From contig CAMBMH010000003.1 of NCBI GenBank assembly GCA_945868575.1, positions 331 to 64,330 of the forward strand: a DNA stretch of 64,000 bases, in the 5' to 3' direction. This document shows, piece by piece, positions 1 through 64,000 of the stretch; within the stretch, counting starts at the first letter, position 1, and the number at the start of each line of letters is the position of its first letter. The notes under the pieces are model-generated. The model had not been told where the DNA came from and made no database searches. It saw nothing but the letters and a program-made list of their open reading frames with translations. Made by a program: the position numbers and the translations under genes. The DNA is from Singulisphaera sp. GP187 (GTDB lineage: Bacteria; Planctomycetota; Planctomycetia; Gemmatales; Gemmataceae).

Positions 1-1772
1 TTATCCGCGAATTCCCCCGAGTGACCTTTAACAAAGCCTGCCAAAGCCGAACGGACGGAACTGCGGCCGGAATATTCATCCGGATGCAACACTCCATTTT
101 TGTCCTTATCGTATCCTGAAAACGTTTTTTCAAATTCCTTTTTCAGCTCATCCAGAGTCAATTTTCCGTCCTTGTTGGTGTCAAGTTCATCGAAGTGTGC
201 ACCAAGCCAAGGTAAACGGAGGCCATCGCCGTCCTTTTTTTCATCGGGTCGTTTTTTTCCCTTCTCCTGGCCGTCCTTTTTGTTATCCGATCCCTTTTTA
301 TTTTTACTAGGATCCTTTTTGTTGTTTTTTCCCTCTTTCATGCCATCAGGGCGATCCTTTTTTCCCTGACCACCGCCTTTCCTTGACTGATAATCCTCAA
401 CGGTTTCTCTTCCATCACCATCAGTAAACACAAAGTGATAGGTGCCGTTATTCTGAATCACATAGTTTACGGAATGGGTTTTGTCTTCGATTTGATAAAT
501 GACCGTAGCAGTCTTCTGCGCCTCATCCCGTTTGAATCCGGTAATTCGTGCTCCGCGCAAAGGCCGAAGTGCCGGACGCACATTGTTTGCCCGGGGTTGG
601 GGATCCACCTGATCCTCTATTACGGTTACCTCGCCCCGCATCCCCCCATTAATATAAGGATACTTTCGGGTGGAGTAGTAACGATACCCTCCCTCTTCCA
701 TACGGCCATTGAATGTATCAAGGTCCCGTGGTTCTTTGCCATTCGCATCAGTGTACCCAAAAAGGGGATAACCATCCAGCGCATAAGCGATCGGGTTTCC
801 CTTGCCGACAATTTTTTCCAAATGAACAGGGCCAATGTGATAGTGGTAATCGTCCCCGCGGCCGCAGTGGCCACCAAATTCATCCAGTTCCCCGGCGATC
901 AGGGTATCGGTGCGTCCATCATTTTTGATGGGGTTAAATATTGGCACACCGTTGACCGCGAGTGCGATGGCCCCACGGAAGAGGGCAGATTTGGCGGAGA
1001 CCGGATTTGCTGCCATTTTTGGATGGAGGGGAATTCTCCAGGCATTACTCCCCGTATAGGGCTGGGGTAGCGGAACCTGTTGTTGCCAAGCCCGGATACC
1101 GATCATCATGGGATGATCGGGCATTCCATTGGATTCGATATAAAAATAATTTTTATCCGAGCGAAATTTTACCCTGTCCGCAAAGGGTTCAAAAGCTTTC
1201 TGAATTTGTGGAGTTTCCTCCTTTTCCGAATTTGTTTCCGCCAGGAGGCAAACCGACCCGGTGGCCAATGCTACAGCGGAGGCTGGTAAAGCCATTTTCC
1301 TAATCGTTGCAAGTTGTCCCCACCTGCCGCCAGCCGCACCTGTTTGTTGCAGAAATTTGCAAACGAAACCAATCATAACCAAACCCAAAAGGAAAAGGAC
1401 CGCCAGACCAATATTGAATCCCGCTGCGTTATCCTGTGTTGCCCCATCCTGGGAGCCAAATTCCACATTTTGCGATTCATTAATTGATCTGATTGCATCG
1501 ACTTTTTTCAAAACCCAATCACGATCTGCCAATCCCAGTCTGCCGAATGGCACCCAAACGGTTGTGCCATCGCTTTTGGAAAGCTGCACTTTGTCATCTC
1601 GCAGTTGGACAAAAGAACCCTGTATTTCGAACAATCCCTCATTGTCTTTCCATGTTCGAAGTTGGGGGCCATGATCATGGCCTGGATGGGACAAAACGGG
1701 TTCCATAGACAGGCACAAAAAACATAACGGGAGAACTGAAACAAGTAGCTTTTTCACTTGCCTGCCCTCCAT
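1..1772 (-). CDS. SHD1-like + YHYH-domain + EF-hand secreted/membrane protein; 3' end cut by the window edge
   Basis: Absent from the supplied ORF track (no stop inside the window); found by hand-translating the minus strand, which stays open from 1772 down to position 3. N-term MEGRQVKKLLVSVLPLCFLCLS is signal-like. RTWKDNEGLFEIQGSFVQLRDDKVQLSKSDGTTVWVPFGRLGLADRDW is SHD1-like. TM segment IGLAVLFLLGLVMIGFV. GGHCGRGDDYHYHIGP is the YHYH motif. A K/D/G-rich linker precedes two canonical EF-hand loops, DTNKDGKLTLDE and DKDKNGVLHPDE. Start is ATG 1772 or GTG 1757 (GTGA overlap with the upstream stop at 1754-1756). Confidence 0.75.
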   Translation of the reverse strand, partial: MEGRQVKKLLVSVLPLCFLCLSMEPVLSHPGHDHGPQLRTWKDNEGLFEIQGSFVQLRDDKVQLSKSDGTTVWVPFGRLGLADRDWVLKKVDAIRSINESQNVEFGSQDGATQDNAAGFNIGLAVLFLLGLVMIGFVCKFLQQTGAAGGRWGQLATIRKMALPASAVALATGSVCLLAETNSEKEETPQIQKAFEPFADRVKFRSDKNYFYIESNGMPDHPMMIGIRAWQQQVPLPQPYTGSNAWRIPLHPKMAANPVSAKSALFRGAIALAVNGVPIFNPIKNDGRTDTLIAGELDEFGGHCGRGDDYHYHIGPVHLEKIVGKGNPIAYALDGYPLFGYTDANGKEPRDLDTFNGRMEEGGYRYYSTRKYPYINGGMRGEVTVIEDQVDPQPRANNVRPALRPLRGARITGFKRDEAQKTATVIYQIEDKTHSVNYVIQNNGTYHFVFTDGDGRETVEDYQSRKGGGQGKKDRPDGMKEGKNNKKDPSKNKKGSDNKKDGQEKGKKRPDEKKDGDGLRLPWLGAHFDELDTNKDGKLTLDELKKEFEKTFSGYDKDKNGVLHPDEYSGRSSVRSALAGFVKGHSGEFAD

Positions 1773-2547
1773 GGAAGTGGCCCAGTAATATCCAGATTGG
1801 GTTTGGTGTTCCATCGGGGTTTCCAGCCTTCTTTTTCAATCCGTGTTCGGAAAAGGACGGTGTTATCCAGGTCTATGTCGTCTGACCAGATGAACTTGGC
1901 TCCCTTGAAATCAGCCTTGTAAAAGGACTCTTTGGGATTTACCTGTTCTTCGCTATATTCTTTTGCACTGGGCCAGGATTTGTCATCAAAATCGATTGCG
2001 AACCAGTTTTCCGGAATCGGTGTGTGTATGACTTTGGGATTTTTTACATCGTGTTTAAGAGGTCCTGTGAAAAACGGTTTGGCTTTCCAACGGGCATTTG
2101 TCACGGTTCCATCGCCAAATTTGAGGATAAAACCTCCATCACCAATCTGGTCCCCATATTCCAAACCTGTTTTAGGATCGGAATTATCCGTGCCAATACC
2201 GCGATGGTCATGGGGTATTCGGGCAGGATATCCACGGAAATGACATTGTGCGGGATGAAATCAATAGAGTCGACGGCTATCAGCTTTCCATTGATGTAGA
2301 GGATAAACCAATTATCGGCATAAATATTTGCTTTGATGGTATCAGACATTGAAGCTTTTACCAAACCGGGAGGGCCACCACGCCCCTTGTTTTTTCCTTT
2401 GTCCCCTTTGCCTTTTTGACCTTTTTCACTCTTTCCTGCCGCTGGCGGTTGTGCAGACATTAGGGCCATGGAAAAAGTTCCGCCCATAACAAAGATCAAG
2501 CCAATGCAAAATACTTTCCTAATCCAAACTATTCCCATTTTGCTCAT
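1754..2547 (-). pseudogene. Secreted beta-sandwich-like hypothetical protein, apparently split by a 1-nt frameshift near 2186-2196
   Basis: ORF 2101..2652 (signal peptide MSKMGIVWIRKVFCIGLIFVMGG, K/G-rich linker, ...NVISVDILPEYPMTIAVLA) continues naturally in ORF 1754..2164, whose frame is open from 2260 (TDNSDPKTGLEYGDQIGDGGFILKFGDGTV...). The two frames differ by one nt. ATG 2547 sits 1 nt after the anti-sigma stop, with GAGGAGG about 9 nt upstream. Confidence 0.6.
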
Positions 2548-2548
2548 T

Positions 2549-3511
2549 TTAATAATCCTCCTCGATGATTTGGATTTCCTTGCCATGATGTTTATTGTGG
2601 TCAAAGAACTGCGGACCGAGAAAATCTTGGTCCACCAATTCCATGGAAACACTATCCGGTCCCCCTTTTGCCTGCGGCATTCCTCTGAAAACCATTCTGT
2701 GAATCACAAGTGTTTCCGGCTCGTACCACAACTCAATATGGTTTGGGCCACGATAATCTTTCGATTTTTTTTCGGCCATGATTTTTCGCAAACCCATGGT
2801 TTCGGTCTTTTCGAGAATAATGAAATACGCATCCCGCATTTGAACCAAATCGGATCGCAGGTTGACAAATAGGACACCATGCTGGTTGCCCGGAACTGGC
2901 CCCCGAAACCGCAAGGGATTATTGCTCACCCGGACAGGTCCCCTTGCAGGCAGAGACCAGCTTTGCTCGCCATCGCTTCCCGTAAGGAATGCCCGGCCAT
3001 CGGGGAATTTTCGAATGAGAACATATTGGTCAGGCTGTCGCACATGAAGAATTGCGCCGTCAATTGGCGCTTGATGATCGTTCAAGGATTTTTGATTTAT
3101 ATCCAGATTGCGAATAAGGTAAGTGCGGTCTGTGGGTTTTGAAGAGGCATCAATGAGCCTGTTCATTTCACCTCCCGCATTCAAAGATCCAGGATTGCCC
3201 CACCATACAAGGAAAGAAATCATCAAGGCCAAACTGGTCAGGCCACCAATCCAACCAATTGTAAAGCCACGGGAGATCTTTTTTTTGTTTCCAGAGGTTA
3301 CTGGATTGCCGTTTCCAATTTCGTTACCCATTTGAAGGGATTTGCCAGCACGGATCAAATCCCCCAGATGGTTTTCAAGGGATGCAGCCCTGGAGAAGAC
3401 TCTTGTATTATCCGGGCTTTTCCTGATCAGGCAATTGAGTTGGTCTTCCTGATCGGGGGTTAGCAAACCATCAAAGTAAAGACGGATCAAATCCTCAATT
3501 TTATCGGTCAT
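2549..3511 (-). CDS. Putative anti-sigma factor (single-pass membrane protein)
   Basis: Start MTDKIEDLIRLYFDG at 3511 overlaps the sigma-factor stop (ATGA). One TM segment (GFTIGWIGGLTSLALMISFLVWW) after a ~100-aa cytoplasmic N-domain. Function assigned by position immediately downstream of an ECF sigma gene. Confidence 0.55.
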   Translation of the reverse strand: MTDKIEDLIRLYFDGLLTPDQEDQLNCLIRKSPDNTRVFSRAASLENHLGDLIRAGKSLQMGNEIGNGNPVTSGNKKKISRGFTIGWIGGLTSLALMISFLVWWGNPGSLNAGGEMNRLIDASSKPTDRTYLIRNLDINQKSLNDHQAPIDGAILHVRQPDQYVLIRKFPDGRAFLTGSDGEQSWSLPARGPVRVSNNPLRFRGPVPGNQHGVLFVNLRSDLVQMRDAYFIILEKTETMGLRKIMAEKKSKDYRGPNHIELWYEPETLVIHRMVFRGMPQAKGGPDSVSMELVDQDFLGPQFFDHNKHHGKEIQIIEEDY

Positions 3512-4032
3512 GGATGGCCCTCCGCCGCAAGCCATTTCCCCTCGATACAATCCCGCAATCGGTCCCTTATCCTTTGCAAGGCCTTGGAGACCCCATTTGG
3601 GCTCAATCCAACAATGTCGCCAATTGCCGAGGGTTTGAGGTCCTTTTCATAACGTAGTCGGCAAAGAGTCCGGGAATGATCATCCAGGGAATCCAGACAT
3701 TCGCCGAGATGATCCAGTTTTTTGTTCGTGATTACGGAATCATTTGAGAACGATTCTGACAAAGCTTCGATGGATTCCGAATCAAATATCAGGTGGCTTC
3801 GGACATTTTGCCTTGCATAAAGCCTTACCTGATTGCGTGCTATGCCGATTGCCCATGGGAGAAAAGGTTTCCCAGGATCATATCTCTCAAAAGAATCGAT
3901 AATCGCCATGGCGGTTTCCTGGAGGATGTCATCCCTTGAAGGAATGTCACGAACCAGTGAACCAACAAATGCTGAGATGGTGGGGAGTGCCACGGTCCAG
4001 TGCCGGGTAGCTTGTCTTGCTTGGTCATTCAT
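3508..4032 (-). CDS. ECF-type RNA polymerase sigma-70 family factor
   Basis: Start MNDQARQ at 4032 (the long upstream ORF extension looks non-coding). Region 2-like DILQETAMAIIDSFERYDP...FLPWAIGIARNQV. Region 4 HTH LRYEKDLKPSAIGDIVGLSPNGVSKALQRIRDRLR. Confidence 0.85.
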   Translation of the reverse strand: MNDQARQATRHWTVALPTISAFVGSLVRDIPSRDDILQETAMAIIDSFERYDPGKPFLPWAIGIARNQVRLYARQNVRSHLIFDSESIEALSESFSNDSVITNKKLDHLGECLDSLDDHSRTLCRLRYEKDLKPSAIGDIVGLSPNGVSKALQRIRDRLRDCIEGKWLAAEGHP

Positions 4033-4364
4033 GGAAACATCCCGTTCTTGCCTCTGTTTACACTTAACCGTTGACCACCGTTTATGACCAAAATTTTTGC
4101 AAATTTTTCCGCTTCCCCTAAAGGCTTGCATTGCAAAACCACAAGGTGTGCTATCAGGAAACACAAATATTGGCTGACATCCAGAACCAGGTGGGTGATG
4201 ATTCACGGTCGATTTTGTTAACGGAGCCAATCCGGTTTGGCCTGCCTGGTGCGATTACTAATTCATGGTTCCGAAGAGAAAAGAATCCGCCAACAAGGCA
4301 ATTGCGGAAAGATCCAAAAAAATTTGCGTCCAGAAAACGAATCGAAAAACCCAAATTAGCTCAT

Positions 4365-4389
4365 CGGATTTTCCTGATTGGAAAATCCG
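4365..4389 (-). terminator. Perfect 10-bp hairpin (cggattttcc / ggaaaatccg, 5-nt loop) about 54 nt downstream of the hdeD-like stop
   Basis: Inverted repeat read directly from the sequence. No adjacent U-tract on the minus-strand transcript, so terminator function is uncertain. Confidence 0.3.
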
Positions 4390-4442
4390 CGGATAAAGAT
4401 CGGGGCGGGATTCTCACGCATGGGAGTGGCTTACCTTGCCTA

Positions 4443-5033
4443 CTATTTCCTGGCCTCGGTTGCCGGGATTTTTTTCGCCGCCAATGCCAACATAACCAAC
4501 GACAAACCATTAAAAATCATGTCGATTCCAACGAAAAGGCCAATTACCCACAATCCCGAAAAGGGCCATTCTTGCCAAATGGCAACTCCCAACCACAGGT
4601 TGATCAAACCATGGACGAGTAGCCATATCCAGTTGGGAAAGCGGAAGGAAATTGCCACAACGATCCGCGAGACCCCGCCAAAAATAAGGAACATGGCAAT
4701 AAGCAAAGTTAATGTCACAGCGGTGGCTGCGGGACTTGCCGCAATCAATGCTCCTACCACGGTGGAGAGAATTCCACTTAGAAGGTCAACAAAAAAACCA
4801 TTCCAGCCCCTGGTGGAAAAGGCATGAACGATCTGAAACAAGCCCGTCCCGATCAGCAACCATCCAATCAGCTCCATGGTGGCCAAGGTCATCAACACCG
4901 AGGATCCGATTGCGAAGATTCCCAGCAGTATCAGCGAAAGGCCGACCGCAAAAAACCAAAACCAACGCTTGCGGACTTCCTCAATTCCATGTTGCAATGG
5001 GGGCAAAACCGTTACTTGGGAAAATTGTGACAT
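4443..5033 (-). CDS. HdeD/DUF308 family membrane protein
   Basis: Six hydrophobic helices with the DUF308-like repeat pattern (GILSTVVGALIAASP..., WLLVHGLINLWLGVAIW..., VIGLFVGIDMIFNGLSLV). ATG 5033 is preceded by GAAGGAAGG. Confidence 0.8.
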   Translation of the reverse strand: MSQFSQVTVLPPLQHGIEEVRKRWFWFFAVGLSLILLGIFAIGSSVLMTLATMELIGWLLIGTGLFQIVHAFSTRGWNGFFVDLLSGILSTVVGALIAASPAATAVTLTLLIAMFLIFGGVSRIVVAISFRFPNWIWLLVHGLINLWLGVAIWQEWPFSGLWVIGLFVGIDMIFNGLSLVMLALAAKKIPATEARK

Positions 5034-5062
5034 TGATCCTTCCTTCGGTTGGCGCAACCGTG

Positions 5063-5159
5063 AAAATCTGATTTTTGGGATACTTTTTTATTCTATTGCG
5101 GATTGTTTAAAAAATTTGGAATGAACGAAATGCTTAGGCAAAAACCAAAATCAGATTTT
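5063..5159. repeat. Long-range inverted repeat (arms 5063-5078 and 5145-5159, about 66-nt AT-rich spacer)
   Basis: aaaatctgatttttgg versus ccaaaatcagatttt: 15 paired positions with a one-A bulge. Lies in the guaA-hdeD intergenic region. Confidence 0.5.
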
Positions 5160-5331
5160 GCTTTAGAAGCATGAATTTTGGAAATTTAGGAATTGGGCCG
5201 CTAAAGAGTGAGCATGAACAATAGGCAATCAGTCGCGTCTATTTGTTCGGGAATCGAGGCTTTCGTTCGTCATTTTTCACCCGGAAAGGCACAAGAAGAT
5301 TGCCTGTCCGGGCGGGATTTCAAAGGGTGTC

Positions 5332-6882
5332 TTATTCCCACTCAATCGTGGCAGGCGGTTTGCTTGAGATGTCATAAGCGACCCGATTGACGCCACGCAC
5401 CTCGTTGATGATTCGGGTCGAAACCTTGGCAAGAAGTTCGTGGGGCAGACGCGTCCAGTCAGCGGTCATGAAGTCGTCCGTCTGAACACATCGAAGAGCA
5501 ATCACCTGATCATAGGTCCGGCCATCACCCATCACACCCACCGTGCGGACAGGCAACAGCACCGCAAATGCCTGGGAAGTTTGCCTGTATAGACCGGCAG
5601 CCCGGAGCTCTTCAAGGAAGATCACATCCGCATGACGCAGTATGGTAAGCCGTTCCGGAGTTACTTCGCCCAAACATCGAACTGCAAGGCCCGGTCCGGG
5701 GAATGGATGGCGCCAAACCACCTCTTCCGGAAGCCCAAGCACTTCGCCAAGCTTTCGGACTTCGTCCTTGAACAGGTCGCGCAGAGGTTCCACCAGGTCG
5801 AAACCAAGTTCCTCAGGAAGACCACCAACATTGTGGTGAGTCTTGATCGTGGCCGCAGGACCATCCGCCGCGCCACCCGATTCGATCACATCCGGATAAA
5901 GGGTCCCCTGGGCCAGGAACTTGGCGTTTTCGATCCCCTTGGCCGCCTCACGGAAAGCGTCAATGAAAACATGGCCGATCCGCTTGCGCTTGACCTGGGG
6001 ATCCTCGATTCCCTTGAGAGCGTCAAGAAAACGGGCCGAGGCATCAATCATCCTGAAGTCGGCTCCGGAATGTCCGCGGAACACCCGCTCGACCTCCTCC
6101 GCCTCGCCACTTCGAAGGAGACCATTGTCGACAAAGATGCAAACCGTTTGCGAACCGATGGCCTTTGCCAAAAGGGCCGCGCACACGGACGAGTCGACCC
6201 CGCCTGAAAGTCCGCAGATCACCCTGTTGTCGCCAACCTTTTGCCGAATACTCTCCGATTGGCTCCGGACAAAATCTCCCATATCCCAGGTTGAGGGTGC
6301 CTTGCAAACTCCGAAAAGGAAGTTCCCAAGGATGTTGCGGCCGAACTCGGTGTGAACCACTTCGGGATGGAACTGGAGAGTATAAACCGCCCGGTAACGG
6401 TGCTTTGCGGCTGCCATGGGGCAGGTCGGGGTCGAAGCGAGCACTTCCCATTCGTTGGGCCCCGCCTGGACCTGGTCACCATGGCTCATCCAGACCGTGG
6501 AGTGCTTGGTTACCCCGTCGAAAAGGCCGGTGGAATGGGAGATGGTCAGCTCGGCCCTTCCGAATTCGCGATGTGGCGCCTGGATGACTTTGGCGCCAAG
6601 GATCTGGCAGGAGAGTTGCATGCCATAGCAGATCCCCAAAATCGGAATACCCAATTCAAAGATTGCGGGGTCGCACTTGGGCGCGCCCTTTTCATAAACG
6701 CTGGATGGGCCACCACTGAGGATAATTCCCGTGGGGGCCAATTCCCTGATCCGATCCGCGGGGAGGTCATGGCGCACCAGGCGACAAAACACCTTGAGCT
6801 CGCGAACACGGCGGGCAATCAGCTGTGCATACTGGGAGCCGAAATCCAGAATTAGGATGGAATCATGAGGCTTGCTGGACAT
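5332..6882 (-). CDS. guaA: GMP synthase (glutamine-hydrolysing)
   Basis: 516 aa. N-terminal GATase ([28 protein letters not shown]), PP-loop SGGVDSSV, C-terminal ...PPATIEWE. Confidence 0.97.
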
Positions 6883-6931
6883 GGATCAATTTCCGGATTT
6901 GAAATTATGTTTCTTGAATAGTGGTTGGGGA

Positions 6932-7750
6932 TCACTGTTTTCCCAGTTCCGCCGACCGTTTTGCGGCAGCATCAACCGCCCGGATAAGCGCGCCGCGTAT
7001 GCCCGCTTGTTCCAATTCAAAAAGCCCCTGGATTGTGGTGCCCGCAGGGCTGGCAACATCGTCCTTGAGCTGGCCGGGATGGCGCCCGGTTTCCAACACC
7101 ATTTTGGCCGCCCCCAAAAGGGTCTGGGCCGCAAGTATGGTCGCCACATCCCTTGGCAACCCCGCCTTGACCCCACCATCCGCAAGAGCCTCGATCATCA
7201 CAAATCCATAAGCGGGGCCCGACCCGGAAAGCCCCGTAACCGCATCCATCAGATGCTCGGGAACAACAAATGCCCGGCCAACCGCATTAAATAGTCGGGA
7301 AACGATCTGGGCATCCTCGGCGGTCGCTCCCGGACCAGTTGCATAAGCGGTTGCGGATTCACCCACCATGCAAGGCGTGTTCGGCATGATCCGCACGACC
7401 CTGCCATGCCCAAGCGCCTTTTGCAAACGATCGAGTGTGGCGCCCGCGATGATCGAAAGCACCAGCTTTTTGGAGCCCAGATGACTCCCAACCAGTTCCA
7501 TCAGATCCCGCAGGGATTGGGGCTTTACCGCCAAAACCACAATATCTGATCCCAAAATCACCTTGGTGGGATCGTTGGTGGCTTCAAATCCTGTAGTTTT
7601 GGTAAAATGATCCCGGGCGGACTCCAGAACATCACAAGCAAGGCAATCGCCCGCCGCAACAAGGCCCGCTTGTTTCCAGCCTTCAGCAAGGGCGGTGGCC
7701 ATGCGGCCGGCACCAAGGAAACCAACCCGAATTCTCTCCGTCGACGCCAT
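6932..7750 (-). CDS. proC: Pyrroline-5-carboxylate reductase
   Basis: 272 aa. Rossmann motif VGFLGAGRMATALAEG, ...MPNTPCMVGE..., C-terminal VASPAGTTIQGL. Confidence 0.93.
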   Translation of the reverse strand: MASTERIRVGFLGAGRMATALAEGWKQAGLVAAGDCLACDVLESARDHFTKTTGFEATNDPTKVILGSDIVVLAVKPQSLRDLMELVGSHLGSKKLVLSIIAGATLDRLQKALGHGRVVRIMPNTPCMVGESATAYATGPGATAEDAQIVSRLFNAVGRAFVVPEHLMDAVTGLSGSGPAYGFVMIEALADGGVKAGLPRDVATILAAQTLLGAAKMVLETGRHPGQLKDDVASPAGTTIQGLFELEQAGIRGALIRAVDAAAKRSAELGKQ

Positions 7751-7892
7751 GTTCGCGTCCTCAAAACCAAAAGAATAGTCTACCCGATTTGTTGTAACTC
7801 TTCAATCTTGTGGCATCGATTTGGCCCGATTGGTAGAACACAATTACGCCAACCTCGATAAACTTATCTCCCATTCCCCCACGGAACCGGCC

Positions 7893-9269
7893 ATGTCCTT
7901 TATTCCCGCCGTATCCACCAAACCAAGCCTCCGCGATTTGAATGGTTATCAGTGGTTTGTTTTTGCAATGGCCTCCCTTGCATGGCTTTTTGATTGCCTC
8001 GACCAGCAACTCTTCATTCTGGCCCGAAATGATGCCCTGAAATCGCTCCTTCCCGGGGCCGATCCTACCACGGTCAAGCTCTATGGTGGATACGCGACCT
8101 CGATTTTTTTGGCGGGATGGGCCACGGGGGGGCTTTTCTTTGGTTCCATCGGAGACAGGGTAGGGCGAGCCAAAACCCTTACTATCACAGTACTTATCTA
8201 CAGCCTTTGCACCGGCCTTTCGGCGTTTTCGACGGGATGGCTCGACTTTGCCGCTTATCGGTTCCTCACCGGACTTGGTGTGGGAGGCGTGTTTGGTTTG
8301 GCGGTAGCCCTTATTGCTGATAGCCTCCCTCCCGCCAATCGCCCCGGCGCTTTGGGCCTTCTACAGGCGCTTTCCGCAGTGGGAAATGTCACGGCTGGGC
8401 TAATCAGCATGCTAATGGCAAGCCTTACCGCATCAGGAACCATCGCCCCGGGAACTTCCTGGAAATACATGTTCCTAATTGGCGCTGTTCCGGCATTTCT
8501 CTGTGTTTTTATCCAGATGCGACTCAAGGAACCCGCCAATTGGATTGCCGCAAAAGCCGCCGCCAAGGAAACCGGCGTGCGGTTTGGGTCCTACCTGGAA
8601 CTCTTTGGTGATTCTCGCTGGCGGACCAACGCACTTTTGGGAATGCTCCTTTGCATCACCGGTGTGGTTGGGCTTTGGGGCATCGGATTTTTCAGTCCCG
8701 AACTGGTAGGCGATGTGATCACCAAGTCCCTCAGGGAAAAAGGGATCCCGGAAGACCAAATCGCGAGCCAGAAAGGGTACTGGATTGGAATCAATTCCAT
8801 CATTCAGAACCTTGGGGCCTTTTTCGGGATGATTGGTTTTTCCTGGGTTGCCCAAAAGATTGGACGAAAGGGCGCTTTCACGATCGGTTTCATCGCCGCA
8901 TTTTTCGTAACATTTGGCTACTTCCGAATGTTTCAAACCATGAATGACCTTTGGATGAGCGCTTTGATGGGCTTTTTCCAATTGGGGCTTTTTGCCGGTT
9001 TCGCGATTTACCTTCCGGAACTTTTTCCCCTCCGATTGCGCAGCACCGGAACCAGTTTCTGTTACAATTTGGGGCGGTTCATCGCCGCAAGCGGCCCCTT
9101 TACCCTTGGTATGCTCCAGCAATACCTGGCCCAGGGAGCCAGAGAGCGGGGCGCGTCTGAACTGGATGCGTTTCGCGATGCTTGCTGCGCGATGAGCACG
9201 GTGTTTTTGCTTGGCCTTGTGGCGGTCTTTTTCCTGCCCGAGACCAAGGGGAAGCCATTGCCTGAGTAG
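7893..9269 (+). CDS. MFS transporter
   Basis: About 12 predicted TM helices; MFS loop motif GSIGDRVGRAKTL. ATG 7893 is preferred over the TTG at 7821. Confidence 0.85.
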   Translation: MSFIPAVSTKPSLRDLNGYQWFVFAMASLAWLFDCLDQQLFILARNDALKSLLPGADPTTVKLYGGYATSIFLAGWATGGLFFGSIGDRVGRAKTLTITVLIYSLCTGLSAFSTGWLDFAAYRFLTGLGVGGVFGLAVALIADSLPPANRPGALGLLQALSAVGNVTAGLISMLMASLTASGTIAPGTSWKYMFLIGAVPAFLCVFIQMRLKEPANWIAAKAAAKETGVRFGSYLELFGDSRWRTNALLGMLLCITGVVGLWGIGFFSPELVGDVITKSLREKGIPEDQIASQKGYWIGINSIIQNLGAFFGMIGFSWVAQKIGRKGAFTIGFIAAFFVTFGYFRMFQTMNDLWMSALMGFFQLGLFAGFAIYLPELFPLRLRSTGTSFCYNLGRFIAASGPFTLGMLQQYLAQGARERGASELDAFRDACCAMSTVFLLGLVAVFFLPETKGKPLPE

Positions 9270-9290
9270 CCCCTTTGCCCCGAGGCCCCT

Positions 9291-9938
9291 TTGATCCAAG
9301 GCCCCGCCCAGCCTGACTCTCCCTCCCACCCCGTGCCAGTTGCTACCCACTCGGGCAACGGTTCGAGGCCCGAGAGCTTGCGATCCCTGACTTTTGGGTT
9401 TCGCTTTCCACCATCTGCGGGACTTGGCTTTTCCCAGGGACGGGGGTTGTCAATCGTCCTTGGGATCCTTGGGTTATTTGCAACCGTTTTCCTCTCCTAC
9501 CGGATTTTTTCCCGGCCCGGACCACTGCTCTGGTCCACCCAACCCGTTGTCCGCTTCGCGGCCGGAAAGCCCGCCGCTTTCCGAGTAAAAAGTGAGGCCC
9601 CATCGGGCACGAATAAAAAGGCAATTTCCTCGGGTTTTGGGGCCATGGGTCCTACTATTGGTGTGTCCGGACCATCTGAGTCGTCAGATTCCATTGGCAA
9701 AATCAATCCCAATACCGCTTCCCATGAAGAGCTTTGTGAACTTCCCGGGGTTGGCAAGGTGATCGCCAGCCGGATCATCGCCGCCCGGGCCGACAAGCCC
9801 TTTGGCCGGGCCGAGGATCTGAGGCGGGTACAGGGTATCGGGGCGAAAACTCTCGAACGGATTCGCCCCCAATTGCTTTTTGAAACGGACCAACCGCCCG
9901 AAAACCGACCTCAATCAAACGATGGCACCAATCCATGA
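9291..9938 (+). CDS. ComEA-like helix-hairpin-helix DNA-binding protein
   Basis: TM anchor ([18 protein letters not shown]) and C-terminal tandem Hh[27 protein letters not shown]...[15 protein letters not shown]. The stop overlaps the uvrB ATG (ATGA at 9935-9938). Confidence 0.7.
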
Positions 9939-11989
9939 CAGTGAAGTTTGAAATTGCAAGTGAGTTTGAACCAGCCGGGGACCAACCTCGGGCCATTGAA
10001 CAGCTCCTGCGAGGTTACGAGGAAGGAAAATCCGCTCAGGTCCTTTTGGGTGCCACGGGAACAGGCAAAACCTTCACCGCAAGCCAGATCATCGCCAAAT
10101 TGGGAAAGCCAACCCTGGTCCTGGCACACAACAAAACCCTTGCCGCCCAGCTTTACAAGGAGTTCAAAGCGTTCTTCCCCAAAAACGCGGTCAACTTCTT
10201 CATCAGCTATTACGACTATTACCAACCCGAAGCCTACATTCCCCAGCGCGACATCTACATCGAAAAAGACGCATGTATCAATGAGAATATTGATCGCCTT
10301 CGCCTTGCCGCAACCAGCGCACTGGTCAGTCGCGAGGATGTGATCATAGTCGCATCGGTTTCCTGTATCTATGGATTGGGTTCGCCTAGCGATTACAAAC
10401 GGATGATGATTTATCTTCCCAAGGGAGAGGCGATCAACCGTGATGAGCTTTTGTTCAAACTTGTCGACATTCAATACGAACGAAACGATATCGGCTTCGC
10501 CCGGGGAAAGTTCCGTGTCCGTGGCGATGTCGTCGAGGTTTGGCCCGCATACGAGGAATTTGCCCTACGGGTGGAGCTCTTTGGCGATGAAATCGATGCG
10601 ATTTCGGTAATTAATCCGCTCACAGGCACGGTCACCCAGTCGCTCGAAGAGCTTTACATTTACCCAGCCAAGCACTTTGTCACCCCTGAAGAACGGATCA
10701 AATCCGCGGTCGAAGGAATCCAGAAGGAACTCGAAGATCGCCTCCTCGAATTTCATAATCATGGAAAATTGGTCGAGGCTCAACGCCTTTCCGCACGCAC
10801 ACGATTTGATCTGGAAATGCTTCTTGAGACAGGGCATTGCCAGGGGATCGAAAACTATGCGCGCTGGTTTTCCGGTCGCGCTCCGGGCGAGCCGCCTTAC
10901 ACCCTCATCGACTTCTTCCCTGAAGACTTTTTGATGGTGGTGGACGAATCCCATGTTACGATGCCCCAATTGCGGGGAATGTACGCCGGCGACCATAGCC
11001 GCAAGCTGACTCTTGTGGAGCACGGCTTTCGCCTTCCCAGCGCGATGGACAATCGCCCCTACCGCTTTGATGAGTGGGAAAAACGGGCAAAACAGGTCCT
11101 GTTTCTCTCCGCAACTCCCGCCCCTTATGAACTGGAGCGTGTCGGGGGCGAGGTTGTCGAACAGGTCATCCGCCCAACCGGACTGGTCGACCCTGTCCTT
11201 CATGTTCGTCCGGCCAAGGGACAGGTAAACGATCTCATTACTGAGATAAGGATCCGTGTGGAACGCGGCGAGCGTGTCCTGTGCACCACCCTCACCAAAC
11301 GCCTCGCTGAGGATCTGACCAACTACATCACCGAATCGGGCCTGCGCTGCAAATGGCTCCACTCGGAACTCGATGCGATTGAACGGGTGCAGGTCTTGCG
11401 GGAATTGCGCGAAGGCGCGTTTGATGCGCTGGTAGGCGTCAACCTTTTGCGGGAAGGGCTCGACCTTCCCGAAGTTTCTCTTGTTGCAATTCTCGATGCC
11501 GACAAAGAGGGGTTCCTGCGAAGCACCACCTCGCTCATTCAGACGATCGGCCGGGCGGCCAGAAACGCGAACGCCGAGGTGATTCTCTATGCGGACAAGA
11601 TCACCGATTCGATGGCCCGCGCCATGGACGAAACCAAACGCCGCCGCGAAATCCAGCTTGCCTACAACGCTGAACATGGGATCACGCCGGTGACAGTAAA
11701 GGCGGCCATCCGGCACGGGATCGAGGACGAAATTGCTTCGCAAAAGCTGGTTCAGGAAGTGGCCGGACTGCCCCCCGATTCGAGGGAGGTACAGGAAACC
11801 TCCGAGGAACTTCATCAACAAATGCTCGAGGCGGCGGCCAACCTCGAATTCGAAAAAGCCGCATCACTGCGCGACCAGATTGCCAAACTTCAGGGGAAGG
11901 CCGTTGCATCTCCCCAGGTGAAAAAAGGGCGCCGGGGCAAAGGCGGCAACCGGGGATCCTCCCGGGGCCCAGGTAGGAATATGGTATAG
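9935..11989 (+). CDS. uvrB: Excinuclease ABC subunit B
   Basis: 684 aa. Walker [20 protein letters not shown], helicase motifs, C-terminal UVR domain [18 protein letters not shown]. Confidence 0.97.
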
Positions 11990-12262
11990 GCGTCCAGGAT
12001 GCGGAAACATTCCACGAACGAAATGCCAAAAAATGTAAATAAATTCTTTTTTATCTGAATTTGGCGCTATGTGATTCCATTGGTTGGTTTTTGTGGAAGC
12101 CCCGAAACCTGAATATTTCCAAAGCGTGATAAACCTACGGGGAATCCCCAATTGGTCCTGGACCCAGGAAGCGCCTGCTTTCAATGGTTTTTGGATTTCC
12201 CAACTTTCCCCTGTAAAACCCCAATAAGCATTTTCGGACTCTCACCACAAAGGCCATTTGCC

Positions 12263-13240
12263 ATGCAGCCCTTACTCGCGCCTCTTGTTCTGTTGGCCTT
12301 GGGCCAATCGTCCCTTTTTGAAATGGATAAGCCGACTCCTCTTGGTCCTCCAGGATCCGCTGGGGAAGGACCGACCTGGCACCCTGAACTGGGTATACTG
12401 ACCAGCGGCCACAAAGGGATTCATCAAATATCTCCCGATGGAAATGCCTCGGTGTTTCTGGAAGGAGCAGGAACCAATGGCCTCCTCTTTGGCCCGGGCG
12501 GCCAGCTTTACGCCTGTCAACCCTCCATGAAACGGGTAATCCGGATTGATCCCCAAACGAAAGCGATCACCGTGCTTGCCGACAATTTTGAAGGGAAAAA
12601 GTTCAATCAACCTAATGATCTGAGCTTTGACGATCAGGGGCGCCTCTATTTTTCTGATCCAAGATATGGCCCCAAAGATGGCATGGAACAACGCGACCCG
12701 GATGGAAAGACCATCGAAGGGGTTTATCGGATCGACCCGGATGGCAAAATTGTCCGTGTCATTGGCCGCGAGGTAGAAAGGGCCAATGGCGTCGCCGTCA
12801 GCCGGGATGGCAAATGGCTTTATGTCGCCGACAACAATAACGACACCCGGCGAGGCGCCCGCAAACTTTGGCGCTTTTCCCGCAATAATGATGGATCCAT
12901 CGACACAAAGTCCCAAGTCCTTCTCTACGACTGGAAGGAGGGGCGCGGTCCCGATGGCCTTAAAGAGGACAAGAATGGGATCCTTTATGTCGCCGGTGGA
13001 CTCAACAAAAACAACCCACCCTTCGAAAACGATTCCGCCCCGGGTGGGATTTATGTGATCGACCCCAACCGTCCCGCGGAACAACGCCTTGTCGCGCAAC
13101 TCCCCATCCCGACAGATGAGGTGACCAATTGCGCATTCGGTGGCGAAGACCGCATGACGCTTTATATCACCGGAGGCGGAGTGCTGTATTCGGTTCGCAC
13201 CAAAACACCGGGCGCGGTCCGCTTTGGCAAACCAAAGTAG
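12263..13240 (+). CDS. SMP-30/gluconolactonase/LRE-like beta-propeller protein (secreted)
   Basis: Signal peptide MQPLLAPLVLLALGQSS. Motifs NQPNDLSFDDQGRLYFSDP and ANGVAVSRDGKWLYVAD are typical of the family. Confidence 0.8.
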   Translation: MQPLLAPLVLLALGQSSLFEMDKPTPLGPPGSAGEGPTWHPELGILTSGHKGIHQISPDGNASVFLEGAGTNGLLFGPGGQLYACQPSMKRVIRIDPQTKAITVLADNFEGKKFNQPNDLSFDDQGRLYFSDPRYGPKDGMEQRDPDGKTIEGVYRIDPDGKIVRVIGREVERANGVAVSRDGKWLYVADNNNDTRRGARKLWRFSRNNDGSIDTKSQVLLYDWKEGRGPDGLKEDKNGILYVAGGLNKNNPPFENDSAPGGIYVIDPNRPAEQRLVAQLPIPTDEVTNCAFGGEDRMTLYITGGGVLYSVRTKTPGAVRFGKPK

Positions 13241-13255
13241 CGATAGGGATTGGCA

Positions 13256-14197
13256 TTATTTTGGCTTGGCCTGTGCATCCTGGAATCGTTTCCAGGCCAG
13301 GCCTGGAACCTCGACCCGAAATTGCACGAGTTGGGTGTTTTCCACCTCGGTCACATAGACGGTCTTGCCATCTGGTCCGCCAAAGCAGACATTGCTCGGC
13401 TTCTTTCCCGGAAGTTTGATCTCGCGAAGATCCTTCCCCTCGGGGGTCATGATGACCACCGTTCCTTTCCCATAACGGGAAATGTAAAGATTCCCCTCCG
13501 CATCACATCGCATTCCATCAAAACCATAATCGGGGAACTGCTTGATGAGCTGTTTTTTTCCAAGTGTTCCATCTTTTTGAATGGGAAATTTCCACACATT
13601 ACGCTGGGCCGATTCATTGACATAAAGCCATTTCCCATTCGGACTGACTTCAATGCCGTTGGCGGTTCCCAAACCCTCTGCCTGAAGCGTCACATTCCCC
13701 AGAATGTCGATTTTCCAAACCCTTCCTGTCGAGGCTTTCCAGTCCGGGTCGCTGGCGTAGAGCGTTCCATCAGGGGCGATGGCCAGATCATTGGGCTGGC
13801 TCATTTTTGGCTCATGGGCGAAAACTTCGAGCTCTTTGGTTTTCGGATCAACCCGCCAGATTTTATGCTCGACATAATCGGCGATATACATGATTCCCTC
13901 GGGGGTGAATACGATTCCGTTGCCTGTGCTTTTTCCCGGCAGGGTCAAAAAGGTTTCCCCTTTACCTTGGGGAGTCACTTTGCCGATTGTCTGTTCTTTT
14001 GCGAAATTGACAGCGAAAATATTCCCCTTCGCATCACAATTGGGCCCCTCAATCCCAAGGGTAAATTCCCCGGGTTTTGTCAGGGCCCTGGCCTCAAATG
14101 GCTTTTCGGAGAGGATCTCCTGGGCGAATAGGGAGGAGACATTTCCCGCCAAAAAAACAACCAGCCCCAAACGGAACAGGCTACGCAAATGGTTCAT
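13256..14197 (-). CDS. SMP-30/gluconolactonase/LRE-like beta-propeller protein (secreted)
   Basis: Signal peptide, SQPNDLAIAPDGTLYASDP, ANGIEVSPNGKWLYVNE. Convergent with the previous gene (15-nt gap). Confidence 0.8.
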   Translation of the reverse strand: MNHLRSLFRLGLVVFLAGNVSSLFAQEILSEKPFEARALTKPGEFTLGIEGPNCDAKGNIFAVNFAKEQTIGKVTPQGKGETFLTLPGKSTGNGIVFTPEGIMYIADYVEHKIWRVDPKTKELEVFAHEPKMSQPNDLAIAPDGTLYASDPDWKASTGRVWKIDILGNVTLQAEGLGTANGIEVSPNGKWLYVNESAQRNVWKFPIQKDGTLGKKQLIKQFPDYGFDGMRCDAEGNLYISRYGKGTVVIMTPEGKDLREIKLPGKKPSNVCFGGPDGKTVYVTEVENTQLVQFRVEVPGLAWKRFQDAQAKPK

Positions 14198-14249
14198 TCA
14201 ATTTCTCCGTTTTAAAAAATGGTTCAGTGATCCAAAAAATTCGGACAAA

Positions 14250-15659
14250 TCAGGGCTGAAACTGAAGCGAATACAAATCCGCTTCCTGAAGGACAAATCG
14301 CAGTCGAACGCTCTTGCCGGAAAGCGATCCCGGATCAGACCCCTTAATCCAGGAGACCTTCTGATCAATCGAATCGCCCACAAGTGGCTTGCAGTCCGAC
14401 AAGGCAAACCCCGGAATTGGATTTCCCTCAGGATCCTGGATCTCAAGGCGAAGCGATCCTCCGGCGCTTGTGGAATAGTTCAGGCTCAACTTCTTTCCGT
14501 TGAAACGAATCGGATGAGTGGTCATTTCCCCATGGTCCGCGCCCGCATGAACCGATGCGAAACCGTCCGTTCTCAGGGTGAATCGGCGAAAAGGCGTCGT
14601 ATAGATGGACATTTCCCCTGGACCGGTCGGCACAATGTTGAGCGCGGCGTAATTGGACCGGTTACCCCAACGCTCCGGATCCAGCCCCGGACGCAAAAAT
14701 GCTTCGCGAAATGTCCGGTCGAATGGGGACTTCCCCCTTGCAGTCATGAAAAGAATATCGGTGCTCTGTCCCCGATCCTCATGAAAGCGGGTTGGTGTGG
14801 CAATGTAGAAATGGGGTGCCCGGTAATAGGGATGTGTCAGGGTGGTATAAATGTGCTCGCCGGGAAAATTCGGTTTCATCAACACCGGTTCCGTCCAATG
14901 GACATAATCCCTGGAAGTCGTGCGACAAACCGAACGGAGTTTTTTGTCGAGGAAATGACGAAAGTAACAGACATAGCAACCTTCCTCTTCGGACCAGAAC
15001 GAAACATTCTGTGAATCGAAGGCGTATTCCCTTGTGTAACGAATCACTGGTTCGTTTTGGAACTTTTTCCAATGAATTCCATCCGCGGAAACAAATGCAA
15101 AAAGCTGGGATTTGACGGTCCCCGCAAGGGCTTTGAATCGTTCGTTTGGGGAAACTCCTGGTCGATTGTCCAAAAAAGGAGAAAAATTATGGCAAAACGG
15201 TGCTTCATGCAGGATGACATTGTTGTCGCGTGAGCCATCAATTTCGAAAAGCCCGAGATTGGGCCTGTTCCAGTGGATTCCGTCAAGGCTTTCGCAGTAG
15301 CGCGTAACCTCGGTTGTATCTCCATCAAATTTCGACCCTCGGGCTTCGCGCGTGTAGAGGCGATAAATCGGGCCATCCTTGATGATAGTTCCATATTCAA
15401 GATTGTTGGCGGGCTTTTCCATCGGCGAGGTGGGAATCGGCTCGTGCAGTTTGAGCGCCGTGCCGATCATTTGCGCGATAAGATAACGGTCGGCAAAAAG
15501 TTCCCGGCGCGAGCCGATTTCGATCGAGTTTTCGTCAATTTCCTGTTTGTGGGCCGGAGCCCGCGATAGTTCAGCCTCCTGTCCAGACGAAGTCCCAGTC
15601 GCAAGAAACACAAACAACAAGAGCCCCAAAAAGCCTTGAGCCCGGACTCCAAATTGCAT
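14250..15659 (-). CDS. Secreted glycoside-hydrolase-like beta-propeller protein with C-terminal beta-sandwich
   Basis: Start MQFGVRAQGFLGLLLFVFLATG at 15659 (the upstream ORF extension is rejected). Repeated S-x-D-G-I-H-W motifs (ESLDGIHW, VSADGIHW) as seen in GH32/43-type propellers. The exact family was not determined. Confidence 0.6.
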   Translation of the reverse strand: MQFGVRAQGFLGLLLFVFLATGTSSGQEAELSRAPAHKQEIDENSIEIGSRRELFADRYLIAQMIGTALKLHEPIPTSPMEKPANNLEYGTIIKDGPIYRLYTREARGSKFDGDTTEVTRYCESLDGIHWNRPNLGLFEIDGSRDNNVILHEAPFCHNFSPFLDNRPGVSPNERFKALAGTVKSQLFAFVSADGIHWKKFQNEPVIRYTREYAFDSQNVSFWSEEEGCYVCYFRHFLDKKLRSVCRTTSRDYVHWTEPVLMKPNFPGEHIYTTLTHPYYRAPHFYIATPTRFHEDRGQSTDILFMTARGKSPFDRTFREAFLRPGLDPERWGNRSNYAALNIVPTGPGEMSIYTTPFRRFTLRTDGFASVHAGADHGEMTTHPIRFNGKKLSLNYSTSAGGSLRLEIQDPEGNPIPGFALSDCKPLVGDSIDQKVSWIKGSDPGSLSGKSVRLRFVLQEADLYSLQFQP

Positions 15660-15670
15660 CCCTATACCTC

Positions 15671-17143
15671 TTAGGTCAAAATGGGTTTGATCACATTTCC
15701 CGCAACATCGGTCAGGCGGAATTGCCTGCCGTTGTAGCGGAATGTCAGCTTGGTGTGGTCGAGGCCCAGAGTGTGAAGAATGGTTGCGTGAAGGTCGTTG
15801 ACCGAGGCTTTGTTGACCGCTGCCTTGTGTCCGATTTCGTCGGTTTCGCCGTAATGGGTACCCCCTTTGGTGCCACCACCCGCAAACCATGTCGTGAAGG
15901 CATGGGGGTTATGGTCCCTTCCGGTTTGGCTGCTATCCTTGGGACGCTGGGCCACGGGGAGTCGCCCGAATTCACCACCCCAAATCACCAAAGTCGAATC
16001 GAGCAAACCACGACTTTTCAGATCGTTTAAAAGCGCGGCTGCGGGCTGGTCGGTTTCCCCAGCAAACTGGCGATGATTATCCGCAATGTTTGAGTGGCCA
16101 TCCCAACTTCGTTCGTTTTCCATCCCCCCAGAAAAGATTTGCACATAGCGCACGCCCCGCTCGACAAGTCTCCGGGCAAGGAGGCACTGTTTGGCGAAGT
16201 GGCCACAGCGGGGACTATCGATTCCATATTGCTCTTTTACCGCTTTGGATTCCCGGGTCACATCAAACGCCTCGGGGGCAGCCATCTGCATACGATAGGC
16301 CAATTCATAGCTCTGAATGCGCGCGGCAAATTCGGGCTCGTCCGGGTTGCGCTCGAGATGCCCCTGGTTGAGTTTGCGCAAAAGGTCGAGCTGACGGGTT
16401 TGCGCCGATGGACTGACTCCTGCAGGCGGAACAAGATTGTCGATCGGCTGTCCCTTGGGGTTGAGCGCGGTTCCCTGGAAAATTCCCGGAAGAAAACCAG
16501 CGCTCCAGTTGGCGGCATGACCCTTGGGCAAGCCGCGTCCAAGAGTGTCGTACATGACCACAAACGAGGGGAGATTTCGCGCCTCGCTCCCTAACCCATA
16601 AGTCACCCACGAGCCTACGCATGGATAACCCATGCGACTGAAGCCGGTGTTCATCTGGAAAAGGGCGGGAGAGTGATTATTGGTTTCCGTATGGCACGAA
16701 TGCACAAAAGCCATGTCATCGACATGCCTTGAAAGGTTGGGGAAAATTTCAGGAACCCATGTCCCCGATTTTCCATGTTGGGCCCATTTGAAGGGGGACT
16801 TCATCAACGGACCAACCTGATCGGTAAAGAAACCGGTGTCGTTGTCAAAATTCTCAAGCTTGACGCCGTCCTTTTTTTGAAGAACGGGCTTGTAATCCCA
16901 TGTATCGACCTGGCTTGGTCCACCATTCATGAATAGCCAAATCACGGCCGTGGCTTTGCCGGGAAAGTGCCCCTTGTGAGGCGCAAGGGGATCAATGCTC
17001 GCGGTATTTCCCGACCCCGGACCGCCAAGATCCGCACCCCGGAGCAGATCTCCAAGGGCAAGCGTGCCAAGACCACCCGCGCGCGCCAAAAAGGATCGGC
17101 GATCACCTAAAGGCTGCAAAATATGATGAGGAATCGAATTCAT
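15671..17143 (-). CDS. DUF1501 family protein (Tat-exported, sulfatase/alkaline-phosphatase-like fold)
   Basis: Twin-arginine signal DRRSFLARAGGLG; GRDHNPHAFTTWFAGGGTKGG motif. Lies 12 nt downstream of the DUF1553 gene. Confidence 0.9.
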   Translation of the reverse strand: MNSIPHHILQPLGDRRSFLARAGGLGTLALGDLLRGADLGGPGSGNTASIDPLAPHKGHFPGKATAVIWLFMNGGPSQVDTWDYKPVLQKKDGVKLENFDNDTGFFTDQVGPLMKSPFKWAQHGKSGTWVPEIFPNLSRHVDDMAFVHSCHTETNNHSPALFQMNTGFSRMGYPCVGSWVTYGLGSEARNLPSFVVMYDTLGRGLPKGHAANWSAGFLPGIFQGTALNPKGQPIDNLVPPAGVSPSAQTRQLDLLRKLNQGHLERNPDEPEFAARIQSYELAYRMQMAAPEAFDVTRESKAVKEQYGIDSPRCGHFAKQCLLARRLVERGVRYVQIFSGGMENERSWDGHSNIADNHRQFAGETDQPAAALLNDLKSRGLLDSTLVIWGGEFGRLPVAQRPKDSSQTGRDHNPHAFTTWFAGGGTKGGTHYGETDEIGHKAAVNKASVNDLHATILHTLGLDHTKLTFRYNGRQFRLTDVAGNVIKPILT

Positions 17144-17155
17144 GGCTTTTGTCCC

Positions 17156-20100
17156 TTAGGGGAGGTAAAGGAATTCATTGAGCTGAAGCAGCGCATGGAC
17201 CAAGTCGACCCTGGCGACCATTCCAGGGTCCCGGATACCTTCCTCGGACGCCAGGGCTTTCTCTTGTTTCGCGAGAAATTCGGTTGACGCGGCGCGTTCC
17301 GAAGCCAGCGGCTCCCGGCCGAGCAACCTCAAATAGGCGGCATCAACATACGATTTGGGATCCGGGGTTGATCCCCCAAGAACCTTGGCAAGATCGGTTG
17401 CGCATTCCCGGGCCAAACGACCATTGAGAAGATAAAGCGCTTGGGGAGCGACCGTTGTTGTGGGACGAGCTTCCGCAATCTGAAGGGTATCCGGAGCATC
17501 AAAGACCATCAGGTCCGCGGGTAGCGCGCTCCGCTTCAGGAAAAAATAAACCGAACGGCGCCGATGGTTTGGATCCATCGTTCCCGGTCCGAACGGTGTC
17601 GGGTCAAGCCTTCCAGAAACCGCAAGCATCGAATCGCGAACAATCTCGGCTTCAAGCCTTCGTGGGGTGAACCTCCAATAAAGGCGGTTCGTCGGATCGG
17701 CCTTGAGCCTTTCGGAATCCGTTGTCGAGGTTTGCTGATAGGTCGCGGAGGTCACAATCAGGGTGTGGATGTGCTGGAGGCTCCAACCCGAACGGACAAG
17801 CTCTCCGGCCAGCCATTCGAGCAATTCCGGATGGGTGGGGCGGTCCCCCTGTATACCAAAGTCGTTGATCGTGGCGGTAAGGCCCCGACCAAAATGGTGA
17901 TGCCAAAGTCGATTGACAATCACGCGGGCCAACAGTCCACCGGCACCATCTTTTTCATCCGTAATCCAGCGGGCAAGGTTGGCGCGAAGACCCGGTGTTC
18001 GGGCCCCCTCTGGCATCGGCTTGATCCAGGAGGAGGAATCTTTCCCGTCCTTGCTTAATACCTGAAGGAATCCCTGACTGGCGACTTCCCCTTTTTGGTT
18101 GGGATCTCCCCGCTTGAGGAAGTGGGTCTGTTCGAGATAGTCCCCACCCTGGGTATGCAGGCGGATCGCCGGCAGCCCCTCGGAACAGACAAGGGCCTTG
18201 ACCGTTTTCGCGGCGGGTTTGGCTTTGTCGAGATCGGCGATCTTTGCAACGATCATTTCCCGCTCGGGATTCTTTGCCAAAAGCCAAGCCAACAGCGCGG
18301 CCTTCGTGCTCGCATCGATCGGTTTTCCCTGAAGGAATTCCTTCGCTCCGGCTGGAAGTCCGGCATCCTTCAAGTCCAATGGCGAAACCTGATCGGACAC
18401 ACCCAATCGGAAGTTGCCGATCGTGTGGCTGGTGTTGGTGCGAAATTCGAGGAGAATCTCAAGAATGGTCCCGCCCGCATATTCCGGAGCGTTTTCCACT
18501 TCGAACGCCCCAACATGGTCTTTGCCAAATTCAGGGTCGACGGCCCAACCCGTTTTGGCATCCGCGTCAATCGCTGCCGACAGTGGAAGCCCGTTTTGCT
18601 GGAAGGTCGCACGCGGCTTGGCCAGTTTGAGCACCACCGGACGATACCGGACATTGGGCAAAGGCTTGGCCGGTTTCGCCGTCACCTGAATATTCGACAA
18701 CGCGAAATTCCCATTGCCCGCCCTGCCGGGCCCGCCATTGACAAGGCTTTTGTCGGCGAAAACCTCAACACGGAACTGTCTCACTTTTTCGATGGGGGTG
18801 ATCGCCTCGATTGCATAGGCGTCTTCTCCCGGATTGGCTCCGGTCGATTGGATTTTTCCATCGGCTTTGATCAACAAGGTCGCGCCATTTTGCGAAGTTG
18901 CCTTGGTGGGGATCAGATTGGACCACCCGGTCTTTGCCTGGGCGGTGTTGGCTTGGGAGTTTTTCCACTTCTCCAGGATCCCCGAACCGCGCTCCCCATC
19001 AAACCGCGCGAGAACATCCGAGGCTTCCTTTCTCGATTTCTCCCAGGCGGCGATGCGCTGCGGAAGGTCGGGATCGGGAAGGGGAAGATCCTGATCGCTT
19101 CGAACCGTCTTGGTAAAAGTAGAAATAAGACGATAATAGTCCGTCATCGGAATCGGATCGTATTTGCTGTCATGGCAACGACAGCAGTTGATGCTCAGGC
19201 CAAGCATCCCGCCGCCTATGGTACGCACAATATCATCCAGCTCGTCGTATCGTTCTTTTTCGACCTGGCTTTTGGTGATCTGCGTGGCATGGACCCCCGC
19301 GCCCAAAAAACCGGTGGCCAAAAATGCGTCGGTGTTGCCCGGGGACAATTCATCCCCGGCGATCTGCCATGCGACAAACTTGTTATAAGGGAGATCGCTT
19401 TGGATCGCTTTGGTCACCCAATCCCTATACGGCCAAGCATGGTGGCGGTCATAGTCCTGTTCGTAGCCATGACTTTCCGCAAAGCGGGCAATATCCAGCC
19501 AATGTCTTCCCCAACGCTCGCCGTGGGCAACCGACTTGAGAAGGCCTCTAACATAATTTTGGAGATAATGGGGGCTGGAATCGCGCCTGATCTGCTGAAG
19601 CGTTTCGGGGGTGGGGGGAATCCCCGTCAGGTCCAGTGTTATCCTTCGGACAAGCACCTCAAGCGATGCCCGGGGATTGGGGCGGATCTTTGCCGCCTGG
19701 AGTCTTTGCAGGATGAAGGCGTCGATCGGATTTTGAATCCATTCGTCCCTGATTGCGGGAACCGGGGTTTCGCGAGGTGCCCCAAATGACCAGAACTCCC
19801 GATCCTTGGGCGTAACGACCAGATTCTTCGGTTTGGGTGCTTTGTTGGAAAGGGGCCTGGAATAGGCGGCCCCCAAATCAATCCAACGAGTCAAAAGCTC
19901 AATCATTTCGGCGGGGAGTTTTTTCTCCTTGCCGGGCATGTAAGGCTCTTCCGTATGTTGCACCAATCGAAGGAGGCGACTTTCCTTAATGGAAAAAGGG
20001 ACCACCGCAATGCCTTGATCACCGCCCGCCAAAAGTGTATCCCGCGTGGAGAGATCAAAACCGGAACGGGTTTTCTCACCGCCGTGGCACTGGAAACATT

Positions 20101-20239
20101 GCTCCTTGAGGATCGTCGCCACTTTGCTTTCGAAAAGCTGTGACGATTCCGTCAATCGCCTGGCATGGTCAGGCGGCAAAGGTGGCGAAACTGGGCCCTT
20201 AGCGGGCCAACCCAAGGTAAACAGGAGAATCCAATTCAT
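17156..20239 (-). CDS. PSCyt1/DUF1549(PSCyt2)/DUF1553(PSD1) protein
   Basis: Start MNWILLFTLGW at 20239. Heme-binding-like CFQCHG. NPIDAFILQRL (DUF1549) and VIVNRLWHHHFGRGL (DUF1553) motifs. Confidence 0.9.
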   Translation of the reverse strand: MNWILLFTLGWPAKGPVSPPLPPDHARRLTESSQLFESKVATILKEQCFQCHGGEKTRSGFDLSTRDTLLAGGDQGIAVVPFSIKESRLLRLVQHTEEPYMPGKEKKLPAEMIELLTRWIDLGAAYSRPLSNKAPKPKNLVVTPKDREFWSFGAPRETPVPAIRDEWIQNPIDAFILQRLQAAKIRPNPRASLEVLVRRITLDLTGIPPTPETLQQIRRDSSPHYLQNYVRGLLKSVAHGERWGRHWLDIARFAESHGYEQDYDRHHAWPYRDWVTKAIQSDLPYNKFVAWQIAGDELSPGNTDAFLATGFLGAGVHATQITKSQVEKERYDELDDIVRTIGGGMLGLSINCCRCHDSKYDPIPMTDYYRLISTFTKTVRSDQDLPLPDPDLPQRIAAWEKSRKEASDVLARFDGERGSGILEKWKNSQANTAQAKTGWSNLIPTKATSQNGATLLIKADGKIQSTGANPGEDAYAIEAITPIEKVRQFRVEVFADKSLVNGGPGRAGNGNFALSNIQVTAKPAKPLPNVRYRPVVLKLAKPRATFQQNGLPLSAAIDADAKTGWAVDPEFGKDHVGAFEVENAPEYAGGTILEILLEFRTNTSHTIGNFRLGVSDQVSPLDLKDAGLPAGAKEFLQGKPIDASTKAALLAWLLAKNPEREMIVAKIADLDKAKPAAKTVKALVCSEGLPAIRLHTQGGDYLEQTHFLKRGDPNQKGEVASQGFLQVLSKDGKDSSSWIKPMPEGARTPGLRANLARWITDEKDGAGGLLARVIVNRLWHHHFGRGLTATINDFGIQGDRPTHPELLEWLAGELVRSGWSLQHIHTLIVTSATYQQTSTTDSERLKADPTNRLYWRFTPRRLEAEIVRDSMLAVSGRLDPTPFGPGTMDPNHRRRSVYFFLKRSALPADLMVFDAPDTLQIAEARPTTTVAPQALYLLNGRLARECATDLAKVLGGSTPDPKSYVDAAYLRLLGREPLASERAASTEFLAKQEKALASEEGIRDPGMVARVDLVHALLQLNEFLYLP

Positions 20240-20369
20240 GGAAAGGCGTCCCGGGAGGTACGGGGCTACACGGCAGGTATAATTATTGTAGTACCCATAA
20301 GTCGCAAGTTGAAACACCTGTTCCCCCAAAAGGAACACCAAAGTTTGTATAAAGAGGCGGCCCTTGGGA

Positions 20370-22151
20370 TTATTCCGTACCTTTGGTTGATAAAAACCTC
20401 AATTCCAAAGATTTGACATCGGCCACCCCTGTGCCTGGGATTTCCAAAGCCCGTAGTTGGAGCAGCCCCCTGCACTTCTCGAGCGAGAGCCGCCCAAGGG
20501 GCACTGCAACAAAATCCTTGACATACGACTCCCCGGCGCGTCGAGGGGACCGGTCGTTTTCCATACCCCGAAGGGGTGGATCATGAGGCCGGTTGAGGAC
20601 CGTCTCGCACTTTTGGTCCCCAAGAGACAACTCTACCCGGGCCCCGGCATCTTCTTTTTTCTGGGTCATGAACAGGGTCGCTTCATATTGTCCCGCGTTT
20701 GCGATTTCGACATCCCAAGTGATCGCGTCCGTCTTGCGAGACCAATTGGCAAAAAACGAATCATTGGGCGCCGGAGCGCTTCGAACCACACCACCTTTGG
20801 GTCTGCCATCACGAGCGGGCAGGGTGGTGTTGGGCATTTCCCGATAACCCACGGGGAAAGGGCGGTCGTCTTTTGTCATGGGAATTCCCACCTGTTTTTT
20901 CCACGAATCCAGCGCCTCAATCAGTTCCTGGTGAGTGGCCGAGTTTTGAAGAGTAATATCCCGTTTTTGGCCCGGATCGAGAGTGATGTCGTAAAGATTT
21001 TGGGTTGGATCAAGGCGATAGGTGTCGGTTCGGACGCTGGTCTTTCCCGCCCAATGGGTGAAGAGGATCCTTTGGGGCCAGGCGGGATTGTTGCCTGAAA
21101 GCAATGGGGAAATCGAAACGCCATCCATGGGTTTTTGCGGATTGTGGGGGATGTCGCACAATCGGGCCAGGGTGGGGAGGATGTCAATGGCGCCCACGAC
21201 TTGGGGGATTCGTTTGCCAGGCGGGATTTTTGCGGGAAACCGTACAAAGCAGGGGGAACGGATTCCCCCCTCGTCCAGAGAGCCTTTGCGCCCTTTCCAT
21301 GGTCCGTTGAATCGGTCGCCATTGGGCCCGTTGTCGCTAAGGTAAACGACAATCGTATTATTTTCTATCTTAAGTGTATTTAATACATCTAAAATCCGGC
21401 CAACATTGTCATCAATGTTTTCAACCATGGCAAGGGCTGCCCGGGTGAATCGTGGATCTTCCAGTTTGCTCCCCTTTTGAATCAGTTCCTTTTTTTCAAA
21501 ACGGTTCCAATAAGCGTCGGGAACCTGCATTGGCGAATGGGGAGTATTGAAAGAGACCATGCAAAAGAAAGGCGATTTCGATTTGTGCTTTTCTGTGATA
21601 AAACCGATCGCGTGAGTAGTCAGATCATCGGTCATATACCCATTTCCCCGAACGGTTTTTCCGTTGTGATCCATAGGGGCATCAAAATAAGTCCCCCAGT
21701 GACCGGAGGTATAGCCGTAAAACTCTTCAAAACCCCGGGCGAGTGGGTGATAAGGCCACTGTGTACCGTTATGCCATTTTCCAAAAAGTCCCGTCCGGTA
21801 ACCCGCCGCCCGGAAAATGTCGGCCATGGTCCTTTCGTCGAGATTTAGCCTCTCCCCGCCAAGCGAAACATCACGCACCCCACAGCGGGCGTGATACCGT
21901 CCTGTCAATAGTTCGGCCCGGGTTGGCGAGCAGACCGGACAGACAAAAAAGTTTTCAAGAGCCGCGCCTTCTTTTGCCAGGGAGTCTATCCGGGGAGTTT
22001 TGAGGTTGGTGTTACCATGAATGCCTAAATCGCCCCAGCCCTGATCATCGGCCAAAAAGAGGACTATGTTGGGTGGTGTTGCAAGGCATTTTCCGTGTGA
22101 AAAAACCACCAATTGCACCAGGAAAAGTAGTCCCAAAAAAAGGCGTTTCAT
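20370..22151 (-). CDS. Arylsulfatase (Cys-type) with C-terminal extension
   Basis: Signal peptide, NIVLFLADDQGWGDLG, active-site CSPTRAELLTGRY, GKWH. Confidence 0.9.
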   Translation of the reverse strand: MKRLFLGLLFLVQLVVFSHGKCLATPPNIVLFLADDQGWGDLGIHGNTNLKTPRIDSLAKEGAALENFFVCPVCSPTRAELLTGRYHARCGVRDVSLGGERLNLDERTMADIFRAAGYRTGLFGKWHNGTQWPYHPLARGFEEFYGYTSGHWGTYFDAPMDHNGKTVRGNGYMTDDLTTHAIGFITEKHKSKSPFFCMVSFNTPHSPMQVPDAYWNRFEKKELIQKGSKLEDPRFTRAALAMVENIDDNVGRILDVLNTLKIENNTIVVYLSDNGPNGDRFNGPWKGRKGSLDEGGIRSPCFVRFPAKIPPGKRIPQVVGAIDILPTLARLCDIPHNPQKPMDGVSISPLLSGNNPAWPQRILFTHWAGKTSVRTDTYRLDPTQNLYDITLDPGQKRDITLQNSATHQELIEALDSWKKQVGIPMTKDDRPFPVGYREMPNTTLPARDGRPKGGVVRSAPAPNDSFFANWSRKTDAITWDVEIANAGQYEATLFMTQKKEDAGARVELSLGDQKCETVLNRPHDPPLRGMENDRSPRRAGESYVKDFVAVPLGRLSLEKCRGLLQLRALEIPGTGVADVKSLELRFLSTKGTE

Positions 22152-22302
22152 CTCATCGGCCTTTCCCGATTTGATTCATCTTTCAATAGGTCCCAAGGAG
22201 GGACGGCCAAAGGTCTAAATGATTCTTTTTTGTCGCCAGCAGGTGCAGAATGTGCAGCAGTCCCCGTTTAATTCCGCCAAAAGCAGGAAACATTCCAACC
22301 CG

Positions 22303-23763
22303 CTAATTGTCGCCTGGCGAAACTATCCCCGCAGGACGGTTTCCTTTAGCTTTTGTTTTGGTGAGGCTATCCCCCAGATCCTGGCGACACTTATCCGCGA
22401 AAGAAAGGAGTTTTGCCACAATCTCCGGTTTTACTCCGGCTATGTTTTTGTCCTCAGCGGGGTTCAATTCCAAATCAAAAAGTTCAGGCCGCACGATCCT
22501 TTTTTGTTCATATTTCGAGGGAATTCCACCCGTGCCCCCAGGGTTGCCTGAAAGGGTCTGATAGTTATGTGGAAGCTGGAGTTTATAGCGCCCGTCGGCT
22601 GTGGAAACTGCCTGGAGCTGATTATCCAGATAATAAAAGGCGTATCCCTCATGTGCGTTTGTTGCGCCAGGTTTCCTCTGAATCCACTCCCAAACATCAA
22701 CACCGTCCAAGGGTGGGCCTTTTCGTTTGATCTGCAGTTGTGAGGCAATCGTAGGCAAAAGGTCGATGGTCATGAAATTGGCGTCCGATCGGGTTCCCGC
22801 TTCGAATTTTCCAGGCCAGGACATGATGCATGGCACCCGCACTCCCCCTTCGAAACAGGTTCCCTTTCCCTCGCGAAGAACACCGGCACTTCCCGCGTGT
22901 TCGCCATAACTGAGCCAAGGGCCATTGTCGCTAGTAAAAATAATCCAGGTGTTTTCCAGTACGTTGTTCTTTTCCAGAGTGGAGACAATCTGGCCAACAC
23001 TATCATCAATCTCCTCAATCACATCGCCAAGAACTCCGGCTTTGGATTTTCCCGCGAATTTTGGTCCTGCAAAAAGAGGCACATGGGGCATCGAATGGGC
23101 AAGATAGAGAAAAAATGGTCTGCCCGTTTTGGCATAATTGTCCACAAAACGGACTGATTCGGACGCATATTGGCTGGTCAGGGTCGCCTGATCTTCTGGT
23201 GTAACATCATCGTCAATTATTTTGTCATTTCGGATGAGTGGAAGCTTGGGGTAGCTTCCTTTTTTCGCCTCGGGGTGGCTGGGCCACATATCATTGGAGT
23301 AGGGAAGTCCAAAATAAGAGTCAAAACCGTGACGAGTGGGCAAAAACGGCGAACGATGCCCCAAATGCCATTTGCCGACTGCAGCCGTCTGGTAACCTAC
23401 CCCTTTTAGCAACTCCGCCAGGGTAACCTCGTTGGCATGGATCCCATGCCGGGCTTGTGGCCCGAGGGCACCCTGAATTCCTATCCGGTTGGGATAGCAC
23501 CCGGTAAGAATCGCCGCACGAGACGCGGAACATACAGGCTGGGCCACATGAAAGTTCGTAAAAGTCCGCCCATTTTTTGCCAGCTTGTCCAAATGGGGTG
23601 TGCGAATATTTTTGGCTCCAAAGGGACCAATATCCGCGTATCCAAGATCGTCACAAAAGATCAGGACAATGTTCGGGCGATTTTTCTGGTCATCTGCCTT
23701 CTGCTGATGGGGAATGGATGGTGACAGGCAAATTGCAAGCATACCCAAAAGGGGTGACAACAT
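22303..23763 (-). CDS. Arylsulfatase (Cys-type)
   Basis: NIVLIFCDDLGYADIG, active-site CSASRAAILTGCY (C-x-A-x-R variant), GKWHLG. Confidence 0.9.
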   Translation of the reverse strand: MLSPLLGMLAICLSPSIPHQQKADDQKNRPNIVLIFCDDLGYADIGPFGAKNIRTPHLDKLAKNGRTFTNFHVAQPVCSASRAAILTGCYPNRIGIQGALGPQARHGIHANEVTLAELLKGVGYQTAAVGKWHLGHRSPFLPTRHGFDSYFGLPYSNDMWPSHPEAKKGSYPKLPLIRNDKIIDDDVTPEDQATLTSQYASESVRFVDNYAKTGRPFFLYLAHSMPHVPLFAGPKFAGKSKAGVLGDVIEEIDDSVGQIVSTLEKNNVLENTWIIFTSDNGPWLSYGEHAGSAGVLREGKGTCFEGGVRVPCIMSWPGKFEAGTRSDANFMTIDLLPTIASQLQIKRKGPPLDGVDVWEWIQRKPGATNAHEGYAFYYLDNQLQAVSTADGRYKLQLPHNYQTLSGNPGGTGGIPSKYEQKRIVRPELFDLELNPAEDKNIAGVKPEIVAKLLSFADKCRQDLGDSLTKTKAKGNRPAGIVSPGDN

Positions 23764-23996
23764 GGCTGGTTTTCCAAAAGGTATTGATGTTCGGCTATCC
23801 TAGGAAAAAGGTGACCACGAAAAACCACAACCGATTTGCATTTCTTGGTGCCGATTCCAAGCAAATCTGGCTTCAACCTTTTGCCCTCAAAATCACGCTA
23901 AACGGTGTCAATCTGGTAACGAAACCATCATAGAATCCAATAATGCCCCAGCTTGCATGGGGAATTGTTCCCAAACTGTTCCCGGAAAGGGGATCC

Positions 23997-25118
23997 ATGG
24001 GCCCCACCCTCAAATCCATAACCCTTTGTGGTTTCCGTTCGATAGGCCAATTGCACCAATTTCCGCTTGATAATATCAACATCCTGATCGGCGCAAATGG
24101 CGCCGGCAAAAGCAACTTCATCGAATTCTTCCGGATGATGCGCGCGATCGTTGATAGGGCGCTGCCAAGATATGTCCGAAACAGGGGAGGCGGTTCTGGA
24201 TTTTTCCACCTTGGCCCAAAGCATACCCCCAGAATTCACGCAGATCTCGACTTTGGCGACCTTGGTTATCGGTTTGAAATCGGCTTGACCGCTTCGGATG
24301 GGCTGCAATTAATTGACGAGAGGGTGCGTGATTCCCCCTTGGCACCGGGAACCAGCCACTGGGTGGAATTGCCAACGGGTCTATTGGATTCAATCCTCCC
24401 AAAACATCGTTTCCCAACCGAGGTTTCAGGCAAGACTACCGAAATTGCCACCAGGGTTTTTGAAGCCCTATCCCAATGGATCGTTTACCATTTTCATGAC
24501 ACCAGCCGTTTGGCCCCGATGCGCATGCCCCATGAAGCACGCGATAGCGAATGGTTGCGCCATGACGCATCGAACATTGCCTCGGTCTTGTGCAAATTAC
24601 GCGAAAAAGATCCGGACAGCTACGGGTTAATGCGGGACACGGTCCGCCTGGGGGCGCCTTTTTTTGACGACTTTGTCTTGCGCCCCGAGGATTGTGGAGG
24701 AGTGGAACGGATCCGCCTTGAATGGAAACAAACGGGAAGTGATTAACCGTTTCAGCCGATGGATCTTTCTGATGGAACCATCCGTTTTGTCTGTTTGACG
24801 GTTGCTCTCCTCCAGCCCCACCCGCCGGGAACCCTGGTAATTGACGAACCTGAACTTGGTCTGCATCCATGTGGCTTGGCTCTGGTGGCGAACCTTGTCC
24901 GTTCGGTTTCCAAAAAAGCACAAATCCTCATTTCCACCCAATCCCCCGTCTTTTTGGACCATTTTGATCCGGAGCATGTTGTCGTGGCAACAAGGCGCAA
25001 GGGAGAGTCCTGTTTTGAGCGACTTTCAGGCGATGCCTGGAAGGAATGGCTTGACGATTACACCCTTGGCGAATTGTGGCAAAAGAACATCTGTGGTGGA
25101 GCCCCCAACCATGAATAG
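23997..25118 (+). pseudogene. ABC/AAA_21-type ATPase interrupted by an in-frame TAA at 24744-24746
   Basis: ORFs 23943..24746 and 24759..25118 are in the same frame. The N-half has Walker A GANGAGKS. The C-half has LSDGTIRF (signature-like), LVIDEPELGLHP (Walker B/D-loop) and ISTQSP. Likely start is MGPTLKSITLCGFRSIG at 23997 with GGGGA upstream. Read through, the gene is 373 aa. Confidence 0.8.
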
Positions 25119-25875
25119 GGACTTAAACTATGGAAATCAGCAAATCAAACGGGTTTTCGTATTGGTCGAAGGGCGCACGGAGGAACTCTTTGTGCGTGAA
25201 GTACTGGGACCATGGCTTGATGCCCGGGGTGTCCTGATCACTGCCCACCAGATGGGCAAACCGGGACACCGTGGAGGTATTGGGGAGTACCCAAGGGCAC
25301 AAAGGGAGATTGTCAATTGGCTTTGTCGTGACCGGTCTTCCATCCTGACAACACTCTTTGATTTTTACGGCATGCCCGATTCCTGGCCCGGACGGATTCA
25401 CGCCGCAGGACTCCCCTATCCCGACAAAGCCCTTTGGGTGGAAAAAGCGATTCACGAGGACATTGTGCTTGGAATGGGGCACCGATTTCCCCCGGAGCGC
25501 TTTATACCCCATGTCCAGATCCACGAATTCGAAGCGCTGGTTTTTACCGATCCCCATATGCTTTGCGAAGTTTTACGGGCTCCGGAAATGCTCGAAATTG
25601 TGGATGATATTCGCAACGATTACGCAAACCCCGAGATGATCAACGACAGTCCCGAAACAGCCCCATCAAAGCGCCTCTTGCGGATCTTTGATCATTATCG
25701 AAAGACGATTCACGGAGTGATCACCACCAAGCGCGTTGGCCTTCCGGCGTTGCGCCGGGCCTGCCCCCATTTTGATCTTTGGGTAAGCAAACTGGAAAAC
25801 CTTGCATCAAAAAACTTTGGACAAGGGTCCTTTGCGAAGGGAAATTTTCCGGACAGCGCCCATTATCGCCAATGA
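25111..25875 (+). CDS. DUF4276 family protein (Toprim-like?)
   Basis: ATG 25111 overlaps the ATPase stop (ATGAATAG). Motifs VFVLVEGRTEELFV, TLFDFYGMP, HEFEALVF and PSKRL match my recollection of DUF4276. The ORF-track N-terminal extension (24841..25110) is not protein-like. Confidence 0.8.
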   Translation: MNRDLNYGNQQIKRVFVLVEGRTEELFVREVLGPWLDARGVLITAHQMGKPGHRGGIGEYPRAQREIVNWLCRDRSSILTTLFDFYGMPDSWPGRIHAAGLPYPDKALWVEKAIHEDIVLGMGHRFPPERFIPHVQIHEFEALVFTDPHMLCEVLRAPEMLEIVDDIRNDYANPEMINDSPETAPSKRLLRIFDHYRKTIHGVITTKRVGLPALRRACPHFDLWVSKLENLASKNFGQGSFAKGNFPDSAHYRQ

Positions 25876-26519
25876 ATGTCTGATAAAAGGGCTTCACGAC
25901 CGGGAGGAACATTCGTTCTCTCGCGAATGGAGCAATAGCCGAATCCGCCCAGGCGCCCCACAGCATCAAGTTCTGCGGGGTCAATATGAAGACGGTCGTT
26001 TGCCAACGAATCGGCCACATGGATCATTACGATCTCACCGAGAATCAGGTTTCCCGCCCCCGGTACGCCTGGTTTGAACCGTGTGATGGAGTGGGTTTCG
26101 CATTCCAATGTGATCCTTGCTTCTGCCACTCTGGGCGCATCGACCATCTCCGCCCGAATCGGGGTCAGGCCGGAAAGATCGAATTCACTCTCCTCGGGTG
26201 GAAGCGCCTCTGCACAGGATACAACCTGGCTGAGGATTTCGCGATGAGCAATGCTAATTGTAAACCCCCCGCGGCCCCCTTCCGAAACGGCAAAGAGATT
26301 ACGCAAGGAGTCCTTTGGTTCCCCTTTCGCATTGTTGGCAATCCCCAACATGACCAGCATCGGATCCGCGCTCACGGCGTTGAAAAAGCTGAAAGGCGCG
26401 ACATTGGCGACATTTCCCGGTCCGTATGTGCCGACAACCGCGATGGGTCGTGGCACAACCGAGCCAATAAGCAGGTTGTAGCGGACCTTGGGGTCAAGCT
26501 TGGCAGGATCGATCTTCAT
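25863..26519 (-). CDS. Flavin reductase-like (FMN-binding split-barrel) protein
   Basis: VVPRPIAVVGTYGPGNVANVAPFSFFNAVSADP and KDSLRNL are typical of the flavin reductase domain. The 3' end overlaps the DUF4276 gene convergently by 13 nt. Confidence 0.85.
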   Translation of the reverse strand: MKIDPAKLDPKVRYNLLIGSVVPRPIAVVGTYGPGNVANVAPFSFFNAVSADPMLVMLGIANNAKGEPKDSLRNLFAVSEGGRGGFTISIAHREILSQVVSCAEALPPEESEFDLSGLTPIRAEMVDAPRVAEARITLECETHSITRFKPGVPGAGNLILGEIVMIHVADSLANDRLHIDPAELDAVGRLGGFGYCSIRERTNVPPGREALLSDIHWR

Positions 26520-26578
26520 GGAATATCTCCCGGTGAAAAAAGGGTCCGGCCAGTTGATGGCCCAATGACATATGGCGG

Positions 26579-27952
26579 CTATTTCGCCGATTTGAACAAA
26601 ACAAGACTTTTTCGACCGCTTTTTTCGTATTTTTCACGCCTTGCTGGGGGAAGATCCTCCGGCGAACCCGGGCTGAAGCCGCCCTTTTGCTGGAAAAAGT
26701 TGAAGGTCTGCGTCGAAAGGCAAAATATCCTGGCAAAGCCCGTGCTTCGTGCCTGGTTCTCGGCAAACTGCATAAGCCTCTTCCCGATTCCCTGGTTTTC
26801 ATAGCGGGGATCCACGCACAAACATGCAAGCTCCACCATGCTCTTTTCGGGGAAAGGATGCACGGCGACACAACCAACAGGCTCGCGATCAACCTCGAAC
26901 ACAAAGAAATCTTCCGCCTGGCGTTCGATTTCGGTCCGGGTACGCTTGAGGAGTTCATCGTTGGCGACCGATTTCGCAATTAAGCGGTGAATGGCAGGCG
27001 CGTCCTTTTTGCGGGCACGACGAATCGCCTGGTATTCGTTGGCATGGATTAGCGTCCCAATGCCTTCATTGGAAAACACCTCCGCAAGCAACCCTTCCTC
27101 AACCCGGCCATCGATGATATGAACCCTAGGAATTCCACCTTCGACAGCCTTGAGCGCCTGATCGAGTTTGGAAAGCACATCAGGAGGCAATTCGGTTCGA
27201 CCCCGTTTGGCAAGCGCGGATGCTTCCTCCTGGGAAAGTTGGCGCAAAAGGACATGTTTGTCCGGAGCAGCACCGCGAAGCTCGGAATGACCCAGTCCCA
27301 AAACTTCCGCCGCTTTGGAACGGGAAATCTCGATCCCCTGGCGGGTTGTCAGGTAAACGATTTTTGTCGCCTGGAGAGCCCGGGCCAGTTCGACCGCAAC
27401 AATATCGCTATTAAGCCGGTACGATTTACCCTCGCCGTCATACCCAATGGGGGGGACCACTGGCACCATGTCAATGCTCAAAAGGCTGCGAATCATCTCC
27501 GAATCGATCCGCTCGACGCGGCCGGTGTGGAGGTGATCAATCCCTGAAAGGATTCCGGCAGGATGGGCGACCACCGCATTGGTCACCGCGCCCCGAAGGT
27601 CCGCCTGGCTTAAGCCTTCCAGAAGTTCATGGCTGACACGCCCGGAAGCAAGCAATGCAAGCTGTAAAGTTTGCTCGTCGGTCACCCCTGATCCATCGAG
27701 ATTGCTCGGCACCTTGCCCATCTGCTGTCCAAGACGCTCCAATTGGTGTGCGGCTCCATGAACCAAAACCACTCCAACCCGCAGCGACCGCAAAAGCGCG
27801 AGATCCAGTAGTACATTCCGGAAATTTTCGTCCTCCACCACCGCACCATCGACCGCGATGACAAAGACTCGGTCTCGGAATCGGGGCACATAGCGAAGAA
27901 TTTCACGCAGGTCGATCAATCGGCGTCCGGATTGGTGGGGGCCTTCACTCAT
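26579..27952 (-). CDS. argA: Amino-acid N-acetyltransferase (N-acetylglutamate synthase; AAK + GNAT)
   Basis: Start MSEGPHQ at 27952. The amino-acid kinase domain has FVIAVDGAVVEDENF...VLVHGAAHQL. The C-terminal GNAT has YENQGIGKRLMQFAE. Confidence 0.85.
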   Translation of the reverse strand: MSEGPHQSGRRLIDLREILRYVPRFRDRVFVIAVDGAVVEDENFRNVLLDLALLRSLRVGVVLVHGAAHQLERLGQQMGKVPSNLDGSGVTDEQTLQLALLASGRVSHELLEGLSQADLRGAVTNAVVAHPAGILSGIDHLHTGRVERIDSEMIRSLLSIDMVPVVPPIGYDGEGKSYRLNSDIVAVELARALQATKIVYLTTRQGIEISRSKAAEVLGLGHSELRGAAPDKHVLLRQLSQEEASALAKRGRTELPPDVLSKLDQALKAVEGGIPRVHIIDGRVEEGLLAEVFSNEGIGTLIHANEYQAIRRARKKDAPAIHRLIAKSVANDELLKRTRTEIERQAEDFFVFEVDREPVGCVAVHPFPEKSMVELACLCVDPRYENQGIGKRLMQFAENQARSTGFARIFCLSTQTFNFFQQKGGFSPGSPEDLPPARREKYEKSGRKSLVLFKSAK

Positions 27953-28116
27953 TGAGAGGGTTTCCGAAGGGATTTGGCCTGCCAACACCCGCGGCTTGCC
28001 CACTCCCTATGAAATCAAAGCTAGTGTGCCCGGCCCGTGGGGCAAGTTGAACGCCAAAGACGCTACCCTAAGATAACATAAAGATCCGATTTCATCCCAA
28101 CTCCCGGGGGTTACGA

Positions 28117-29190
28117 ATGAGCAGCCAAGGCATCGAGAAGGTGGTCATCGTCGGTTCCGGCCCAGCGGGTTGGGCGGCTGCAATTTATGCGGCTCGCGCC
28201 AGCCTTGTCCCCCTTGTTTTCGAGGGCGCCATCACCGAAGCAAACCGCCTCAAGGGAACTCTCCCCCTCGGTCAACTCAACCTGACCACCGAAGTCGAAA
28301 ACTTTCCTGGTTTTCCTGCCGGCCCCCTGCGCGAATATCTTGCAGGGGCGCTTCCCGAAGATCGCCGACCTTTTTGGGTTCTCGACAATGACAAACAGCC
28401 AGCCCACGGTGTCACGGGCCCGGAACTTATGGAGTTGATGCGTCAACAAGCGGTCAACTGTGGTGCAAAAATTGTCACCGATGACATCATCAATGTTGAT
28501 TTCTCCAAGCGTCCATTCACCCTGACCTCCATCGAAAACGGAACCGTTCAGGCCCACGCGGTAATCATCGCAACCGGCGCCCGCGCCAACTACATCGGCC
28601 TCCCTTCCGAAGAGACCTATAAGAACCGGGGCGTTTCCGCCTGTGCGGTGTGTGATGGAGCCCTTCCCCGATTCCGCAACAAACCCCTGGTGGTCGTGGG
28701 CGGTGGTGACAGCGCGGTAGAAGAAGCAAGCTACCTGTCCAAATTTGCAAGCGTGGTGTACCTTGTTCATCGTCGTGACAAGTTGCGTGCTAGCAAAGTG
28801 ATGGAGAAACGCGCCCTTGCCAATCCCAAGATCACTCCAGTATGGAATGCCCAAGTAGTGGAGTGTCTTGGTAACGACACCGAGGGGCTCACCGGCGTTA
28901 AGATCAAATCAACGGTGGATGGATCGTTTAGGGAAATCACCGCGACGGGTCTCTTCGTTGCAATTGGCCACACCCCCAACACCGACTTCCTTGGTGGACA
29001 ACTTGAAACCAATGAAAAGGGTTATGTCAAATGGCCTGTCGCCCACCGGACCAATAGCTCGGTTGAAGGCATCTTCGCCGCAGGCGATGTGGGTGATGAC
29101 TATTACAGGCAAGCGATCACTGCCGCAGCTTCGGGCTGTCAATCGGCCCTGGATGCCGAGCGTTGGCTGTCCGCACAGGGAATCGACTAG
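28117..29190 (+). CDS. trxB: Thioredoxin-disulfide reductase
   Basis: [15 protein letters not shown], redox centre [27 protein letters not shown]. Carries an extra ~30 aa after ENFPGFP compared with E. coli TrxB as I remember it. Confidence 0.93.
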
Positions 29191-29226
29191 GAGCGTGACT
29201 ACCCCCTTTGGGTTTTTGCGATAGTT

Positions 29227-29270
29227 GGGACACCGGAGCGATTTGCGCCTTGCCGGTGTCCCCAGCTTTT
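29227..29270 (+). terminator. Rho-independent terminator candidate downstream of trxB
   Basis: Perfect 10-bp stem gggacaccgg / ccggtgtccc with a 16-nt loop, followed by cagcTTTT. Begins 37 nt after the trxB stop. Confidence 0.6.
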
Positions 29271-29359
29271 GAGAACACGGGTCCTTTCCGTTAAAACCAT
29301 TCCGCCTTCAGGAATTTTTTCTCATAATTTACCCCACCACAACGATTTTCGAGGTCTGA

Positions 29360-30949
29360 ATGTCCCAGGCAGCACCCGTTCCCGCATCGAACAAATACGA
29401 TGAGGTTCCCTACACCAGCCGGGCATTCATGACCACGCATCCCGAACATCTCGCGACAATGGCGATGATCTTTGGGATGAACCCGACCCCGCTCTCCCGG
29501 GCCCGGGTTCTGGAAATAGGCAGCGCCGCGGGTGGAAACATTTTGCCGGTGGCTTGCGCCAATCCGGGTGGGACTTTTATCGGCATCGACTACTCCAAGG
29601 TGCAGGCCGACCAGGGCGCCCAAATGGTCAGGGACCTTGGAATTTCCAACGCGCAAATCCTGCATCTGGACATTCTTGATTTCGATTGCGCGGCCCATGG
29701 GAAATTCGACTACATCATTTGTCACGGGGTGTTCTCCTGGGTCCCCGAGCCTGTCCGTGAAAAGATCCTGAAGATTTGCAGGGAAACGCTTTCGCCGCAG
29801 GGGATCGCGTATATCAGCTACAATACATATCCCGGATGGAAAATGCGCGAAATCATCCGTGATGTGATGAATTATCACGCCGGGAACCGCTCCACCGCAA
29901 GGGAACAGGTCCAACAGGGAAGGGCCATACTTGATTTCATCCAGAAAAACGCGGAGCCGGACACAGCCTTCAGCAAACTTCTCACCTCCGAAGTGGAAAT
30001 CCTGAAAGCGGCGCCGGACGACTATCTCCTTCACGAACACCTTGAGGAAACCAATGTCCCCTTCTACTTCAAGGACTTCATGGCGGTCGCCCACAGACAT
30101 GGCTTGAACTATGTAGGCGAGTCCCACATCGACGAGATGATGCCACATTTCATGGGCCCCGAAGTCATGCGCGCCCTGGAGACTATTTCAGGCGGAAACA
30201 TCCTCCTTATGGAGCAATACATCGACTTCTTCCGCAACAGGCGTTTCCGTCGCACCATCCTCACCCTTGCCGAAAACACTCCCGCCCTGACCAGACACAT
30301 TGAAGCCAATGTGCTCAAGCGTTTTCATCTTGCGAATTTCTTTCGGATAGAACCTCTTGGCGTGCCGCTTAACGAGGCCCGTGAGCAAACCTTTACAGAT
30401 CCCGAGGGGAGAAACCTCAAGAGCAATGTGCCTGTGGTCCGCGCCGCGCTTTTGACTTTGGCCGAGGAATGGCCGGCGACATTGCGCTTTGATATTTGGC
30501 TCGAAAAAACCCGGGCAAAACTGGGTGGCCCACAAACAAACGACATCACCCTGCTTGATGAACTTCTGGTCAAAGGATTTTGCGGCGGCATGATTCGCCT
30601 TCGCTCAAGCCCGGTCAAAAAGGCAACTCTTCCCGACGACAAGCCAATCGCTTTTGCACCTGCGCGGATCCAGTCACTTGCCATGCAAAACGAGGCCACG
30701 ACCTGCTGGCACAACACCATTCGCATCAACGATCTTCAAAGGGTCATGATTGGACTTCTGGATGGCAAAACCACCATGGAAGAGTTGATGGAGGCCATAA
30801 TTCGAAAATGTCAATCCGGTGAATGGACATTGGGAAACCAAGGGCAACCGGTGACCGATGCCAACCAGATCCGGGCGCTTTTGGCACCGGCCCTTCCCAT
30901 GGCACTGCTCGAACTCCAAAAGTCCGGCATTCTCATCGCGAAAGACTGA
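29360..30949 (+). CDS. Class I SAM-dependent methyltransferase with C-terminal methyltransferase-regulatory-like domain
   Basis: Motif I VLEIGSAAGGNILPVA and FDYIICHGVFSWV, followed by a ~300-aa C-terminal domain. This architecture matches my recollection of Methyltransf + MethyTransf_Reg proteins. Confidence 0.8.
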   Translation: MSQAAPVPASNKYDEVPYTSRAFMTTHPEHLATMAMIFGMNPTPLSRARVLEIGSAAGGNILPVACANPGGTFIGIDYSKVQADQGAQMVRDLGISNAQILHLDILDFDCAAHGKFDYIICHGVFSWVPEPVREKILKICRETLSPQGIAYISYNTYPGWKMREIIRDVMNYHAGNRSTAREQVQQGRAILDFIQKNAEPDTAFSKLLTSEVEILKAAPDDYLLHEHLEETNVPFYFKDFMAVAHRHGLNYVGESHIDEMMPHFMGPEVMRALETISGGNILLMEQYIDFFRNRRFRRTILTLAENTPALTRHIEANVLKRFHLANFFRIEPLGVPLNEAREQTFTDPEGRNLKSNVPVVRAALLTLAEEWPATLRFDIWLEKTRAKLGGPQTNDITLLDELLVKGFCGGMIRLRSSPVKKATLPDDKPIAFAPARIQSLAMQNEATTCWHNTIRINDLQRVMIGLLDGKTTMEELMEAIIRKCQSGEWTLGNQGQPVTDANQIRALLAPALPMALLELQKSGILIAKD

Positions 30950-30955
30950 TCCTCC

Positions 30956-32104
30956 GTGGCCAACGACACTCATCCCGCTGATTGCCTTACCGTTCCAGTG
31001 AATTTGGGAGAACGATCCTACAAAATTGTTCTCCCTGGAGCGGGTCACCCATGGCCCGGGGATTCCGCAACGGATTTCCCGACCCAGTCCCCGGGCGGAT
31101 TGGCCCGATCCAGAAACAAAAGCGGACTTGCTTTCGTGGTGGCCGACCGGGGCGCGGCCCCGCACCTGGCCAGCCTTAAAGCCTCCCTGGAAAAAGCAGG
31201 CTACCGGGTCGAATCGACCATTCTCGATCCGGGCGAGGGTCAAAAGTCACTGACGGTGGCCGCCTCGCTTTATGAAAAACTTCTCGACCTCAAAGCCGAT
31301 CGCAAAACTCTCCTGGCGGCCCTTGGGGGCGGCGTGACGGGTGACCTGACTGGATATGTCGCGGCGACCTATCTCCGTGGACTTCCTTTTCTCATGGTGC
31401 CCACGACCCTTTTGAGCATGGTCGACAGCTCCGTCGGCGGGAAAACCGGGGTCAACCTGTCCCGAGGCAAGAACCTGGTCGGGTGCTTTCACCAGCCGGT
31501 CGGCGTCTGGATCGACATCGGCACCCTCAAGACCCTCCCCGATCGAGAATTTCGCAGCGGCTTGGCTGAGGTCGTCAAATATGGCATGATTATGGATGCT
31601 CCCTTTCTCGAAATCCTCGAACAAAATGTAGCTCCACTTATGGCCCGGGATCCGGCGATTCTTGGCCCGGTGGTGGCCCGTTGTTGTGAACTCAAGGCGG
31701 ATGTCGTCTCCAAGGATGAACGCGAGGAGACCGGTCTGCGCGCCATACTCAACTACGGCCACACCTTTGCCCATGCGTACGAAACCGTCGCGGGCTACGG
31801 CGCCTGGTTTCATGGCGAGGCGGTTTCCGCCGGGATGCAAGCGGCGGCGAAATTGGCCGCGGCCAGGGGCCTCATCCCTTCGGAATTGGTGGACAGGCAA
31901 CGGCGTCTTTTGGAGGCTTTTGGCCTTCCCGTTGAACGCGATCCCACCTGGCCTGTCGATACCATGATCGAAATCATGCGTTCCGACAAAAAAGCCGAAG
32001 CGGGACAACTTCGGTTCATCCTTCCGGTGCGGGCGGGTGAAGTCCGCCTCTTCGCGGATGTCACCGTGGCGGAAGTCGTCGCCGCGCTTGGCCCTTCCAA
32101 GTAG
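30956..32104 (+). CDS. aroB: 3-dehydroquinate synthase
   Basis: GGGVTGDLTGYVAATYLRGLPFLMVPTTLLSMVDSSVGGKTGVNL, KNLVGCFHQP, LNYGHTFAHAYE, HGEAVSAGM. GTG start. Confidence 0.93.
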   Translation: MANDTHPADCLTVPVNLGERSYKIVLPGAGHPWPGDSATDFPTQSPGGLARSRNKSGLAFVVADRGAAPHLASLKASLEKAGYRVESTILDPGEGQKSLTVAASLYEKLLDLKADRKTLLAALGGGVTGDLTGYVAATYLRGLPFLMVPTTLLSMVDSSVGGKTGVNLSRGKNLVGCFHQPVGVWIDIGTLKTLPDREFRSGLAEVVKYGMIMDAPFLEILEQNVAPLMARDPAILGPVVARCCELKADVVSKDEREETGLRAILNYGHTFAHAYETVAGYGAWFHGEAVSAGMQAAAKLAAARGLIPSELVDRQRRLLEAFGLPVERDPTWPVDTMIEIMRSDKKAEAGQLRFILPVRAGEVRLFADVTVAEVVAALGPSK

Positions 32105-32258
32105 GCCATTAATTCGAGGCATTGCCCCGTTTATGGCTCAACCTCCCGAGAAAAACTCTTTAGGATACACCCAAGGCATTTTTTGTATGATTTCCCCTGA
32201 ATGGTGTTTGCGTTCCCATCAGGCCTGATCGATCCGGACCACCCCAAGGAATCGAGCG

Positions 32259-33566
32259 ATGAAACAGCTATTGGCAGGCGTGTTGGTTTTGACCAGTTGG
32301 GCGTTTGGCGTTCTCAATCCGGCGACGGCCCAGGTATTTGAATATTCCTATCCCGGATCGGACAAAAGCGGGGAGCTGATTTATCCCGTCCGGCACATTC
32401 TCTGGATCCCTCCCGGCCTCAAAACGGTACGGGGAATCATCGTCCACCAGCACGGTTGTGGCGAGGGAGCCTGCAAGGGGGGCGCGACCGCCGCGTTTGA
32501 TCTTCATTGGCGTGAACTCGCCAGGCGAAATGATTGCGCGCTCCTTGGCCCGACCTACTCCCAAAAGGACAAGGATGATTGCCGCAAATGGTGCGACCCC
32601 CGGAACGGCTCCGAGGCGGTGTTCCTGGCGGCGCTTGAGGATTTGGCCAAAAAGTCGGGTCATCCCGAAATCGCCAAAGCCCCCTGGTGTCTATGGGGGC
32701 ACTCCGGTGGTGGTTTCTGGGCAAGCATCCTGATGGCCCGCCATCCCGGCCGAATCGTCGCCGTCTGGTGCCGCTCGGGCACCGCTTATCCCGTCTGGAC
32801 CAGCGGCCAAATTCCAAAAGTGGATGTCCCCAAAGAGACCTATGGGATCCCTGTTGTGATGAATCCGGGGTTCCGGGAAAAAGGGGACAAGCGCTTTGAT
32901 GGGGCCTGGACCGGGGCCGAGGCCATGTTCGCCGCCTGGCGAAAAAATGACGCTCCCGCGCTCTTCGCGCCCGATCCCAGATCCGCCCACGATTGTGGCG
33001 ATAGCCGATATCTCGCCATTCCCTGGTTTGACGCCTGCCTGAAGGCCCGATTGGGACCGGATGGATCACTCAAGCCGATTGATTCCCAATCGGGATTCTG
33101 GGTCGGTCCGGATAACCGACCAATTCCCGCAAACGAATTCAAAGGGGAATTGCCAAAAGCCGGTTGGATCCCAGGCAAAGCGGTCGCTGATGCCTTTGTC
33201 GATTATGTCATTAGCGGGACAGTCGCCGATCTGACGCCCCCGCCCGCTCCACGGGGTGTGAATGTCCGGCCCGGTGGTATGCCGAAAACCCTGATTATCA
33301 GTTGGGAAGCCGACGCCGACTTCGAGAGCGGGATCCGCGCTTTTGAGATCCGCAAAAATGGGAAAATGATCGCCACACTCCCGGAAAAACCGGTTGCGAC
33401 TTTTGGTCGGCCCCTTTTCCAGGGGCTCAGTTATCACGACACGCCGAATGCCCCGCTTCCCCCGCTCGAATACAAAGACCTTGAGGGGGGCGACCCTTCC
33501 ACGACCCAGTACGAAGTCATTACCATCAACAGCGCCGGACTCCGCTCGAAAGCCGGAAAGCCTTGA
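32259..33566 (+). CDS. Secreted alpha/beta-hydrolase (esterase-like) with C-terminal Fn3-like domain
   Basis: Signal peptide and nucleophile elbow WGHSGGG. The C-terminal ~100 aa are beta-rich (LTPPPAPRGVNVRP...ISWEADADFESGIRAFEI). Confidence 0.65.
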   Translation: MKQLLAGVLVLTSWAFGVLNPATAQVFEYSYPGSDKSGELIYPVRHILWIPPGLKTVRGIIVHQHGCGEGACKGGATAAFDLHWRELARRNDCALLGPTYSQKDKDDCRKWCDPRNGSEAVFLAALEDLAKKSGHPEIAKAPWCLWGHSGGGFWASILMARHPGRIVAVWCRSGTAYPVWTSGQIPKVDVPKETYGIPVVMNPGFREKGDKRFDGAWTGAEAMFAAWRKNDAPALFAPDPRSAHDCGDSRYLAIPWFDACLKARLGPDGSLKPIDSQSGFWVGPDNRPIPANEFKGELPKAGWIPGKAVADAFVDYVISGTVADLTPPPAPRGVNVRPGGMPKTLIISWEADADFESGIRAFEIRKNGKMIATLPEKPVATFGRPLFQGLSYHDTPNAPLPPLEYKDLEGGDPSTTQYEVITINSAGLRSKAGKP

Positions 33567-33586
33567 TCCTTTTGGATGCCTCCACC

Positions 33587-34483
33587 ATGAACCGAAGAGA
33601 TGCCATGACCCTCACCGCCGCCGCGGGACTCACCCCGGGACTCCTTTCCGCCAACACCCCCGATCCGGGCAGTTTACGCCAATCCATTGTCGCCTGGTGC
33701 TGGCGAAGCTTTGGAACCAAATGGTCTCTGGAACAGGTTTGCCAGGCCGCCAGGGACTCCGGTTGCCAATCTGTCGAACTGGTCACACCGGACGAATGGC
33801 CGACCCTGAAGAAATATGGTCTGGCTTGCGCCATTGCGACCAACAACACAGGCTGGGCCAAAGGTTTCAACAACCCCGCGATCATCGACGAAGTCCGCTC
33901 CCTCACCACAAAGGCCATCGAGGACGCCGCGAAAGAGGGGATTGGATCGGTGATCGGTTTTGTCGGTTCCAAATACATCAAGCCAGGCGACCCCAAAAGT
34001 GGTGTCATCGCCAGGGACGAAGGGTACAAACACTGCGTCAAAACGCTGAAAGAAATGGCGAAGGTCGCCGAAAAGCACAAAGTCACGCTTTGCATCGAAC
34101 ATTTGAACAGCCGGGATGATAGCCACCCCATGAAAGGGCATCCCGAATACATGGGGGACAACCTCGACGAGGTCGTCAACCTCATCAAGGAGGTCGGTTC
34201 GCCTCGCATCAAGATCCTTTTTGACATCTATCATGTGCAAATCATGCACGGCGATCTCATTCGGCGTATCAAGCAGCTAGGCGACCTGATCGGCCATGTC
34301 CACACAGCCGGCAATCCCGGAAGGTGCGAACTCGACCCCAACCAGGAAATCCAGTACAAGCCCGTGATCCAGGCGCTCTGGAATTCAGGCTATCGGGGCT
34401 TCATCGGCCACGAGTTTTTGCCCACAAGGGACGCCATGGGCGGACTGATCCAGGCGGTCACCACCTGCGCCATTTCCGGTTAA
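33587..34483 (+). CDS. Tat-signal xylose-isomerase-like TIM-barrel protein (hydroxypyruvate-isomerase-like)
   Basis: Twin-arginine leader MNRRDAMTLTAAAGL; CIEHLNSRDDSHPMKGHP, FDIYHVQIMHGD, HTAGNPGRCE, GHEF. Confidence 0.85.
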   Translation: MNRRDAMTLTAAAGLTPGLLSANTPDPGSLRQSIVAWCWRSFGTKWSLEQVCQAARDSGCQSVELVTPDEWPTLKKYGLACAIATNNTGWAKGFNNPAIIDEVRSLTTKAIEDAAKEGIGSVIGFVGSKYIKPGDPKSGVIARDEGYKHCVKTLKEMAKVAEKHKVTLCIEHLNSRDDSHPMKGHPEYMGDNLDEVVNLIKEVGSPRIKILFDIYHVQIMHGDLIRRIKQLGDLIGHVHTAGNPGRCELDPNQEIQYKPVIQALWNSGYRGFIGHEFLPTRDAMGGLIQAVTTCAISG

Positions 34484-34510
34484 CCTGTCCCGGTTGGATT
34501 TTGGAAAGAC

Positions 34511-34555
34511 AAAAAAAGACCCGGTGGAATGTTTTCCGCCGGGTCTTTGCGTTTT
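34511..34555. terminator. Bidirectional intrinsic terminator between convergent genes
   Basis: An A7 tract, then the 11-bp stem agacccggtgg / ccgccgggtct (one G-U pair, 8-nt loop), then tttgcgtttt. Sits between the stops at 34483 (+) and 34574 (-). Confidence 0.7.
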
Positions 34556-34573
34556 CAACAAATCCCTGTTTCA

Positions 34574-35884
34574 CTATTCCAGGTTGAAGGTGAAGGAGCT
34601 GCCATCACCCTTTGGAACATCGATCACCAAAGGGGTCGTTGCCCCGCTGCGGAATCGTTCGGGAATTGGATTTTCAACGGCCTTTTTGTTCGGATCGACA
34701 ACAAGTGAAGGCGCTGGAACGAAGTGAACCTTGTACTTGCCTGGCTTCAAACCGGGAGCTCCACGGTTCGCATAAACCTCGAAAGTACCTTTCATGGAGG
34801 TCCTGGCATTGCCCGAGTAGGGGCGGGTCTTGGCATCGGCGGGGATTTCGGTGAACACAGCCAAAAGGCCCTCTGCGGGTTTCCCCAGAAGGCTGGCGGT
34901 CCCATATACCCTGGTCAATTCCTTGGGTACGGCTTCTTCCCGTCCGGTTTCGGTGCTCTCAAAAGGAGAAAGGTCTTCCTTGTAGATCCCGTCGAGGTTG
35001 ATGTGGCTGATCACTGGGCCGTCCTTTTTGACGGTTACCCATGCCACTTGGTCAAACTCGCCATATTCCACCCCACGCATGGAGCTGCCCCCTCCGGTGG
35101 TTGCGAGTTGATAAAGATTCCGGCCTTTGCGGACAAACTTGCGGAAGGTGTGAATATGACCACAGAAAATGGTCGTTGCCCGATCGCCGAGCAGTTCCTC
35201 AATGCCATCCCAACCGTTGGCCTTGGTATCCTTTGCAGCCCAGATGGGGTGGTGCAAAAAGACGAAAGTGTGTTGGACATTGGGATTGTCCTTGATCGCG
35301 CCTGCCACTCGCTCCAACTGTTCCTTGCCAATCCGCTCCTTGCGGAAGCTTGAGGCTACCTTGGGATCTTCTCCGTTTTCGTCGTTTGTGTTAAGCGTGA
35401 TGAAAAGGCAATTCTTGTAGGTAAAGTGGTACGATTTGCGTCCATACTTTTCTTTCCAAACAGCGGAGAGGGCAGGATTCGCGGCGTCGTGGTTGCCAGT
35501 AACATAAAAGAAAGGCATCTGGAACTGGCTGGTGTACGAGTTGAATTCGTTCCATTGTTCCCGGTTGACCTTTGGATCCTGGGATCCTTCAATCAGGTCA
35601 CCAACCGACATGACAAATTCAGGCTGGAGCAGGTTAATTTGTTGCACCGCTTTGGAGAAAACTCCGGGGCGATGTCCTCCCGTCCGGTCAGAGATGATTG
35701 CGAATTGAAATTGTTCCGGGGCCGCATTGGGCTTCAGACCGGTAAAAGGATTCTTTTCTTCGACCTGGATCTGGAATCCCTCGGCGACTTGCTTGGGACT
35801 CGATTGGTAACCGGTGCTTCTGGAAAGAAACACCGCCCCACCAAGAGCAAATGCAACAAAAATACCAAGCGTAAAGCGTCTCAT
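34574..35884 (-). CDS. Calcineurin-like metallophosphoesterase with C-terminal beta-sandwich
   Basis: Start MRRFTLGIFVAF at 35884. Motifs ISDRTGGH, VGDLIEG, VTGNHD, FLHHP, CGHIHT. Confidence 0.8.
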   Translation of the reverse strand: MRRFTLGIFVAFALGGAVFLSRSTGYQSSPKQVAEGFQIQVEEKNPFTGLKPNAAPEQFQFAIISDRTGGHRPGVFSKAVQQINLLQPEFVMSVGDLIEGSQDPKVNREQWNEFNSYTSQFQMPFFYVTGNHDAANPALSAVWKEKYGRKSYHFTYKNCLFITLNTNDENGEDPKVASSFRKERIGKEQLERVAGAIKDNPNVQHTFVFLHHPIWAAKDTKANGWDGIEELLGDRATTIFCGHIHTFRKFVRKGRNLYQLATTGGGSSMRGVEYGEFDQVAWVTVKKDGPVISHINLDGIYKEDLSPFESTETGREEAVPKELTRVYGTASLLGKPAEGLLAVFTEIPADAKTRPYSGNARTSMKGTFEVYANRGAPGLKPGKYKVHFVPAPSLVVDPNKKAVENPIPERFRSGATTPLVIDVPKGDGSSFTFNLE

Positions 35885-35988
35885 GTGAGCCCTCTTGAGA
35901 GGATAATCCATCCGAAAAAATCGGAAAATTGACATTAGGTCAGTTTAACCCGAATGGCTCACGGGTTCGAAGAAGTTTGGATGAAATC

Positions 35989-37536
35989 CTAGGGACGAAG
36001 ATTGACCGGTTCCCAAATGGGTTGTCTTGGTCCGGGTCGGCTCCGCCCATTTGCCACAATCTCCCCCAATTCCTTTTCCAAGGCGGCCACTTTGGCGGGA
36101 TCATCCCCGAAAAGGTTCCATTTCTCCCCAATATCCCGCGACAAATCAAACAATTGGCTGGGTGGAAGATTTTTTGCGATTGCCGACCTCGGCTGTGGGG
36201 CACTCCACCCCCCCGAATCCGGGCAAAGGCACAGTTTCCACGAACCCCTTCGAATCGCAAACGACCCATTGATCGAATGGTGAACAATTGACTCGCGCCG
36301 TGGTCTTTCCCGTTTTTCGATCGGATGAATCAATCCAAAAAGGTCGGCGAAGCTGAAACTGTCTTCGGCAGCATTGTCCGGAAGGCTCGACTTGGTAATT
36401 TCCGCAAATGTTGACATCAGATCTGTGAGGCAAACCAAACGGTCACTCGATTTTCCCTTGGCGATTTTTCCCGGCCAACGGACAAGAAAAGGCACCCGGT
36501 GACCCCCTTCGAAAATATCCGCTTTGTGTCCACGGAAGTGGTAGTTCGGATTGTGCCCTTTCACCAACAGGGCAGGCAAATCCGCCATGGGAGAACATCC
36601 ATTGTCACTGGTGACCAGAAACAGTGTATTGTCTGCGAACCCCGCTTTTTCGACCGCGTTGGCGACCTTTCCAATTGCTTCATCCGTTTCCATCACAAAA
36701 TCGGCATAAGGATTGAGTCCACTCTTCCCCTGAAATGGATCCGTTGGAAGCACAGGCGTATGAGGAGAAGCAAGTGGCAGGTAAAGAAAAAAGGGAGTGT
36801 CCTTCGATCGGGAACCAATGTATTCGACAGCTTTCCCTGTCAGGTCGGGGAGTACCTTGGCCGCGTCAAATCCCGGCGAGGCTGGTCCTTTGCGCGTTTT
36901 TCCTTTGGTTTTGCCAAGCATCATCGCGAATTCCGCTTCCCCGGTCGGCTGCTCTTTCAGCCTGTCGTTTTCGATGTACGCATAAGGAACCATGTCGAGC
37001 GAGGCGCTAATCCCAAAGAAATAATCAAAACCTAACGAATTTGGACCATTTTTTATCGTCTTTGTATAATCCACATTGCGGTTCTGCCCCGGGCTTTCAA
37101 TACCCAACTCGGTGACCTTTTTTCCGGGCAGTTTTTCCCAATCCATACCCACATGCCATTTGCCTATCGCGGCAGTCTGATAACCCTTGTCTTTTAGCAA
37201 TTGCGCGATCGTCAGACGACCCGGCTCAATCAGTCTTGGACTCAGACCACCAAGCACGCCGCTTTTTAGCTTGCCTCGCCACGCATACCGACCGCAGAGA
37301 AGGCCATACCTCGTAGGGGAACAGACCGCCGACCCCGAATGCGCATCCGTAAATACCATCCCTTCCCCGGCGATTTTATCCATCTGTGGCGTCGGAATCT
37401 TTCCCTTGGGGTTAAGGCACGAAACATCCCCGAATCCCAAATCATCACAAAGAATCACAACAATGTTTGGGCGAACCGGCGCTGTTGTCGGCAAAGGCTG
37501 AGCGCATATCCAAACAATCAGAAAAGCCAGGGACAT
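35989..37536 (-). CDS. Arylsulfatase (Cys-type)
   Basis: NIVVILCDDLGFGDVS, active-site CSPTRYGLLCGRY, GKWHVG. Confidence 0.9.
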   Translation of the reverse strand: MSLAFLIVWICAQPLPTTAPVRPNIVVILCDDLGFGDVSCLNPKGKIPTPQMDKIAGEGMVFTDAHSGSAVCSPTRYGLLCGRYAWRGKLKSGVLGGLSPRLIEPGRLTIAQLLKDKGYQTAAIGKWHVGMDWEKLPGKKVTELGIESPGQNRNVDYTKTIKNGPNSLGFDYFFGISASLDMVPYAYIENDRLKEQPTGEAEFAMMLGKTKGKTRKGPASPGFDAAKVLPDLTGKAVEYIGSRSKDTPFFLYLPLASPHTPVLPTDPFQGKSGLNPYADFVMETDEAIGKVANAVEKAGFADNTLFLVTSDNGCSPMADLPALLVKGHNPNYHFRGHKADIFEGGHRVPFLVRWPGKIAKGKSSDRLVCLTDLMSTFAEITKSSLPDNAAEDSFSFADLFGLIHPIEKRERPRRESIVHHSINGSFAIRRGSWKLCLCPDSGGWSAPQPRSAIAKNLPPSQLFDLSRDIGEKWNLFGDDPAKVAALEKELGEIVANGRSRPGPRQPIWEPVNLRP

Positions 37537-37720
37537 AGCAAACTACCCCAAAAAACAAAAAATGGAACTACATGTCGTTGATCACGAAAATTCTGGATCT
37601 GCCAGCCTGTGTCCAAGTGGTTTTTGACTTTTGCGGTTTCGCAACCCCAAAGCTCCAAGTATCCAAAGAACAAACAGAACACCGTAACCAAACTTATACG
37701 GTTTCCTGGTTCCCACAAGT

Positions 37721-37772
37721 GGGGGGGGGCCCCGGGCAAGAACTCATTGGGGGCCCCCCCAAGAATCCCCCC
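37721..37772. repeat. Cluster of G/C homopolymer tracts (G9-C4-G3, G5-C7, C6) in a divergent intergenic region
   Basis: Read directly: gggggggggccccggg at 37721-37736, gggggccccccc at 37749-37760, cccccc at 37767-37772. Confidence 0.9.
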
Positions 37773-37986
37773 AAAGGCGTATCCTAGATTCTGAGGGCGT
37801 ATACCAATCGCATGGGGCAAACCATGGATCGGGATTTCGGTACGGGAGGCGCCCACAAGGGGTGATGATACCATTGGTCGAAAACCCCCGCCAGACACGC
37901 CAACTCATAGCCCCCCAAAATAGGGACTCAACCGGGCCGACTTTGCTTGTGAGTCTATATTTGGGAGCCTACTCAGGGGACGCATA

Positions 37987-39771
37987 ATGCCCGCATCTTC
38001 TAATAATTGGTCTGCGCGGTCCCCCGGATTCCATTCGCTCCGTGGGGTCGAGGTTCTTTGCACCATTGGTTTTGCCGCGTCCTTGGTCCTTTTTTTTGTA
38101 ATGATTTCCACGCCTATCCAGGCGCAAAACCCGGCTCCCGGCTTACCCCCCCCATCCGAGGCGGATCGGCTCGTCCTCATCGAAGATAAAATCCCTACCG
38201 ATCCGGCCGGCCTTGCCTTGTGGCTTGTGGCACGCTCACCCGGGGACAAGGAGATGGCACGCCTTGATCTACTCATCGCCCAGTTAGGCGATGAGGATTT
38301 CGCCCGCCGGGAACAAGCCACCAAGGATCTGACCGCTTATGGCAATCGGGCCCTTGCGGCACTCCGGATCGCTGTTAAAAACAAGGATCCCGAAGTGAAA
38401 AGCCGGGCACAGGAAGCCCTCAACCAGATCGAAATCGGCACCTCCTCGCTGGTACAGGCTGCCGCTCTCAGACATTTCGGACGCATCACTCGCGATAGAC
38501 AAAATGGCGCAGAGAATACGGCTCGGCCCGATGAAATCCTAATGGCGTTTTTCAGGACAGGGGAAAGTCCAATCCTCATCGAAGCGGCCCGGGATGCTCT
38601 GGCAATGCTTTCGACCAACTGGAACGAACCCACTCCCGCGGTGGTGGAAGCCCTCAAATCCCGATCCCCGGCCCTTCAGGGGGAAATCCTCCGGAGCCTG
38701 CTTCAAAACCGCCGGGAATTCGCCATTCCCCTAGCCAAGGCGCGCCTTAGTCAAGCCGATCCCGAGATTCGCGCCCGGGCCGCGTTTGCCCTTGCCTACA
38801 CCGGAACCGACCTGAATGCCATGGGTCCACTATTGGACCACATGGAGGTCCTGGATGAAGCGACTTTTGCCCTTGTCGAGGACTTGGGTTATCGGTTGGG
38901 CGAAGCGGGCACACCCGCACCCTTTCCAATGACCACTGCGCCAGAACGCAAAATCCGTGCGGATGCTTGGCGAAAATGGTGGAGCGAGTCAAAAGACAAA
39001 CGCCTAAGTCTTCGGCCCCCCCTTACCCCAGGCGGCCCAGCCGGTTCGACCATGGTGGTGATGCTCGATGCCGGACGCATCGTGGATCTTGATATCAATA
39101 AAAAAGCTCGTTTTGACATCAAGGAACTACAATTTCCCCTCGATGCCCAACTCCTTTCCGGCCCAAGGGTCCTCGTCGCCGAGCATGGCGCCAACAAAGT
39201 CTCGGAACGGGACGCCCAAGGAAACATTCTCTGGGCCAAAGGGATCGAAGAGCCCCTTGTCTGCCAAAGGCTTGCTTCGGGAAATACCTTCATCGCCAAT
39301 ATCGAAGGCTTTGTCGAAGTGGACCATTCCGGTGCGGAGGTCGTTAAGTTTCGTCCCAAAAATGATGAACGACTTATGAAAGCACAAAGGCGCGCGGACG
39401 GCTTCACCGCGTTGATACTGCAATCTGCCCTGGGAGAGGATTCAAGGTTGGTATGGCTCGATCCAACCCTACGCGAACGAGCAAGTTTCCCCGTTCAGGT
39501 CCGCACCTCAGGCGGCAGGATCGAAACCCTTCCGGGGGATGAGGTCCTTTTGCCTGAACTCGAAAACAACCGAATCGTCCGCTACGACTCCACGGGAAAA
39601 GTCACCTGGAAAGCCGAACTCGAACAACCGGTCGCCGCAGTCCGCACCCCCGCGGGCACCATCCTTGCCAACTGCAAGACCCTTCGCGGAGCCGTGGAAC
39701 TTAATGAGGATGGGAAAGAGATTTGGTCCTTCCAGACAGATACACGAGTCACCAGGGCCTGGCGACGCTAA
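37987..39771 (+). CDS. Membrane-anchored HEAT-like repeat + beta-propeller protein
   Basis: TM VLCTIGFAASLVLFFVMI. HEAT-like LGDEDFARREQATKDLTAYGNRALAALRIAVKNKDPEVKSRAQEAL. The C-terminal ~270 aa have a repetitive beta-strand pattern (PQQ/NHL-like). Confidence 0.7.
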   Translation: MPASSNNWSARSPGFHSLRGVEVLCTIGFAASLVLFFVMISTPIQAQNPAPGLPPPSEADRLVLIEDKIPTDPAGLALWLVARSPGDKEMARLDLLIAQLGDEDFARREQATKDLTAYGNRALAALRIAVKNKDPEVKSRAQEALNQIEIGTSSLVQAAALRHFGRITRDRQNGAENTARPDEILMAFFRTGESPILIEAARDALAMLSTNWNEPTPAVVEALKSRSPALQGEILRSLLQNRREFAIPLAKARLSQADPEIRARAAFALAYTGTDLNAMGPLLDHMEVLDEATFALVEDLGYRLGEAGTPAPFPMTTAPERKIRADAWRKWWSESKDKRLSLRPPLTPGGPAGSTMVVMLDAGRIVDLDINKKARFDIKELQFPLDAQLLSGPRVLVAEHGANKVSERDAQGNILWAKGIEEPLVCQRLASGNTFIANIEGFVEVDHSGAEVVKFRPKNDERLMKAQRRADGFTALILQSALGEDSRLVWLDPTLRERASFPVQVRTSGGRIETLPGDEVLLPELENNRIVRYDSTGKVTWKAELEQPVAAVRTPAGTILANCKTLRGAVELNEDGKEIWSFQTDTRVTRAWRR

Positions 39772-40063
39772 ACTTGTTCTCCCAAATGTTTCCGTGTCTC
39801 CCAACAACGGGCCCTCAACAATTGATGAAAACCGCGGGAAAAATCAGCGTTCTGGGGGAGCAAGTTGCATGTTTTGAGATACCCGCTCCCAAAACATCCC
39901 TTTTTTTGCCGATTTCTTTCCATGCACCGGTAAGATGATGTTTGCTTAATCGCTTTCCTGCTGGTGGATGATGCACTTCGCGGTGAGGGATTTCCTCCTT
40001 TCACCCGTTTGTCTTGTTCCGGGCTTGCCGCGATTTTTGATTCAGGAAATCCCGGGCGAACCC

Positions 40064-41179
40064 ATGTCATCCGCAGAAAAAATCTCCGTTACGATTCCCA
40101 CTTCCAGGGAGGTTCGCAGTCGAATCCCTTCACAACAGCGAATCAAGGTCCTTGGGCTTGGAATGGCCTCGTTTGGTTCGGCTTTTGGGGTATGGCTAAT
40201 CTCTCTGGTACTTTTGATACTGGTACCATGGTGGGCCAAATTGCCTTTTGGCCTGATCAACGGCGTCGCCATTGGCATTATGTTTATTGTCGGCCACGAT
40301 GCCTGCCACGGCGTGCTTTTCCCTTATCGTTGGATGAACCGTCTGGGCGGAAAAATCAGCCTTTTTCCCTCCTTGCACCCATATACCGCATGGACGCATA
40401 ACCACAATGGACTCCATCACGGATTCACCAACATCAAGGAAAAAGATCCCGGATTCCCTCCACTCAACCTGGAGGAATACCAGGCCTTGTCCCCCCTGGG
40501 CAAGTGGCTTTACCGGGTTAATCGCACCTGGTACGGACTGGGCCTTCTTTATTTCACCGAAATGTGGCTCAAGTGGGAAATCCTGCCCAATGCGTCCCGC
40601 TGCCCCAAAAAGTGGTGGGCCTATCAATCGGACCGGTTGCAAGTCATCCTTTTCGCTCTTGTGTGGATAGGTGGATTGGTGGCGGGGGCGCTCTGGATGG
40701 AAGAAAATCCCATTTGGAATCTCTTTTTTGGTTTTTTCCTTCCTCAATTCATCTGGAATTGGCTGATCGGTTTCATCATTCTTCAACAACACACCCATCC
40801 CCGCGTTGCGTGGTACTCCGAAAGCGACCTGCCCGATCCTTCCTATTACCATTCCCAGGTACAAGCTACCCCGCACCTCTTTTTTTCCGGACCGTTTCGT
40901 TTTCTTATGCGTAATGTGATGGAACACACCGCACACCATGCCGACACCACGATTCCGCTCTATCGGCTTCCCGATGCCCAGCGTGAGTTGGCCAAGGTTT
41001 ACAAAAAAGACATGATCCGTGTGATTTGGACCCGCAAGGGTTTTCTATCGATGTTGAAAACATGCCGTCTCTATGACTACGCCGCCCACTGTTGGACGGA
41101 TTACGATGGAACACCGACAACAGGCTGCCTTTTGTTGCCTATTCATGGCGCGCCCAAACCCAAAATGGCCAAAGCCTGA
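40064..41179 (+). CDS. Membrane fatty-acid desaturase family protein
   Basis: Three histidine boxes: HDACHG, HNHNGLHH, HTAHHAD. Start MSSAEK at 40064. Confidence 0.88.
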   Translation: MSSAEKISVTIPTSREVRSRIPSQQRIKVLGLGMASFGSAFGVWLISLVLLILVPWWAKLPFGLINGVAIGIMFIVGHDACHGVLFPYRWMNRLGGKISLFPSLHPYTAWTHNHNGLHHGFTNIKEKDPGFPPLNLEEYQALSPLGKWLYRVNRTWYGLGLLYFTEMWLKWEILPNASRCPKKWWAYQSDRLQVILFALVWIGGLVAGALWMEENPIWNLFFGFFLPQFIWNWLIGFIILQQHTHPRVAWYSESDLPDPSYYHSQVQATPHLFFSGPFRFLMRNVMEHTAHHADTTIPLYRLPDAQRELAKVYKKDMIRVIWTRKGFLSMLKTCRLYDYAAHCWTDYDGTPTTGCLLLPIHGAPKPKMAKA

Positions 41180-41388
41180 TTCGGATTCTGTGTCCAATTT
41201 TCATGGCCGTGGCGATACCCCTCTGGTTACGGTCCTAAACGGAGTTGGGAAATCAAGATTTTCATAGGAAATTGAAGCGGCCCCATAAAAAACCAAAGTT
41301 GGGGAAATCCCGCATAAAGCCCAATGTATTCAAAAGTGATATTTAAAGTGTTTCAAAGGGCAATTTGCCAAGCTGATCCAACCTGTTT

Positions 41389-41682
41389 TTAGTTCGGCCC
41401 ACCCAGATCGGGTCCGGAATGGGGTTCTTGGGTATTGGCGGCCACGGTGGGGGATTTGCGGTTTTTCCCAAAGCTTGTCGAAATGGCGGGGACACCCGGT
41501 TCGGCGGTTGAGGAGTGCGCCTCGGGTTCGTTGGGTTTGGTTTCCCCCGCGGTTTCGGCCTGGGCGGCTTGTTCCTCGCTTGCCGGGGCTTTTGCCGGCA
41601 TCATCGACGAAAGCATCGGCCAGAGTGCCGTGAGGATCACAACCAAAAGGCCACTGGCCAAACCGAGTTGTTCCTGATTCAT
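41389..41682 (-). CDS. Small hypothetical membrane-anchored protein with an acidic, disordered tail
   Basis: MNQEQLGLASGLLVVILTALWPMLSS followed by an E/A/P-rich tail. No family recognised. Confidence 0.35.
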   Translation of the reverse strand: MNQEQLGLASGLLVVILTALWPMLSSMMPAKAPASEEQAAQAETAGETKPNEPEAHSSTAEPGVPAISTSFGKNRKSPTVAANTQEPHSGPDLGGPN

Positions 41683-41833
41683 GGGTGTTCCTGTGGCGAA
41701 GCTATGCCTAAAGCCTGCCACGAAGAACCTGACGAACTTGAGATTCTTTTGAGGGATTGGAGATTTCGTTATCGGAATTGGTCGCAAAACCCCTATTACC
41801 AGAAGATTTTGCCGTGTCCTTAGGAGAGAAACG

Positions 41834-44461
41834 CTATTTGACGACCTGGGCTGTGGCGCGCGATTCGGCGGTCTTTTCCACGGAACCGATTTTGGCGGAG
41901 GAGCGAATCGTCAGCCTGATCGGGCGGTTGGGTAGAAGATCTTCGGATAACTTCACGGGGATGGTGATCCGGGTTTGATCGGCGGGGATCTCGACCGGCT
42001 CCACCGTCCCCTGACCCTCCTCGGCAAAAACGACCTCCACCCGAACCGGCCCATCGTATTGGGACAGACGGTTTACCGTTAGGGCCAAAGTCGCCTCGGT
42101 TCCGGGACGCCAGCGCCCCACGGGTATAGCGGTGACATCAAAGATCCGGTTAGGGACATAGGTGACCGGGATCGACTCGGTGAAATCGATCACACTGCGC
42201 CTGATCTTTTCGTCTTTTTCGATCGTGTGCACCCGAAGCGAAAGGTTGTACACGCCGGGAGGAATGTTGTTTCTGGCTTCGATGGTCACAGGAACGGAAT
42301 TTTCCCCGGCGGGGACAGCCAGGGGGCGATTGGCCAACACCCCCTTGAGGGTGAAGGAGTTCTGATTGGGAATGCCGACGATGGTGATTTCGGCGGCATC
42401 GGGAAAGCGTTCGGTTCGGTTGATTTTAAGATTCAGGTCGATGGTGCCGCCCGGGCCAATGATGTGGGCATCTTCGGCGATGGCGCCGACGGTGGCTCCC
42501 AGGGAGGGAAGGTCCCGATTGGCCACCCAGGTTCCCTGATCCAGTCGAACCAGAAGGGGCATGGTCTGGTTGTTGTTGGGGTTGGGATGAGGCCACAAGA
42601 GCGACGCGGTGGGGACCTCCTGCTGGGAGAGGGTTTCCCCCAGGGTGGCCGTTGCCCGCAAACGAAGCATTCCGACCGATTCTCCCGCGCGGGGCGAGGC
42701 GCCCAGCAAAATCAACCCCTGGCGTTGTCCCGGAACAAGCGTGACCCCATCGGAGGTGATTCCCGGGGGGAGAGCGGAAGGTTCGATCCGGATGGGGCCC
42801 GAAAAACCTCCCCTTCGCGAGGCAAAAACCATCAAGGCATTCGATGCCCCGGGACGGAAATTGAGTCCATCAGGCTGGGCCTGATTGGCGGGAATGGCCA
42901 CCACCGAAAAACCGGGCCGCTGGGGGCCGACCCGGAGCCCATAAACACATTTGGGCCCGGCCATCAGATCCGATTCGCGGTGTGTGACCCGGATCAGATA
43001 GTCCCTGTCTTCGGTGGCGGTGAAGACCATCGTGGCGGGATCTTCGGTGCGGGAAAAGAAGATCTGCGGATGGAGGATTTCCGCGTTATCGTCCAGGTCC
43101 AAAAGGGGCGCGTCGGGCTTCTTTCCGGGGGTGGGGAAGCGAAATACCGCCAATTGCAGATCCAGATCGGAGCCGAGTTTATCGCCGATCATTTCCAGCG
43201 CGATCCGGTCTCCGCGTTTGGCCGCGAAACGGTACCAGTCGCGATCCCCCTTCTTTTCAAACCAACCTGCGATCTCACAAGGGGCGCTGATCCTCTGGGC
43301 ATCGGCCCAATCGTTGTTTGTGCCGTTGTCGCGGACACTCCTATCGTGGGCGATCGCCACCAAAAAGGGGAGGGAAGTTCCATTGGGCCCGGCAATCGAC
43401 TCCTCGAAAGCTTCCAAAAACGCCATGCGCGGTAGCCTTATGGTTCGGGGGACAAGGCCGGTTGCCGATTCCGGAGCTTTGAGCTCGACTTCGGCTTTCT
43501 CCAGCCCCTGTTCCATGTCAAAGGCGGGTTTGGCATCGGGAAGATTCCAACCGAAAACGGTCACCTTTTCGGTTTTTCCGGCCTCTATTGCCCCTGGGAA
43601 AACACCCTGCACCACGGGTTCGGTGGCATGGGTAAGGTGATAAAACGCATCAGGTCCACCCATCACATAAGCCTGGCTGGTTAACCGGACAATCAGGGGG
43701 CCATCCTTTTCGGGAGTGTAGACCAGGATCGTATCGTTTTCGAAAAGGGCGCGCCCCGAGGCGACCCGTCGGCCGCCTGTTTCAAAAAGCTCAAGCATAG
43801 GGGCTAGGCGGCTGTCTATCGAGCTGGTTCGCAGGACGAGGGTGAGTTTTTGTCCTTTGGTCCCTTCGATACGGAAATAGTCGACATCGGTTGGGGTCTG
43901 AATGGCGCCGGTCATGCCCTGGCCGCGTCCCAAAGACTGGGCCTCTGACACATCGCTGTTGGGCTCTGTTTCGACGAGTTCGGCGGGTCTACCTTTGTCG
44001 TTTAAGGAACCCGAGCGGACCAGGAAGAGGCGCGGATTGCTGATCCCCAGGCTTCCCGTCATCCGCAGGTCATAAAGCCCGGTTTGGGCGTCCCGGGGAA
44101 CGCGGACCCTCACGGTCCATTGGGTCTGATTGGCGGGGGTGGTCATTGCCGTGGGGCGTGGCGCGGTGCGGGAAGGTGGTGGCGTTCCACGCGGTGGAGT
44201 TGGCGGGGCGACTTCCACCCTGGTCACCGAAACCAGTTCCAGTCCAGGCAGCCCCGACACGATTCCCTGGATTTCGCCTTGGTTGTTGGTGGTCACAACG
44301 AGGTCAGTTTCCGCGCCGGGCTGGACCGCTGCAGGGTAAATCGAGATGAGCTGGTGTCCGGTAGCCCCTTCGCGGATTTGGGCGAATGCGCTCTCCTGGA
44401 CGACCGTGATCAAGGCCATGATCGAAAGGAAAAGGCCCCTAAAGGACTGTTTATGGGTCAT
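41834..44461 (-). CDS. Large secreted protein with PPC (pre-peptidase C-terminal)-like and Ig-like beta-sandwich domains
   Basis: Start MTHKQSFRGLFLSIMALITVVQESAFA at 44461. PPC-like motifs DVDYFRIEGTKGQKLTL, DRDWYRFAAKRGDRIAL, DRDYLIRV. Repetitive beta-rich sequence throughout. Confidence 0.75.
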   Translation of the reverse strand: MTHKQSFRGLFLSIMALITVVQESAFAQIREGATGHQLISIYPAAVQPGAETDLVVTTNNQGEIQGIVSGLPGLELVSVTRVEVAPPTPPRGTPPPSRTAPRPTAMTTPANQTQWTVRVRVPRDAQTGLYDLRMTGSLGISNPRLFLVRSGSLNDKGRPAELVETEPNSDVSEAQSLGRGQGMTGAIQTPTDVDYFRIEGTKGQKLTLVLRTSSIDSRLAPMLELFETGGRRVASGRALFENDTILVYTPEKDGPLIVRLTSQAYVMGGPDAFYHLTHATEPVVQGVFPGAIEAGKTEKVTVFGWNLPDAKPAFDMEQGLEKAEVELKAPESATGLVPRTIRLPRMAFLEAFEESIAGPNGTSLPFLVAIAHDRSVRDNGTNNDWADAQRISAPCEIAGWFEKKGDRDWYRFAAKRGDRIALEMIGDKLGSDLDLQLAVFRFPTPGKKPDAPLLDLDDNAEILHPQIFFSRTEDPATMVFTATEDRDYLIRVTHRESDLMAGPKCVYGLRVGPQRPGFSVVAIPANQAQPDGLNFRPGASNALMVFASRRGGFSGPIRIEPSALPPGITSDGVTLVPGQRQGLILLGASPRAGESVGMLRLRATATLGETLSQQEVPTASLLWPHPNPNNNQTMPLLVRLDQGTWVANRDLPSLGATVGAIAEDAHIIGPGGTIDLNLKINRTERFPDAAEITIVGIPNQNSFTLKGVLANRPLAVPAGENSVPVTIEARNNIPPGVYNLSLRVHTIEKDEKIRRSVIDFTESIPVTYVPNRIFDVTAIPVGRWRPGTEATLALTVNRLSQYDGPVRVEVVFAEEGQGTVEPVEIPADQTRITIPVKLSEDLLPNRPIRLTIRSSAKIGSVEKTAESRATAQVVK

Positions 44462-44745
44462 GGCGGGTAGACTCCGCAGGTGGTTTAGGTCGATTATGAT
44501 CGACTTTTGGCCATGTGCCATCTAATGGTGGATCGTTGTTTTAAGGGTTAGCGACTTAACCCGATCCCATCATCTTAGTTTACCCACATGAAAGTACCCT
44601 CCCAAGCGGAATTCGCCTGGGAGTGCACGAAAACAACTCATCTTCAATGGATGCAATACACTTGAGGGGGGGAGCATTTCCGATTTGCCACTCTCCCAAA
44701 CCCAGTATTCGGTAAGTTTGGGATCCATCCACTTAAATGTAAATT

Positions 44746-45366
44746 TTAGGAGGCAAGTGGTGCCAAATGAGCCTTGCCTGCCTCACGCAACTCTTTTTTG
44801 TCTCGGAAAATCCGGATCCTAAGGGCGTTTCCGGAAATACCCAGTTCGTTTTGCAACTCGTGCGTCTCCTTTTCGTGGTAACGGCGAATCCGTTCCGCAT
44901 TTTCCGGGAACTCTTCCAAAACCTCAAGGAGCACGCTCCGGCGAAGGTCCCATTCTTCGGTTTGCTCGGCAACGGCGAACGGATCACTGGAAAGCTCGGG
45001 ATGTTCGTACTCTTCACCAGTTTCCAGATTGGTCGAATAGTATCCACCAATTCGGACCCGTTGCCCCTTGCGGTTCCGGGAGCGGGGATTCACACAATCC
45101 CATGGTTTTCCACGAAGTTGGCGCCTCGCCAGATTCCGGATAAAACCCGTTACCCATCGAACCAGTATTTCGCCCTGTTTTTCTTTGTCATCACCCGCAA
45201 GGAATCCGGACCATTTATCCTGGCGTATCAGCAATTCCCAGACATCCGAAATCAGTGCCTCGGCCTCAAACCCACGATTTCCTAGCCTTTGATGTTCTTT
45301 TGCAACCGCATTCTGGATGTTTTTCATCTGGGATAAAAACAAGCTTTCAAACTGAACTTTGTTCAT
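44746..45366 (-). CDS. Divergent ECF-like sigma factor with an expanded linker
   Basis: Region 2-like ALISDVWELLIRQ...RWVTGFIRNLARRQLR. A ~50-aa insert. Region 4-like LLEVLEEFPENAERIRRYHEKETHELQNELGISGNALRIRIFRDKKELRE. Strong SD (GGGAGGAAATT ATG). Confidence 0.65.
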   Translation of the reverse strand: MNKVQFESLFLSQMKNIQNAVAKEHQRLGNRGFEAEALISDVWELLIRQDKWSGFLAGDDKEKQGEILVRWVTGFIRNLARRQLRGKPWDCVNPRSRNRKGQRVRIGGYYSTNLETGEEYEHPELSSDPFAVAEQTEEWDLRRSVLLEVLEEFPENAERIRRYHEKETHELQNELGISGNALRIRIFRDKKELREAGKAHLAPLAS

Positions 45367-45902
45367 AATTTCCTCCCTGGTGAATGAATTGTGATCGCCA
45401 GAACCTGATGTTCAAAGGCAATGAAGTGAACAGCAAACGGGTTAACGAATTGGTGCCCATCAAGGATCATTGGGCTGACTTTCCCCTTATTCGAGAAACG
45501 AAAAGTGGTGATCCAATTTGAATCACCCGGGAGTTCAGGGATTTCGGGAAAGGGAGGCGAGTTTAAAACGCCGGGCCGAAATATGGGTGGCCCAAATCGC
45601 AATCGGGACAGCCGGAATGGTGATGGGGTTGCCACAGTAATGGGGCGAAAGGATTTCCGCCCGGGTTTGACAGGGAGAGGGACCAAAATGAAACGGCCAA
45701 TGGAGACCTGGACATCACTCCCCCCTTTCTTGAAACAGGATGAATAACTATACGGGTAATGGAATCGTGGACACCCTTCGGAAAAACCCGGGAATGCCAG
45801 AATGAACGAAGTTCCCCCGCATTTTACTTCCCCGAAACGCCCCAAACATTTCACGGAATATTATGGTGCAACCATTTTTTGTCACAAAATCAATTTTGCC
45901 AA

Positions 45903-46241
45903 CTAGTTATAGAGATAATTCTGGTTGCTTTCGGACCGGCCTGCACACCTGCGACCCACAAGCTGGTGGATGGTGAGAGGCGTTCCCGCCTCTTTTTTGG
46001 CCGGAAGGATCGCGGGAAATGAAACGGGCCGCTCATCCGCAAAGTAGGAAGCTGCAAGATCGCAGGAAAACCATTTGCCATCAAAAAATCCCATGTGAAT
46101 ATCCCCCCGAAAAGCGCCCCTGCCCGAATTACCCCCCCACTCGACACGGGGAACGGCAATTTGGGCCCAGTTGTACCTTTCTTCCCTCCTGGTCCAAAGG
46201 AATTTCACGCAAATCGAGAATTGTCCAAAAGTAAGGACCAA
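45903..46241 (-). CDS. Hypothetical ORF (possibly a gene remnant)
   Basis: Only weakly protein-like (…RVEWGGNSGRGAFRGDIHMGFFDGKWFSCDLAASYFADERPV…). TTG start; no family recognised. Confidence 0.25.
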   Translation of the reverse strand: MVLTFGQFSICVKFLWTRREERYNWAQIAVPRVEWGGNSGRGAFRGDIHMGFFDGKWFSCDLAASYFADERPVSFPAILPAKKEAGTPLTIHQLVGRRCAGRSESNQNYLYN

Positions 46242-46253
46242 AGCAGCAAAAAC

Positions 46254-46607
46254 TTATCCACCCAAACCCAACACCACCACTTGCCAGCCATCCGGGTCGC
46301 GAAGCTTTAGGATTTGTCCGCCCCAACTGGTCTCCTCATGCGCGGGAAGGTTCCACAAATGACCAAACTTCTCAACATCCTCGACCTCAAGGACCAAATG
46401 GACCCTTTCGGAGGGTTCCTGCAAAGCCAAGGGGCGCTTTTCGCGGGCCATATCAAGAATTTCGATTTTGAAACCACCTGGCCCGGATAAAATTACGCCC
46501 CTCGCACCCGGCCTGTCCCAGCTTTGCACCGGGCAAAAACCAAGCATATTCTGATAAAAGGAGGTCATTTCCTCATATTTGTTCGTTGCAAGCGCAAGGC
46601 GGCTCAT
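46254..46607 (-). CDS. VOC/glyoxalase-bleomycin-resistance family protein
   Basis: 117 aa, single VOC-like module (FYQNMLGF...FKIEILD...VHLVLEVEDV...ILKLRDPDGWQVVV). GGAG about 9 nt upstream of ATG 46607. Confidence 0.75.
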   Translation of the reverse strand: MSRLALATNKYEEMTSFYQNMLGFCPVQSWDRPGARGVILSGPGGFKIEILDMAREKRPLALQEPSERVHLVLEVEDVEKFGHLWNLPAHEETSWGGQILKLRDPDGWQVVVLGLGG

Positions 46608-46836
46608 GGGGAAACTCCAAAGACCCCGCAAAATCCCGGGGCGACCCTGCCCAAAAAGTAAAAGTTGTGTGATAACTAGAATAGGATAAAAGGGTTGGGT
46701 CTGCAGTTTTGGATGGGTTTACGGTAAAACGGAAAAATCCGCAAACATTTCCCAAGCCAGCCCGTTAGTCCCATACAGTTGTCCGCTCGGACCTACGAAC
46801 CTCCTCATTTCTTACCGGATCGCGGGATATCCCATC

Positions 46837-49800
46837 ATGCGCACCTCCTGGAAAAACTTTGTCCTCCTGACACTCGGTCTTTGGACCACCGCACCGATTC
46901 TTCGGGGACAAGGGCAGGAGCCCGGATACTTAGAGACTTTTTCCCTGGCCAAGGACCGAACCAGCGCTTTGGCCCAGCTGATTCCCGGAACCGAGGATTA
47001 TTACTACTACAACTGTTTGCATGCGCTCAATTTGGGCCAATTTGAAAAGATTGAATCGTTTACCCGACCATGGCTGGAACGGTTTGGCCAAACCCAGCGC
47101 CTCAATGAAATCCAGACCCGCACAGCTCTTCTTGCCTACGAGAAGGACCCAAAGAAAACTTTCGAGTTCCTCAAAAACCGGACCGGTCTGACCTTCAATC
47201 ATCAGAAGGAAATCATTGGGGTCGCCCCGAACCTTCCGACGACACTCGATCAAAAGGTCTTCTCTCGCGAAGTCCTTTTGGCCGAGTCGCTTCGTCGCTG
47301 GCGCAATCTGGACAACTTTGAGGACGCGGCGCTCGACTGGGTCGCCAAGGAAAATCTCGATTGGGAAAAAAGGCGCAACCTCCTTCAAAGGGTTCAGCGT
47401 CCCGATACCCCCAATCTGGTGGAACATATTGTCAACGATGACCAGGCACCGCACCCCCAGGCATTTGGCGCCTACACGGTAAGTCGGCTTTTGACACTTG
47501 CCCAGCTTGAGGAGTTGGTTGCCAAAAAGCCTGATTGGATCAACCATCCCGCCATGCTGCAGGCCTGGTTGCCCAAACTTCAACCAGGCGCTGATTCCGA
47601 CTGGAAGCGCAATCCCGATCAGATTGTCGCCTATCTGGATCGTATGAAGGCATTTGCTGATCGCCTCGCTCCACTCCACAATTCCCTCAAGGCCAATGTT
47701 CTCTACCAGCGACTGGTCCACGACCGCAAACAGGGAACGCTCAACAAGGCCCGTTTCCTCGAATATCTGTCCCTTCCGCGCCAGCAGCCCTACATGGCCA
47801 AGGAAATTAATGAATCCGAAAACTCGGTTCGTTTTCCTGCCAATCTGGGTGTCAATTATGAGTCGTTGACACTTCTCCCCCCGGTCCAGACAGATGAGGA
47901 ACTGGTTCGTGCCTACCTCAAACATTTTCTTGTCGAAGCCGAATCGCCCCGCGAATTCGAGCGATTTATTAACTCCGATTATCTCAACAATGTGTTGGCG
48001 GAGGTAAAAGTCGAAAATGGGTTGGGCGATGCCGAACGCTGGGCATCTCTATTGCCTCCCGAAACCTTCAAAACCCTTCGCGAGCGGATCGACATCGATT
48101 TTGCCCCAACCAACAAAACCGAATTTGCAGTCGATGAACCGGTCGTGCTTGACCTTTTTGTCAAGAATGTCCCCTCCATGATGGTAAAGGTTTTCGAGGT
48201 CAATACCGCCAATTTCTACAAGACCAACCTCCGCGAAATCGACACGGACATCAACCTCGACGGACTGGTCGCGAACGAGGAAAAGACCCATGTGTACCAG
48301 GAATCGCCGCTGCGGCGCATTGCCCGGAAATTTGAGTTCAAACTGGACAAGCCTGGTGTTTATGTCATTGATTTTATCGGTGGCGGTAAATCGAGCCGGG
48401 CCCTGATCCGCAAGGGGCGACTTCAGAGTCTGATATCGACCACACCTGGTGGCCAGGCTGTCACCATTCTCGATGAAAAAAATCAGAAGGTCAACGACGC
48501 AAGCGTTTGGCTCTCCGGAAAGGAATATAAACCCGATGAAAAGGGTATTGTTCTCCTCCCCTTCAGCAATGAACCTGGTCGCCGCCAAATTGTCCTGACC
48601 CGGGGCGGATCTTCCAGCCTCGATACCATCACCCACCAAGGCGAGGACTACCAATTCACGGCGGGCCTGCATGTGGACCGCGAGGCACTCCTTTCCCAGC
48701 GGATGGCGACGATCCTTGTACGGCCGGGACTCAGGCTTTCGGGCTCGCCTGTCTCCCTCAAGCTCCTCGAGGATGTCCGGCTACGCATCACCTCGACAGA
48801 TACCCAGGGGATCAACACCACCGCCGAGGTGCCCGGATTCCAACTTCTTGAAGATCGCGAAACCACACACGAATTCCGCGTTCCCGAGGGAACCTCCCGC
48901 CTCGTCTTCACCCTGGAGGGGAAGATCAAAAACCTGAGCAAGGGAAGAACCGATTCGGTTTTGGTTCAAAATGCGATCGACCTGAATAACATCCTTAAAA
49001 CGGACAAAATAGAAGATATTCACCTGGTTCGCTATGCCGAAGGGGTTGTCCTTGAGGTGGTGGGCCGAACCGGCGAACCCCGCGCCGATCGCGCCGTAAA
49101 TGTGGCACTCAAGCACCGCGATTTCCGCGAACTGGTCCAGGTCAGCCTCAAAAGCGACGCCAAGGGACGCGTTTACCTGGGCAGGCTCGAGGGAATTGTC
49201 CGGGTGGACGCGACCGGCTCCGAGGGGGTGCCACATTCCTGGCCCATCGAAGGAGACAAAGCCTCCTCACGGCAATTGATCCACTCCGTCGCAGGGGAAC
49301 TCATCCAGCTCCCTTACACCGGCGTATTGGCCCAGGCCGACCGTTCCGAATTTTCCCTTTTTGAGATAGTTGGAAATATGCCCAAGGCGGACCGCTTTGG
49401 GGCAATCAAGGTTGTCAATGGTTTGATCACGATCGATGGACTTGAGCCCGGTGATTATCAGCTTTGGGTAAAACCCTCCAACGAGCCGATCCGGATCCGG
49501 GTGGTAAAAGGGAAAGTGATCGCCAACCATGTTTTGGGTGAAACGCGCAACCTCCGGGTTCTTCCTCTCAAACCCCTCGCGGTTGGGGAGATGCGTGTCG
49601 AGGGTAACGATCTGGTAATTCGGGTTGAGAATCCTTCCGGCTTTTCGCGTATCCATCTTTTCGCAACACGCTATCAGCCTGGCCTGTCTGCTTTTGCCCA
49701 GATGGACAAGGTGCGCGCGCCGGAACTCGACGGCGTTCTGCCCGGTCAAGCTCCTTCGGTATTTATTACCGGAAGAAACATAGGCGATGAATACCGATAT

Positions 49801-52800
49801 GTCCTCGATCGCCGTGGACAAAAGAAATATCCCGGTGTTATGGCAGAAAGGCCAACGCTACTTCTTAACCCGTGGGCCGTGCGTGACACCAGCACGGGCG
49901 AGCAAATCCCCACAAGTGGAGAAGCCTTCGGAACCAAGGGCGGCGCTGCGCCTCCAAGGCCCGCTAGTTCGTTGGCGGACCGTTTGGCTGAGGGTGTTCC
50001 GGGCGCTGTCGATGTTTCCGCCTTTGCGGATCTTGATTTTCTTGCTAATGCCTCCACTGTGGTCACCAACCTCGTTCCTGACAAGGAGGGTATACTCAGG
50101 ATTGCCCTGAAGGATCTGGGTGATCACCAGTTGATCCATGCGGTTGCATGTGATCCGTTCCAGACGGCAACCCGGTCGATCAAACTTCCCATCACCGATT
50201 CGAAGCTTTTGGACCAAAGGCTGCGCAAGGGATTGGATCCCGCTGGCAAATTCCTCCGGGAGAAAAAAGTCAGCGTCCTTGCAAAGGGCGAGACTTTCAC
50301 GGTGGACGACATCCGCTCGAGCAAGTTTGAGATCTACGATAATCTTGCCAAGGTTCAAACCCTGTTCCACACCCTGAACAAGGATCAGGCGCTGGTCGAG
50401 TTTTCCTTCCTTTCCAATTGGCCGAAACTCAAAATTGAGGAAAAACGGGCGTTGCTTTCCAAGTATGGTTGTCATGAACTCCACTTTTTCATCTACCAGA
50501 AGGACCGGGCATTTTTTGATGAGGTCGTGCGCCCATTTCTGATCAACAAGAAGGATAAAACCTTTGTTGATCTGTGGTTGCTTGGTGAAGACCTCACGGG
50601 TTTCCTGAAACCCTGGGAATATGCGCGTCTTAACACCATGGAACGGGTCCTTTTGGCCAAGCGACTCAAGGATGAGTTCAAAACCGGCAAGCATATCGAG
50701 GAACGCCTAAGGCTGACCCCGGTGGACATCCAGAAACAGATCGCATGGTTTGACACCGCGGTCGCCTCAACCGGCTTGGGTGATGGGGGCAGGAAATTGG
50801 ATGAGCTCCGCCGGAATGCGGAAAAGGAAGCGATCAACGCTCAACGATTTGGTATGTCAGGGGGCGGCGCGATGATGGGCCGCGCGGGCGGAATGGCTGG
50901 AAATGCCCCAAGTGACCCAATGGCCGCAGGATTGCCCGCATTTGGGGATGCTGCGTCGGGAGCGCCAGCGCCCGGCGGTGCTGCGAACAATCTCGGTATG
51001 ATGCCTCCAGGAGGTCCGGGCGGTGGTGGTGGATTTGGTGGTGGATTGCCGGGAGCACCACCCGTTGCTGCCAAGCCGGAATTGGCCAGGGATATGCCCA
51101 AACTGGCACTCGGAAGGGGAGCCCAGCTCAAGTCCGCTTCCAAGGACCTTAAAGAGGCCAAGGACAAGTTTGATCGTAATGTCGAGCTTGGTCTGGGAGT
51201 GGAAGATTCCGCCGGAAAACGAGATTGGGCTCTCCGAAAGGAAGAGCTTTTTGAGCAAAATCGCGGACTTGCACGCAGGGGTCAACTCTATCGACCCATT
51301 GAACCCACCAAAGAATATGCGGAAAACAACTACCGCAATCTCCCCATTCAGAACCAGAATGCAGACCTTGTGGGAGCAAGCGCATTTTGGCTCGACTATG
51401 TCCGCCATGAAGGCAAGGGGCCATTCCTTTCCAAAAACATCGCGGAGGCCTCGCGCAACTTCAGTGAATCAGTCTTCGCTTTGGCGGTGACGGAATTGCC
51501 GTTTGAATCGGCCAAGCATGATCTCAAATATGATGGTGGAAAACTATCCGTAGTTCCCGCCAGTCCGGCTATCGCTTTCCATGAAGAAGTGCGTCCGGCC
51601 GAAACCGCCCAAAACCAGGCGGCCATTCTGGTCAGCCAAAACTTCTACAGGCTTGGCGAGCGTTTCCGTGAGGAAAACGGAGAAAAACTCGACAAGTTTG
51701 TTACAGGGGAGTTTCTTTCACAAACCGGATATGGCTGCCAGATCGTGGTGACCAACCCGACCTCTTCGCGGAGAAGACTGACCCTTTTGGTTCAGATCCC
51801 GGTTGGTTCCATCGGGCTTGCACCAAGCCTGGCAACCCGATCAATACCGCTTGACCTGGAGCCTTACAGGACTCACACGCTTGATTACTCGTTCTATTTT
51901 CCCGTCGCTGGCAAATATCCCCAGCTCCCAGTTCAGGTGAGCGAAAAGGGGAAAAGCGTCGCCTCAGGCCTTGGAACGGCGTTCGTTGTGCTTGATAAAC
52001 CCAGCAAGGCGGACACCGCCTCATGGGAACATATCTCCCAATTTGGATCAGATAAAGAGGTGCTCGACTTCCTCGGTCGCGAAAACCTCCAGGCGCTCAA
52101 CCTCGACAAGATCGCTTTCCGAATGAAGGATCAGGCGTTCTTTGGACAGGTGACCGCGCTTCTCTCCTCCAGGCATGTCTACCAAAACACGCTCTGGTCC
52201 TATTCGCTTCTTCATGGGGATCCGGCCACCGCCTCCGAGTTCCTCAAATACAACGACACGATCGTCAACGATTGCGCCGGGCCAATTCAAAGCCCCCTGC
52301 TAAAGGTTGACCCGGTGGAACGCTCCACTTATGAACACCTGGAATACAAACCACTGGTAAACGCCCGGGCCCACGCTCTTGGAGCCAAACCGGTCATCGT
52401 CAATGACCGCCTGGCTGGTCAATACCGCGCCTTCCTCAAACTGCTCAGTTATCAGCGACAAGCCGGGGACAACGAAAACCTCTCTCTGGTTGTTTATCTG
52501 CTGATGCAGGACCGAATCGAAGAAGCTTTGGAAGCTTTTGCCAAAATTGATCCGGCCAAGGTGCCCACCAAAATCGCTTACGACTATGCCAAGGCATGGC
52601 TCATGCTCGCCACGGAGCAACCCGACAAGGCCCGTGAGATCGCCAAAGTCCACGAAAAACACCCTGTCGATCGTTGGCGCGATTCGTTTGTGCGGATCCT
52701 TGAGCAAGTCGACGAGGCCCAGGGGCGCGACACGGCAAGCAAGCCCGCCGATCCGGAAAACCGCGCGGACACCCAGGACAAACTTGCCGCTGCCGAGCCC

Positions 52801-53370
52801 GCGTTCGACTTCGCGATCGAAGGCGCAAAGCTCAATATCTCATGGCAAAATCTCCGTGAGGTTACGGTCAATTACTACCTGATGGATGTGGAATTGCTTT
52901 TCAGTCGCAATCCGTTTGTACAACAGTCAGGCGGCGAATTCGCCTTCATCAAGCCGAACCTGACCCGGGTGGTAAAGTTGGACGCCGCCAAGGGGAAGAC
53001 CGACTTGGGACTTCCTCCGGAATTAGCCAAGCGCAATCTCCTGGTAGAAGTCACCTCAGAAGGCAAGACCCGGTCCGCGCCTTACTATTCCAGCGCAATG
53101 GATCTCAAACTCTTTGAGAATCAGGGACAACTCAAGGTTTCCAACCGCGAAGGGACCAAGCCATTGGCCAAGGTCTATGTGAAGGTCTACGCCCGTCTCG
53201 CCGATGGCTCGGTCAAGTTCCACAAGGACGGCTACACCGATCTGCGTGGGCGCTTTGACTACGCCACGGTAAGCACCCCAGAAAAACAGGGCATTACCCG
53301 GTTCTCGGTTTTGGTCTTGTCCGAAGATCAGGGAGCGACCATCCGCGAGACCAACCCGCCTCAACGCTAA
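46837..53370 (+). CDS. Giant (2177 aa) secreted protein of unknown function
   Basis: Uninterrupted 6.5-kb ORF with signal peptide MRTSWKNFVLLTLGLWTTAPILRG. Helical N-terminal region, multiple beta-sandwich-like segments, central G/A/P/M-rich linker, helical TPR-like segment, C-terminal beta-sandwich (KDGYTDLRGRFDY). A strong terminator follows. No family recognised. Confidence 0.9.
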   Translation: MRTSWKNFVLLTLGLWTTAPILRGQGQEPGYLETFSLAKDRTSALAQLIPGTEDYYYYNCLHALNLGQFEKIESFTRPWLERFGQTQRLNEIQTRTALLAYEKDPKKTFEFLKNRTGLTFNHQKEIIGVAPNLPTTLDQKVFSREVLLAESLRRWRNLDNFEDAALDWVAKENLDWEKRRNLLQRVQRPDTPNLVEHIVNDDQAPHPQAFGAYTVSRLLTLAQLEELVAKKPDWINHPAMLQAWLPKLQPGADSDWKRNPDQIVAYLDRMKAFADRLAPLHNSLKANVLYQRLVHDRKQGTLNKARFLEYLSLPRQQPYMAKEINESENSVRFPANLGVNYESLTLLPPVQTDEELVRAYLKHFLVEAESPREFERFINSDYLNNVLAEVKVENGLGDAERWASLLPPETFKTLRERIDIDFAPTNKTEFAVDEPVVLDLFVKNVPSMMVKVFEVNTANFYKTNLREIDTDINLDGLVANEEKTHVYQESPLRRIARKFEFKLDKPGVYVIDFIGGGKSSRALIRKGRLQSLISTTPGGQAVTILDEKNQKVNDASVWLSGKEYKPDEKGIVLLPFSNEPGRRQIVLTRGGSSSLDTITHQGEDYQFTAGLHVDREALLSQRMATILVRPGLRLSGSPVSLKLLEDVRLRITSTDTQGINTTAEVPGFQLLEDRETTHEFRVPEGTSRLVFTLEGKIKNLSKGRTDSVLVQNAIDLNNILKTDKIEDIHLVRYAEGVVLEVVGRTGEPRADRAVNVALKHRDFRELVQVSLKSDAKGRVYLGRLEGIVRVDATGSEGVPHSWPIEGDKASSRQLIHSVAGELIQLPYTGVLAQADRSEFSLFEIVGNMPKADRFGAIKVVNGLITIDGLEPGDYQLWVKPSNEPIRIRVVKGKVIANHVLGETRNLRVLPLKPLAVGEMRVEGNDLVIRVENPSGFSRIHLFATRYQPGLSAFAQMDKVRAPELDGVLPGQAPSVFITGRNIGDEYRYVLDRRGQKKYPGVMAERPTLLLNPWAVRDTSTGEQIPTSGEAFGTKGGAAPPRPASSLADRLAEGVPGAVDVSAFADLDFLANASTVVTNLVPDKEGILRIALKDLGDHQLIHAVACDPFQTATRSIKLPITDSKLLDQRLRKGLDPAGKFLREKKVSVLAKGETFTVDDIRSSKFEIYDNLAKVQTLFHTLNKDQALVEFSFLSNWPKLKIEEKRALLSKYGCHELHFFIYQKDRAFFDEVVRPFLINKKDKTFVDLWLLGEDLTGFLKPWEYARLNTMERVLLAKRLKDEFKTGKHIEERLRLTPVDIQKQIAWFDTAVASTGLGDGGRKLDELRRNAEKEAINAQRFGMSGGGAMMGRAGGMAGNAPSDPMAAGLPAFGDAASGAPAPGGAANNLGMMPPGGPGGGGGFGGGLPGAPPVAAKPELARDMPKLALGRGAQLKSASKDLKEAKDKFDRNVELGLGVEDSAGKRDWALRKEELFEQNRGLARRGQLYRPIEPTKEYAENNYRNLPIQNQNADLVGASAFWLDYVRHEGKGPFLSKNIAEASRNFSESVFALAVTELPFESAKHDLKYDGGKLSVVPASPAIAFHEEVRPAETAQNQAAILVSQNFYRLGERFREENGEKLDKFVTGEFLSQTGYGCQIVVTNPTSSRRRLTLLVQIPVGSIGLAPSLATRSIPLDLEPYRTHTLDYSFYFPVAGKYPQLPVQVSEKGKSVASGLGTAFVVLDKPSKADTASWEHISQFGSDKEVLDFLGRENLQALNLDKIAFRMKDQAFFGQVTALLSSRHVYQNTLWSYSLLHGDPATASEFLKYNDTIVNDCAGPIQSPLLKVDPVERSTYEHLEYKPLVNARAHALGAKPVIVNDRLAGQYRAFLKLLSYQRQAGDNENLSLVVYLLMQDRIEEALEAFAKIDPAKVPTKIAYDYAKAWLMLATEQPDKAREIAKVHEKHPVDRWRDSFVRILEQVDEAQGRDTASKPADPENRADTQDKLAAAEPAFDFAIEGAKLNISWQNLREVTVNYYLMDVELLFSRNPFVQQSGGEFAFIKPNLTRVVKLDAAKGKTDLGLPPELAKRNLLVEVTSEGKTRSAPYYSSAMDLKLFENQGQLKVSNREGTKPLAKVYVKVYARLADGSVKFHKDGYTDLRGRFDYATVSTPEKQGITRFSVLVLSEDQGATIRETNPPQR

Positions 53371-53405
53371 TTTGGATTATTGATAGTTAACCAATCCTGA
53401 ATCGC

Positions 53406-53441
53406 GAGGAGGACTGGCTTGGCCATGTCCTCCTCTTTTTT
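53406..53441 (+). terminator. Rho-independent terminator of the giant gene
   Basis: Perfect 9-bp stem gaggaggac / gtcctcctc with a 12-nt loop, followed immediately by TTTTTT. Confidence 0.85.
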
Positions 53442-53653
53442 CATTCAAGGCTTGTTCGTGCCAAGGTTTCAAAAAATCGGCTCAAGCACTTTCAAACACC
53501 AGTGCTCCTATCGATGCTCTGTTTTCATTTTCAAAGGGGGATAACCCATAAATTGATTGAAGTTTCGCAGTGTCTCGAAAACGGATCCTGGTCGGAAATG
53601 GATAACGACCCATGTCAGAGGCTGTATATTGCTCCGGAAAGGGAGGATATTTT

Positions 53654-54868
53654 ATGAAGTCCTTACCTTCCAACAGCAAAAACAAAAGGGGGCAGCGCAA
53701 TGGTTCCAGCCAGAAAAACTCCCTTACCGAAAGTCGGGTAGGTGGAAACACTTTGGAGCGTCCCAAGTCCACACAGGGGGTTATCAAAAGTCGCCTTCGT
53801 TCCCTCTCATCCCTTCTGCTTTTGGGAGGAGTCTCGTTTGGGGTTACATTTGGCGCCATAAACCTATTTCAAAAAGTTTCCAGCAGGCCGTGGAGCAACC
53901 CCCCGGGAATGGTCTGGGTCTGTGCAGGGGAATTTACCATGGGCTCGGGATCGACACTGGGTTGGCCTGATGAAAAACCCGCCCACCTCGTTCGGGTGGA
54001 CGGTTTTTGGATGGACCAGACAGAAGTTACCAACGCTCAGTTCAGGAAATTTGTCGACGCGACGGGTTATGTCACCACCGCGGAAAAGGCACCCGATCTC
54101 GATGAGATCATGCGCCAATCCCCGCCCGGTACGCCGCCCCCCCCGAAAGAATCCCTTGTTCCTGGATCCCTGGTATTTGAAACCACCAAAGGCCCCGTCA
54201 ATCTCAACGACTATTCCCAGTGGTGGCATTGGACTCCCGGGGCATCCTGGAAGCACCCCGAAGGTCCCAATAGTAACCTCGAAGGGCGTGAAAACCACCC
54301 TGTTGTCCAAGTCTCCTGGGAGGATGCCACGGCCTATGCCAAATGGGCGGGAAAAAGACTCCCGACCGAGGCGGAATGGGAAATCGCGGCACGGGGTGGG
54401 CTTGAGCAAAAGAATTATGTCTGGGGTGATGACCTTCCGACCGATGAGGGCATCTTCGCAAACCTCTGGCAGGGAAATTTTCCTTATAAAAATACCGAAA
54501 AAGACGGCTATACCCTGACCGCTCCGGTTAAGTCCTTCGAGCCAAATGGTTTGGGGCTCTACGATATGGCCGGAAATGTCTGGGAATGGTGTTCGGATTG
54601 GTATGACCGCGATCTCTATTCCAAAAGAATTGGCAAAACTCCCGCAAATAACCCAACAGGGCCTGAAAAAAGCAACGACCAGAATCAGCCGTTTCTGACC
54701 CAGCGGGTTCAACGAGGTGGATCGTTTCTTTGTAATGATGGCTATTGCTCGCGGTATCGGCCAAGCGCAAGACACGGCAGTTCACCAGACACCGGGATGT
54801 CCCATGTCGGGTTTCGATGTGTCGCAACCAATTTTCCGGTTTGTGAAAACCTGATACCAACCCCTTGA
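53654..54868 (+). CDS. Formylglycine-generating enzyme (FGE/SUMF1 family)
   Basis: MVWVCAGEFTMGS, HLVRVDGFWMDQTEVTNAQFRKFV, GNVWEWCSDWY, RGGSFLCNDGYCSRYR. ATG 53654 with GGGAGG upstream. Confidence 0.92.
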   Translation: MKSLPSNSKNKRGQRNGSSQKNSLTESRVGGNTLERPKSTQGVIKSRLRSLSSLLLLGGVSFGVTFGAINLFQKVSSRPWSNPPGMVWVCAGEFTMGSGSTLGWPDEKPAHLVRVDGFWMDQTEVTNAQFRKFVDATGYVTTAEKAPDLDEIMRQSPPGTPPPPKESLVPGSLVFETTKGPVNLNDYSQWWHWTPGASWKHPEGPNSNLEGRENHPVVQVSWEDATAYAKWAGKRLPTEAEWEIAARGGLEQKNYVWGDDLPTDEGIFANLWQGNFPYKNTEKDGYTLTAPVKSFEPNGLGLYDMAGNVWEWCSDWYDRDLYSKRIGKTPANNPTGPEKSNDQNQPFLTQRVQRGGSFLCNDGYCSRYRPSARHGSSPDTGMSHVGFRCVATNFPVCENLIPTP

Positions 54869-54899
54869 CCTTTCCCTGTTGACTAATTGAGGTAAATTA

Positions 54900-56672
54900 A
54901 TGATGAAAAAGCCGAAATTTCTCCCCATTGTCTTTGTTGGTCTGGGAATCGCCCTCGGCTATGCCGCGGCATCAGGCTCGATTCGCCGGGTAAATTGGCT
55001 GAATGCCAGCTCGCACACAACACCTCACGCAAATGCCCAATCCAGCCCCAGTGCACAGGGGGGATCCTGTTGTGGTGATTCCATCAGCAAGGAAGAGCAA
55101 CTTGCGGTCGCCAGCCACAACGAATTTGTCTCCACCAATCTGAAAAAGTCAGGCGGCAAGCCCAACTTCTGCATCATTTGGGGAGATGATGTCGGGCAAT
55201 CCAATATCAGCGCCTACACCCGTGGCCTGATGGGTTACAAAACCCCGAACATTGATCGGATCGCGACGGAAGGGCTCCTTTTCACCGACTATTACGGCGA
55301 ACAAAGTTGCACGGCTGGCCGCGCTTCCTTTATCACCGGTCAGCATGGTCTTCGTACCGGATTGACCAAGGTTGGCCTTCCTGGTGCCACCATTGGACTT
55401 AGGGCCGAAGATCCAACGATCGCCGAATTGCTTAAACCTCTGGGCTATGCAACCGCCCAAATTGGCAAAAATCACATTGGGGACCGAAACGAATTTCTTC
55501 CCACGGTTCACGGTTTTGATGAATTTTATGGCAACCTCTACCACCTGAATGCGGAAGAGGAGCCCGAACATCCTGATTATCCAAAGGATCCCGCATTCCG
55601 CGCCAAGTATGGCCCCCGTGGCGTTCTTGATTGTCGGGCCACCGCCAAGGACGACGAAACGGTTGATCCCCGCTTCGGCAAAGTTGGCAAGCAAACCATC
55701 AAGGACACCGGGCCCCTGACCCGCAAGCGGATGGAAACCATCGACGATGACATCGCGAACCGTGCGGTGGATTTCATCCAACGCCAGTCAAAGGCTGACA
55801 AGCCTTTCTTTGTGTGGGTCAATTTCACTCACATGCACTTCAGGACCTATGTCAAGCCTGAAAGCAAGGGCCAATCGGGTCGCTGGTTGGGTGAGTACGC
55901 CGATGCCATGATCGACCACGACAAGAATGTCGGCACGGTTCTCAAATCCTTGGATGATGCCGGCATCGCCGATAACACCTTCGTCCTTTACAGCACCGAC
56001 AATGGCCCCCACATGAACTCATGGCCCGATGCCGCCATGACTCCTTTCCGCAACGAGAAAAACTCCAACTGGGAAGGTGCTTATCGTCTCCCCTGTGTCG
56101 TCCGATGGCCTGGAAAAATCAAGCCGGGAAGCGTCTCCAACCAGATCGTCTCCCACCACGATTGGCTGCCCACAATCGTCTCGATCGCTGGCAATACCAC
56201 GGCCAAGGAATCTCTCAAAAAGGGGCTCAAAATTGATGAAACCAATTACAAGGTCCACCTCGACGGCTACGACCTGGTTCCCCACCTTACGGGCCAATCG
56301 GAAAAGGGACCTCGCGAATCGTTCATCTATTGCAACGATGACCAGCAGATCACGGGATTGCGTTATGACAACTGGAAACTTGTGTTCATGGAACAGCGCG
56401 CCCAGGGCACCCTGCGCATTTGGGCCGAGCCCTTCGTTAATCTTCGGGTTCCCAAAATCTTCAACCTCAGGTTGGATCCCTATGAACGGGCCGATGTCAC
56501 TTCCAACACCTACTATGACTGGCTTATGGACCACGCCTTCCTGATGATCCCCGCCCAGGATTATGTTGGGCAATTCCTGATGACATTCAGGGAATTCCCC
56601 CAAAGGCAAAAAGCCGCAGCCTTCAACCTGGACGAAGTCCTCGAGAAGTTGAAAACCAACCCGGGCAAATAA
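54900..56672 (+). CDS. Arylsulfatase (Cys-type, ~590-aa class)
   Basis: NFCIIWGDDVGQSNIS, active-site CTAGRASFITGQH, GKNHIG. Confidence 0.92.
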   Translation: MMKKPKFLPIVFVGLGIALGYAAASGSIRRVNWLNASSHTTPHANAQSSPSAQGGSCCGDSISKEEQLAVASHNEFVSTNLKKSGGKPNFCIIWGDDVGQSNISAYTRGLMGYKTPNIDRIATEGLLFTDYYGEQSCTAGRASFITGQHGLRTGLTKVGLPGATIGLRAEDPTIAELLKPLGYATAQIGKNHIGDRNEFLPTVHGFDEFYGNLYHLNAEEEPEHPDYPKDPAFRAKYGPRGVLDCRATAKDDETVDPRFGKVGKQTIKDTGPLTRKRMETIDDDIANRAVDFIQRQSKADKPFFVWVNFTHMHFRTYVKPESKGQSGRWLGEYADAMIDHDKNVGTVLKSLDDAGIADNTFVLYSTDNGPHMNSWPDAAMTPFRNEKNSNWEGAYRLPCVVRWPGKIKPGSVSNQIVSHHDWLPTIVSIAGNTTAKESLKKGLKIDETNYKVHLDGYDLVPHLTGQSEKGPRESFIYCNDDQQITGLRYDNWKLVFMEQRAQGTLRIWAEPFVNLRVPKIFNLRLDPYERADVTSNTYYDWLMDHAFLMIPAQDYVGQFLMTFREFPQRQKAAAFNLDEVLEKLKTNPGK

Positions 56673-56706
56673 TCCGGTTTGGTTTTAAGGAATCGCTATT
56701 TCCAGG

Positions 56707-56738
56707 CGGCGTGTCGGCAACGGTCGGCACGCCGTTTT
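56707..56738 (+). terminator. Rho-independent terminator candidate after the sulfatase gene
   Basis: Stem cggcgtgtcg / cggcacgccg (one G-U pair) followed by TTTT. Confidence 0.7.
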
Positions 56739-56829
56739 ATTATGTTTTTTGAGATTAATCGATACAATAAATATTGGAAACATTGGCATTTAATTGGCCA
56801 CAAGTAAAAAATTCAATTTGGATATTCGC

Positions 56830-57207
56830 GTGAAGATCAAGAAGTACTTTTTGATTTTTGCATCTATTTAAGTCTCTATAATTGCATTTCTATATGGTTT
56901 CTTCCAAGACTGGTTTTCTCAAACTTTTTTAAATTACCCACCATTGCCACTGTATTTCGCGCATATTCTCCGGGCGTTAATGGGCCTTTATCTTGGAACT
57001 ACACTATTCTGGCTTTTCTCCGCATTTTCAGACAAATATCGTAATACTGCTGTTTTGACAACCATAATTTTTTCCGGTGGCCTTTTAACTGGAAGGATCC
57101 TCAGCCTGATTATGGATGGAAAACCATCTGTCATTTTATTGGTCTACACAATTTTGGAACTTACTTTTGTCCCCATTGCGATTTGGGTATTCCGATTGCC
57201 CGATTAA
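56830..57207 (+). pseudogene. DUF4345-like small membrane protein with an in-frame TAA at 56869-56871
   Basis: GTG 56830 gives VKIKKYFLIFASI, then TAA, then the same frame continues VSIIAFLYGFFQDW...LRALMGLYLG...GRILSLIMDGKPS...ELTFVPIAIW. The stop falls inside the predicted first TM helix. The ORF track lists only the 87-aa 3' part (56944..57207, TTG start). Confidence 0.55.
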
Positions 57208-57521
57208 GTCGCTATCCCAAGACGATTCGATTGCCGGAAACAGAAGTCCAACTTATACAGAGGCGGTTTGCATCAGTGCAAACTGTTGGTGAACGCGCGC
57301 CGACTTATGTTTTTCGGGGTCAACAGGACCGTTGCCCCATGACCGAATGAAATTGGTGGTTTCAAAATTGACCTATTATTGCCGCCAACAAAATCAGGAC
57401 CAAAACCCGGTTGGAGCGATTTGGTTCCCCTGAAAAAATCACCAGGATAGTTGATCCGGGTTAACTTGTCCGATGTGGCCAAACTCGAATCTGTTTTATA
57501 ACTTTTCGATCGAAATTCCCC

Positions 57522-58994
57522 CTACGCCAACACATCCCGAACGACTTTGCCGTGGATATCCGTCAGGCGGAATTGGCGACCCTGATAGCGGAAGGTCAGC
57601 CGCTCATGGTCGATCCCGCAAAGGTGCATGATGGTCGCCTGGTGGTCGTGAACATGGACAGGATCCTTGACGATGTTCCATGCGAAGTCGTCCGTCGCGC
57701 CATGGACATGACCGCCTTTCACGCCCCCGCCCGCCATCCAAAGGCTGAATGCCCGGCCAAAGTGGTCGCGCCCGTTGGGTTTTCCTTCGGGGCCCTGACC
57801 AAATGGGGTCCTGCCGAACTCACCACCCCAGATCACCAGCGTATCATCCAGCATTCCCCGCATTTTCAGATCCTTGACAAGCGCGGCGGAAGGCTGATCG
57901 GTGTCGAGGCATTGCATTTCCAACTGGGTGAACAGATTGGAGTGCTGATCCCATCCAGCATGCATGAGCTGAACAAACCGTGTTCCACGCTCCAACAATC
58001 GGCGGGTAATGAGGCAATGCCGGGCAAAGGACCCCGGTTCATGAACCTGGGGACCATACATGTCCAGGATGTGTTTGGGCTCATCCGAAAAATCGAGCAG
58101 GCCAGGAACGCTCGTCTGCATCCGGAACGCCATTTCATATTGGGAAATGCGGGTGTCGATTTCCGGATCACCGAAGTCCCCCAAATGGGCCCGGTTCAGC
58201 TCGCCAATACCTTCCAGGAGTTTTGCGCGAGATGATCGGCTGACACCTTCGGGATTGTTGAGATAGGGGACCGGATCGCCCGCGCCCCGAAACCGCACAC
58301 CCTGATAACGGGTCGGCAAAAAACCACTACCCCAGTAGTAATCAAAAAAGAGCTGACCGCAGGTTTTGCCCCGATCGGAAGAAGTCATCACCACAAATGA
58401 AGGCAAATCCGTCGTTTCCGAACCAAGCCCATAGGTCAGCCAAGCGCCCATGCTGGGCCTTCCGGGAACCTGTGCCCCAGTCATGAAAAATGTCACACCA
58501 GGCGCATGGTTTACCGCCTCGGTGTTCATTGTCCGAATCAGGGTGATGTCATCGGCGATGGAACCGATGTGGGGCATCATGCTTGTGATTTCCATTCCCG
58601 ACTGGCCATATTTTTTAAATGGCTTGATGGCGGGAACAATTGGATGCTTGGAATAACCGGCGGTCATGGTGGAAAGGCGCGTTTTCCCCCGGACACTTTC
58701 CGGAAGCTCCTGCATCTTCATCTTTTCCATCACCGGTTTAGGATCAAAAAGATCCACATGGGTGGGAGCCCCGCCTTGCCAGAGATAGACCACCCTTTTG
58801 GCCTTGGGTGGAAAATGAGGCAAACCGGATAGCCCTGGCAAACCCGCCGGGGCCGCCTGGGTCTGCGCGCCGCCGCCCATAAGGCTGGCCAACGCGGCTG
58901 CTCCAAGACCCGTGCTGGTTTTCCCCAGGAAATCCCGACGGGCCAAACGGTCAACCTGATTTTGAGCAAACAAATTGGGTGTGAAAAGGTTCAT
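57522..58994 (-). CDS. DUF1501 family protein (Tat-exported)
   Basis: Twin-arginine leader LARRDFLGKTSTGLGAAALA; GRDHFGRAFSLWMAGGGVKGG. Lies 3 nt downstream of the DUF1553 gene. Confidence 0.9.
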   Translation of the reverse strand: MNLFTPNLFAQNQVDRLARRDFLGKTSTGLGAAALASLMGGGAQTQAAPAGLPGLSGLPHFPPKAKRVVYLWQGGAPTHVDLFDPKPVMEKMKMQELPESVRGKTRLSTMTAGYSKHPIVPAIKPFKKYGQSGMEITSMMPHIGSIADDITLIRTMNTEAVNHAPGVTFFMTGAQVPGRPSMGAWLTYGLGSETTDLPSFVVMTSSDRGKTCGQLFFDYYWGSGFLPTRYQGVRFRGAGDPVPYLNNPEGVSRSSRAKLLEGIGELNRAHLGDFGDPEIDTRISQYEMAFRMQTSVPGLLDFSDEPKHILDMYGPQVHEPGSFARHCLITRRLLERGTRFVQLMHAGWDQHSNLFTQLEMQCLDTDQPSAALVKDLKMRGMLDDTLVIWGGEFGRTPFGQGPEGKPNGRDHFGRAFSLWMAGGGVKGGHVHGATDDFAWNIVKDPVHVHDHQATIMHLCGIDHERLTFRYQGRQFRLTDIHGKVVRDVLA

Positions 58995-58997
58995 GTT

Positions 58998-61520
58998 CTA
59001 TTCCCGTGTAAGGGCCTCATCGAGGTTGTAGACAGCCAGGCACATTTCGGTCCATGAGGCCAACTCGACCGGGTCAAGTTTGTCCTCTCTGGGTGCGGCG
59101 CCAATGGAGATCGTTTTCTTTGCAGCGGCTTTGTCACTGGCAAATTCCGCTCGCTGTTGATCCAGAATCCGGAGAAGGACCTTTCGCTCGGGTTCAGTTG
59201 GCTTGCGGGAAAGGACAAGCTCATATATCCGGTCGAGACGGGTGTTGGTATCAGCCTCGGTCTTGATAAGCTTCGCTGCCAGGACCCGTGCCGCCTCATT
59301 CCAGGTGGGATCATTGAGCGTGGTCAATGCGTGAAGTGGAGTGTTGGTCGAACCCGCGCGAACCCGGCAGTTTTGCCTGTTGGACGCATCGAACATATTG
59401 GCTGGGCCAACTGTCCTTCGCCAAAAAGTGTAAAGACTGCGACGATAAAGGTCGTTGCCCATGGAGGCAGGGTAGGTGAAATCACGCTCCTTGGTAATGG
59501 CCAGGGTTTCCCAGATTCCGTCGGGCTGGTAAGGATAAACGGGTTTTCCTCCCACCCTCTCATCCAAAAGTCCGCTTGTGGCCAAAGCCACATCCCTAAG
59601 GATCAATGCGGGGAGACGCACCCGGGGGAATCGGCCGAGATACTTGTTTTCCGGATCGGCCGCGAGCTGCCCTGGGGTGACCTTCGATGTCCTTTTGTAG
59701 GCCGCGCTGGTCAAAAGGAGTTTGTGCATCCTTTTCATGTCCCAGTTCTTTTCGCGGAACTCAACAGCCAGCCAATCAAGCAATTCGGGGTTTTCAGGAA
59801 TATCCCCCTGAACCCCAAAATCCTCGGCGGTTTTCACAAGTCCACGGCCAAAGAGGTTTTGCCAGATACGGTTGATGGCGACACGGGAGGTAAGTGGATG
59901 CTCGGGTGCAACAAGCCATTGGGCCACCCCCAGACGGTTTTTCGGCGCGTCTTTGGGCAACGGTGGGAGGAATGCCGGGGTCGCAAAGCTGACTTTTTCG
60001 CCCGGCTTCAGGTATTCTCCACGGTTCAAAACAAAAGTCTCACGCGGTTTATCATCCGCCATCACCATCACTTTGGGCAACTCATCCGTACGGAACCTGT
60101 TCAGGCGGTTTTGCACATCCTTGAGCTTGTTCCCCAGTGCCAATTCCACCTTCTCCTCAAAATATTTGACTATCGCTGCCTCGCGATCCGCTTTTTTCTT
60201 CTCCTCGGTTTTGGCGTCTTTTTTCTCTTCTTTCTTCTTATCGTCCTTTTTGGGATCTACTTTTGCTTCTTTGGCAAGGATCTGTTCGCGGATTGCCTTG
60301 TCGGCAAATTTGTCATCCAAAACGACCTTCTTCTCCCACTCTTTTCGTTTCTGATCCAACTCCGCGCGAATGGTTCCGATCTCCTTTTCCATCGCCACGA
60401 TCGCTTCTTTTTGTCCATGGAGTGGATATTCAAGAAACGGCGGAGAAACGCGCGTTTTCGAGGATTGGTAACCCGCTGTGCCCGATTCGGAAAGCTGATT
60501 GAATGCCGCCAAAAAGCTGTAATAGTCTTTAGCGGTGATCGGGTCATATTTGTGATCGTGACATTGACTGCAGGCCATGGTCAGCCCCAACCAGTTTGTC
60601 GCCGTCACATCGATTCGGTCGAAATAGATCACATGACGCTGCTCATCGGGGATGGCTCCACCTTCGCCATTGACAAGATGATTGCGGTTGAACGCGCTTG
60701 CCACTTTTTGTTCGGGAGTTGCTTTGGGCAAAAGATCCCCGGCAAGCTGTTCGATGGTGAACCGATCGAAAGGCATGTTGTCGTTGATTGCTTTGACCAC
60801 CCAGTCGCGCCACACCCACTGAAAAGTGTCGCCATCCTGCTGGAATCCGTTGCTGTCGGCATATCGGGCCGCATCAAGCCAGGGAAGCGCCATCCGTTCA
60901 CCGTAATGGGGACTGGCCATCAGGCGGTCCACCAACTTTTCGTAGGCCTTTGGATCCTTGTCGTTTACAAACGCATCTACCTCTTCGGGCTTGGGAGGAA
61001 GGCCAATCAGGTCAAGCGATAAACGGCGAATCAGGGTTCGCTTGTCTGCTTCGGGATTGGGGATGATCCCCTTTTCGGCCATTTTCCTTGCCAAAAAAGC
61101 ATCGATTGGGTGGGTGATTCCCCCAATTTTCGGGACAGGCGGACGCACCGGAGCCACAAAAGCCCAGTGATCCTCAAACCTTGCCCCTTCGGCAATCCAT
61201 CGCTCCAGAAGCGCTTTTTGGTCGGCGGAAAGTTTGCGATTGGACTTGGGCGGCGGCATCAATTTCGAGGCTTCGGCGTGATGGATCCTCTCCACCAGAG
61301 CGCTTTCCCCAGGTTTGCCAGGCACAACAATTCCGCCTGATCTTTGCCCTTCTTTTGTGTCGAGCCGGATGTCGGCCTTACGCTGGTTGGGATCCTGACC
61401 ATGGCAATAAAAGCAGTTTTCGGAAAGAATGGGTCGGATTTCACGCCCATAGGAAATGGGTCGTTGAGCTACAGGCAACAAGATCAAGCCGCTGAGGATT
61501 GCGGCCCCAAGGAAAGTCAT
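58998..61520 (-). CDS. PSCyt1/DUF1549/DUF1553 protein with Lys/Glu-rich insert
   Basis: CFYCHG heme-binding-like motif, HPIDAFLARKM (DUF1549), AINRIWQNLFGRGLV (DUF1553). Insert KKDDKKKEEKKDAKTEEKKKADRE. Confidence 0.9.
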   Translation of the reverse strand: MTFLGAAILSGLILLPVAQRPISYGREIRPILSENCFYCHGQDPNQRKADIRLDTKEGQRSGGIVVPGKPGESALVERIHHAEASKLMPPPKSNRKLSADQKALLERWIAEGARFEDHWAFVAPVRPPVPKIGGITHPIDAFLARKMAEKGIIPNPEADKRTLIRRLSLDLIGLPPKPEEVDAFVNDKDPKAYEKLVDRLMASPHYGERMALPWLDAARYADSNGFQQDGDTFQWVWRDWVVKAINDNMPFDRFTIEQLAGDLLPKATPEQKVASAFNRNHLVNGEGGAIPDEQRHVIYFDRIDVTATNWLGLTMACSQCHDHKYDPITAKDYYSFLAAFNQLSESGTAGYQSSKTRVSPPFLEYPLHGQKEAIVAMEKEIGTIRAELDQKRKEWEKKVVLDDKFADKAIREQILAKEAKVDPKKDDKKKEEKKDAKTEEKKKADREAAIVKYFEEKVELALGNKLKDVQNRLNRFRTDELPKVMVMADDKPRETFVLNRGEYLKPGEKVSFATPAFLPPLPKDAPKNRLGVAQWLVAPEHPLTSRVAINRIWQNLFGRGLVKTAEDFGVQGDIPENPELLDWLAVEFREKNWDMKRMHKLLLTSAAYKRTSKVTPGQLAADPENKYLGRFPRVRLPALILRDVALATSGLLDERVGGKPVYPYQPDGIWETLAITKERDFTYPASMGNDLYRRSLYTFWRRTVGPANMFDASNRQNCRVRAGSTNTPLHALTTLNDPTWNEAARVLAAKLIKTEADTNTRLDRIYELVLSRKPTEPERKVLLRILDQQRAEFASDKAAAKKTISIGAAPREDKLDPVELASWTEMCLAVYNLDEALTRE

Positions 61521-61891
61521 GGGAGGGGCTCCTAAAGGTAGGCCCGAAAGAGAGGCCTAAAAGGAAGGCTAAGTTATTATCGCTCATGGGCACCAAATTG
61601 ACACGGAAAATTCGTGGTTTGAACTCCTCCTTCCTTGGAAAAGACAAATGGGGTAATGCCCTAAAAGGAAGATATCGTGTAACACTTCTCTCCCAAAGTC
61701 GTCATCAGAAGTCAGGTGCCAATCCGGGACCTCTGGGGCGGGTCATTCCATTTGTATGGGGATCCTTTATCACTGGAGCTATCCCATTTTGGAGCGATTC
61801 CGGAAATCTCCTGGGGAAATTCCGCTCCCGGGCAGCCTGCACCTGGTCGGCCTAAAGTAGAATATCCAAGGGAAGAAAAGGAATTAGCCAG

Positions 61892-62578
61892 ATGCTATCT
61901 AACTATCACCAAATGAGTTTTGGAGGCACGACAACCCTCGTTGCACTGATTCCTTGCCTTCTATCGGGTTGTTCCGTGGAGTGGAGGCTGGGTGGTGTGA
62001 GAGGCTCGGGCGAAGTCCAAAAGGAATCCCGGGAGGTTGGCGGATTCAGTAGCATCAACCTCCACTCCCTCGGCAAGGTGGTCATCAAACATGGGGAAAA
62101 AGAATCCCTCACCATCTCGGCAGAGGACAATCTCCTTCCCCTTCTGGTATCGAGGGTAGCCAATGGCACCCTGCATTTGGAAATTTCCAACGGAACAAAC
62201 CTGGGACCAACCAAGCCGATCGAATACATCGTCGAGGTAAAGACACTTGAGGACTTGCATGTTTCCGGAGTGGGTCAGGTGGAGAGTAAGGACCTGAAAT
62301 CCCCAAAGCTTTCGGTTAGCCTTTCGGGCGTTGGCAACATCGATTTGCAGGGTTCTGTCGAGGTTTTGGATTTGAAAGTTTTCGGGGTGGGGAGTTTTCA
62401 GGGGGCGAATCTTCAAACCAAAAAGGCTAAGGTCCGAAATAGTGGGGTTGGAAACGCCATCGTAAATGTGAGCGAACAACTGGATGCCACCGTTTCCGGA
62501 GTGGGAACAATCGAATTCCTTGGCAATCCATCAGTAAATCAATCGGTTTCCGGAATCGGAAAGATCCGGAAGCGATAA
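61892..62578 (+). CDS. DUF2807 / head-GIN-domain lipoprotein
   Basis: Lipobox LLSGC. Repeated xSGxGxh strands (VSGVGQVE, LSGVGNIDL, VFGVGSFQ, NSGVGNAIV, VSGVGTIEF). The start may be ATG 61913 instead. Confidence 0.8.
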   Translation: MLSNYHQMSFGGTTTLVALIPCLLSGCSVEWRLGGVRGSGEVQKESREVGGFSSINLHSLGKVVIKHGEKESLTISAEDNLLPLLVSRVANGTLHLEISNGTNLGPTKPIEYIVEVKTLEDLHVSGVGQVESKDLKSPKLSVSLSGVGNIDLQGSVEVLDLKVFGVGSFQGANLQTKKAKVRNSGVGNAIVNVSEQLDATVSGVGTIEFLGNPSVNQSVSGIGKIRKR

Positions 62579-62869
62579 ACAGTTTTCACCCGATTCGGCT
62601 CCCGGGTACGCCCGCTCCCCGAACCAAAGGGCCTTCAAAGCGGAACTTGTCGTGATGTTCCTAAACGAGTCCAGCAAATTCAATAAGGGCTTTCCAGGTC
62701 AAGAATTCCGGAGATGTTTTGTTCACATTTTCCCAAAATCCCAAAGCCAATCCGGAATAAATTTACTTTGTCAGTTGAATATTTGACATTGTCAATATAA
62801 AAGTATAAATAGAGTAATTTGATCCTAAAGGTTGCCAGTATTTCTGGTGGGCCAGGAGGCTTGCATACC

Positions 62870-63492
62870 ATGAAAATCAAATGGATAATGTTTGTAGTTT
62901 TTTCCGCAATCGTCCTGGGTGGAAATGTTCGGGCGGGGGTGGTGGCGGGAATTATAACTAGCTCTGGCTCAAATACTTCCACCGTAAGTGGCCAGCTATT
63001 GAGTTTCAGCACCACAAGTCTCGGCGGAGCGAAGGTCGCAGGTTTTGGCCTTTATTCTGGAATAGCTGTTACCGGGACTGGCACCCTTACATTTAGTAAT
63101 GCTGGTAATACCGATGTCCATGTTGGAAACATTTCCTTTTCTAGCGCAATTTTGAATGGAGGAAATGTATTTACTAGTTGGAGCTCAGGTAATGGCAACT
63201 TGTTAGCCAGTCAAACATATAGAGTTGATGTTGCTTGGACGGGGAGTGCTCCTAGTGAATTAAACAGGTGGGCCACCGGTTATACTGTAGCGTCTGGGGT
63301 TGCTGATTACTGGTGGCACCTTCAATTAGTGCCGATGGTGGTGTTGCTGCCGTACAAATTTATTACGACACGACTTCGGTGTCCGAACCCGGTACGCTGA
63401 TCCTGACGGGCTCAGCGTTAGCAGTGGGTGCGATTGGCGCATACATCAAGCGTCGCCGCAAGAGTAAGTCACAAGTGGACGCCGCCGATTAA
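62870..63492 (+). pseudogene. PEP-CTERM-anchored secreted protein, frameshifted near 63307-63335
   Basis: ATG 62870 (AGGAGG 10 nt upstream) with signal MKIKWIMFVVFSAIVLGGNVRA and a G/S/T/N-rich body in frame 2, which ends at 63400. The -1 frame, open from 63307, encodes ...ISADGGVAAVQIYYDTTSVSEPGTLILTGSALAVGAIGAYIKRRRKSKSQVDAAD*: a PEP motif + TM + basic cluster, i.e. a PEP-CTERM sorting signal. Confidence 0.7.
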
Positions 63493-63700
63493 ATGTTGAA
63501 AGCAAATGGAAACAACGAAAACACCCTGCAAATTGCTGTGCTTTTTTGCAAAGTCGGGAAGTTATTTGTAATCTTTGAATCCAATTTGGATAAATTTTTT
63601 AATTGTATTTTTTATTATTATAATTTATATAAAAATAAAAATAGTATTATTAAAATTTAAATTTTCAAAATTTACCATTATCTCCAGAGGTCTGTGTTCC

Positions 63701-63814
63701 ATGAAAACGAGACTTGTAATGTTGTTGGCCATTACCTCCTTGGTTGTGGGGGGAAAATGTAAAAGCCGATGTCGTAACAAACGCATCATTGGGGGAAGCG
63801 GGTATGCCAATTAG
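63701..63814 (+). CDS. Tiny ORF: signal-peptide-like N-terminus + Cys/Lys/Arg-rich tail (37 aa)
   Basis: MKTRLVMLLAITSLVVGGKCKSRCRNKRIIGGSGYAN, with AGAGG upstream. Lies inside an extremely AT-rich stretch. May be a remnant of a PEP-CTERM paralogue N-terminus. Confidence 0.25.
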   Translation: MKTRLVMLLAITSLVVGGKCKSRCRNKRIIGGSGYAN

Positions 63815-64000
63815 TTTCACTGGATGGTTTTTTGATTTAAAATAGCCTCTACTTCAAATGTTATTCTTAATTCAATTTAATTAAAATCGCCACTAAGCTC
63901 AGTTTATATTATATACTTTAAAAATGGTTATTTTTTTAGCAATTCATATAGTATTGTATTTGTTTTTTTTGAGTGAATTAAATTATTTAATTATACCATA

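Follow-up and report, generated by a model that had tools for sequence, protein, structure and literature searches.

The two-gene locus and its chromosomal setting

Two overlapping genes occupy positions 23997 to 25875 of the window, i.e., the whole stretch of 64,000 nucleotides from Singulisphaera sp. GP187 that was analysed. The pair, its motifs and its immediate flanks are laid out as follows:

23764–23996, no strand: divergent intergenic region between the minus-strand sulfatase gene and the ATPase gene, the presumed promoter (ORF coordinates)
23997–25118, plus: gene 1, ABC-type (AAA_21) ATPase with one in-frame stop codon inside (Pfam, PADLOC HEC-01A)
24090–24113, plus: Walker A motif (P-loop) GANGAGKS, invariant in the homologue alignment
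24744–24746, plus: in-frame TAA at codon 250 of gene 1, replacing TAC (Tyr); TAC in 7/7 related contigs
24765–24788, plus: ABC signature region LSDGTIRF, 3' of the premature stop; LSDGT conserved in the homologue alignment
24834–24869, plus: Walker B and D-loop, LVIDEPELGLHP, conserved in the homologue alignment
24933–24947, plus: STQSP at the H-loop position (homologue alignment)
25111–25118, plus: 8-nt overlap ATGAATAG of the gene 2 start (ATG at 25111) with the gene 1 stop (TAG at 25116–25118)
25111–25875, plus: gene 2, intact, 254-residue DUF4276 protein, a stand-alone Toprim-like putative nuclease (Pfam, PADLOC HEC-01B, AlphaFold2)
25159–25191, plus: VLVEGRTEELF, end of β1 and start of α1, position of the Toprim catalytic Glu (alignment, AlphaFold2)
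25354–25371, plus: LFDFYG, end of β3, where the Toprim DxD motif has its first Asp (alignment, AlphaFold2)
25522–25545, plus: HEFEALVF, acidic pair E139 and E141 just after β4 (alignment, AlphaFold2)
25642–25677, plus: NDSPETAPSKRL, best-conserved motif in the helical C-terminal part of gene 2 (alignment)
25863–25875, no strand: 13-nt convergent overlap of the ends of gene 2 and the flavin reductase gene (ORF coordinates)
25863–26519, minus: Flavin_Reduct ORF, right neighbour of gene 2

Gene 1 matches AAA_21 in Pfam (E 3.8e-30), as well as AAA_15 and SMC_N, and harbours the motif set of ABC ATPases, comprising Walker A, ABC signature, Walker B and D-loop. Within the STQSP motif, S313, T314, Q315 and S316 are invariant among the aligned homologues and P317 is nearly so. 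The sole match in a PDB sequence search with the ATPase was the OLD entry 6p74. In intact relatives, gene callers place the start at an upstream in-frame ATG (23943), yielding 391 residues, and the start of most homologues corresponds to position 23997. An intact counterpart of the protein (P0084) is 97% identical.

The product of gene 2 covers the full DUF4276 profile (positions 1–192; E 2.9e-45), and Pfam bears out the family assignment of the initial annotation; residues 233–254 are a species-specific tail of low confidence. The AlphaFold2 model (pLDDT 90.3, pTM 0.86) shows a three-layer α/β fold with a four-stranded parallel sheet, as expected of a Toprim domain, and its elements follow the order β-α-β-α-β-α-β (β13–19, α22–37, β41–47, α60–73, β78–84, α105–122, β131–136). 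The acidic residues E20/E24, D84 and E139/E141 lie at the C-terminal ends of β1, β3 and β4, respectively. E20, the conserved glutamate that follows β1 in Toprim domains, comes directly after strand 13–19. Across 73 sequences it is nearly invariant, and among the 24 closest it does not vary at all; G21, T23 and E24 are nearly invariant too. At the end of β3 lies the nearly invariant D84, whose +2 position is a tyrosine in the clade (FDFYG or FDYYG). E141 is invariant and E139 nearly so; this conserved pair, which follows β4, might contribute the remaining metal ligands. In NDSPETAPSKRL, where A184, P185, S186 and R188 are invariant and K187 is nearly so, a basic active-site or substrate-binding element may be present, judging from OLD.

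When the model was compared with the PDB by Foldseek, the sole significant matches were 6njv, 6njx and 6njw, the C-terminal (Toprim) region of a Xanthomonas OLD protein, at E-values of 4e-5 to 9e-5, a probability of 1.0 and modest TM-scores of 0.38–0.45. Searching PDB sequences with the DUF4276 profile returned nothing meaningful (E 0.77, a release factor), and the Toprim relationship is therefore detected by fold comparison only. The Toprim-like character proposed earlier is nevertheless corroborated by the OLD match and by the literature. The BFVD library of viral folds yielded no match at E ≤ 0.001, its best being a weak one (E 0.03) to an RloB-like protein. The modest TM-scores and the tyrosine in place of the second Asp of the DxD motif speak against a Toprim effector. 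Apparent internal stops in some DUF4276 relatives turned out to be tblastn alignments that extend beyond the genuine stop codon into the long tail of the window; there is no real disruption.

The 8-nt overlap implies translational coupling of the two genes. This overlap, the convergent one with the flavin reductase gene, the two minus-strand sulfatase genes to the left and the quoted motifs of both proteins had all been described in the initial annotation and were all found. The presumed promoter region contains no σ70-type consensus, and scans for σ70 promoters and intrinsic terminators were uninformative. Pfam and PADLOC scans of the 64-kb window revealed no neighbouring defence genes, and neither an integrase nor a transposase is among the matches listed (the best 25 of 44 Pfam families, and PADLOC). 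Around the pair, no direct or inverted flanking repeats exceed chance-sized matches, the GC content is unremarkable and does not shift. The whole neighbourhood including the pair is collinear in a relative with approximately 78% nucleotide identity (L008), and this synteny argues against a recent insertion. In the comparison with the ~78% relative, the dN/dS ratio is 0.068 (ATPase) and 0.080 (DUF4276 gene); strong purifying selection acts on both genes in this lineage. The earlier view of the pair as a small inserted accessory module finds no support here, given the collinearity, the selection and the missing GC anomaly and flanking repeats. A seemingly different set of left-hand genes in one near-identical contig (L006) was ruled out, since its alignment with the window is gapless from one end to the other and only the gene calls differ.

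Assignment to HEC-01 and comparison with other ATPase-Toprim systems

Both proteins have dedicated models in PADLOC-DB. With the premature stop written as X, gene 1 matches the HEC-01A model PDLC04175 (E 2.3e-123) over residues 4–370 of 373 and profile positions 5–362 of 363, and gene 2 matches the HEC-01B model PDLC04188 (E 4.5e-71) over residues 8–232 and profile positions 8–227 of 230. As in HEC-01, the genes are direct neighbours in the same orientation, here with the 8-nt overlap. By these profile matches, the pair is the already catalogued PADLOC candidate anti-phage system HEC-01.

HEC-01, or Hma-embedded candidate 01 of PADLOC-DB v2, combines an ABC ATPase with a TOPRIM protein that has a conserved metal site, and the family came to light inside Hma defence systems (Payne et al., bioRxiv 10.1101/2024.01.29.577857). 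In one published systematic test, HEC-01 gave no protection against the BASEL and classic coliphages, and according to its authors most HEC candidates are not enriched near defence genes (bioRxiv 10.1101/2024.01.29.577857). In a single preprint with three phages (T4, T5 and T7), a HEC-01 representative is reported to protect E. coli B from at least one of them. The pair was initially regarded as uncharacterised and functionally untested, a description superseded by the publication of HEC-01 in 2024 and by two tests with conflicting outcomes. In the proposed check of the locus with PADLOC, the pair matches HEC-01 and the window holds no other defence genes. The locus shares with HEC-01 its two-gene order, in which the ABC ATPase comes first and the separate Toprim-like protein second, yet it lies outside any Hma system or defence island and its ATPase gene carries a premature stop.

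Related loci were collected with an alignment of the 24 closest DUF4276 sequences, giving 80 genome loci. In every one of them (80/80) the ATPase gene is located directly upstream of the DUF4276 gene on the same strand, and the two genes abut or overlap; the conserved adjacency, which the initial annotation had suggested surveying, is strict. The family is patchily distributed across phyla. Distant relatives reside on 13 plasmids, and one of these is part of a WYL-SNF2-ATPase-DUF4276-methyltransferase (Hma-like) array; toxin-antitoxin genes also adjoin relatives on plasmids. No relative was found among 50,697 phage records.

Membership in the broader class of defence-type systems that join an ATPase of the ABC type to a Toprim nuclease, as originally proposed, is supported. 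The best mechanistic model is PARIS, which likewise consists of two genes for an ABC ATPase (AAA_15/21) and a separate Toprim effector; its ATPase scaffold senses a trigger and frees the nuclease, and tRNA is cleaved. The PARIS effector AriB belongs to DUF4435, whereas gene 2 is a DUF4276 protein that at E-values up to 0.1 matches DUF4276 only in Pfam and HEC-01B models only in PADLOC, with no AriB match. The AriA match of gene 1 (E 1e-28) reflects a generic AAA_21 profile only and is far weaker than the match to HEC-01A.

The same domain pair occurs in MADS, where Mad3 is an AAA_21-type ATPase and Mad4 a DUF4276 protein. Earlier work already places DUF4276 among the Toprim families, both as Mad4 and as an effector domain in Menshen, and MADS3-4 and AbiL have been grouped with the ABC-ATPase and TOPRIM systems. 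However, gene 1 scores 106 bits against the NCBIfam model MAD3 (NF047739), for which the cut-off is 420, and its PADLOC mad3 match (E 1e-19) compares with 2e-123 for HEC-01A; gene 2 has no mad4 match, and the other mad genes are absent from the window. A possible MADS remnant, a methyltransferase gene (29360–30949) with a mad2 match (E 5e-20), was rejected: the match covers a generic SAM-binding domain only (residues 26–173), the protein has PKMT-type regulatory and WHD domains, and three unrelated genes separate it from the pair.

OLD and Gabija GajA likewise unite ABC ATPase and Toprim nuclease, but in one polypeptide rather than in two separate ORFs, and matches to the GajA and Old models are confined to the ATPase part. 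Gabija further employs a GajB/UvrD-like helicase partner, none of which lies near the pair. Finally, AbiL (AbiLi ATPase and AbiLii RloB) and the Menshen NsnB/NsnC-DUF4276 variants resemble the pair in coupling an ABC ATPase to a divergent Toprim protein. Gene 1 matches AbiLi (E 1e-19) and NsnB (E 5.5e-16) weakly in PADLOC, but gene 2 has no RloB/AbiLii match, and no NsnA or NsnC-type partner is among the matches listed for the window by PADLOC and Pfam.

A premature stop codon in the ATPase gene

Gene 1 was initially described as encoding an AAA_21-type ATPase, and the TAA at codon 250 was not mentioned. The ATPase assignment holds on the strength of Pfam and the motifs; the gene is not a single reading frame, as the TAA splits it into a first ORF that ends at 24746 and a second that begins at 24759. 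The stop arises from a single C-to-A change at 24746 (..KQTGSD*PFQPMDLSDGT..) and precedes the ABC signature motif by seven codons. Seven near-identical metagenome contigs (L001–L007) all encode Tyr (TAC) at this codon, and the residue is Tyr or Phe in all aligned homologues. Compared with these contigs, the pair shows five other differences, four synonymous and one in the tail, and therefore the lesion in gene 1 appears to be recent. A functional HEC-01 system would need both genes intact, yet here the ATPase gene is interrupted. Since the stop is located 5' of the signature, Walker B and D-loop, the ATPase copy is most likely non-functional. The copy of the pair in Singulisphaera sp. GP187 is thus most likely inactive, with the nuclease gene alone intact.

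An error of sequencing or assembly, or a minority variant, would leave a HEC-01-type pair that is intact and functional in the organism. This explanation is unlikely but deserves consideration, given that only one base is substituted, that TAC is present in each of the seven other assemblies from this or a sister population, that the rest of the pair differs only by synonymous or tail changes and that both genes are strongly constrained in the lineage. Against it, the window and L002 are 99.73% identical over 20.7 kb with zero indels, so the window is not visibly error-prone, and polished assemblies seldom contain substitution errors that produce a stop codon. In addition, the ATPase gene is sporadically disrupted elsewhere, by a frameshift in L057 and by a TAG stop at residue 83 in L070, from which it follows that real decay of this gene does happen.

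The interrupted gene could also work as two polypeptides, if translation stopped at the TAA and re-initiated at the ATG at 24759, and if an N-terminal half with Walker A and a C-terminal half with signature, Walker B and D-loop reassembled into an ABC head, in the manner of split SMC/Rad50-type heads. The in-frame ATG lies 12 nt past the stop, the break falls between the structural halves of the ABC fold, and re-initiation would keep the translational coupling to gene 2. We nevertheless regard such an arrangement as extremely improbable: no relative is so organised, a single intact ATPase ORF being present in 73 of the 80 related loci, all seven population contigs encode the tyrosine, no Shine-Dalgarno-like sequence precedes the ATG, and the family-conserved residues 250–254 (Y-PFQP) would be lost or split.

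Inheritance, putative function and significance

The pair sits among housekeeping genes, here between sulfatase and flavin reductase genes. In 25 of the 80 related loci it lies, on the same strand, between the genes for ETFβ, ETFα and acyl-CoA dehydrogenase (ACAD) and a gene for a HAD hydrolase. The planctomycete subfamily is stable in such surroundings, which is atypical of defence systems and, like the lack of defence genes in the 64-kb window, speaks against a defence role.

The Planctomycetota pair might be a vertically inherited cellular module for nucleic acid processing, such as repair or RNA/DNA quality control, that has only its ancestry in common with defence systems. This possibility draws on the collinearity with the ~78% relative, a dN/dS of about 0.07, the recurrent ETF-ACAD setting and the lack of a compositional anomaly, of flanking repeats and of mobile-element or defence genes among the matches listed for the window, as well as on the failure of HEC-01 to protect in its authors' screen and the lack of enrichment of most candidates near defence genes. 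We consider it quite improbable, however, because the family was discovered inside Hma defence systems, relatives on plasmids lie beside toxin-antitoxin genes and within an Hma-like array, one HEC-01 conferred phage protection, and DUF4276 serves as Mad4 of MADS and as the effector domain in Menshen. Moreover, the distribution across phyla is patchy, gene inactivation is tolerated here and in two other genomes, and within the ETF-ACAD clade the identity of the pair is weakly correlated with that of ACAD (r 0.23–0.36). Very doubtful, too, is a wider version of this idea, in which the pair would be a long-resident, vertically transmitted chromosomal module that either plays a cellular role (repair, quality control) or represents a "domesticated" defence system, rather than a mobile defence-island cassette.

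The explanation that we prefer, and consider probable, is that the locus is a HEC-01-type module of the defence type, in which an OLD/PARIS-like ABC ATPase is coupled to a DUF4276 Toprim protein, and which in this genome carries a recent nonsense mutation at Tyr250 and is most likely non-functional. By analogy with PARIS, AbiL, MADS Mad3/Mad4 and OLD/Gabija, the HEC-01A ATPase of an intact module would act as sensor and regulator that holds or licenses the Toprim nuclease. Infection would then trigger metal-dependent cleavage of nucleic acids (DNA or tRNA), and the cleavage would halt phage replication.

The architecture, the Toprim assignment and the candidate defence status have all been published previously and can be searched for with PADLOC. 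Intact planctomycete orthologues, e.g., the TAC allele of L002, provide further material for testing HEC-01, and the strongly constrained, housekeeping-embedded subfamily illustrates how a defence-type module would escape island-enrichment methods. The nonsense allele itself represents a natural knock-out of the ATPase with the nuclease gene intact, which suggests that the DUF4276 nuclease by itself is not constitutively toxic.

Assignment of the gene pair to HEC-01

Both plus-strand genes described in the initial annotation are present according to the ORF listing and direct reading, and every quoted motif was found where it had been placed.

23997-25118, plus strand: gene 1, ABC/AAA_21-type ATPase
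25111-25875, plus strand: gene 2, DUF4276 protein, 254 aa
25807-25875, plus strand: C-terminal tail of gene 2 (residues 233-254)
25863-26519, minus strand: Flavin_Reduct gene, convergent to gene 2

The 8-nt overlap of genes 1 and 2 (ATGAATAG at the junction) and the 13-nt convergent overlap of gene 2 with the flavin reductase gene are likewise as reported. Pfam assigns gene 1 to AAA_21 (E 3.8e-30) and gene 2, over the whole profile, to DUF4276 (E 2.9e-45), and therefore the family named for gene 2 in the initial annotation is correct. The STQSP motif (24933-24947), which we take to be the expected site of the ABC-ATPase H-loop histidine, has a glutamine that is invariant in 10/10 aligned ATPase sequences. 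Besides ATG 23997, gene 1 has an alternative in-frame ATG at 23943, where gene callers start the intact orthologue (391 aa; segment 23943-23996); the position of ATG 23997 is the start in the ten aligned ATPase homologues except P0084 and P0087.

The PADLOC check of the locus revealed full-length matches of both proteins to the candidate anti-phage system HEC-01, gene 1 to the ATPase HEC-01A (PADLOC-DB PDLC04175, E 2.3e-123) and gene 2 to HEC-01B (PDLC04188, E 4.5e-71). The matches of gene 1 to AriA (a generic AAA_21 profile), AbiLi, mad3, Old, NsnB and GajA all lag behind by tens of orders of magnitude, the NCBIfam MAD3 equivalog scores 106 bits, below its cut-off of 420, and gene 2 has no PADLOC-DB match outside the HEC-01B models. 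HEC-01, by definition an ABC ATPase with an associated TOPRIM protein, was discovered inside Hma systems; B. pseudomallei OLD aligns with it at the metal-binding site, and it gave no protection against an E. coli phage panel (Payne et al., bioRxiv 10.1101/2024.01.29.577857). According to a later preprint on cold-seep microbes, E. coli B with a HEC-01 representative is protected from one or more of the phages T4, T5 and T7 (10.1101/2024.09.26.614923). The Menshen study places DUF4276 and RloB in the Toprim superfamily and identifies the MADS component Mad4 as a DUF4276 homologue (PMC12065111), and the PARIS paper counts AbiL and MADS3-4 among the systems that combine an ABC ATPase with TOPRIM (PMC11464382). 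In light of the HEC-01A/B matches and the published Toprim status of DUF4276, the earlier inference of an ABC-ATPase/Toprim defence class was right, and the description of the pair as uncharacterised and untested has to be given up: it is the catalogued system HEC-01, for which phage tests have been published.

The AlphaFold2 model of gene 2, built from 73 aligned sequences out of 83 DUF4276 homologues gathered (mean pLDDT 90.3, pTM 0.86), has the order β(13-19)-α-β(41-47)-α-β(78-84)-α-β(131-136) ahead of a helical C-terminal part, with nearly invariant acidic residues at the strand ends (E20/E24 after β1, D84 after β3, E139/E141 after β4). Foldseek against the PDB returned three significant matches, 6njv, 6njx and 6njw (E 4e-5 to 9e-5, probability 1.0, TM 0.38-0.45), all to Xanthomonas campestris OLD in its C-terminal region, which comprises the Toprim and helical portions, as the suspected Toprim-like nature of gene 2 had predicted; a caveat is that this clade has Tyr in place of the second Asp of canonical DxD (FDFYG). 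All remaining PDB matches had E > 0.02, the top BFVD match, an RloB-like protein, was not significant (E 0.03), and a PDB sequence-profile search with the gene 2 family found nothing. Among PDB sequences, the sole match of the gene 1 ATPase is the OLD family endonuclease 6p74 (E 1.6e-4). The 22-residue tail of gene 2 is modelled with pLDDT below 70 and accounts for the 13-nt convergent overlap; in the closest relatives, P0002-P0004, the protein is 18-21 residues shorter at this end, and T234K within it is the sole non-synonymous gene 2 difference from the near-identical metagenome contig L002.

Conserved pairing and a premature stop in gene 1

A GTDB scan with one genome per species yielded 320 relatives, and the best 80 loci were kept, mostly from Planctomycetota, with some from Chloroflexota, Gemmatimonadota, Myxococcota, Hydrogenedentota and others. 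The proposed neighbourhood of the two families held decisively: among these best 80 of 320, an ATPase homologue lies immediately 5' of the DUF4276 gene, on the same strand and abutting or overlapping it, in 80/80 loci, and is a single intact ORF in 73.

The motifs of gene 1 are real and in place, but the initial annotation overlooked an in-frame TAA at 24744-24746 (KQTGSD-stop-PFQPMDLSDGT). This stop lies seven codons 5' of the ABC signature, so that Walker A falls before it and the signature, Walker B and D-loop after it; as predicted from the sequence, the window's ATPase ends after residue 249. A split ATPase, restored by re-initiation at ATG 24759, appears very improbable.

Seven metagenome contigs with the same locus (L001-L007; 95.8-99.7% identity across the pair) served for comparison. 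All seven read TAC (Tyr) at the stop position, including L002, which is 99.73% identical to the window over 20.7 kb with zero indels, and all aligned ATPase homologues have Tyr or Phe there, in a conserved GSD[YF]PFQ motif. Apart from the stop, the pair differs from L002 at five positions, four synonymous and one a Thr-to-Lys change in the disordered gene 2 tail. The tyrosine of the relatives and the mostly synonymous other differences thus point to one recent C-to-A substitution, or perhaps to a miscalled base; an artefactual stop in an intact system seems unlikely to us. Sporadic ATPase disruptions occur in two of the best 80 related loci, each beside an apparently intact DUF4276 gene:

L057, 1669-2761: ATPase frameshift
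L070, ~9124: TAG at ATPase residue 83

Both cases go back either to MAG errors or to a repeated course of decay that begins with the ATPase. In the window copy, coupling of translation into gene 2 is probably weakened too, and together with the ATPase truncation this renders the module most likely inactive. Since the intact nuclease gene survives without its ATPase, the nuclease does not seem to be constitutively toxic.

Chromosomal setting and plasmid relatives

The genes within ±10 kb, besides the pair and the flavin reductase gene, code for DUF1501, PSCyt/PSD and two sulfatases, an ArgA-like kinase/acetyltransferase, a thioredoxin-reductase-like oxidoreductase, a PKMT-like methyltransferase, DHQ synthase and others.

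9935-11986: ORF with helicase-domain PADLOC matches, taken to be the window's UvrB gene
17156-23763, minus strand: part of the typical planctomycete content
29360-30949, plus strand: methyltransferase, 529 aa (Methyltransf_25/31, MethyTransf_Reg, PKMT winged helix)
46837-53370, plus strand: very long ORF, 2177 aa

The typical planctomycete content comprises two PSCyt1/PSCyt2/PSD1, one DUF1501, four sulfatases and one (sulfatase-modifying) FGE-sulfatase gene. For 42 other ORFs across the 64-kb window, PADLOC produced only generic domain matches; the mad2 match of the methyltransferase (E 5e-20) is confined to the SAM-binding domain (residues 26-173), which rules this protein out as a MADS component.

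L008, a MAG with a Singulisphaera label, is collinear with the whole of 18137-35755, including the pair, at ~78% nucleotide identity, and the methyltransferase is conserved there as well. The GC content of the pair (0.52-0.54) is unremarkable against its flanks (0.49-0.57), no meaningful repeats flank it, and comparison with L008 gives a dN/dS of 0.068 (ATPase) and 0.080 (DUF4276). The pair has thus long resided in this chromosome under selective maintenance and is not a recent cassette insertion; the idea of an inserted module finds no support. The closest relative in the genome collection carries a Singulisphaera label (~78% nucleotide identity).

In a planctomycete clade, 25 of the best 80 loci (of 320) harbour the pair between ETFβ-ETFα-acyl-CoA dehydrogenase (ACAD) genes and a HAD hydrolase gene, all on the same strand, a conserved housekeeping setting that is unusual for a defence-type module.

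L034, L037, L042, L046, L050, L054, L056, L059-L062, L064, L069, L071, L073, L082 and others (25 in all): ETF-ACAD/HAD loci
L037, 4591-5640: example ETFβ
L034, 8096-8773: example HAD
L089 (Aeromonas media plasmid pMC64A, NZ_CP047963.1), 3117-9166: WYL-SNF2-ATPase-DUF4276-methyltransferase array

In the 19 of these 25 loci where both flanks are present, ACAD averages 78% identity, the ATPase 64% and DUF4276 60%, and pair identity correlates only weakly with ACAD identity (r 0.23-0.36). More distant relatives (33-38% identity) were found on 13 plasmids, among them the L089 plasmid and a mobilizable Acinetobacter plasmid of 11 kb that has the pair beside vapBC and tet(39); no relative of any kind occurred among 50,697 phage records. 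The L089 array, coding for a WYL protein, an SNF2 helicase, an AAA ATPase, DUF4276 and a DNA methyltransferase with IS elements on its flanks, is a clear plasmid-borne, Hma-embedded copy of the same pair type. Housekeeping synteny and strong constraint favour a cellular, non-defence role of the planctomycete subfamily, yet its links to Hma, MADS, Menshen and plasmids, together with the single positive phage assay, speak against it, and we regard such a role as improbable.

Of the mechanism, the analysis itself shows an ABC ATPase with catalytic motifs intact in relatives, a partner of predicted Toprim fold whose acidic residues are conserved, and a strict operonic coupling of the two genes. 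By analogy to PARIS, AbiL, MADS3-4 and OLD, the ATPase would be the infection sensor that governs a metal-dependent nuclease, and this nuclease would cut DNA or tRNA and thereby abort the infection.

Follow-up and report, generated by a model that had tools for sequence, protein, structure and literature searches.

An exported planctomycete protein assigned by homology to the CAGE family and predicted to form a hollow periplasmic tetramer

Introduction

The CAGE family has already been described and named. In two eukaryotes, four identical subunits form a hollow megadalton cage, and the shells seen by cryo-EM in Tetrahymena and Dictyostelium measure ~22 x 12-16 nm and enclose a cavity of ~600 nm3 with slit-like openings (McCafferty et al., bioRxiv 10.1101/2025.09.22.677704). 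The family has no Pfam or SCOP domain, and the 15 domains of CAGE1 follow the order helical 1-2, beta 3-8, beta 9-10 / helical 11, beta 12, helical 13-14 and beta 15 (bioRxiv 10.1101/2025.09.22.677704). Bacterial members, found mainly in Planctomycetota and Verrucomicrobiota, carry signal peptides of 21-22 aa, and bacterial proteins are the best matches to Dictyostelium CAGE outside the dictyostelids (Table S2, bioRxiv 10.1101/2025.09.22.677704), a pattern compatible with transfer between domains of life. Bacterial CAGE is known from sequence, whereas the complexes that have been isolated are the eukaryotic ones. Our reference proteins are Tetrahymena thermophila CAGE1 (UniProt I7MLD7) and Dictyostelium discoideum DDB_G0291229 / AbpF (XP_635154.1).

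Human alpha-2-macroglobulin (A2M), a trap equipped with a flexible bait region, is a hollow homotetramer. In bacteria, A2Ms are found in the periplasm. The thioester motif CxEQ defines the ECAM/C3 type only, and bacterial A2Ms of the YfaS/MagD type also lack it. In GroEL, C-terminal GGM repeats line the cavity.

The gene analyzed here lies in a 64-kb stretch of DNA, which we call the window, and had been described from the letters alone as encoding a large secreted orphan protein.

Results

A complete gene for an exported protein

The ORF (46837-53370, + strand) is one uninterrupted frame of 2177 codons that begins at the first possible start codon downstream of the preceding stop. An open frame of this length in DNA of 53% GC cannot have arisen by chance, and the ORF is a real gene. 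As originally described, it has its own upstream gap, which separates it from a divergent glyoxalase-family gene on the minus strand (46254-46631); a simple scan of this region found no match to a sigma-70 promoter. The strong terminator noted earlier is also present, with stem arms GAGGAGGAC / GTCCTCCTC at 53406-53435 and T6 directly after. It folds at -25.2 kcal/mol (z = -4.2), a stability reached by 0 of 200 shuffles, and was overlooked by a simple scan whose rules do not cover its stem-loop geometry. The gene is monocistronic.

At the N-terminus, MRTSWKNFVLLTLGLWTTAPILRGQ, a basic n-region is followed by a hydrophobic h-region, and no lipobox was found in the N-terminus of the 2177-aa protein. 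The same pattern is common to 161 of 174 homologues (median presequence 21 aa), and the protein, whose signal peptide was noted at first reading, is most likely exported by Sec. The early remarks on composition were accurate as well: there are exactly five cysteines (residues 60, 1105, 1212, 1634 and 1813), C.EQ does not occur in the protein sequence, and no catalytic motif is evident.

Table 1. Features of the CAGE-type gene, its product and the genes downstream
Feature	Residues	Position	Strand	Remarks
5' intergenic region, presumed own promoter		46632..46836	+	205 bp, glyoxalase-family gene to start codon
Sec-type signal peptide (predicted)	~1-24	46837..46908	+	no lipobox, no twin-arginine motif
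All-helical N-terminal region	29-116, 139-416	46921..48084	+	CAGE1 domains 1, 2; model A, block pLDDT mostly 82-96
Six Ig-like / MG-like beta-sandwiches	~419-981	48091..49779	+	CAGE1 domains 3-8; model A
Highly conserved block FITGRNIGDEYRYVLDRRGQKKYPG...RPTLLLNPWAVR	976-1025	49762..49911	+	column identity 0.87-0.90; contains invariant residues
Beta domain, then helical domain	1099-1167, 1170-1341	50131..50859	+	CAGE1 domains 8b/10, 11; model B
Low-complexity disordered insert	~1320-1480	50794..51276	+	column identity 0.11-0.23, 35-72% gaps; pLDDT below 50
Beta-sandwich region	1562-1719	51520..51993	+	CAGE1 domains 10b, 12; model B
Two helical domains	1730-1813, 1857-1961	52024..52719	+	CAGE1 domains 13, 14; model B
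C-terminal beta-sandwich	1989-2172	52801..53352	+	CAGE1 domain 15; model B
Intrinsic terminator		53406..53441	+	9-bp GC-rich stem with inner 4-bp extension, then T6
FGE gene		53612-54868	+	same strand as ORF, directly downstream
Sulfatase gene		54900-56672	+	same strand as ORF, after FGE

Homology to the CAGE family

Searches of Pfam, NCBIfam and PDB sequences with the window protein returned nothing at E <= 1 (the PDB sets were without the CAGE coordinates 11KS and 11KT), in line with the earlier statement that no segment could be assigned to a known family. The label 'orphan', by contrast, has to be given up. A sequence search found 1,355 homologues at E <= 0.001, the best 120 of which are all ~2,100-2,190 aa long; at least 583 relatives occur across species genomes, mostly of Planctomycetota, and the family amounts to 2,825 clusters at 50% identity. 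Its phylogenetic distribution, which had been proposed as a check, covers Planctomycetota and Verrucomicrobiota, with members in Gemmataceae, Planctomycetaceae, Pirellulaceae and Isosphaera. In the homologue alignment, column identity is 0.6-0.9 throughout, gap-free outside one insert, and the entire gene with this one exception is under strong purifying selection.

Close homologues provide the link to the characterized proteins. MEI6323950.1 and the Fimbriiglobus ruber protein WP_088253768.1 both match the window protein over 100% of the ORF, with identities of 77% and 53%, respectively, and WP_149110087.1 and WP_149115146.1, both from Limnoglobus roseus, are 53-56% identical. All four are among the CAGE homologues in Table S2, a BLASTP search with XP_635154.1 as query, where they have E-values of 9e-139 to 9e-156, coverage of 78-87% and identity of 27-31%; query coverage is 87% for both MEI6323950.1 (E 9e-139) and WP_088253768.1 (E 9e-156) (bioRxiv 10.1101/2025.09.22.677704). 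Near full-length similarity to the characterized CAGEs is thus present transitively, and by this sequence route, through homologues 53-77% identical to the ORF, we assign the window protein to the CAGE family as a planctomycete member; it is therefore not an orphan. Full-length homology to a characterized family had been named at the outset as a result that would overturn the orphan claim, and it now exists for structure, although not for function.

Other traits agree with this assignment. Both the chain length and the 15-domain order expected of a CAGE (~2,100-2,300 aa) fit the window protein, which also has no Pfam domain and whose beta domains give Foldseek matches of the A2M type of macroglobulin-like (MG) domain. 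The bacterial-CAGE traits, a secretion signal of ~21 aa (161 of 174 homologues) and concentration in the PVC phyla, are present too.

Domain architecture and a variable insert

AlphaFold2 was run in two parts, giving model A for the N-terminal half (pLDDT 84.5, pTM 0.80) and model B, of moderate confidence, for the C-terminal half (pLDDT 70); the cut, at residue 1045, runs through domains whose segments are non-contiguous in CAGE1. When boundaries are compared, the modeled domains are colinear with the published 15-domain CAGE1 map, with offsets of ~25-45 residues. Their order is helical, six beta-sandwiches, helical, beta, helical, beta, so that the beta-sandwich arrays and helical blocks suspected at first reading are both seen in the models. 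The six sandwiches of model A lie at ~residues 419-526, 530-600, 605-715, 726-803, 814-907 and 915-981. Directly behind them, residues 983-1045 are poorly modeled in the isolated N-terminal half (pLDDT below 50), and the highly conserved block at residues 976-1025 probably packs on the C-terminal half or on another subunit.

In the C-terminal half, the beta-sandwich region at residues 1562-1719 carries the invariant motifs TNPTS and FYFP. The segment originally quoted as TPR-like falls within the second of the two helical domains that follow, residues 1857-1961; TPR_19 and ANAPC3 match weakly in 1-2 of 23 members. The beta-sandwich expected at the C-terminus is modeled there and has a near-invariant motif, KDGYTDLRGRFDY (column identity 0.92). 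Sub-threshold matches to CarboxypepD_reg occur somewhere in the protein in 7 of 23 members, and on the basis of this motif we would place them in the C-terminal sandwich.

Gly, Ala, Pro and Met are abundant in the center of the insert, GMSGGGAMMGRAGGMAG...PPGGPGGGGGFGGG, and Lys and Glu in its flanks. The insert is 163 aa long in the window protein and 85-174 aa in the 111 homologues with locatable flanking anchor motifs. Gly and Met are ~2.4-fold enriched, and GGM-like motifs are ~20-fold denser than elsewhere in the protein, although they occur in only 55 of the 111 inserts. The insert might serve as a flexible cavity lining, a tether, a gate or a bait.

Like the eukaryotic CAGEs, the window protein arranges helical and beta-sandwich domains in one common order within chains of ~2,100-2,360 aa, lacks a Pfam domain, and has MG-like beta-sandwiches. 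However, identity is only ~27-31%, as measured on close bacterial homologues, and the window protein carries an export signal, whereas eukaryotic CAGEs are ciliary or cytosolic and have no signal peptide. The long insert of the window clade corresponds to ~80 unassigned residues (1414-1496) in CAGE1.

Resemblance to alpha-2-macroglobulins

At the level of fold, the tandem MG-type array is shared with the A2M/C3/TEP superfamily, including ECAM/YfhM and YfaS/MagD, whose bacterial members are periplasmic. The window protein could thus be read as a divergent A2M/TEP member without a thioester, like YfaS/MagD, in which case it would be a periplasmic protease trap with the insert as its bait, and cleavage of the insert would trigger entrapment. 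In favor of this reading, human A2M is a hollow homotetramer, and the insert, like bait regions, is disordered and varies in both its length and its sequence. With residues 25-1045 as the Foldseek query, the 48 best PDB matches are all A2M, C3, C5, TEP1 and CD109 (E 1e-10 to 4e-7, alignments spanning ~530-790 columns), and the C-terminal half matches the C3b alpha chain (E 4e-7) and E. coli A2M NIE-MG1 (TMt 0.47). In addition, Fimbriiglobus and Limnoglobus homologues are named 'Alpha-2-macroglobulin domain-containing protein' in UniRef, and CAGE1 domains 4-6 are YfaS_2nd, A2M_N_2 and MG4 in Table S1 (bioRxiv 10.1101/2025.09.22.677704).

However, these Foldseek matches, with E-values down to 1e-10 and a probability of 1.0, have global TM-scores of 0.08-0.18 and an rmsd above 19 Å, which suggests that the domain arrangement differs from that of A2M even where the domain fold is similar; GH2 glycosidases and chains with Ig domains come close to the same scores. 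No A2M-family model (MG2, bMG3/5/6/10, A2M, A2M_BRD, TED) was found in the window protein at E <= 1, and bMG3 was found in 1 of 23 members (E 0.066), whereas E. coli ECAM relatives, the positive control, yielded 11 A2M-family domains. Aligning the family profile to ECAM with hhalign gave a probability of 0.09, and a profile search of PDB sequences returned no A2M match. Nothing in A2M corresponds to the large N-terminal helical domains, a lipoprotein anchor is lacking along with the thioester, and no pbpC or yfaSTAQP/mag operon linkage was found, the neighbors not being conserved across 79 loci. Intracellular eukaryotic CAGEs also fit a protease trap poorly. We therefore consider an A2M-family protease trap improbable: the array resembles A2M MG domains in fold only.

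The original prediction had set A2M aside on the ground that CxEQ is missing. The motif is indeed absent, but this is insufficient to exclude A2M because YfaS/MagD-type A2Ms lack it too; what excludes A2M is that the Pfam and profile tests failed to support it.

Gene neighborhood

The FGE and sulfatase genes downstream had been taken to hint at a cell-surface or glycan-related role. They do adjoin the 3' side of the ORF on the same strand, and the window protein is predicted to be exported, yet the strong terminator and a 241-bp gap stand between the ORF and these genes. Nor is the linkage conserved. Among 79 related loci, none has an FGE homologue within 10 kb of the gene, and three have a sulfatase homologue within that distance, adjacent in only one of them; the proposed comparison of neighbors across the 79 loci revealed no conserved neighbor. 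With four sulfatase genes in the 64 kb of the window, the adjacency reflects background gene density and is expected by chance. Pfam searches with the window protein and 23 members detected no carbohydrate-binding or glycoside-hydrolase domain, and at one related Gemmataceae locus the orthologous DUF1501 gene (91% identical) comes directly after a CAGE paralogue, with neither FGE nor sulfatase in between. A glycan-related protein working with FGE and sulfatase is accordingly very improbable. That the protein is an orphan after all, or that the ORF is spurious or not expressed, would account for the empty searches of curated families, but has practically no chance of being correct and is ruled out by conservation: homologues that span the full length number in the thousands, and invariant motifs run along the entire protein. 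The frame is also too long for chance at this GC content, and a start codon, signal peptide and terminator are all in place.

Discussion

As a whole, the locus is very probably best explained as encoding an exported bacterial CAGE that would assemble into a hollow periplasmic tetramer. The mature chain has a mass of 240 kDa, and four such chains would come together after export in a hollow shell of ~0.96 MDa. By analogy with the eukaryotic cryo-EM structures, a homotetramer of this kind, located in the planctomycete periplasm, is the most likely form of the protein.

What such a shell might do is a guess. A tentative possibility is that it acts, independently of ATP, as a container or holdase whose cavity takes in or sequesters macromolecules, and because eukaryotic CAGEs have no signal peptides, bacterial and eukaryotic functions may differ. 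GroEL/GroES offers a partial parallel, as a symmetric homo-oligomeric hollow assembly with flexible Gly/Met-rich segments. The counterpart of the GGM repeats of GroEL would be the GGM-like motifs of the window family, which are concentrated in the disordered insert. However, the window protein has neither an ATPase domain nor any similarity to GroEL/GroES in sequence or fold, and the periplasm has no ATP. The CAGE cavity is also much larger and not compartmentalized (bioRxiv 10.1101/2025.09.22.677704).

A more specific model, which we regard as unlikely, is that the bacterial CAGE is a periplasmic ATP-independent molecular trap, related to tetrameric A2M as its evolutionary sister or as a functional analogue. 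The MG-like array would then form the cage wall, and the hypervariable disordered insert, present once in each subunit and four times in a cage, would be the bait or gate, whose cleavage or engagement would capture proteases or other macromolecules entering the enlarged planctomycete periplasm. If this model were true, the cytosolic CAGEs of eukaryotes would derive from a bacterial device for envelope defense or uptake.

Identification as a CAGE protein

We show here that this open reading frame (ORF) encodes an exported, monocistronic and strongly conserved protein of the CAGE family. Its start is the first possible start codon past the upstream stop, and a gap of 205 bp lies between the ORF and a glyoxalase-family gene of divergent orientation. 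Downstream lies a strong intrinsic terminator (stem GAGGAGGAC / GTCCTCCTC, then T6) with a free energy of -25.2 kcal/mol (z = -4.2), a stability reached by 0 of 200 shuffles. A scan of the upstream region for a promoter consensus found none. At the N-terminus, MRTSWKNFVLLTLGLWTTAPILRGQ resembles a Sec signal peptide without a lipobox, and the mature chain of 2,153 residues has a mass of 240 kDa. The original prediction had described the single ORF, the gap, the signal peptide and the terminator just so, and its estimate of about five cysteines without a CxEQ motif agrees with our count (five, CxEQ absent). At residue 32 (window 46930 region) the window has Leu (codon TTA) where the database representative P0001, reported to be 100% identical, has Ile, so the window encodes a protein nearly but not fully identical to the deposited one. 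The P0001 cluster has additional 2177-aa members from NCBI, ENA and Logan.

The same prediction called the protein an orphan. Sequence searches of Pfam, NCBIfam and PDB indeed gave no matches at E ≤ 1, and the sole match of PDB sequences to the single sequence and to a 43-sequence profile was spurious and of low complexity. A search of 5.8 billion proteins returned 1,355 homologues, and the best 120 of these are all 2,086-2,188 residues long. Query coverage among these 120 is mostly 99-100%, and lower values arise where BLAST splits the alignment at the insert described below. Among genomes sampled at one per species there are at least 583 relatives, in Gemmataceae, Planctomycetaceae, Pirellulaceae, Isosphaera, Thermoguttaceae and Verrucomicrobiota. 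When residues 25-1045 were run exhaustively with phmmer against 1.84 billion representatives, 2,825 clusters matched at E ≤ 1e-3, of which 1,158 also passed E ≤ 1e-30. The nearest named relative is a Gemmataceae bacterium protein with 77% identity.

The family was recognized through a literature search combining planctomycetes with alpha-2-macroglobulin, the UniRef name of two homologues. McCafferty et al. (‘The CAGE complex’, bioRxiv 10.1101/2025.09.22.677704, version of 2026-04-03) describe a previously uncharacterized protein of ~2,300 aa (I7MLD7 in Tetrahymena, DDB_G0291229 / AbpF in Dictyostelium) that has 15 structural domains and lacks any Pfam or SCOP domain. Four copies assemble into a hollow ~1-MDa homotetramer, 22 x 12-16 nm in size, whose ~600 nm3 cavity has slit-like openings, and the authors assign the protein no function. 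Bacteria supply more than two-thirds of the homologues, chiefly Planctomycetota and Verrucomicrobiota, and most bacterial homologues carry signal peptides of 21-22 aa (bioRxiv 10.1101/2025.09.22.677704).

All four homologues that we mapped to accessions are present in the analysed portion of Table S2 of that preprint, a BLASTP listing whose query is the Dictyostelium protein. MEI6323950.1 is 77% identical to this ORF over 100% coverage (Table S2: E 9e-139, query cover 87%), and WP_088253768.1 (Fimbriiglobus ruber) 53% over 100% (9e-156, 87%). Two Limnoglobus roseus proteins align locally, WP_149110087.1 with 54% identity and 59% coverage (6e-152, 87%) and WP_149115146.1 with 56% and 36% (2e-144, 78%). 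By organism and length, the 2,118-aa Blastopirellula NORP48 protein of the table matches the ORF of L045, one of 79 related genomic loci carrying CAGE homologues; that ORF is 44% identical to ours. The names Planctopirus, Gemmata obscuriglobus, Rhodopirellula and Gimesia were looked for and do not occur in this portion of the listing. Right after other dictyostelids, the best matches of Dictyostelium CAGE there are bacterial (Pirellulaceae, Hydrogenedentota, Desulfobacterales, Verrucomicrobiota and Kiritimatiellia), at ~30% identity and 92% coverage (Table S2, bioRxiv 10.1101/2025.09.22.677704), which hints that the gene has moved between bacteria and eukaryotes.

In several genomes the gene is present at least twice. 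On a Gemmataceae MAG chromosome (OZ245717.1), three tandem paralogues lie on one strand (locus L025:1-16480), the first truncated at the start of the locus and the next two 2173 and 2181 aa long, and a fourth copy lies elsewhere, in locus L001. The 79 loci include at least five more genomes with two copies (JAIOPV01, JBNJEM01, JACNKX01, CAYFJO01 and NVWB01). In loci L068 and L011 a simple ORF caller gave genes of 3001 and 2589 aa, of which tblastn matches only ~2,100 residues; these calls are probably upstream open-frame extensions, not real fusions.

Domain architecture and the disordered insert

We modelled the structure as two halves, each from 37-row alignments. The model of residues 25-1045 has a pLDDT of 84.5 and a pTM of 0.80, and that of residues 1046-2177 a pLDDT of 70 and a pTM of 0.56. 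The order of domains is colinear with that published for CAGE1, the Tetrahymena thermophila member, with offsets of ~25-45 residues. The CAGE1 domains span 1-105, 142-443, 444-555, 556-635, 636-748, 758-843, 851-951, 963-1021 plus 1151-1195, 1244-1414 plus 1519-1559, 1606-1738, 1751-1833, 1879-2011 and 2014-2215, and domains 3, 8 and 9 are non-contiguous (bioRxiv 10.1101/2025.09.22.677704).

Features of the window and of the encoded protein
Feature	Window position (nt)	Residues	Basis or strand
CAGE-family gene	46837-53370	1-2177	+ strand
Helical regions		29-116 and 139-416	model 25-1045
Six beta-sandwiches		~419-526, 530-600, 605-715, 726-803, 814-907, 915-981	model 25-1045
Conserved block	49762-49911	976-1025	
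Beta		1099-1167	model 1046-2177
Helical		1170-1341	model 1046-2177
Disordered		1338-1496	model 1046-2177
Helices		1516-1551	model 1046-2177
Beta		1562-1719	model 1046-2177
Helical		1730-1813 and 1857-1961	model 1046-2177
Beta		1989-2172	model 1046-2177
Intrinsic terminator stem	53406-53435		
FGE gene	53612-54868		
Four sulfatase genes	20370-22151, 22303-23763, 35989-37536, 54900-56672		
Two DUF1501 + PSCyt1/PSCyt2/PSD1 gene pairs	15671-20341 and 57522-61520		
895-aa ORF	41834-44521		minus strand
Three small ORFs (206, 163, 112 aa)	44746-46241		minus strand

Over the whole chain the alignment is gap-free with a column identity of 0.6-0.9, except in the signal peptide, a short loop at 1026-1065 and one long insert at ~1320-1480. 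Block 976-1025 is among the most conserved parts of the protein (column identity 0.87-0.90), and its pLDDT falls below 50 from residue 983 on in the model of residues 25-1045. Blocks 1826-1850 and 2126-2150 are conserved as well. Such low confidence in so conserved a stretch as 976-1025 suggests that it makes contacts between domains or subunits and is not disordered. Given the non-contiguous domains of CAGE1, its probable packing partner is the C-terminal half or an adjacent subunit. Dividing the chain at residue 1045 probably separated parts of non-contiguous domains, and this would account for the poor modelling of residues 983-1045 and of the start of the second model.

The insert is a low-complexity segment present in every homologue, variable in both sequence and length (85-174 aa, median 113, in the 111 homologues with locatable flanking anchor motifs). 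Its position matches the stretch 1414-1496 that has no assigned domain in the CAGE1 list. Gly, Ala, Pro and Met abound in its centre and Lys and Glu in its flanks, with Gly and Met enriched ~2.4-fold. GGM-like motifs are ~20-fold denser in the insert than elsewhere and are present in 55 of the 111 inserts.

Relation to alpha-2-macroglobulin

The 48 top Foldseek matches of the N-terminal model in PDB are all alpha-2-macroglobulin (A2M), C3, C5, TEP1 or CD109 chains (E 1e-10 to 4e-7 over ~530-790 aligned columns, with TM-scores of just 0.09-0.18). The C-terminal model gave weaker matches to the C3b alpha chain, GH2 glycosidases and E. coli A2M NIE-MG1. In CAGE1, domains 4-6 are assigned to YfaS_2nd, A2M_N_2 and MG4 (bioRxiv 10.1101/2025.09.22.677704).

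The A2M Pfam models have no match in this ORF, and bMG3 was found in only one of 23 CAGE family members tested (E 0.066); for comparison, the same models identify 11 A2M-type Pfam domains in relatives of E. coli A2M (ECAM). Membership of the A2M family found no support in hhalign, in which the family profile aligned to ECAM with a probability of 0.09, although the ECAM side is not a deep profile because the ECAM-seeded search gave just 83-98% identical proteins. The original prediction that the protein is not an A2M is therefore borne out at the sequence level, and the resemblance is one of domain fold, not family membership. It possibly extends to the working principle.

Genomic neighbourhood

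ORF clustering across the 79 related loci revealed no conserved neighbour of the CAGE gene. An FGE homologue occurs within 10 kb of it in none of these loci, and a sulfatase homologue in three, being adjacent in only one. A DUF1501 gene is no more than two genes away in 12 of the 79, which is background because this family is very abundant in planctomycetes, with two copies in the ~55 genes of the window. The sulfatase, FGE and DUF1501 content of the window is typical of planctomycetes, and this explains the apparent sulfatase linkage. The glycan-related role once suggested, as speculation, from the downstream FGE and sulfatase genes is unsupported.

On the other side, the 895-aa ORF has only a sub-threshold PPC-domain match and a homologue in two of the 79 loci (25-31% identity), and the three small ORFs have no Pfam match. 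No tRNA genes were found within the window. Its G+C content is 0.43-0.48 at the ends (1-4000 and 62001-64000) and ~0.52-0.59 elsewhere.

A tentative ‘container’ model for bacterial CAGE

By analogy with the eukaryotic cryo-EM structures, the mature chains would assemble into a hollow homotetramer of ~0.96 MDa, which would reside in the planctomycete periplasm. Our best guess, offered tentatively, is that CAGE is an ATP-independent container or holdase whose four disordered inserts act as cavity lining, gate or bait. A version of the container that works as an A2M-like protease trap is a minority reading that we consider improbable. This locus adds the following about bacterial CAGE: the gene is stand-alone and Sec-exported, conserved partner genes are absent, genomes often hold several paralogous copies, and the disordered insert is fixed in place and hypervariable. 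Together, these points limit the hypotheses to a container that is self-sufficient, needs no ATP and would lie in the periplasm.

For the genome scan, the main outcome is a correction. The observation was real, but the ‘orphan’ belongs, as an ordinary member, to a family already named and described, though only in a preprint, and its sulfatase neighbours are irrelevant. CAGE is a newly recognized megadalton cage whose studied complexes are solely eukaryotic, though more than two-thirds of its members are bacterial, and the features of bacterial CAGE make the family testable in cultivable planctomycetes.
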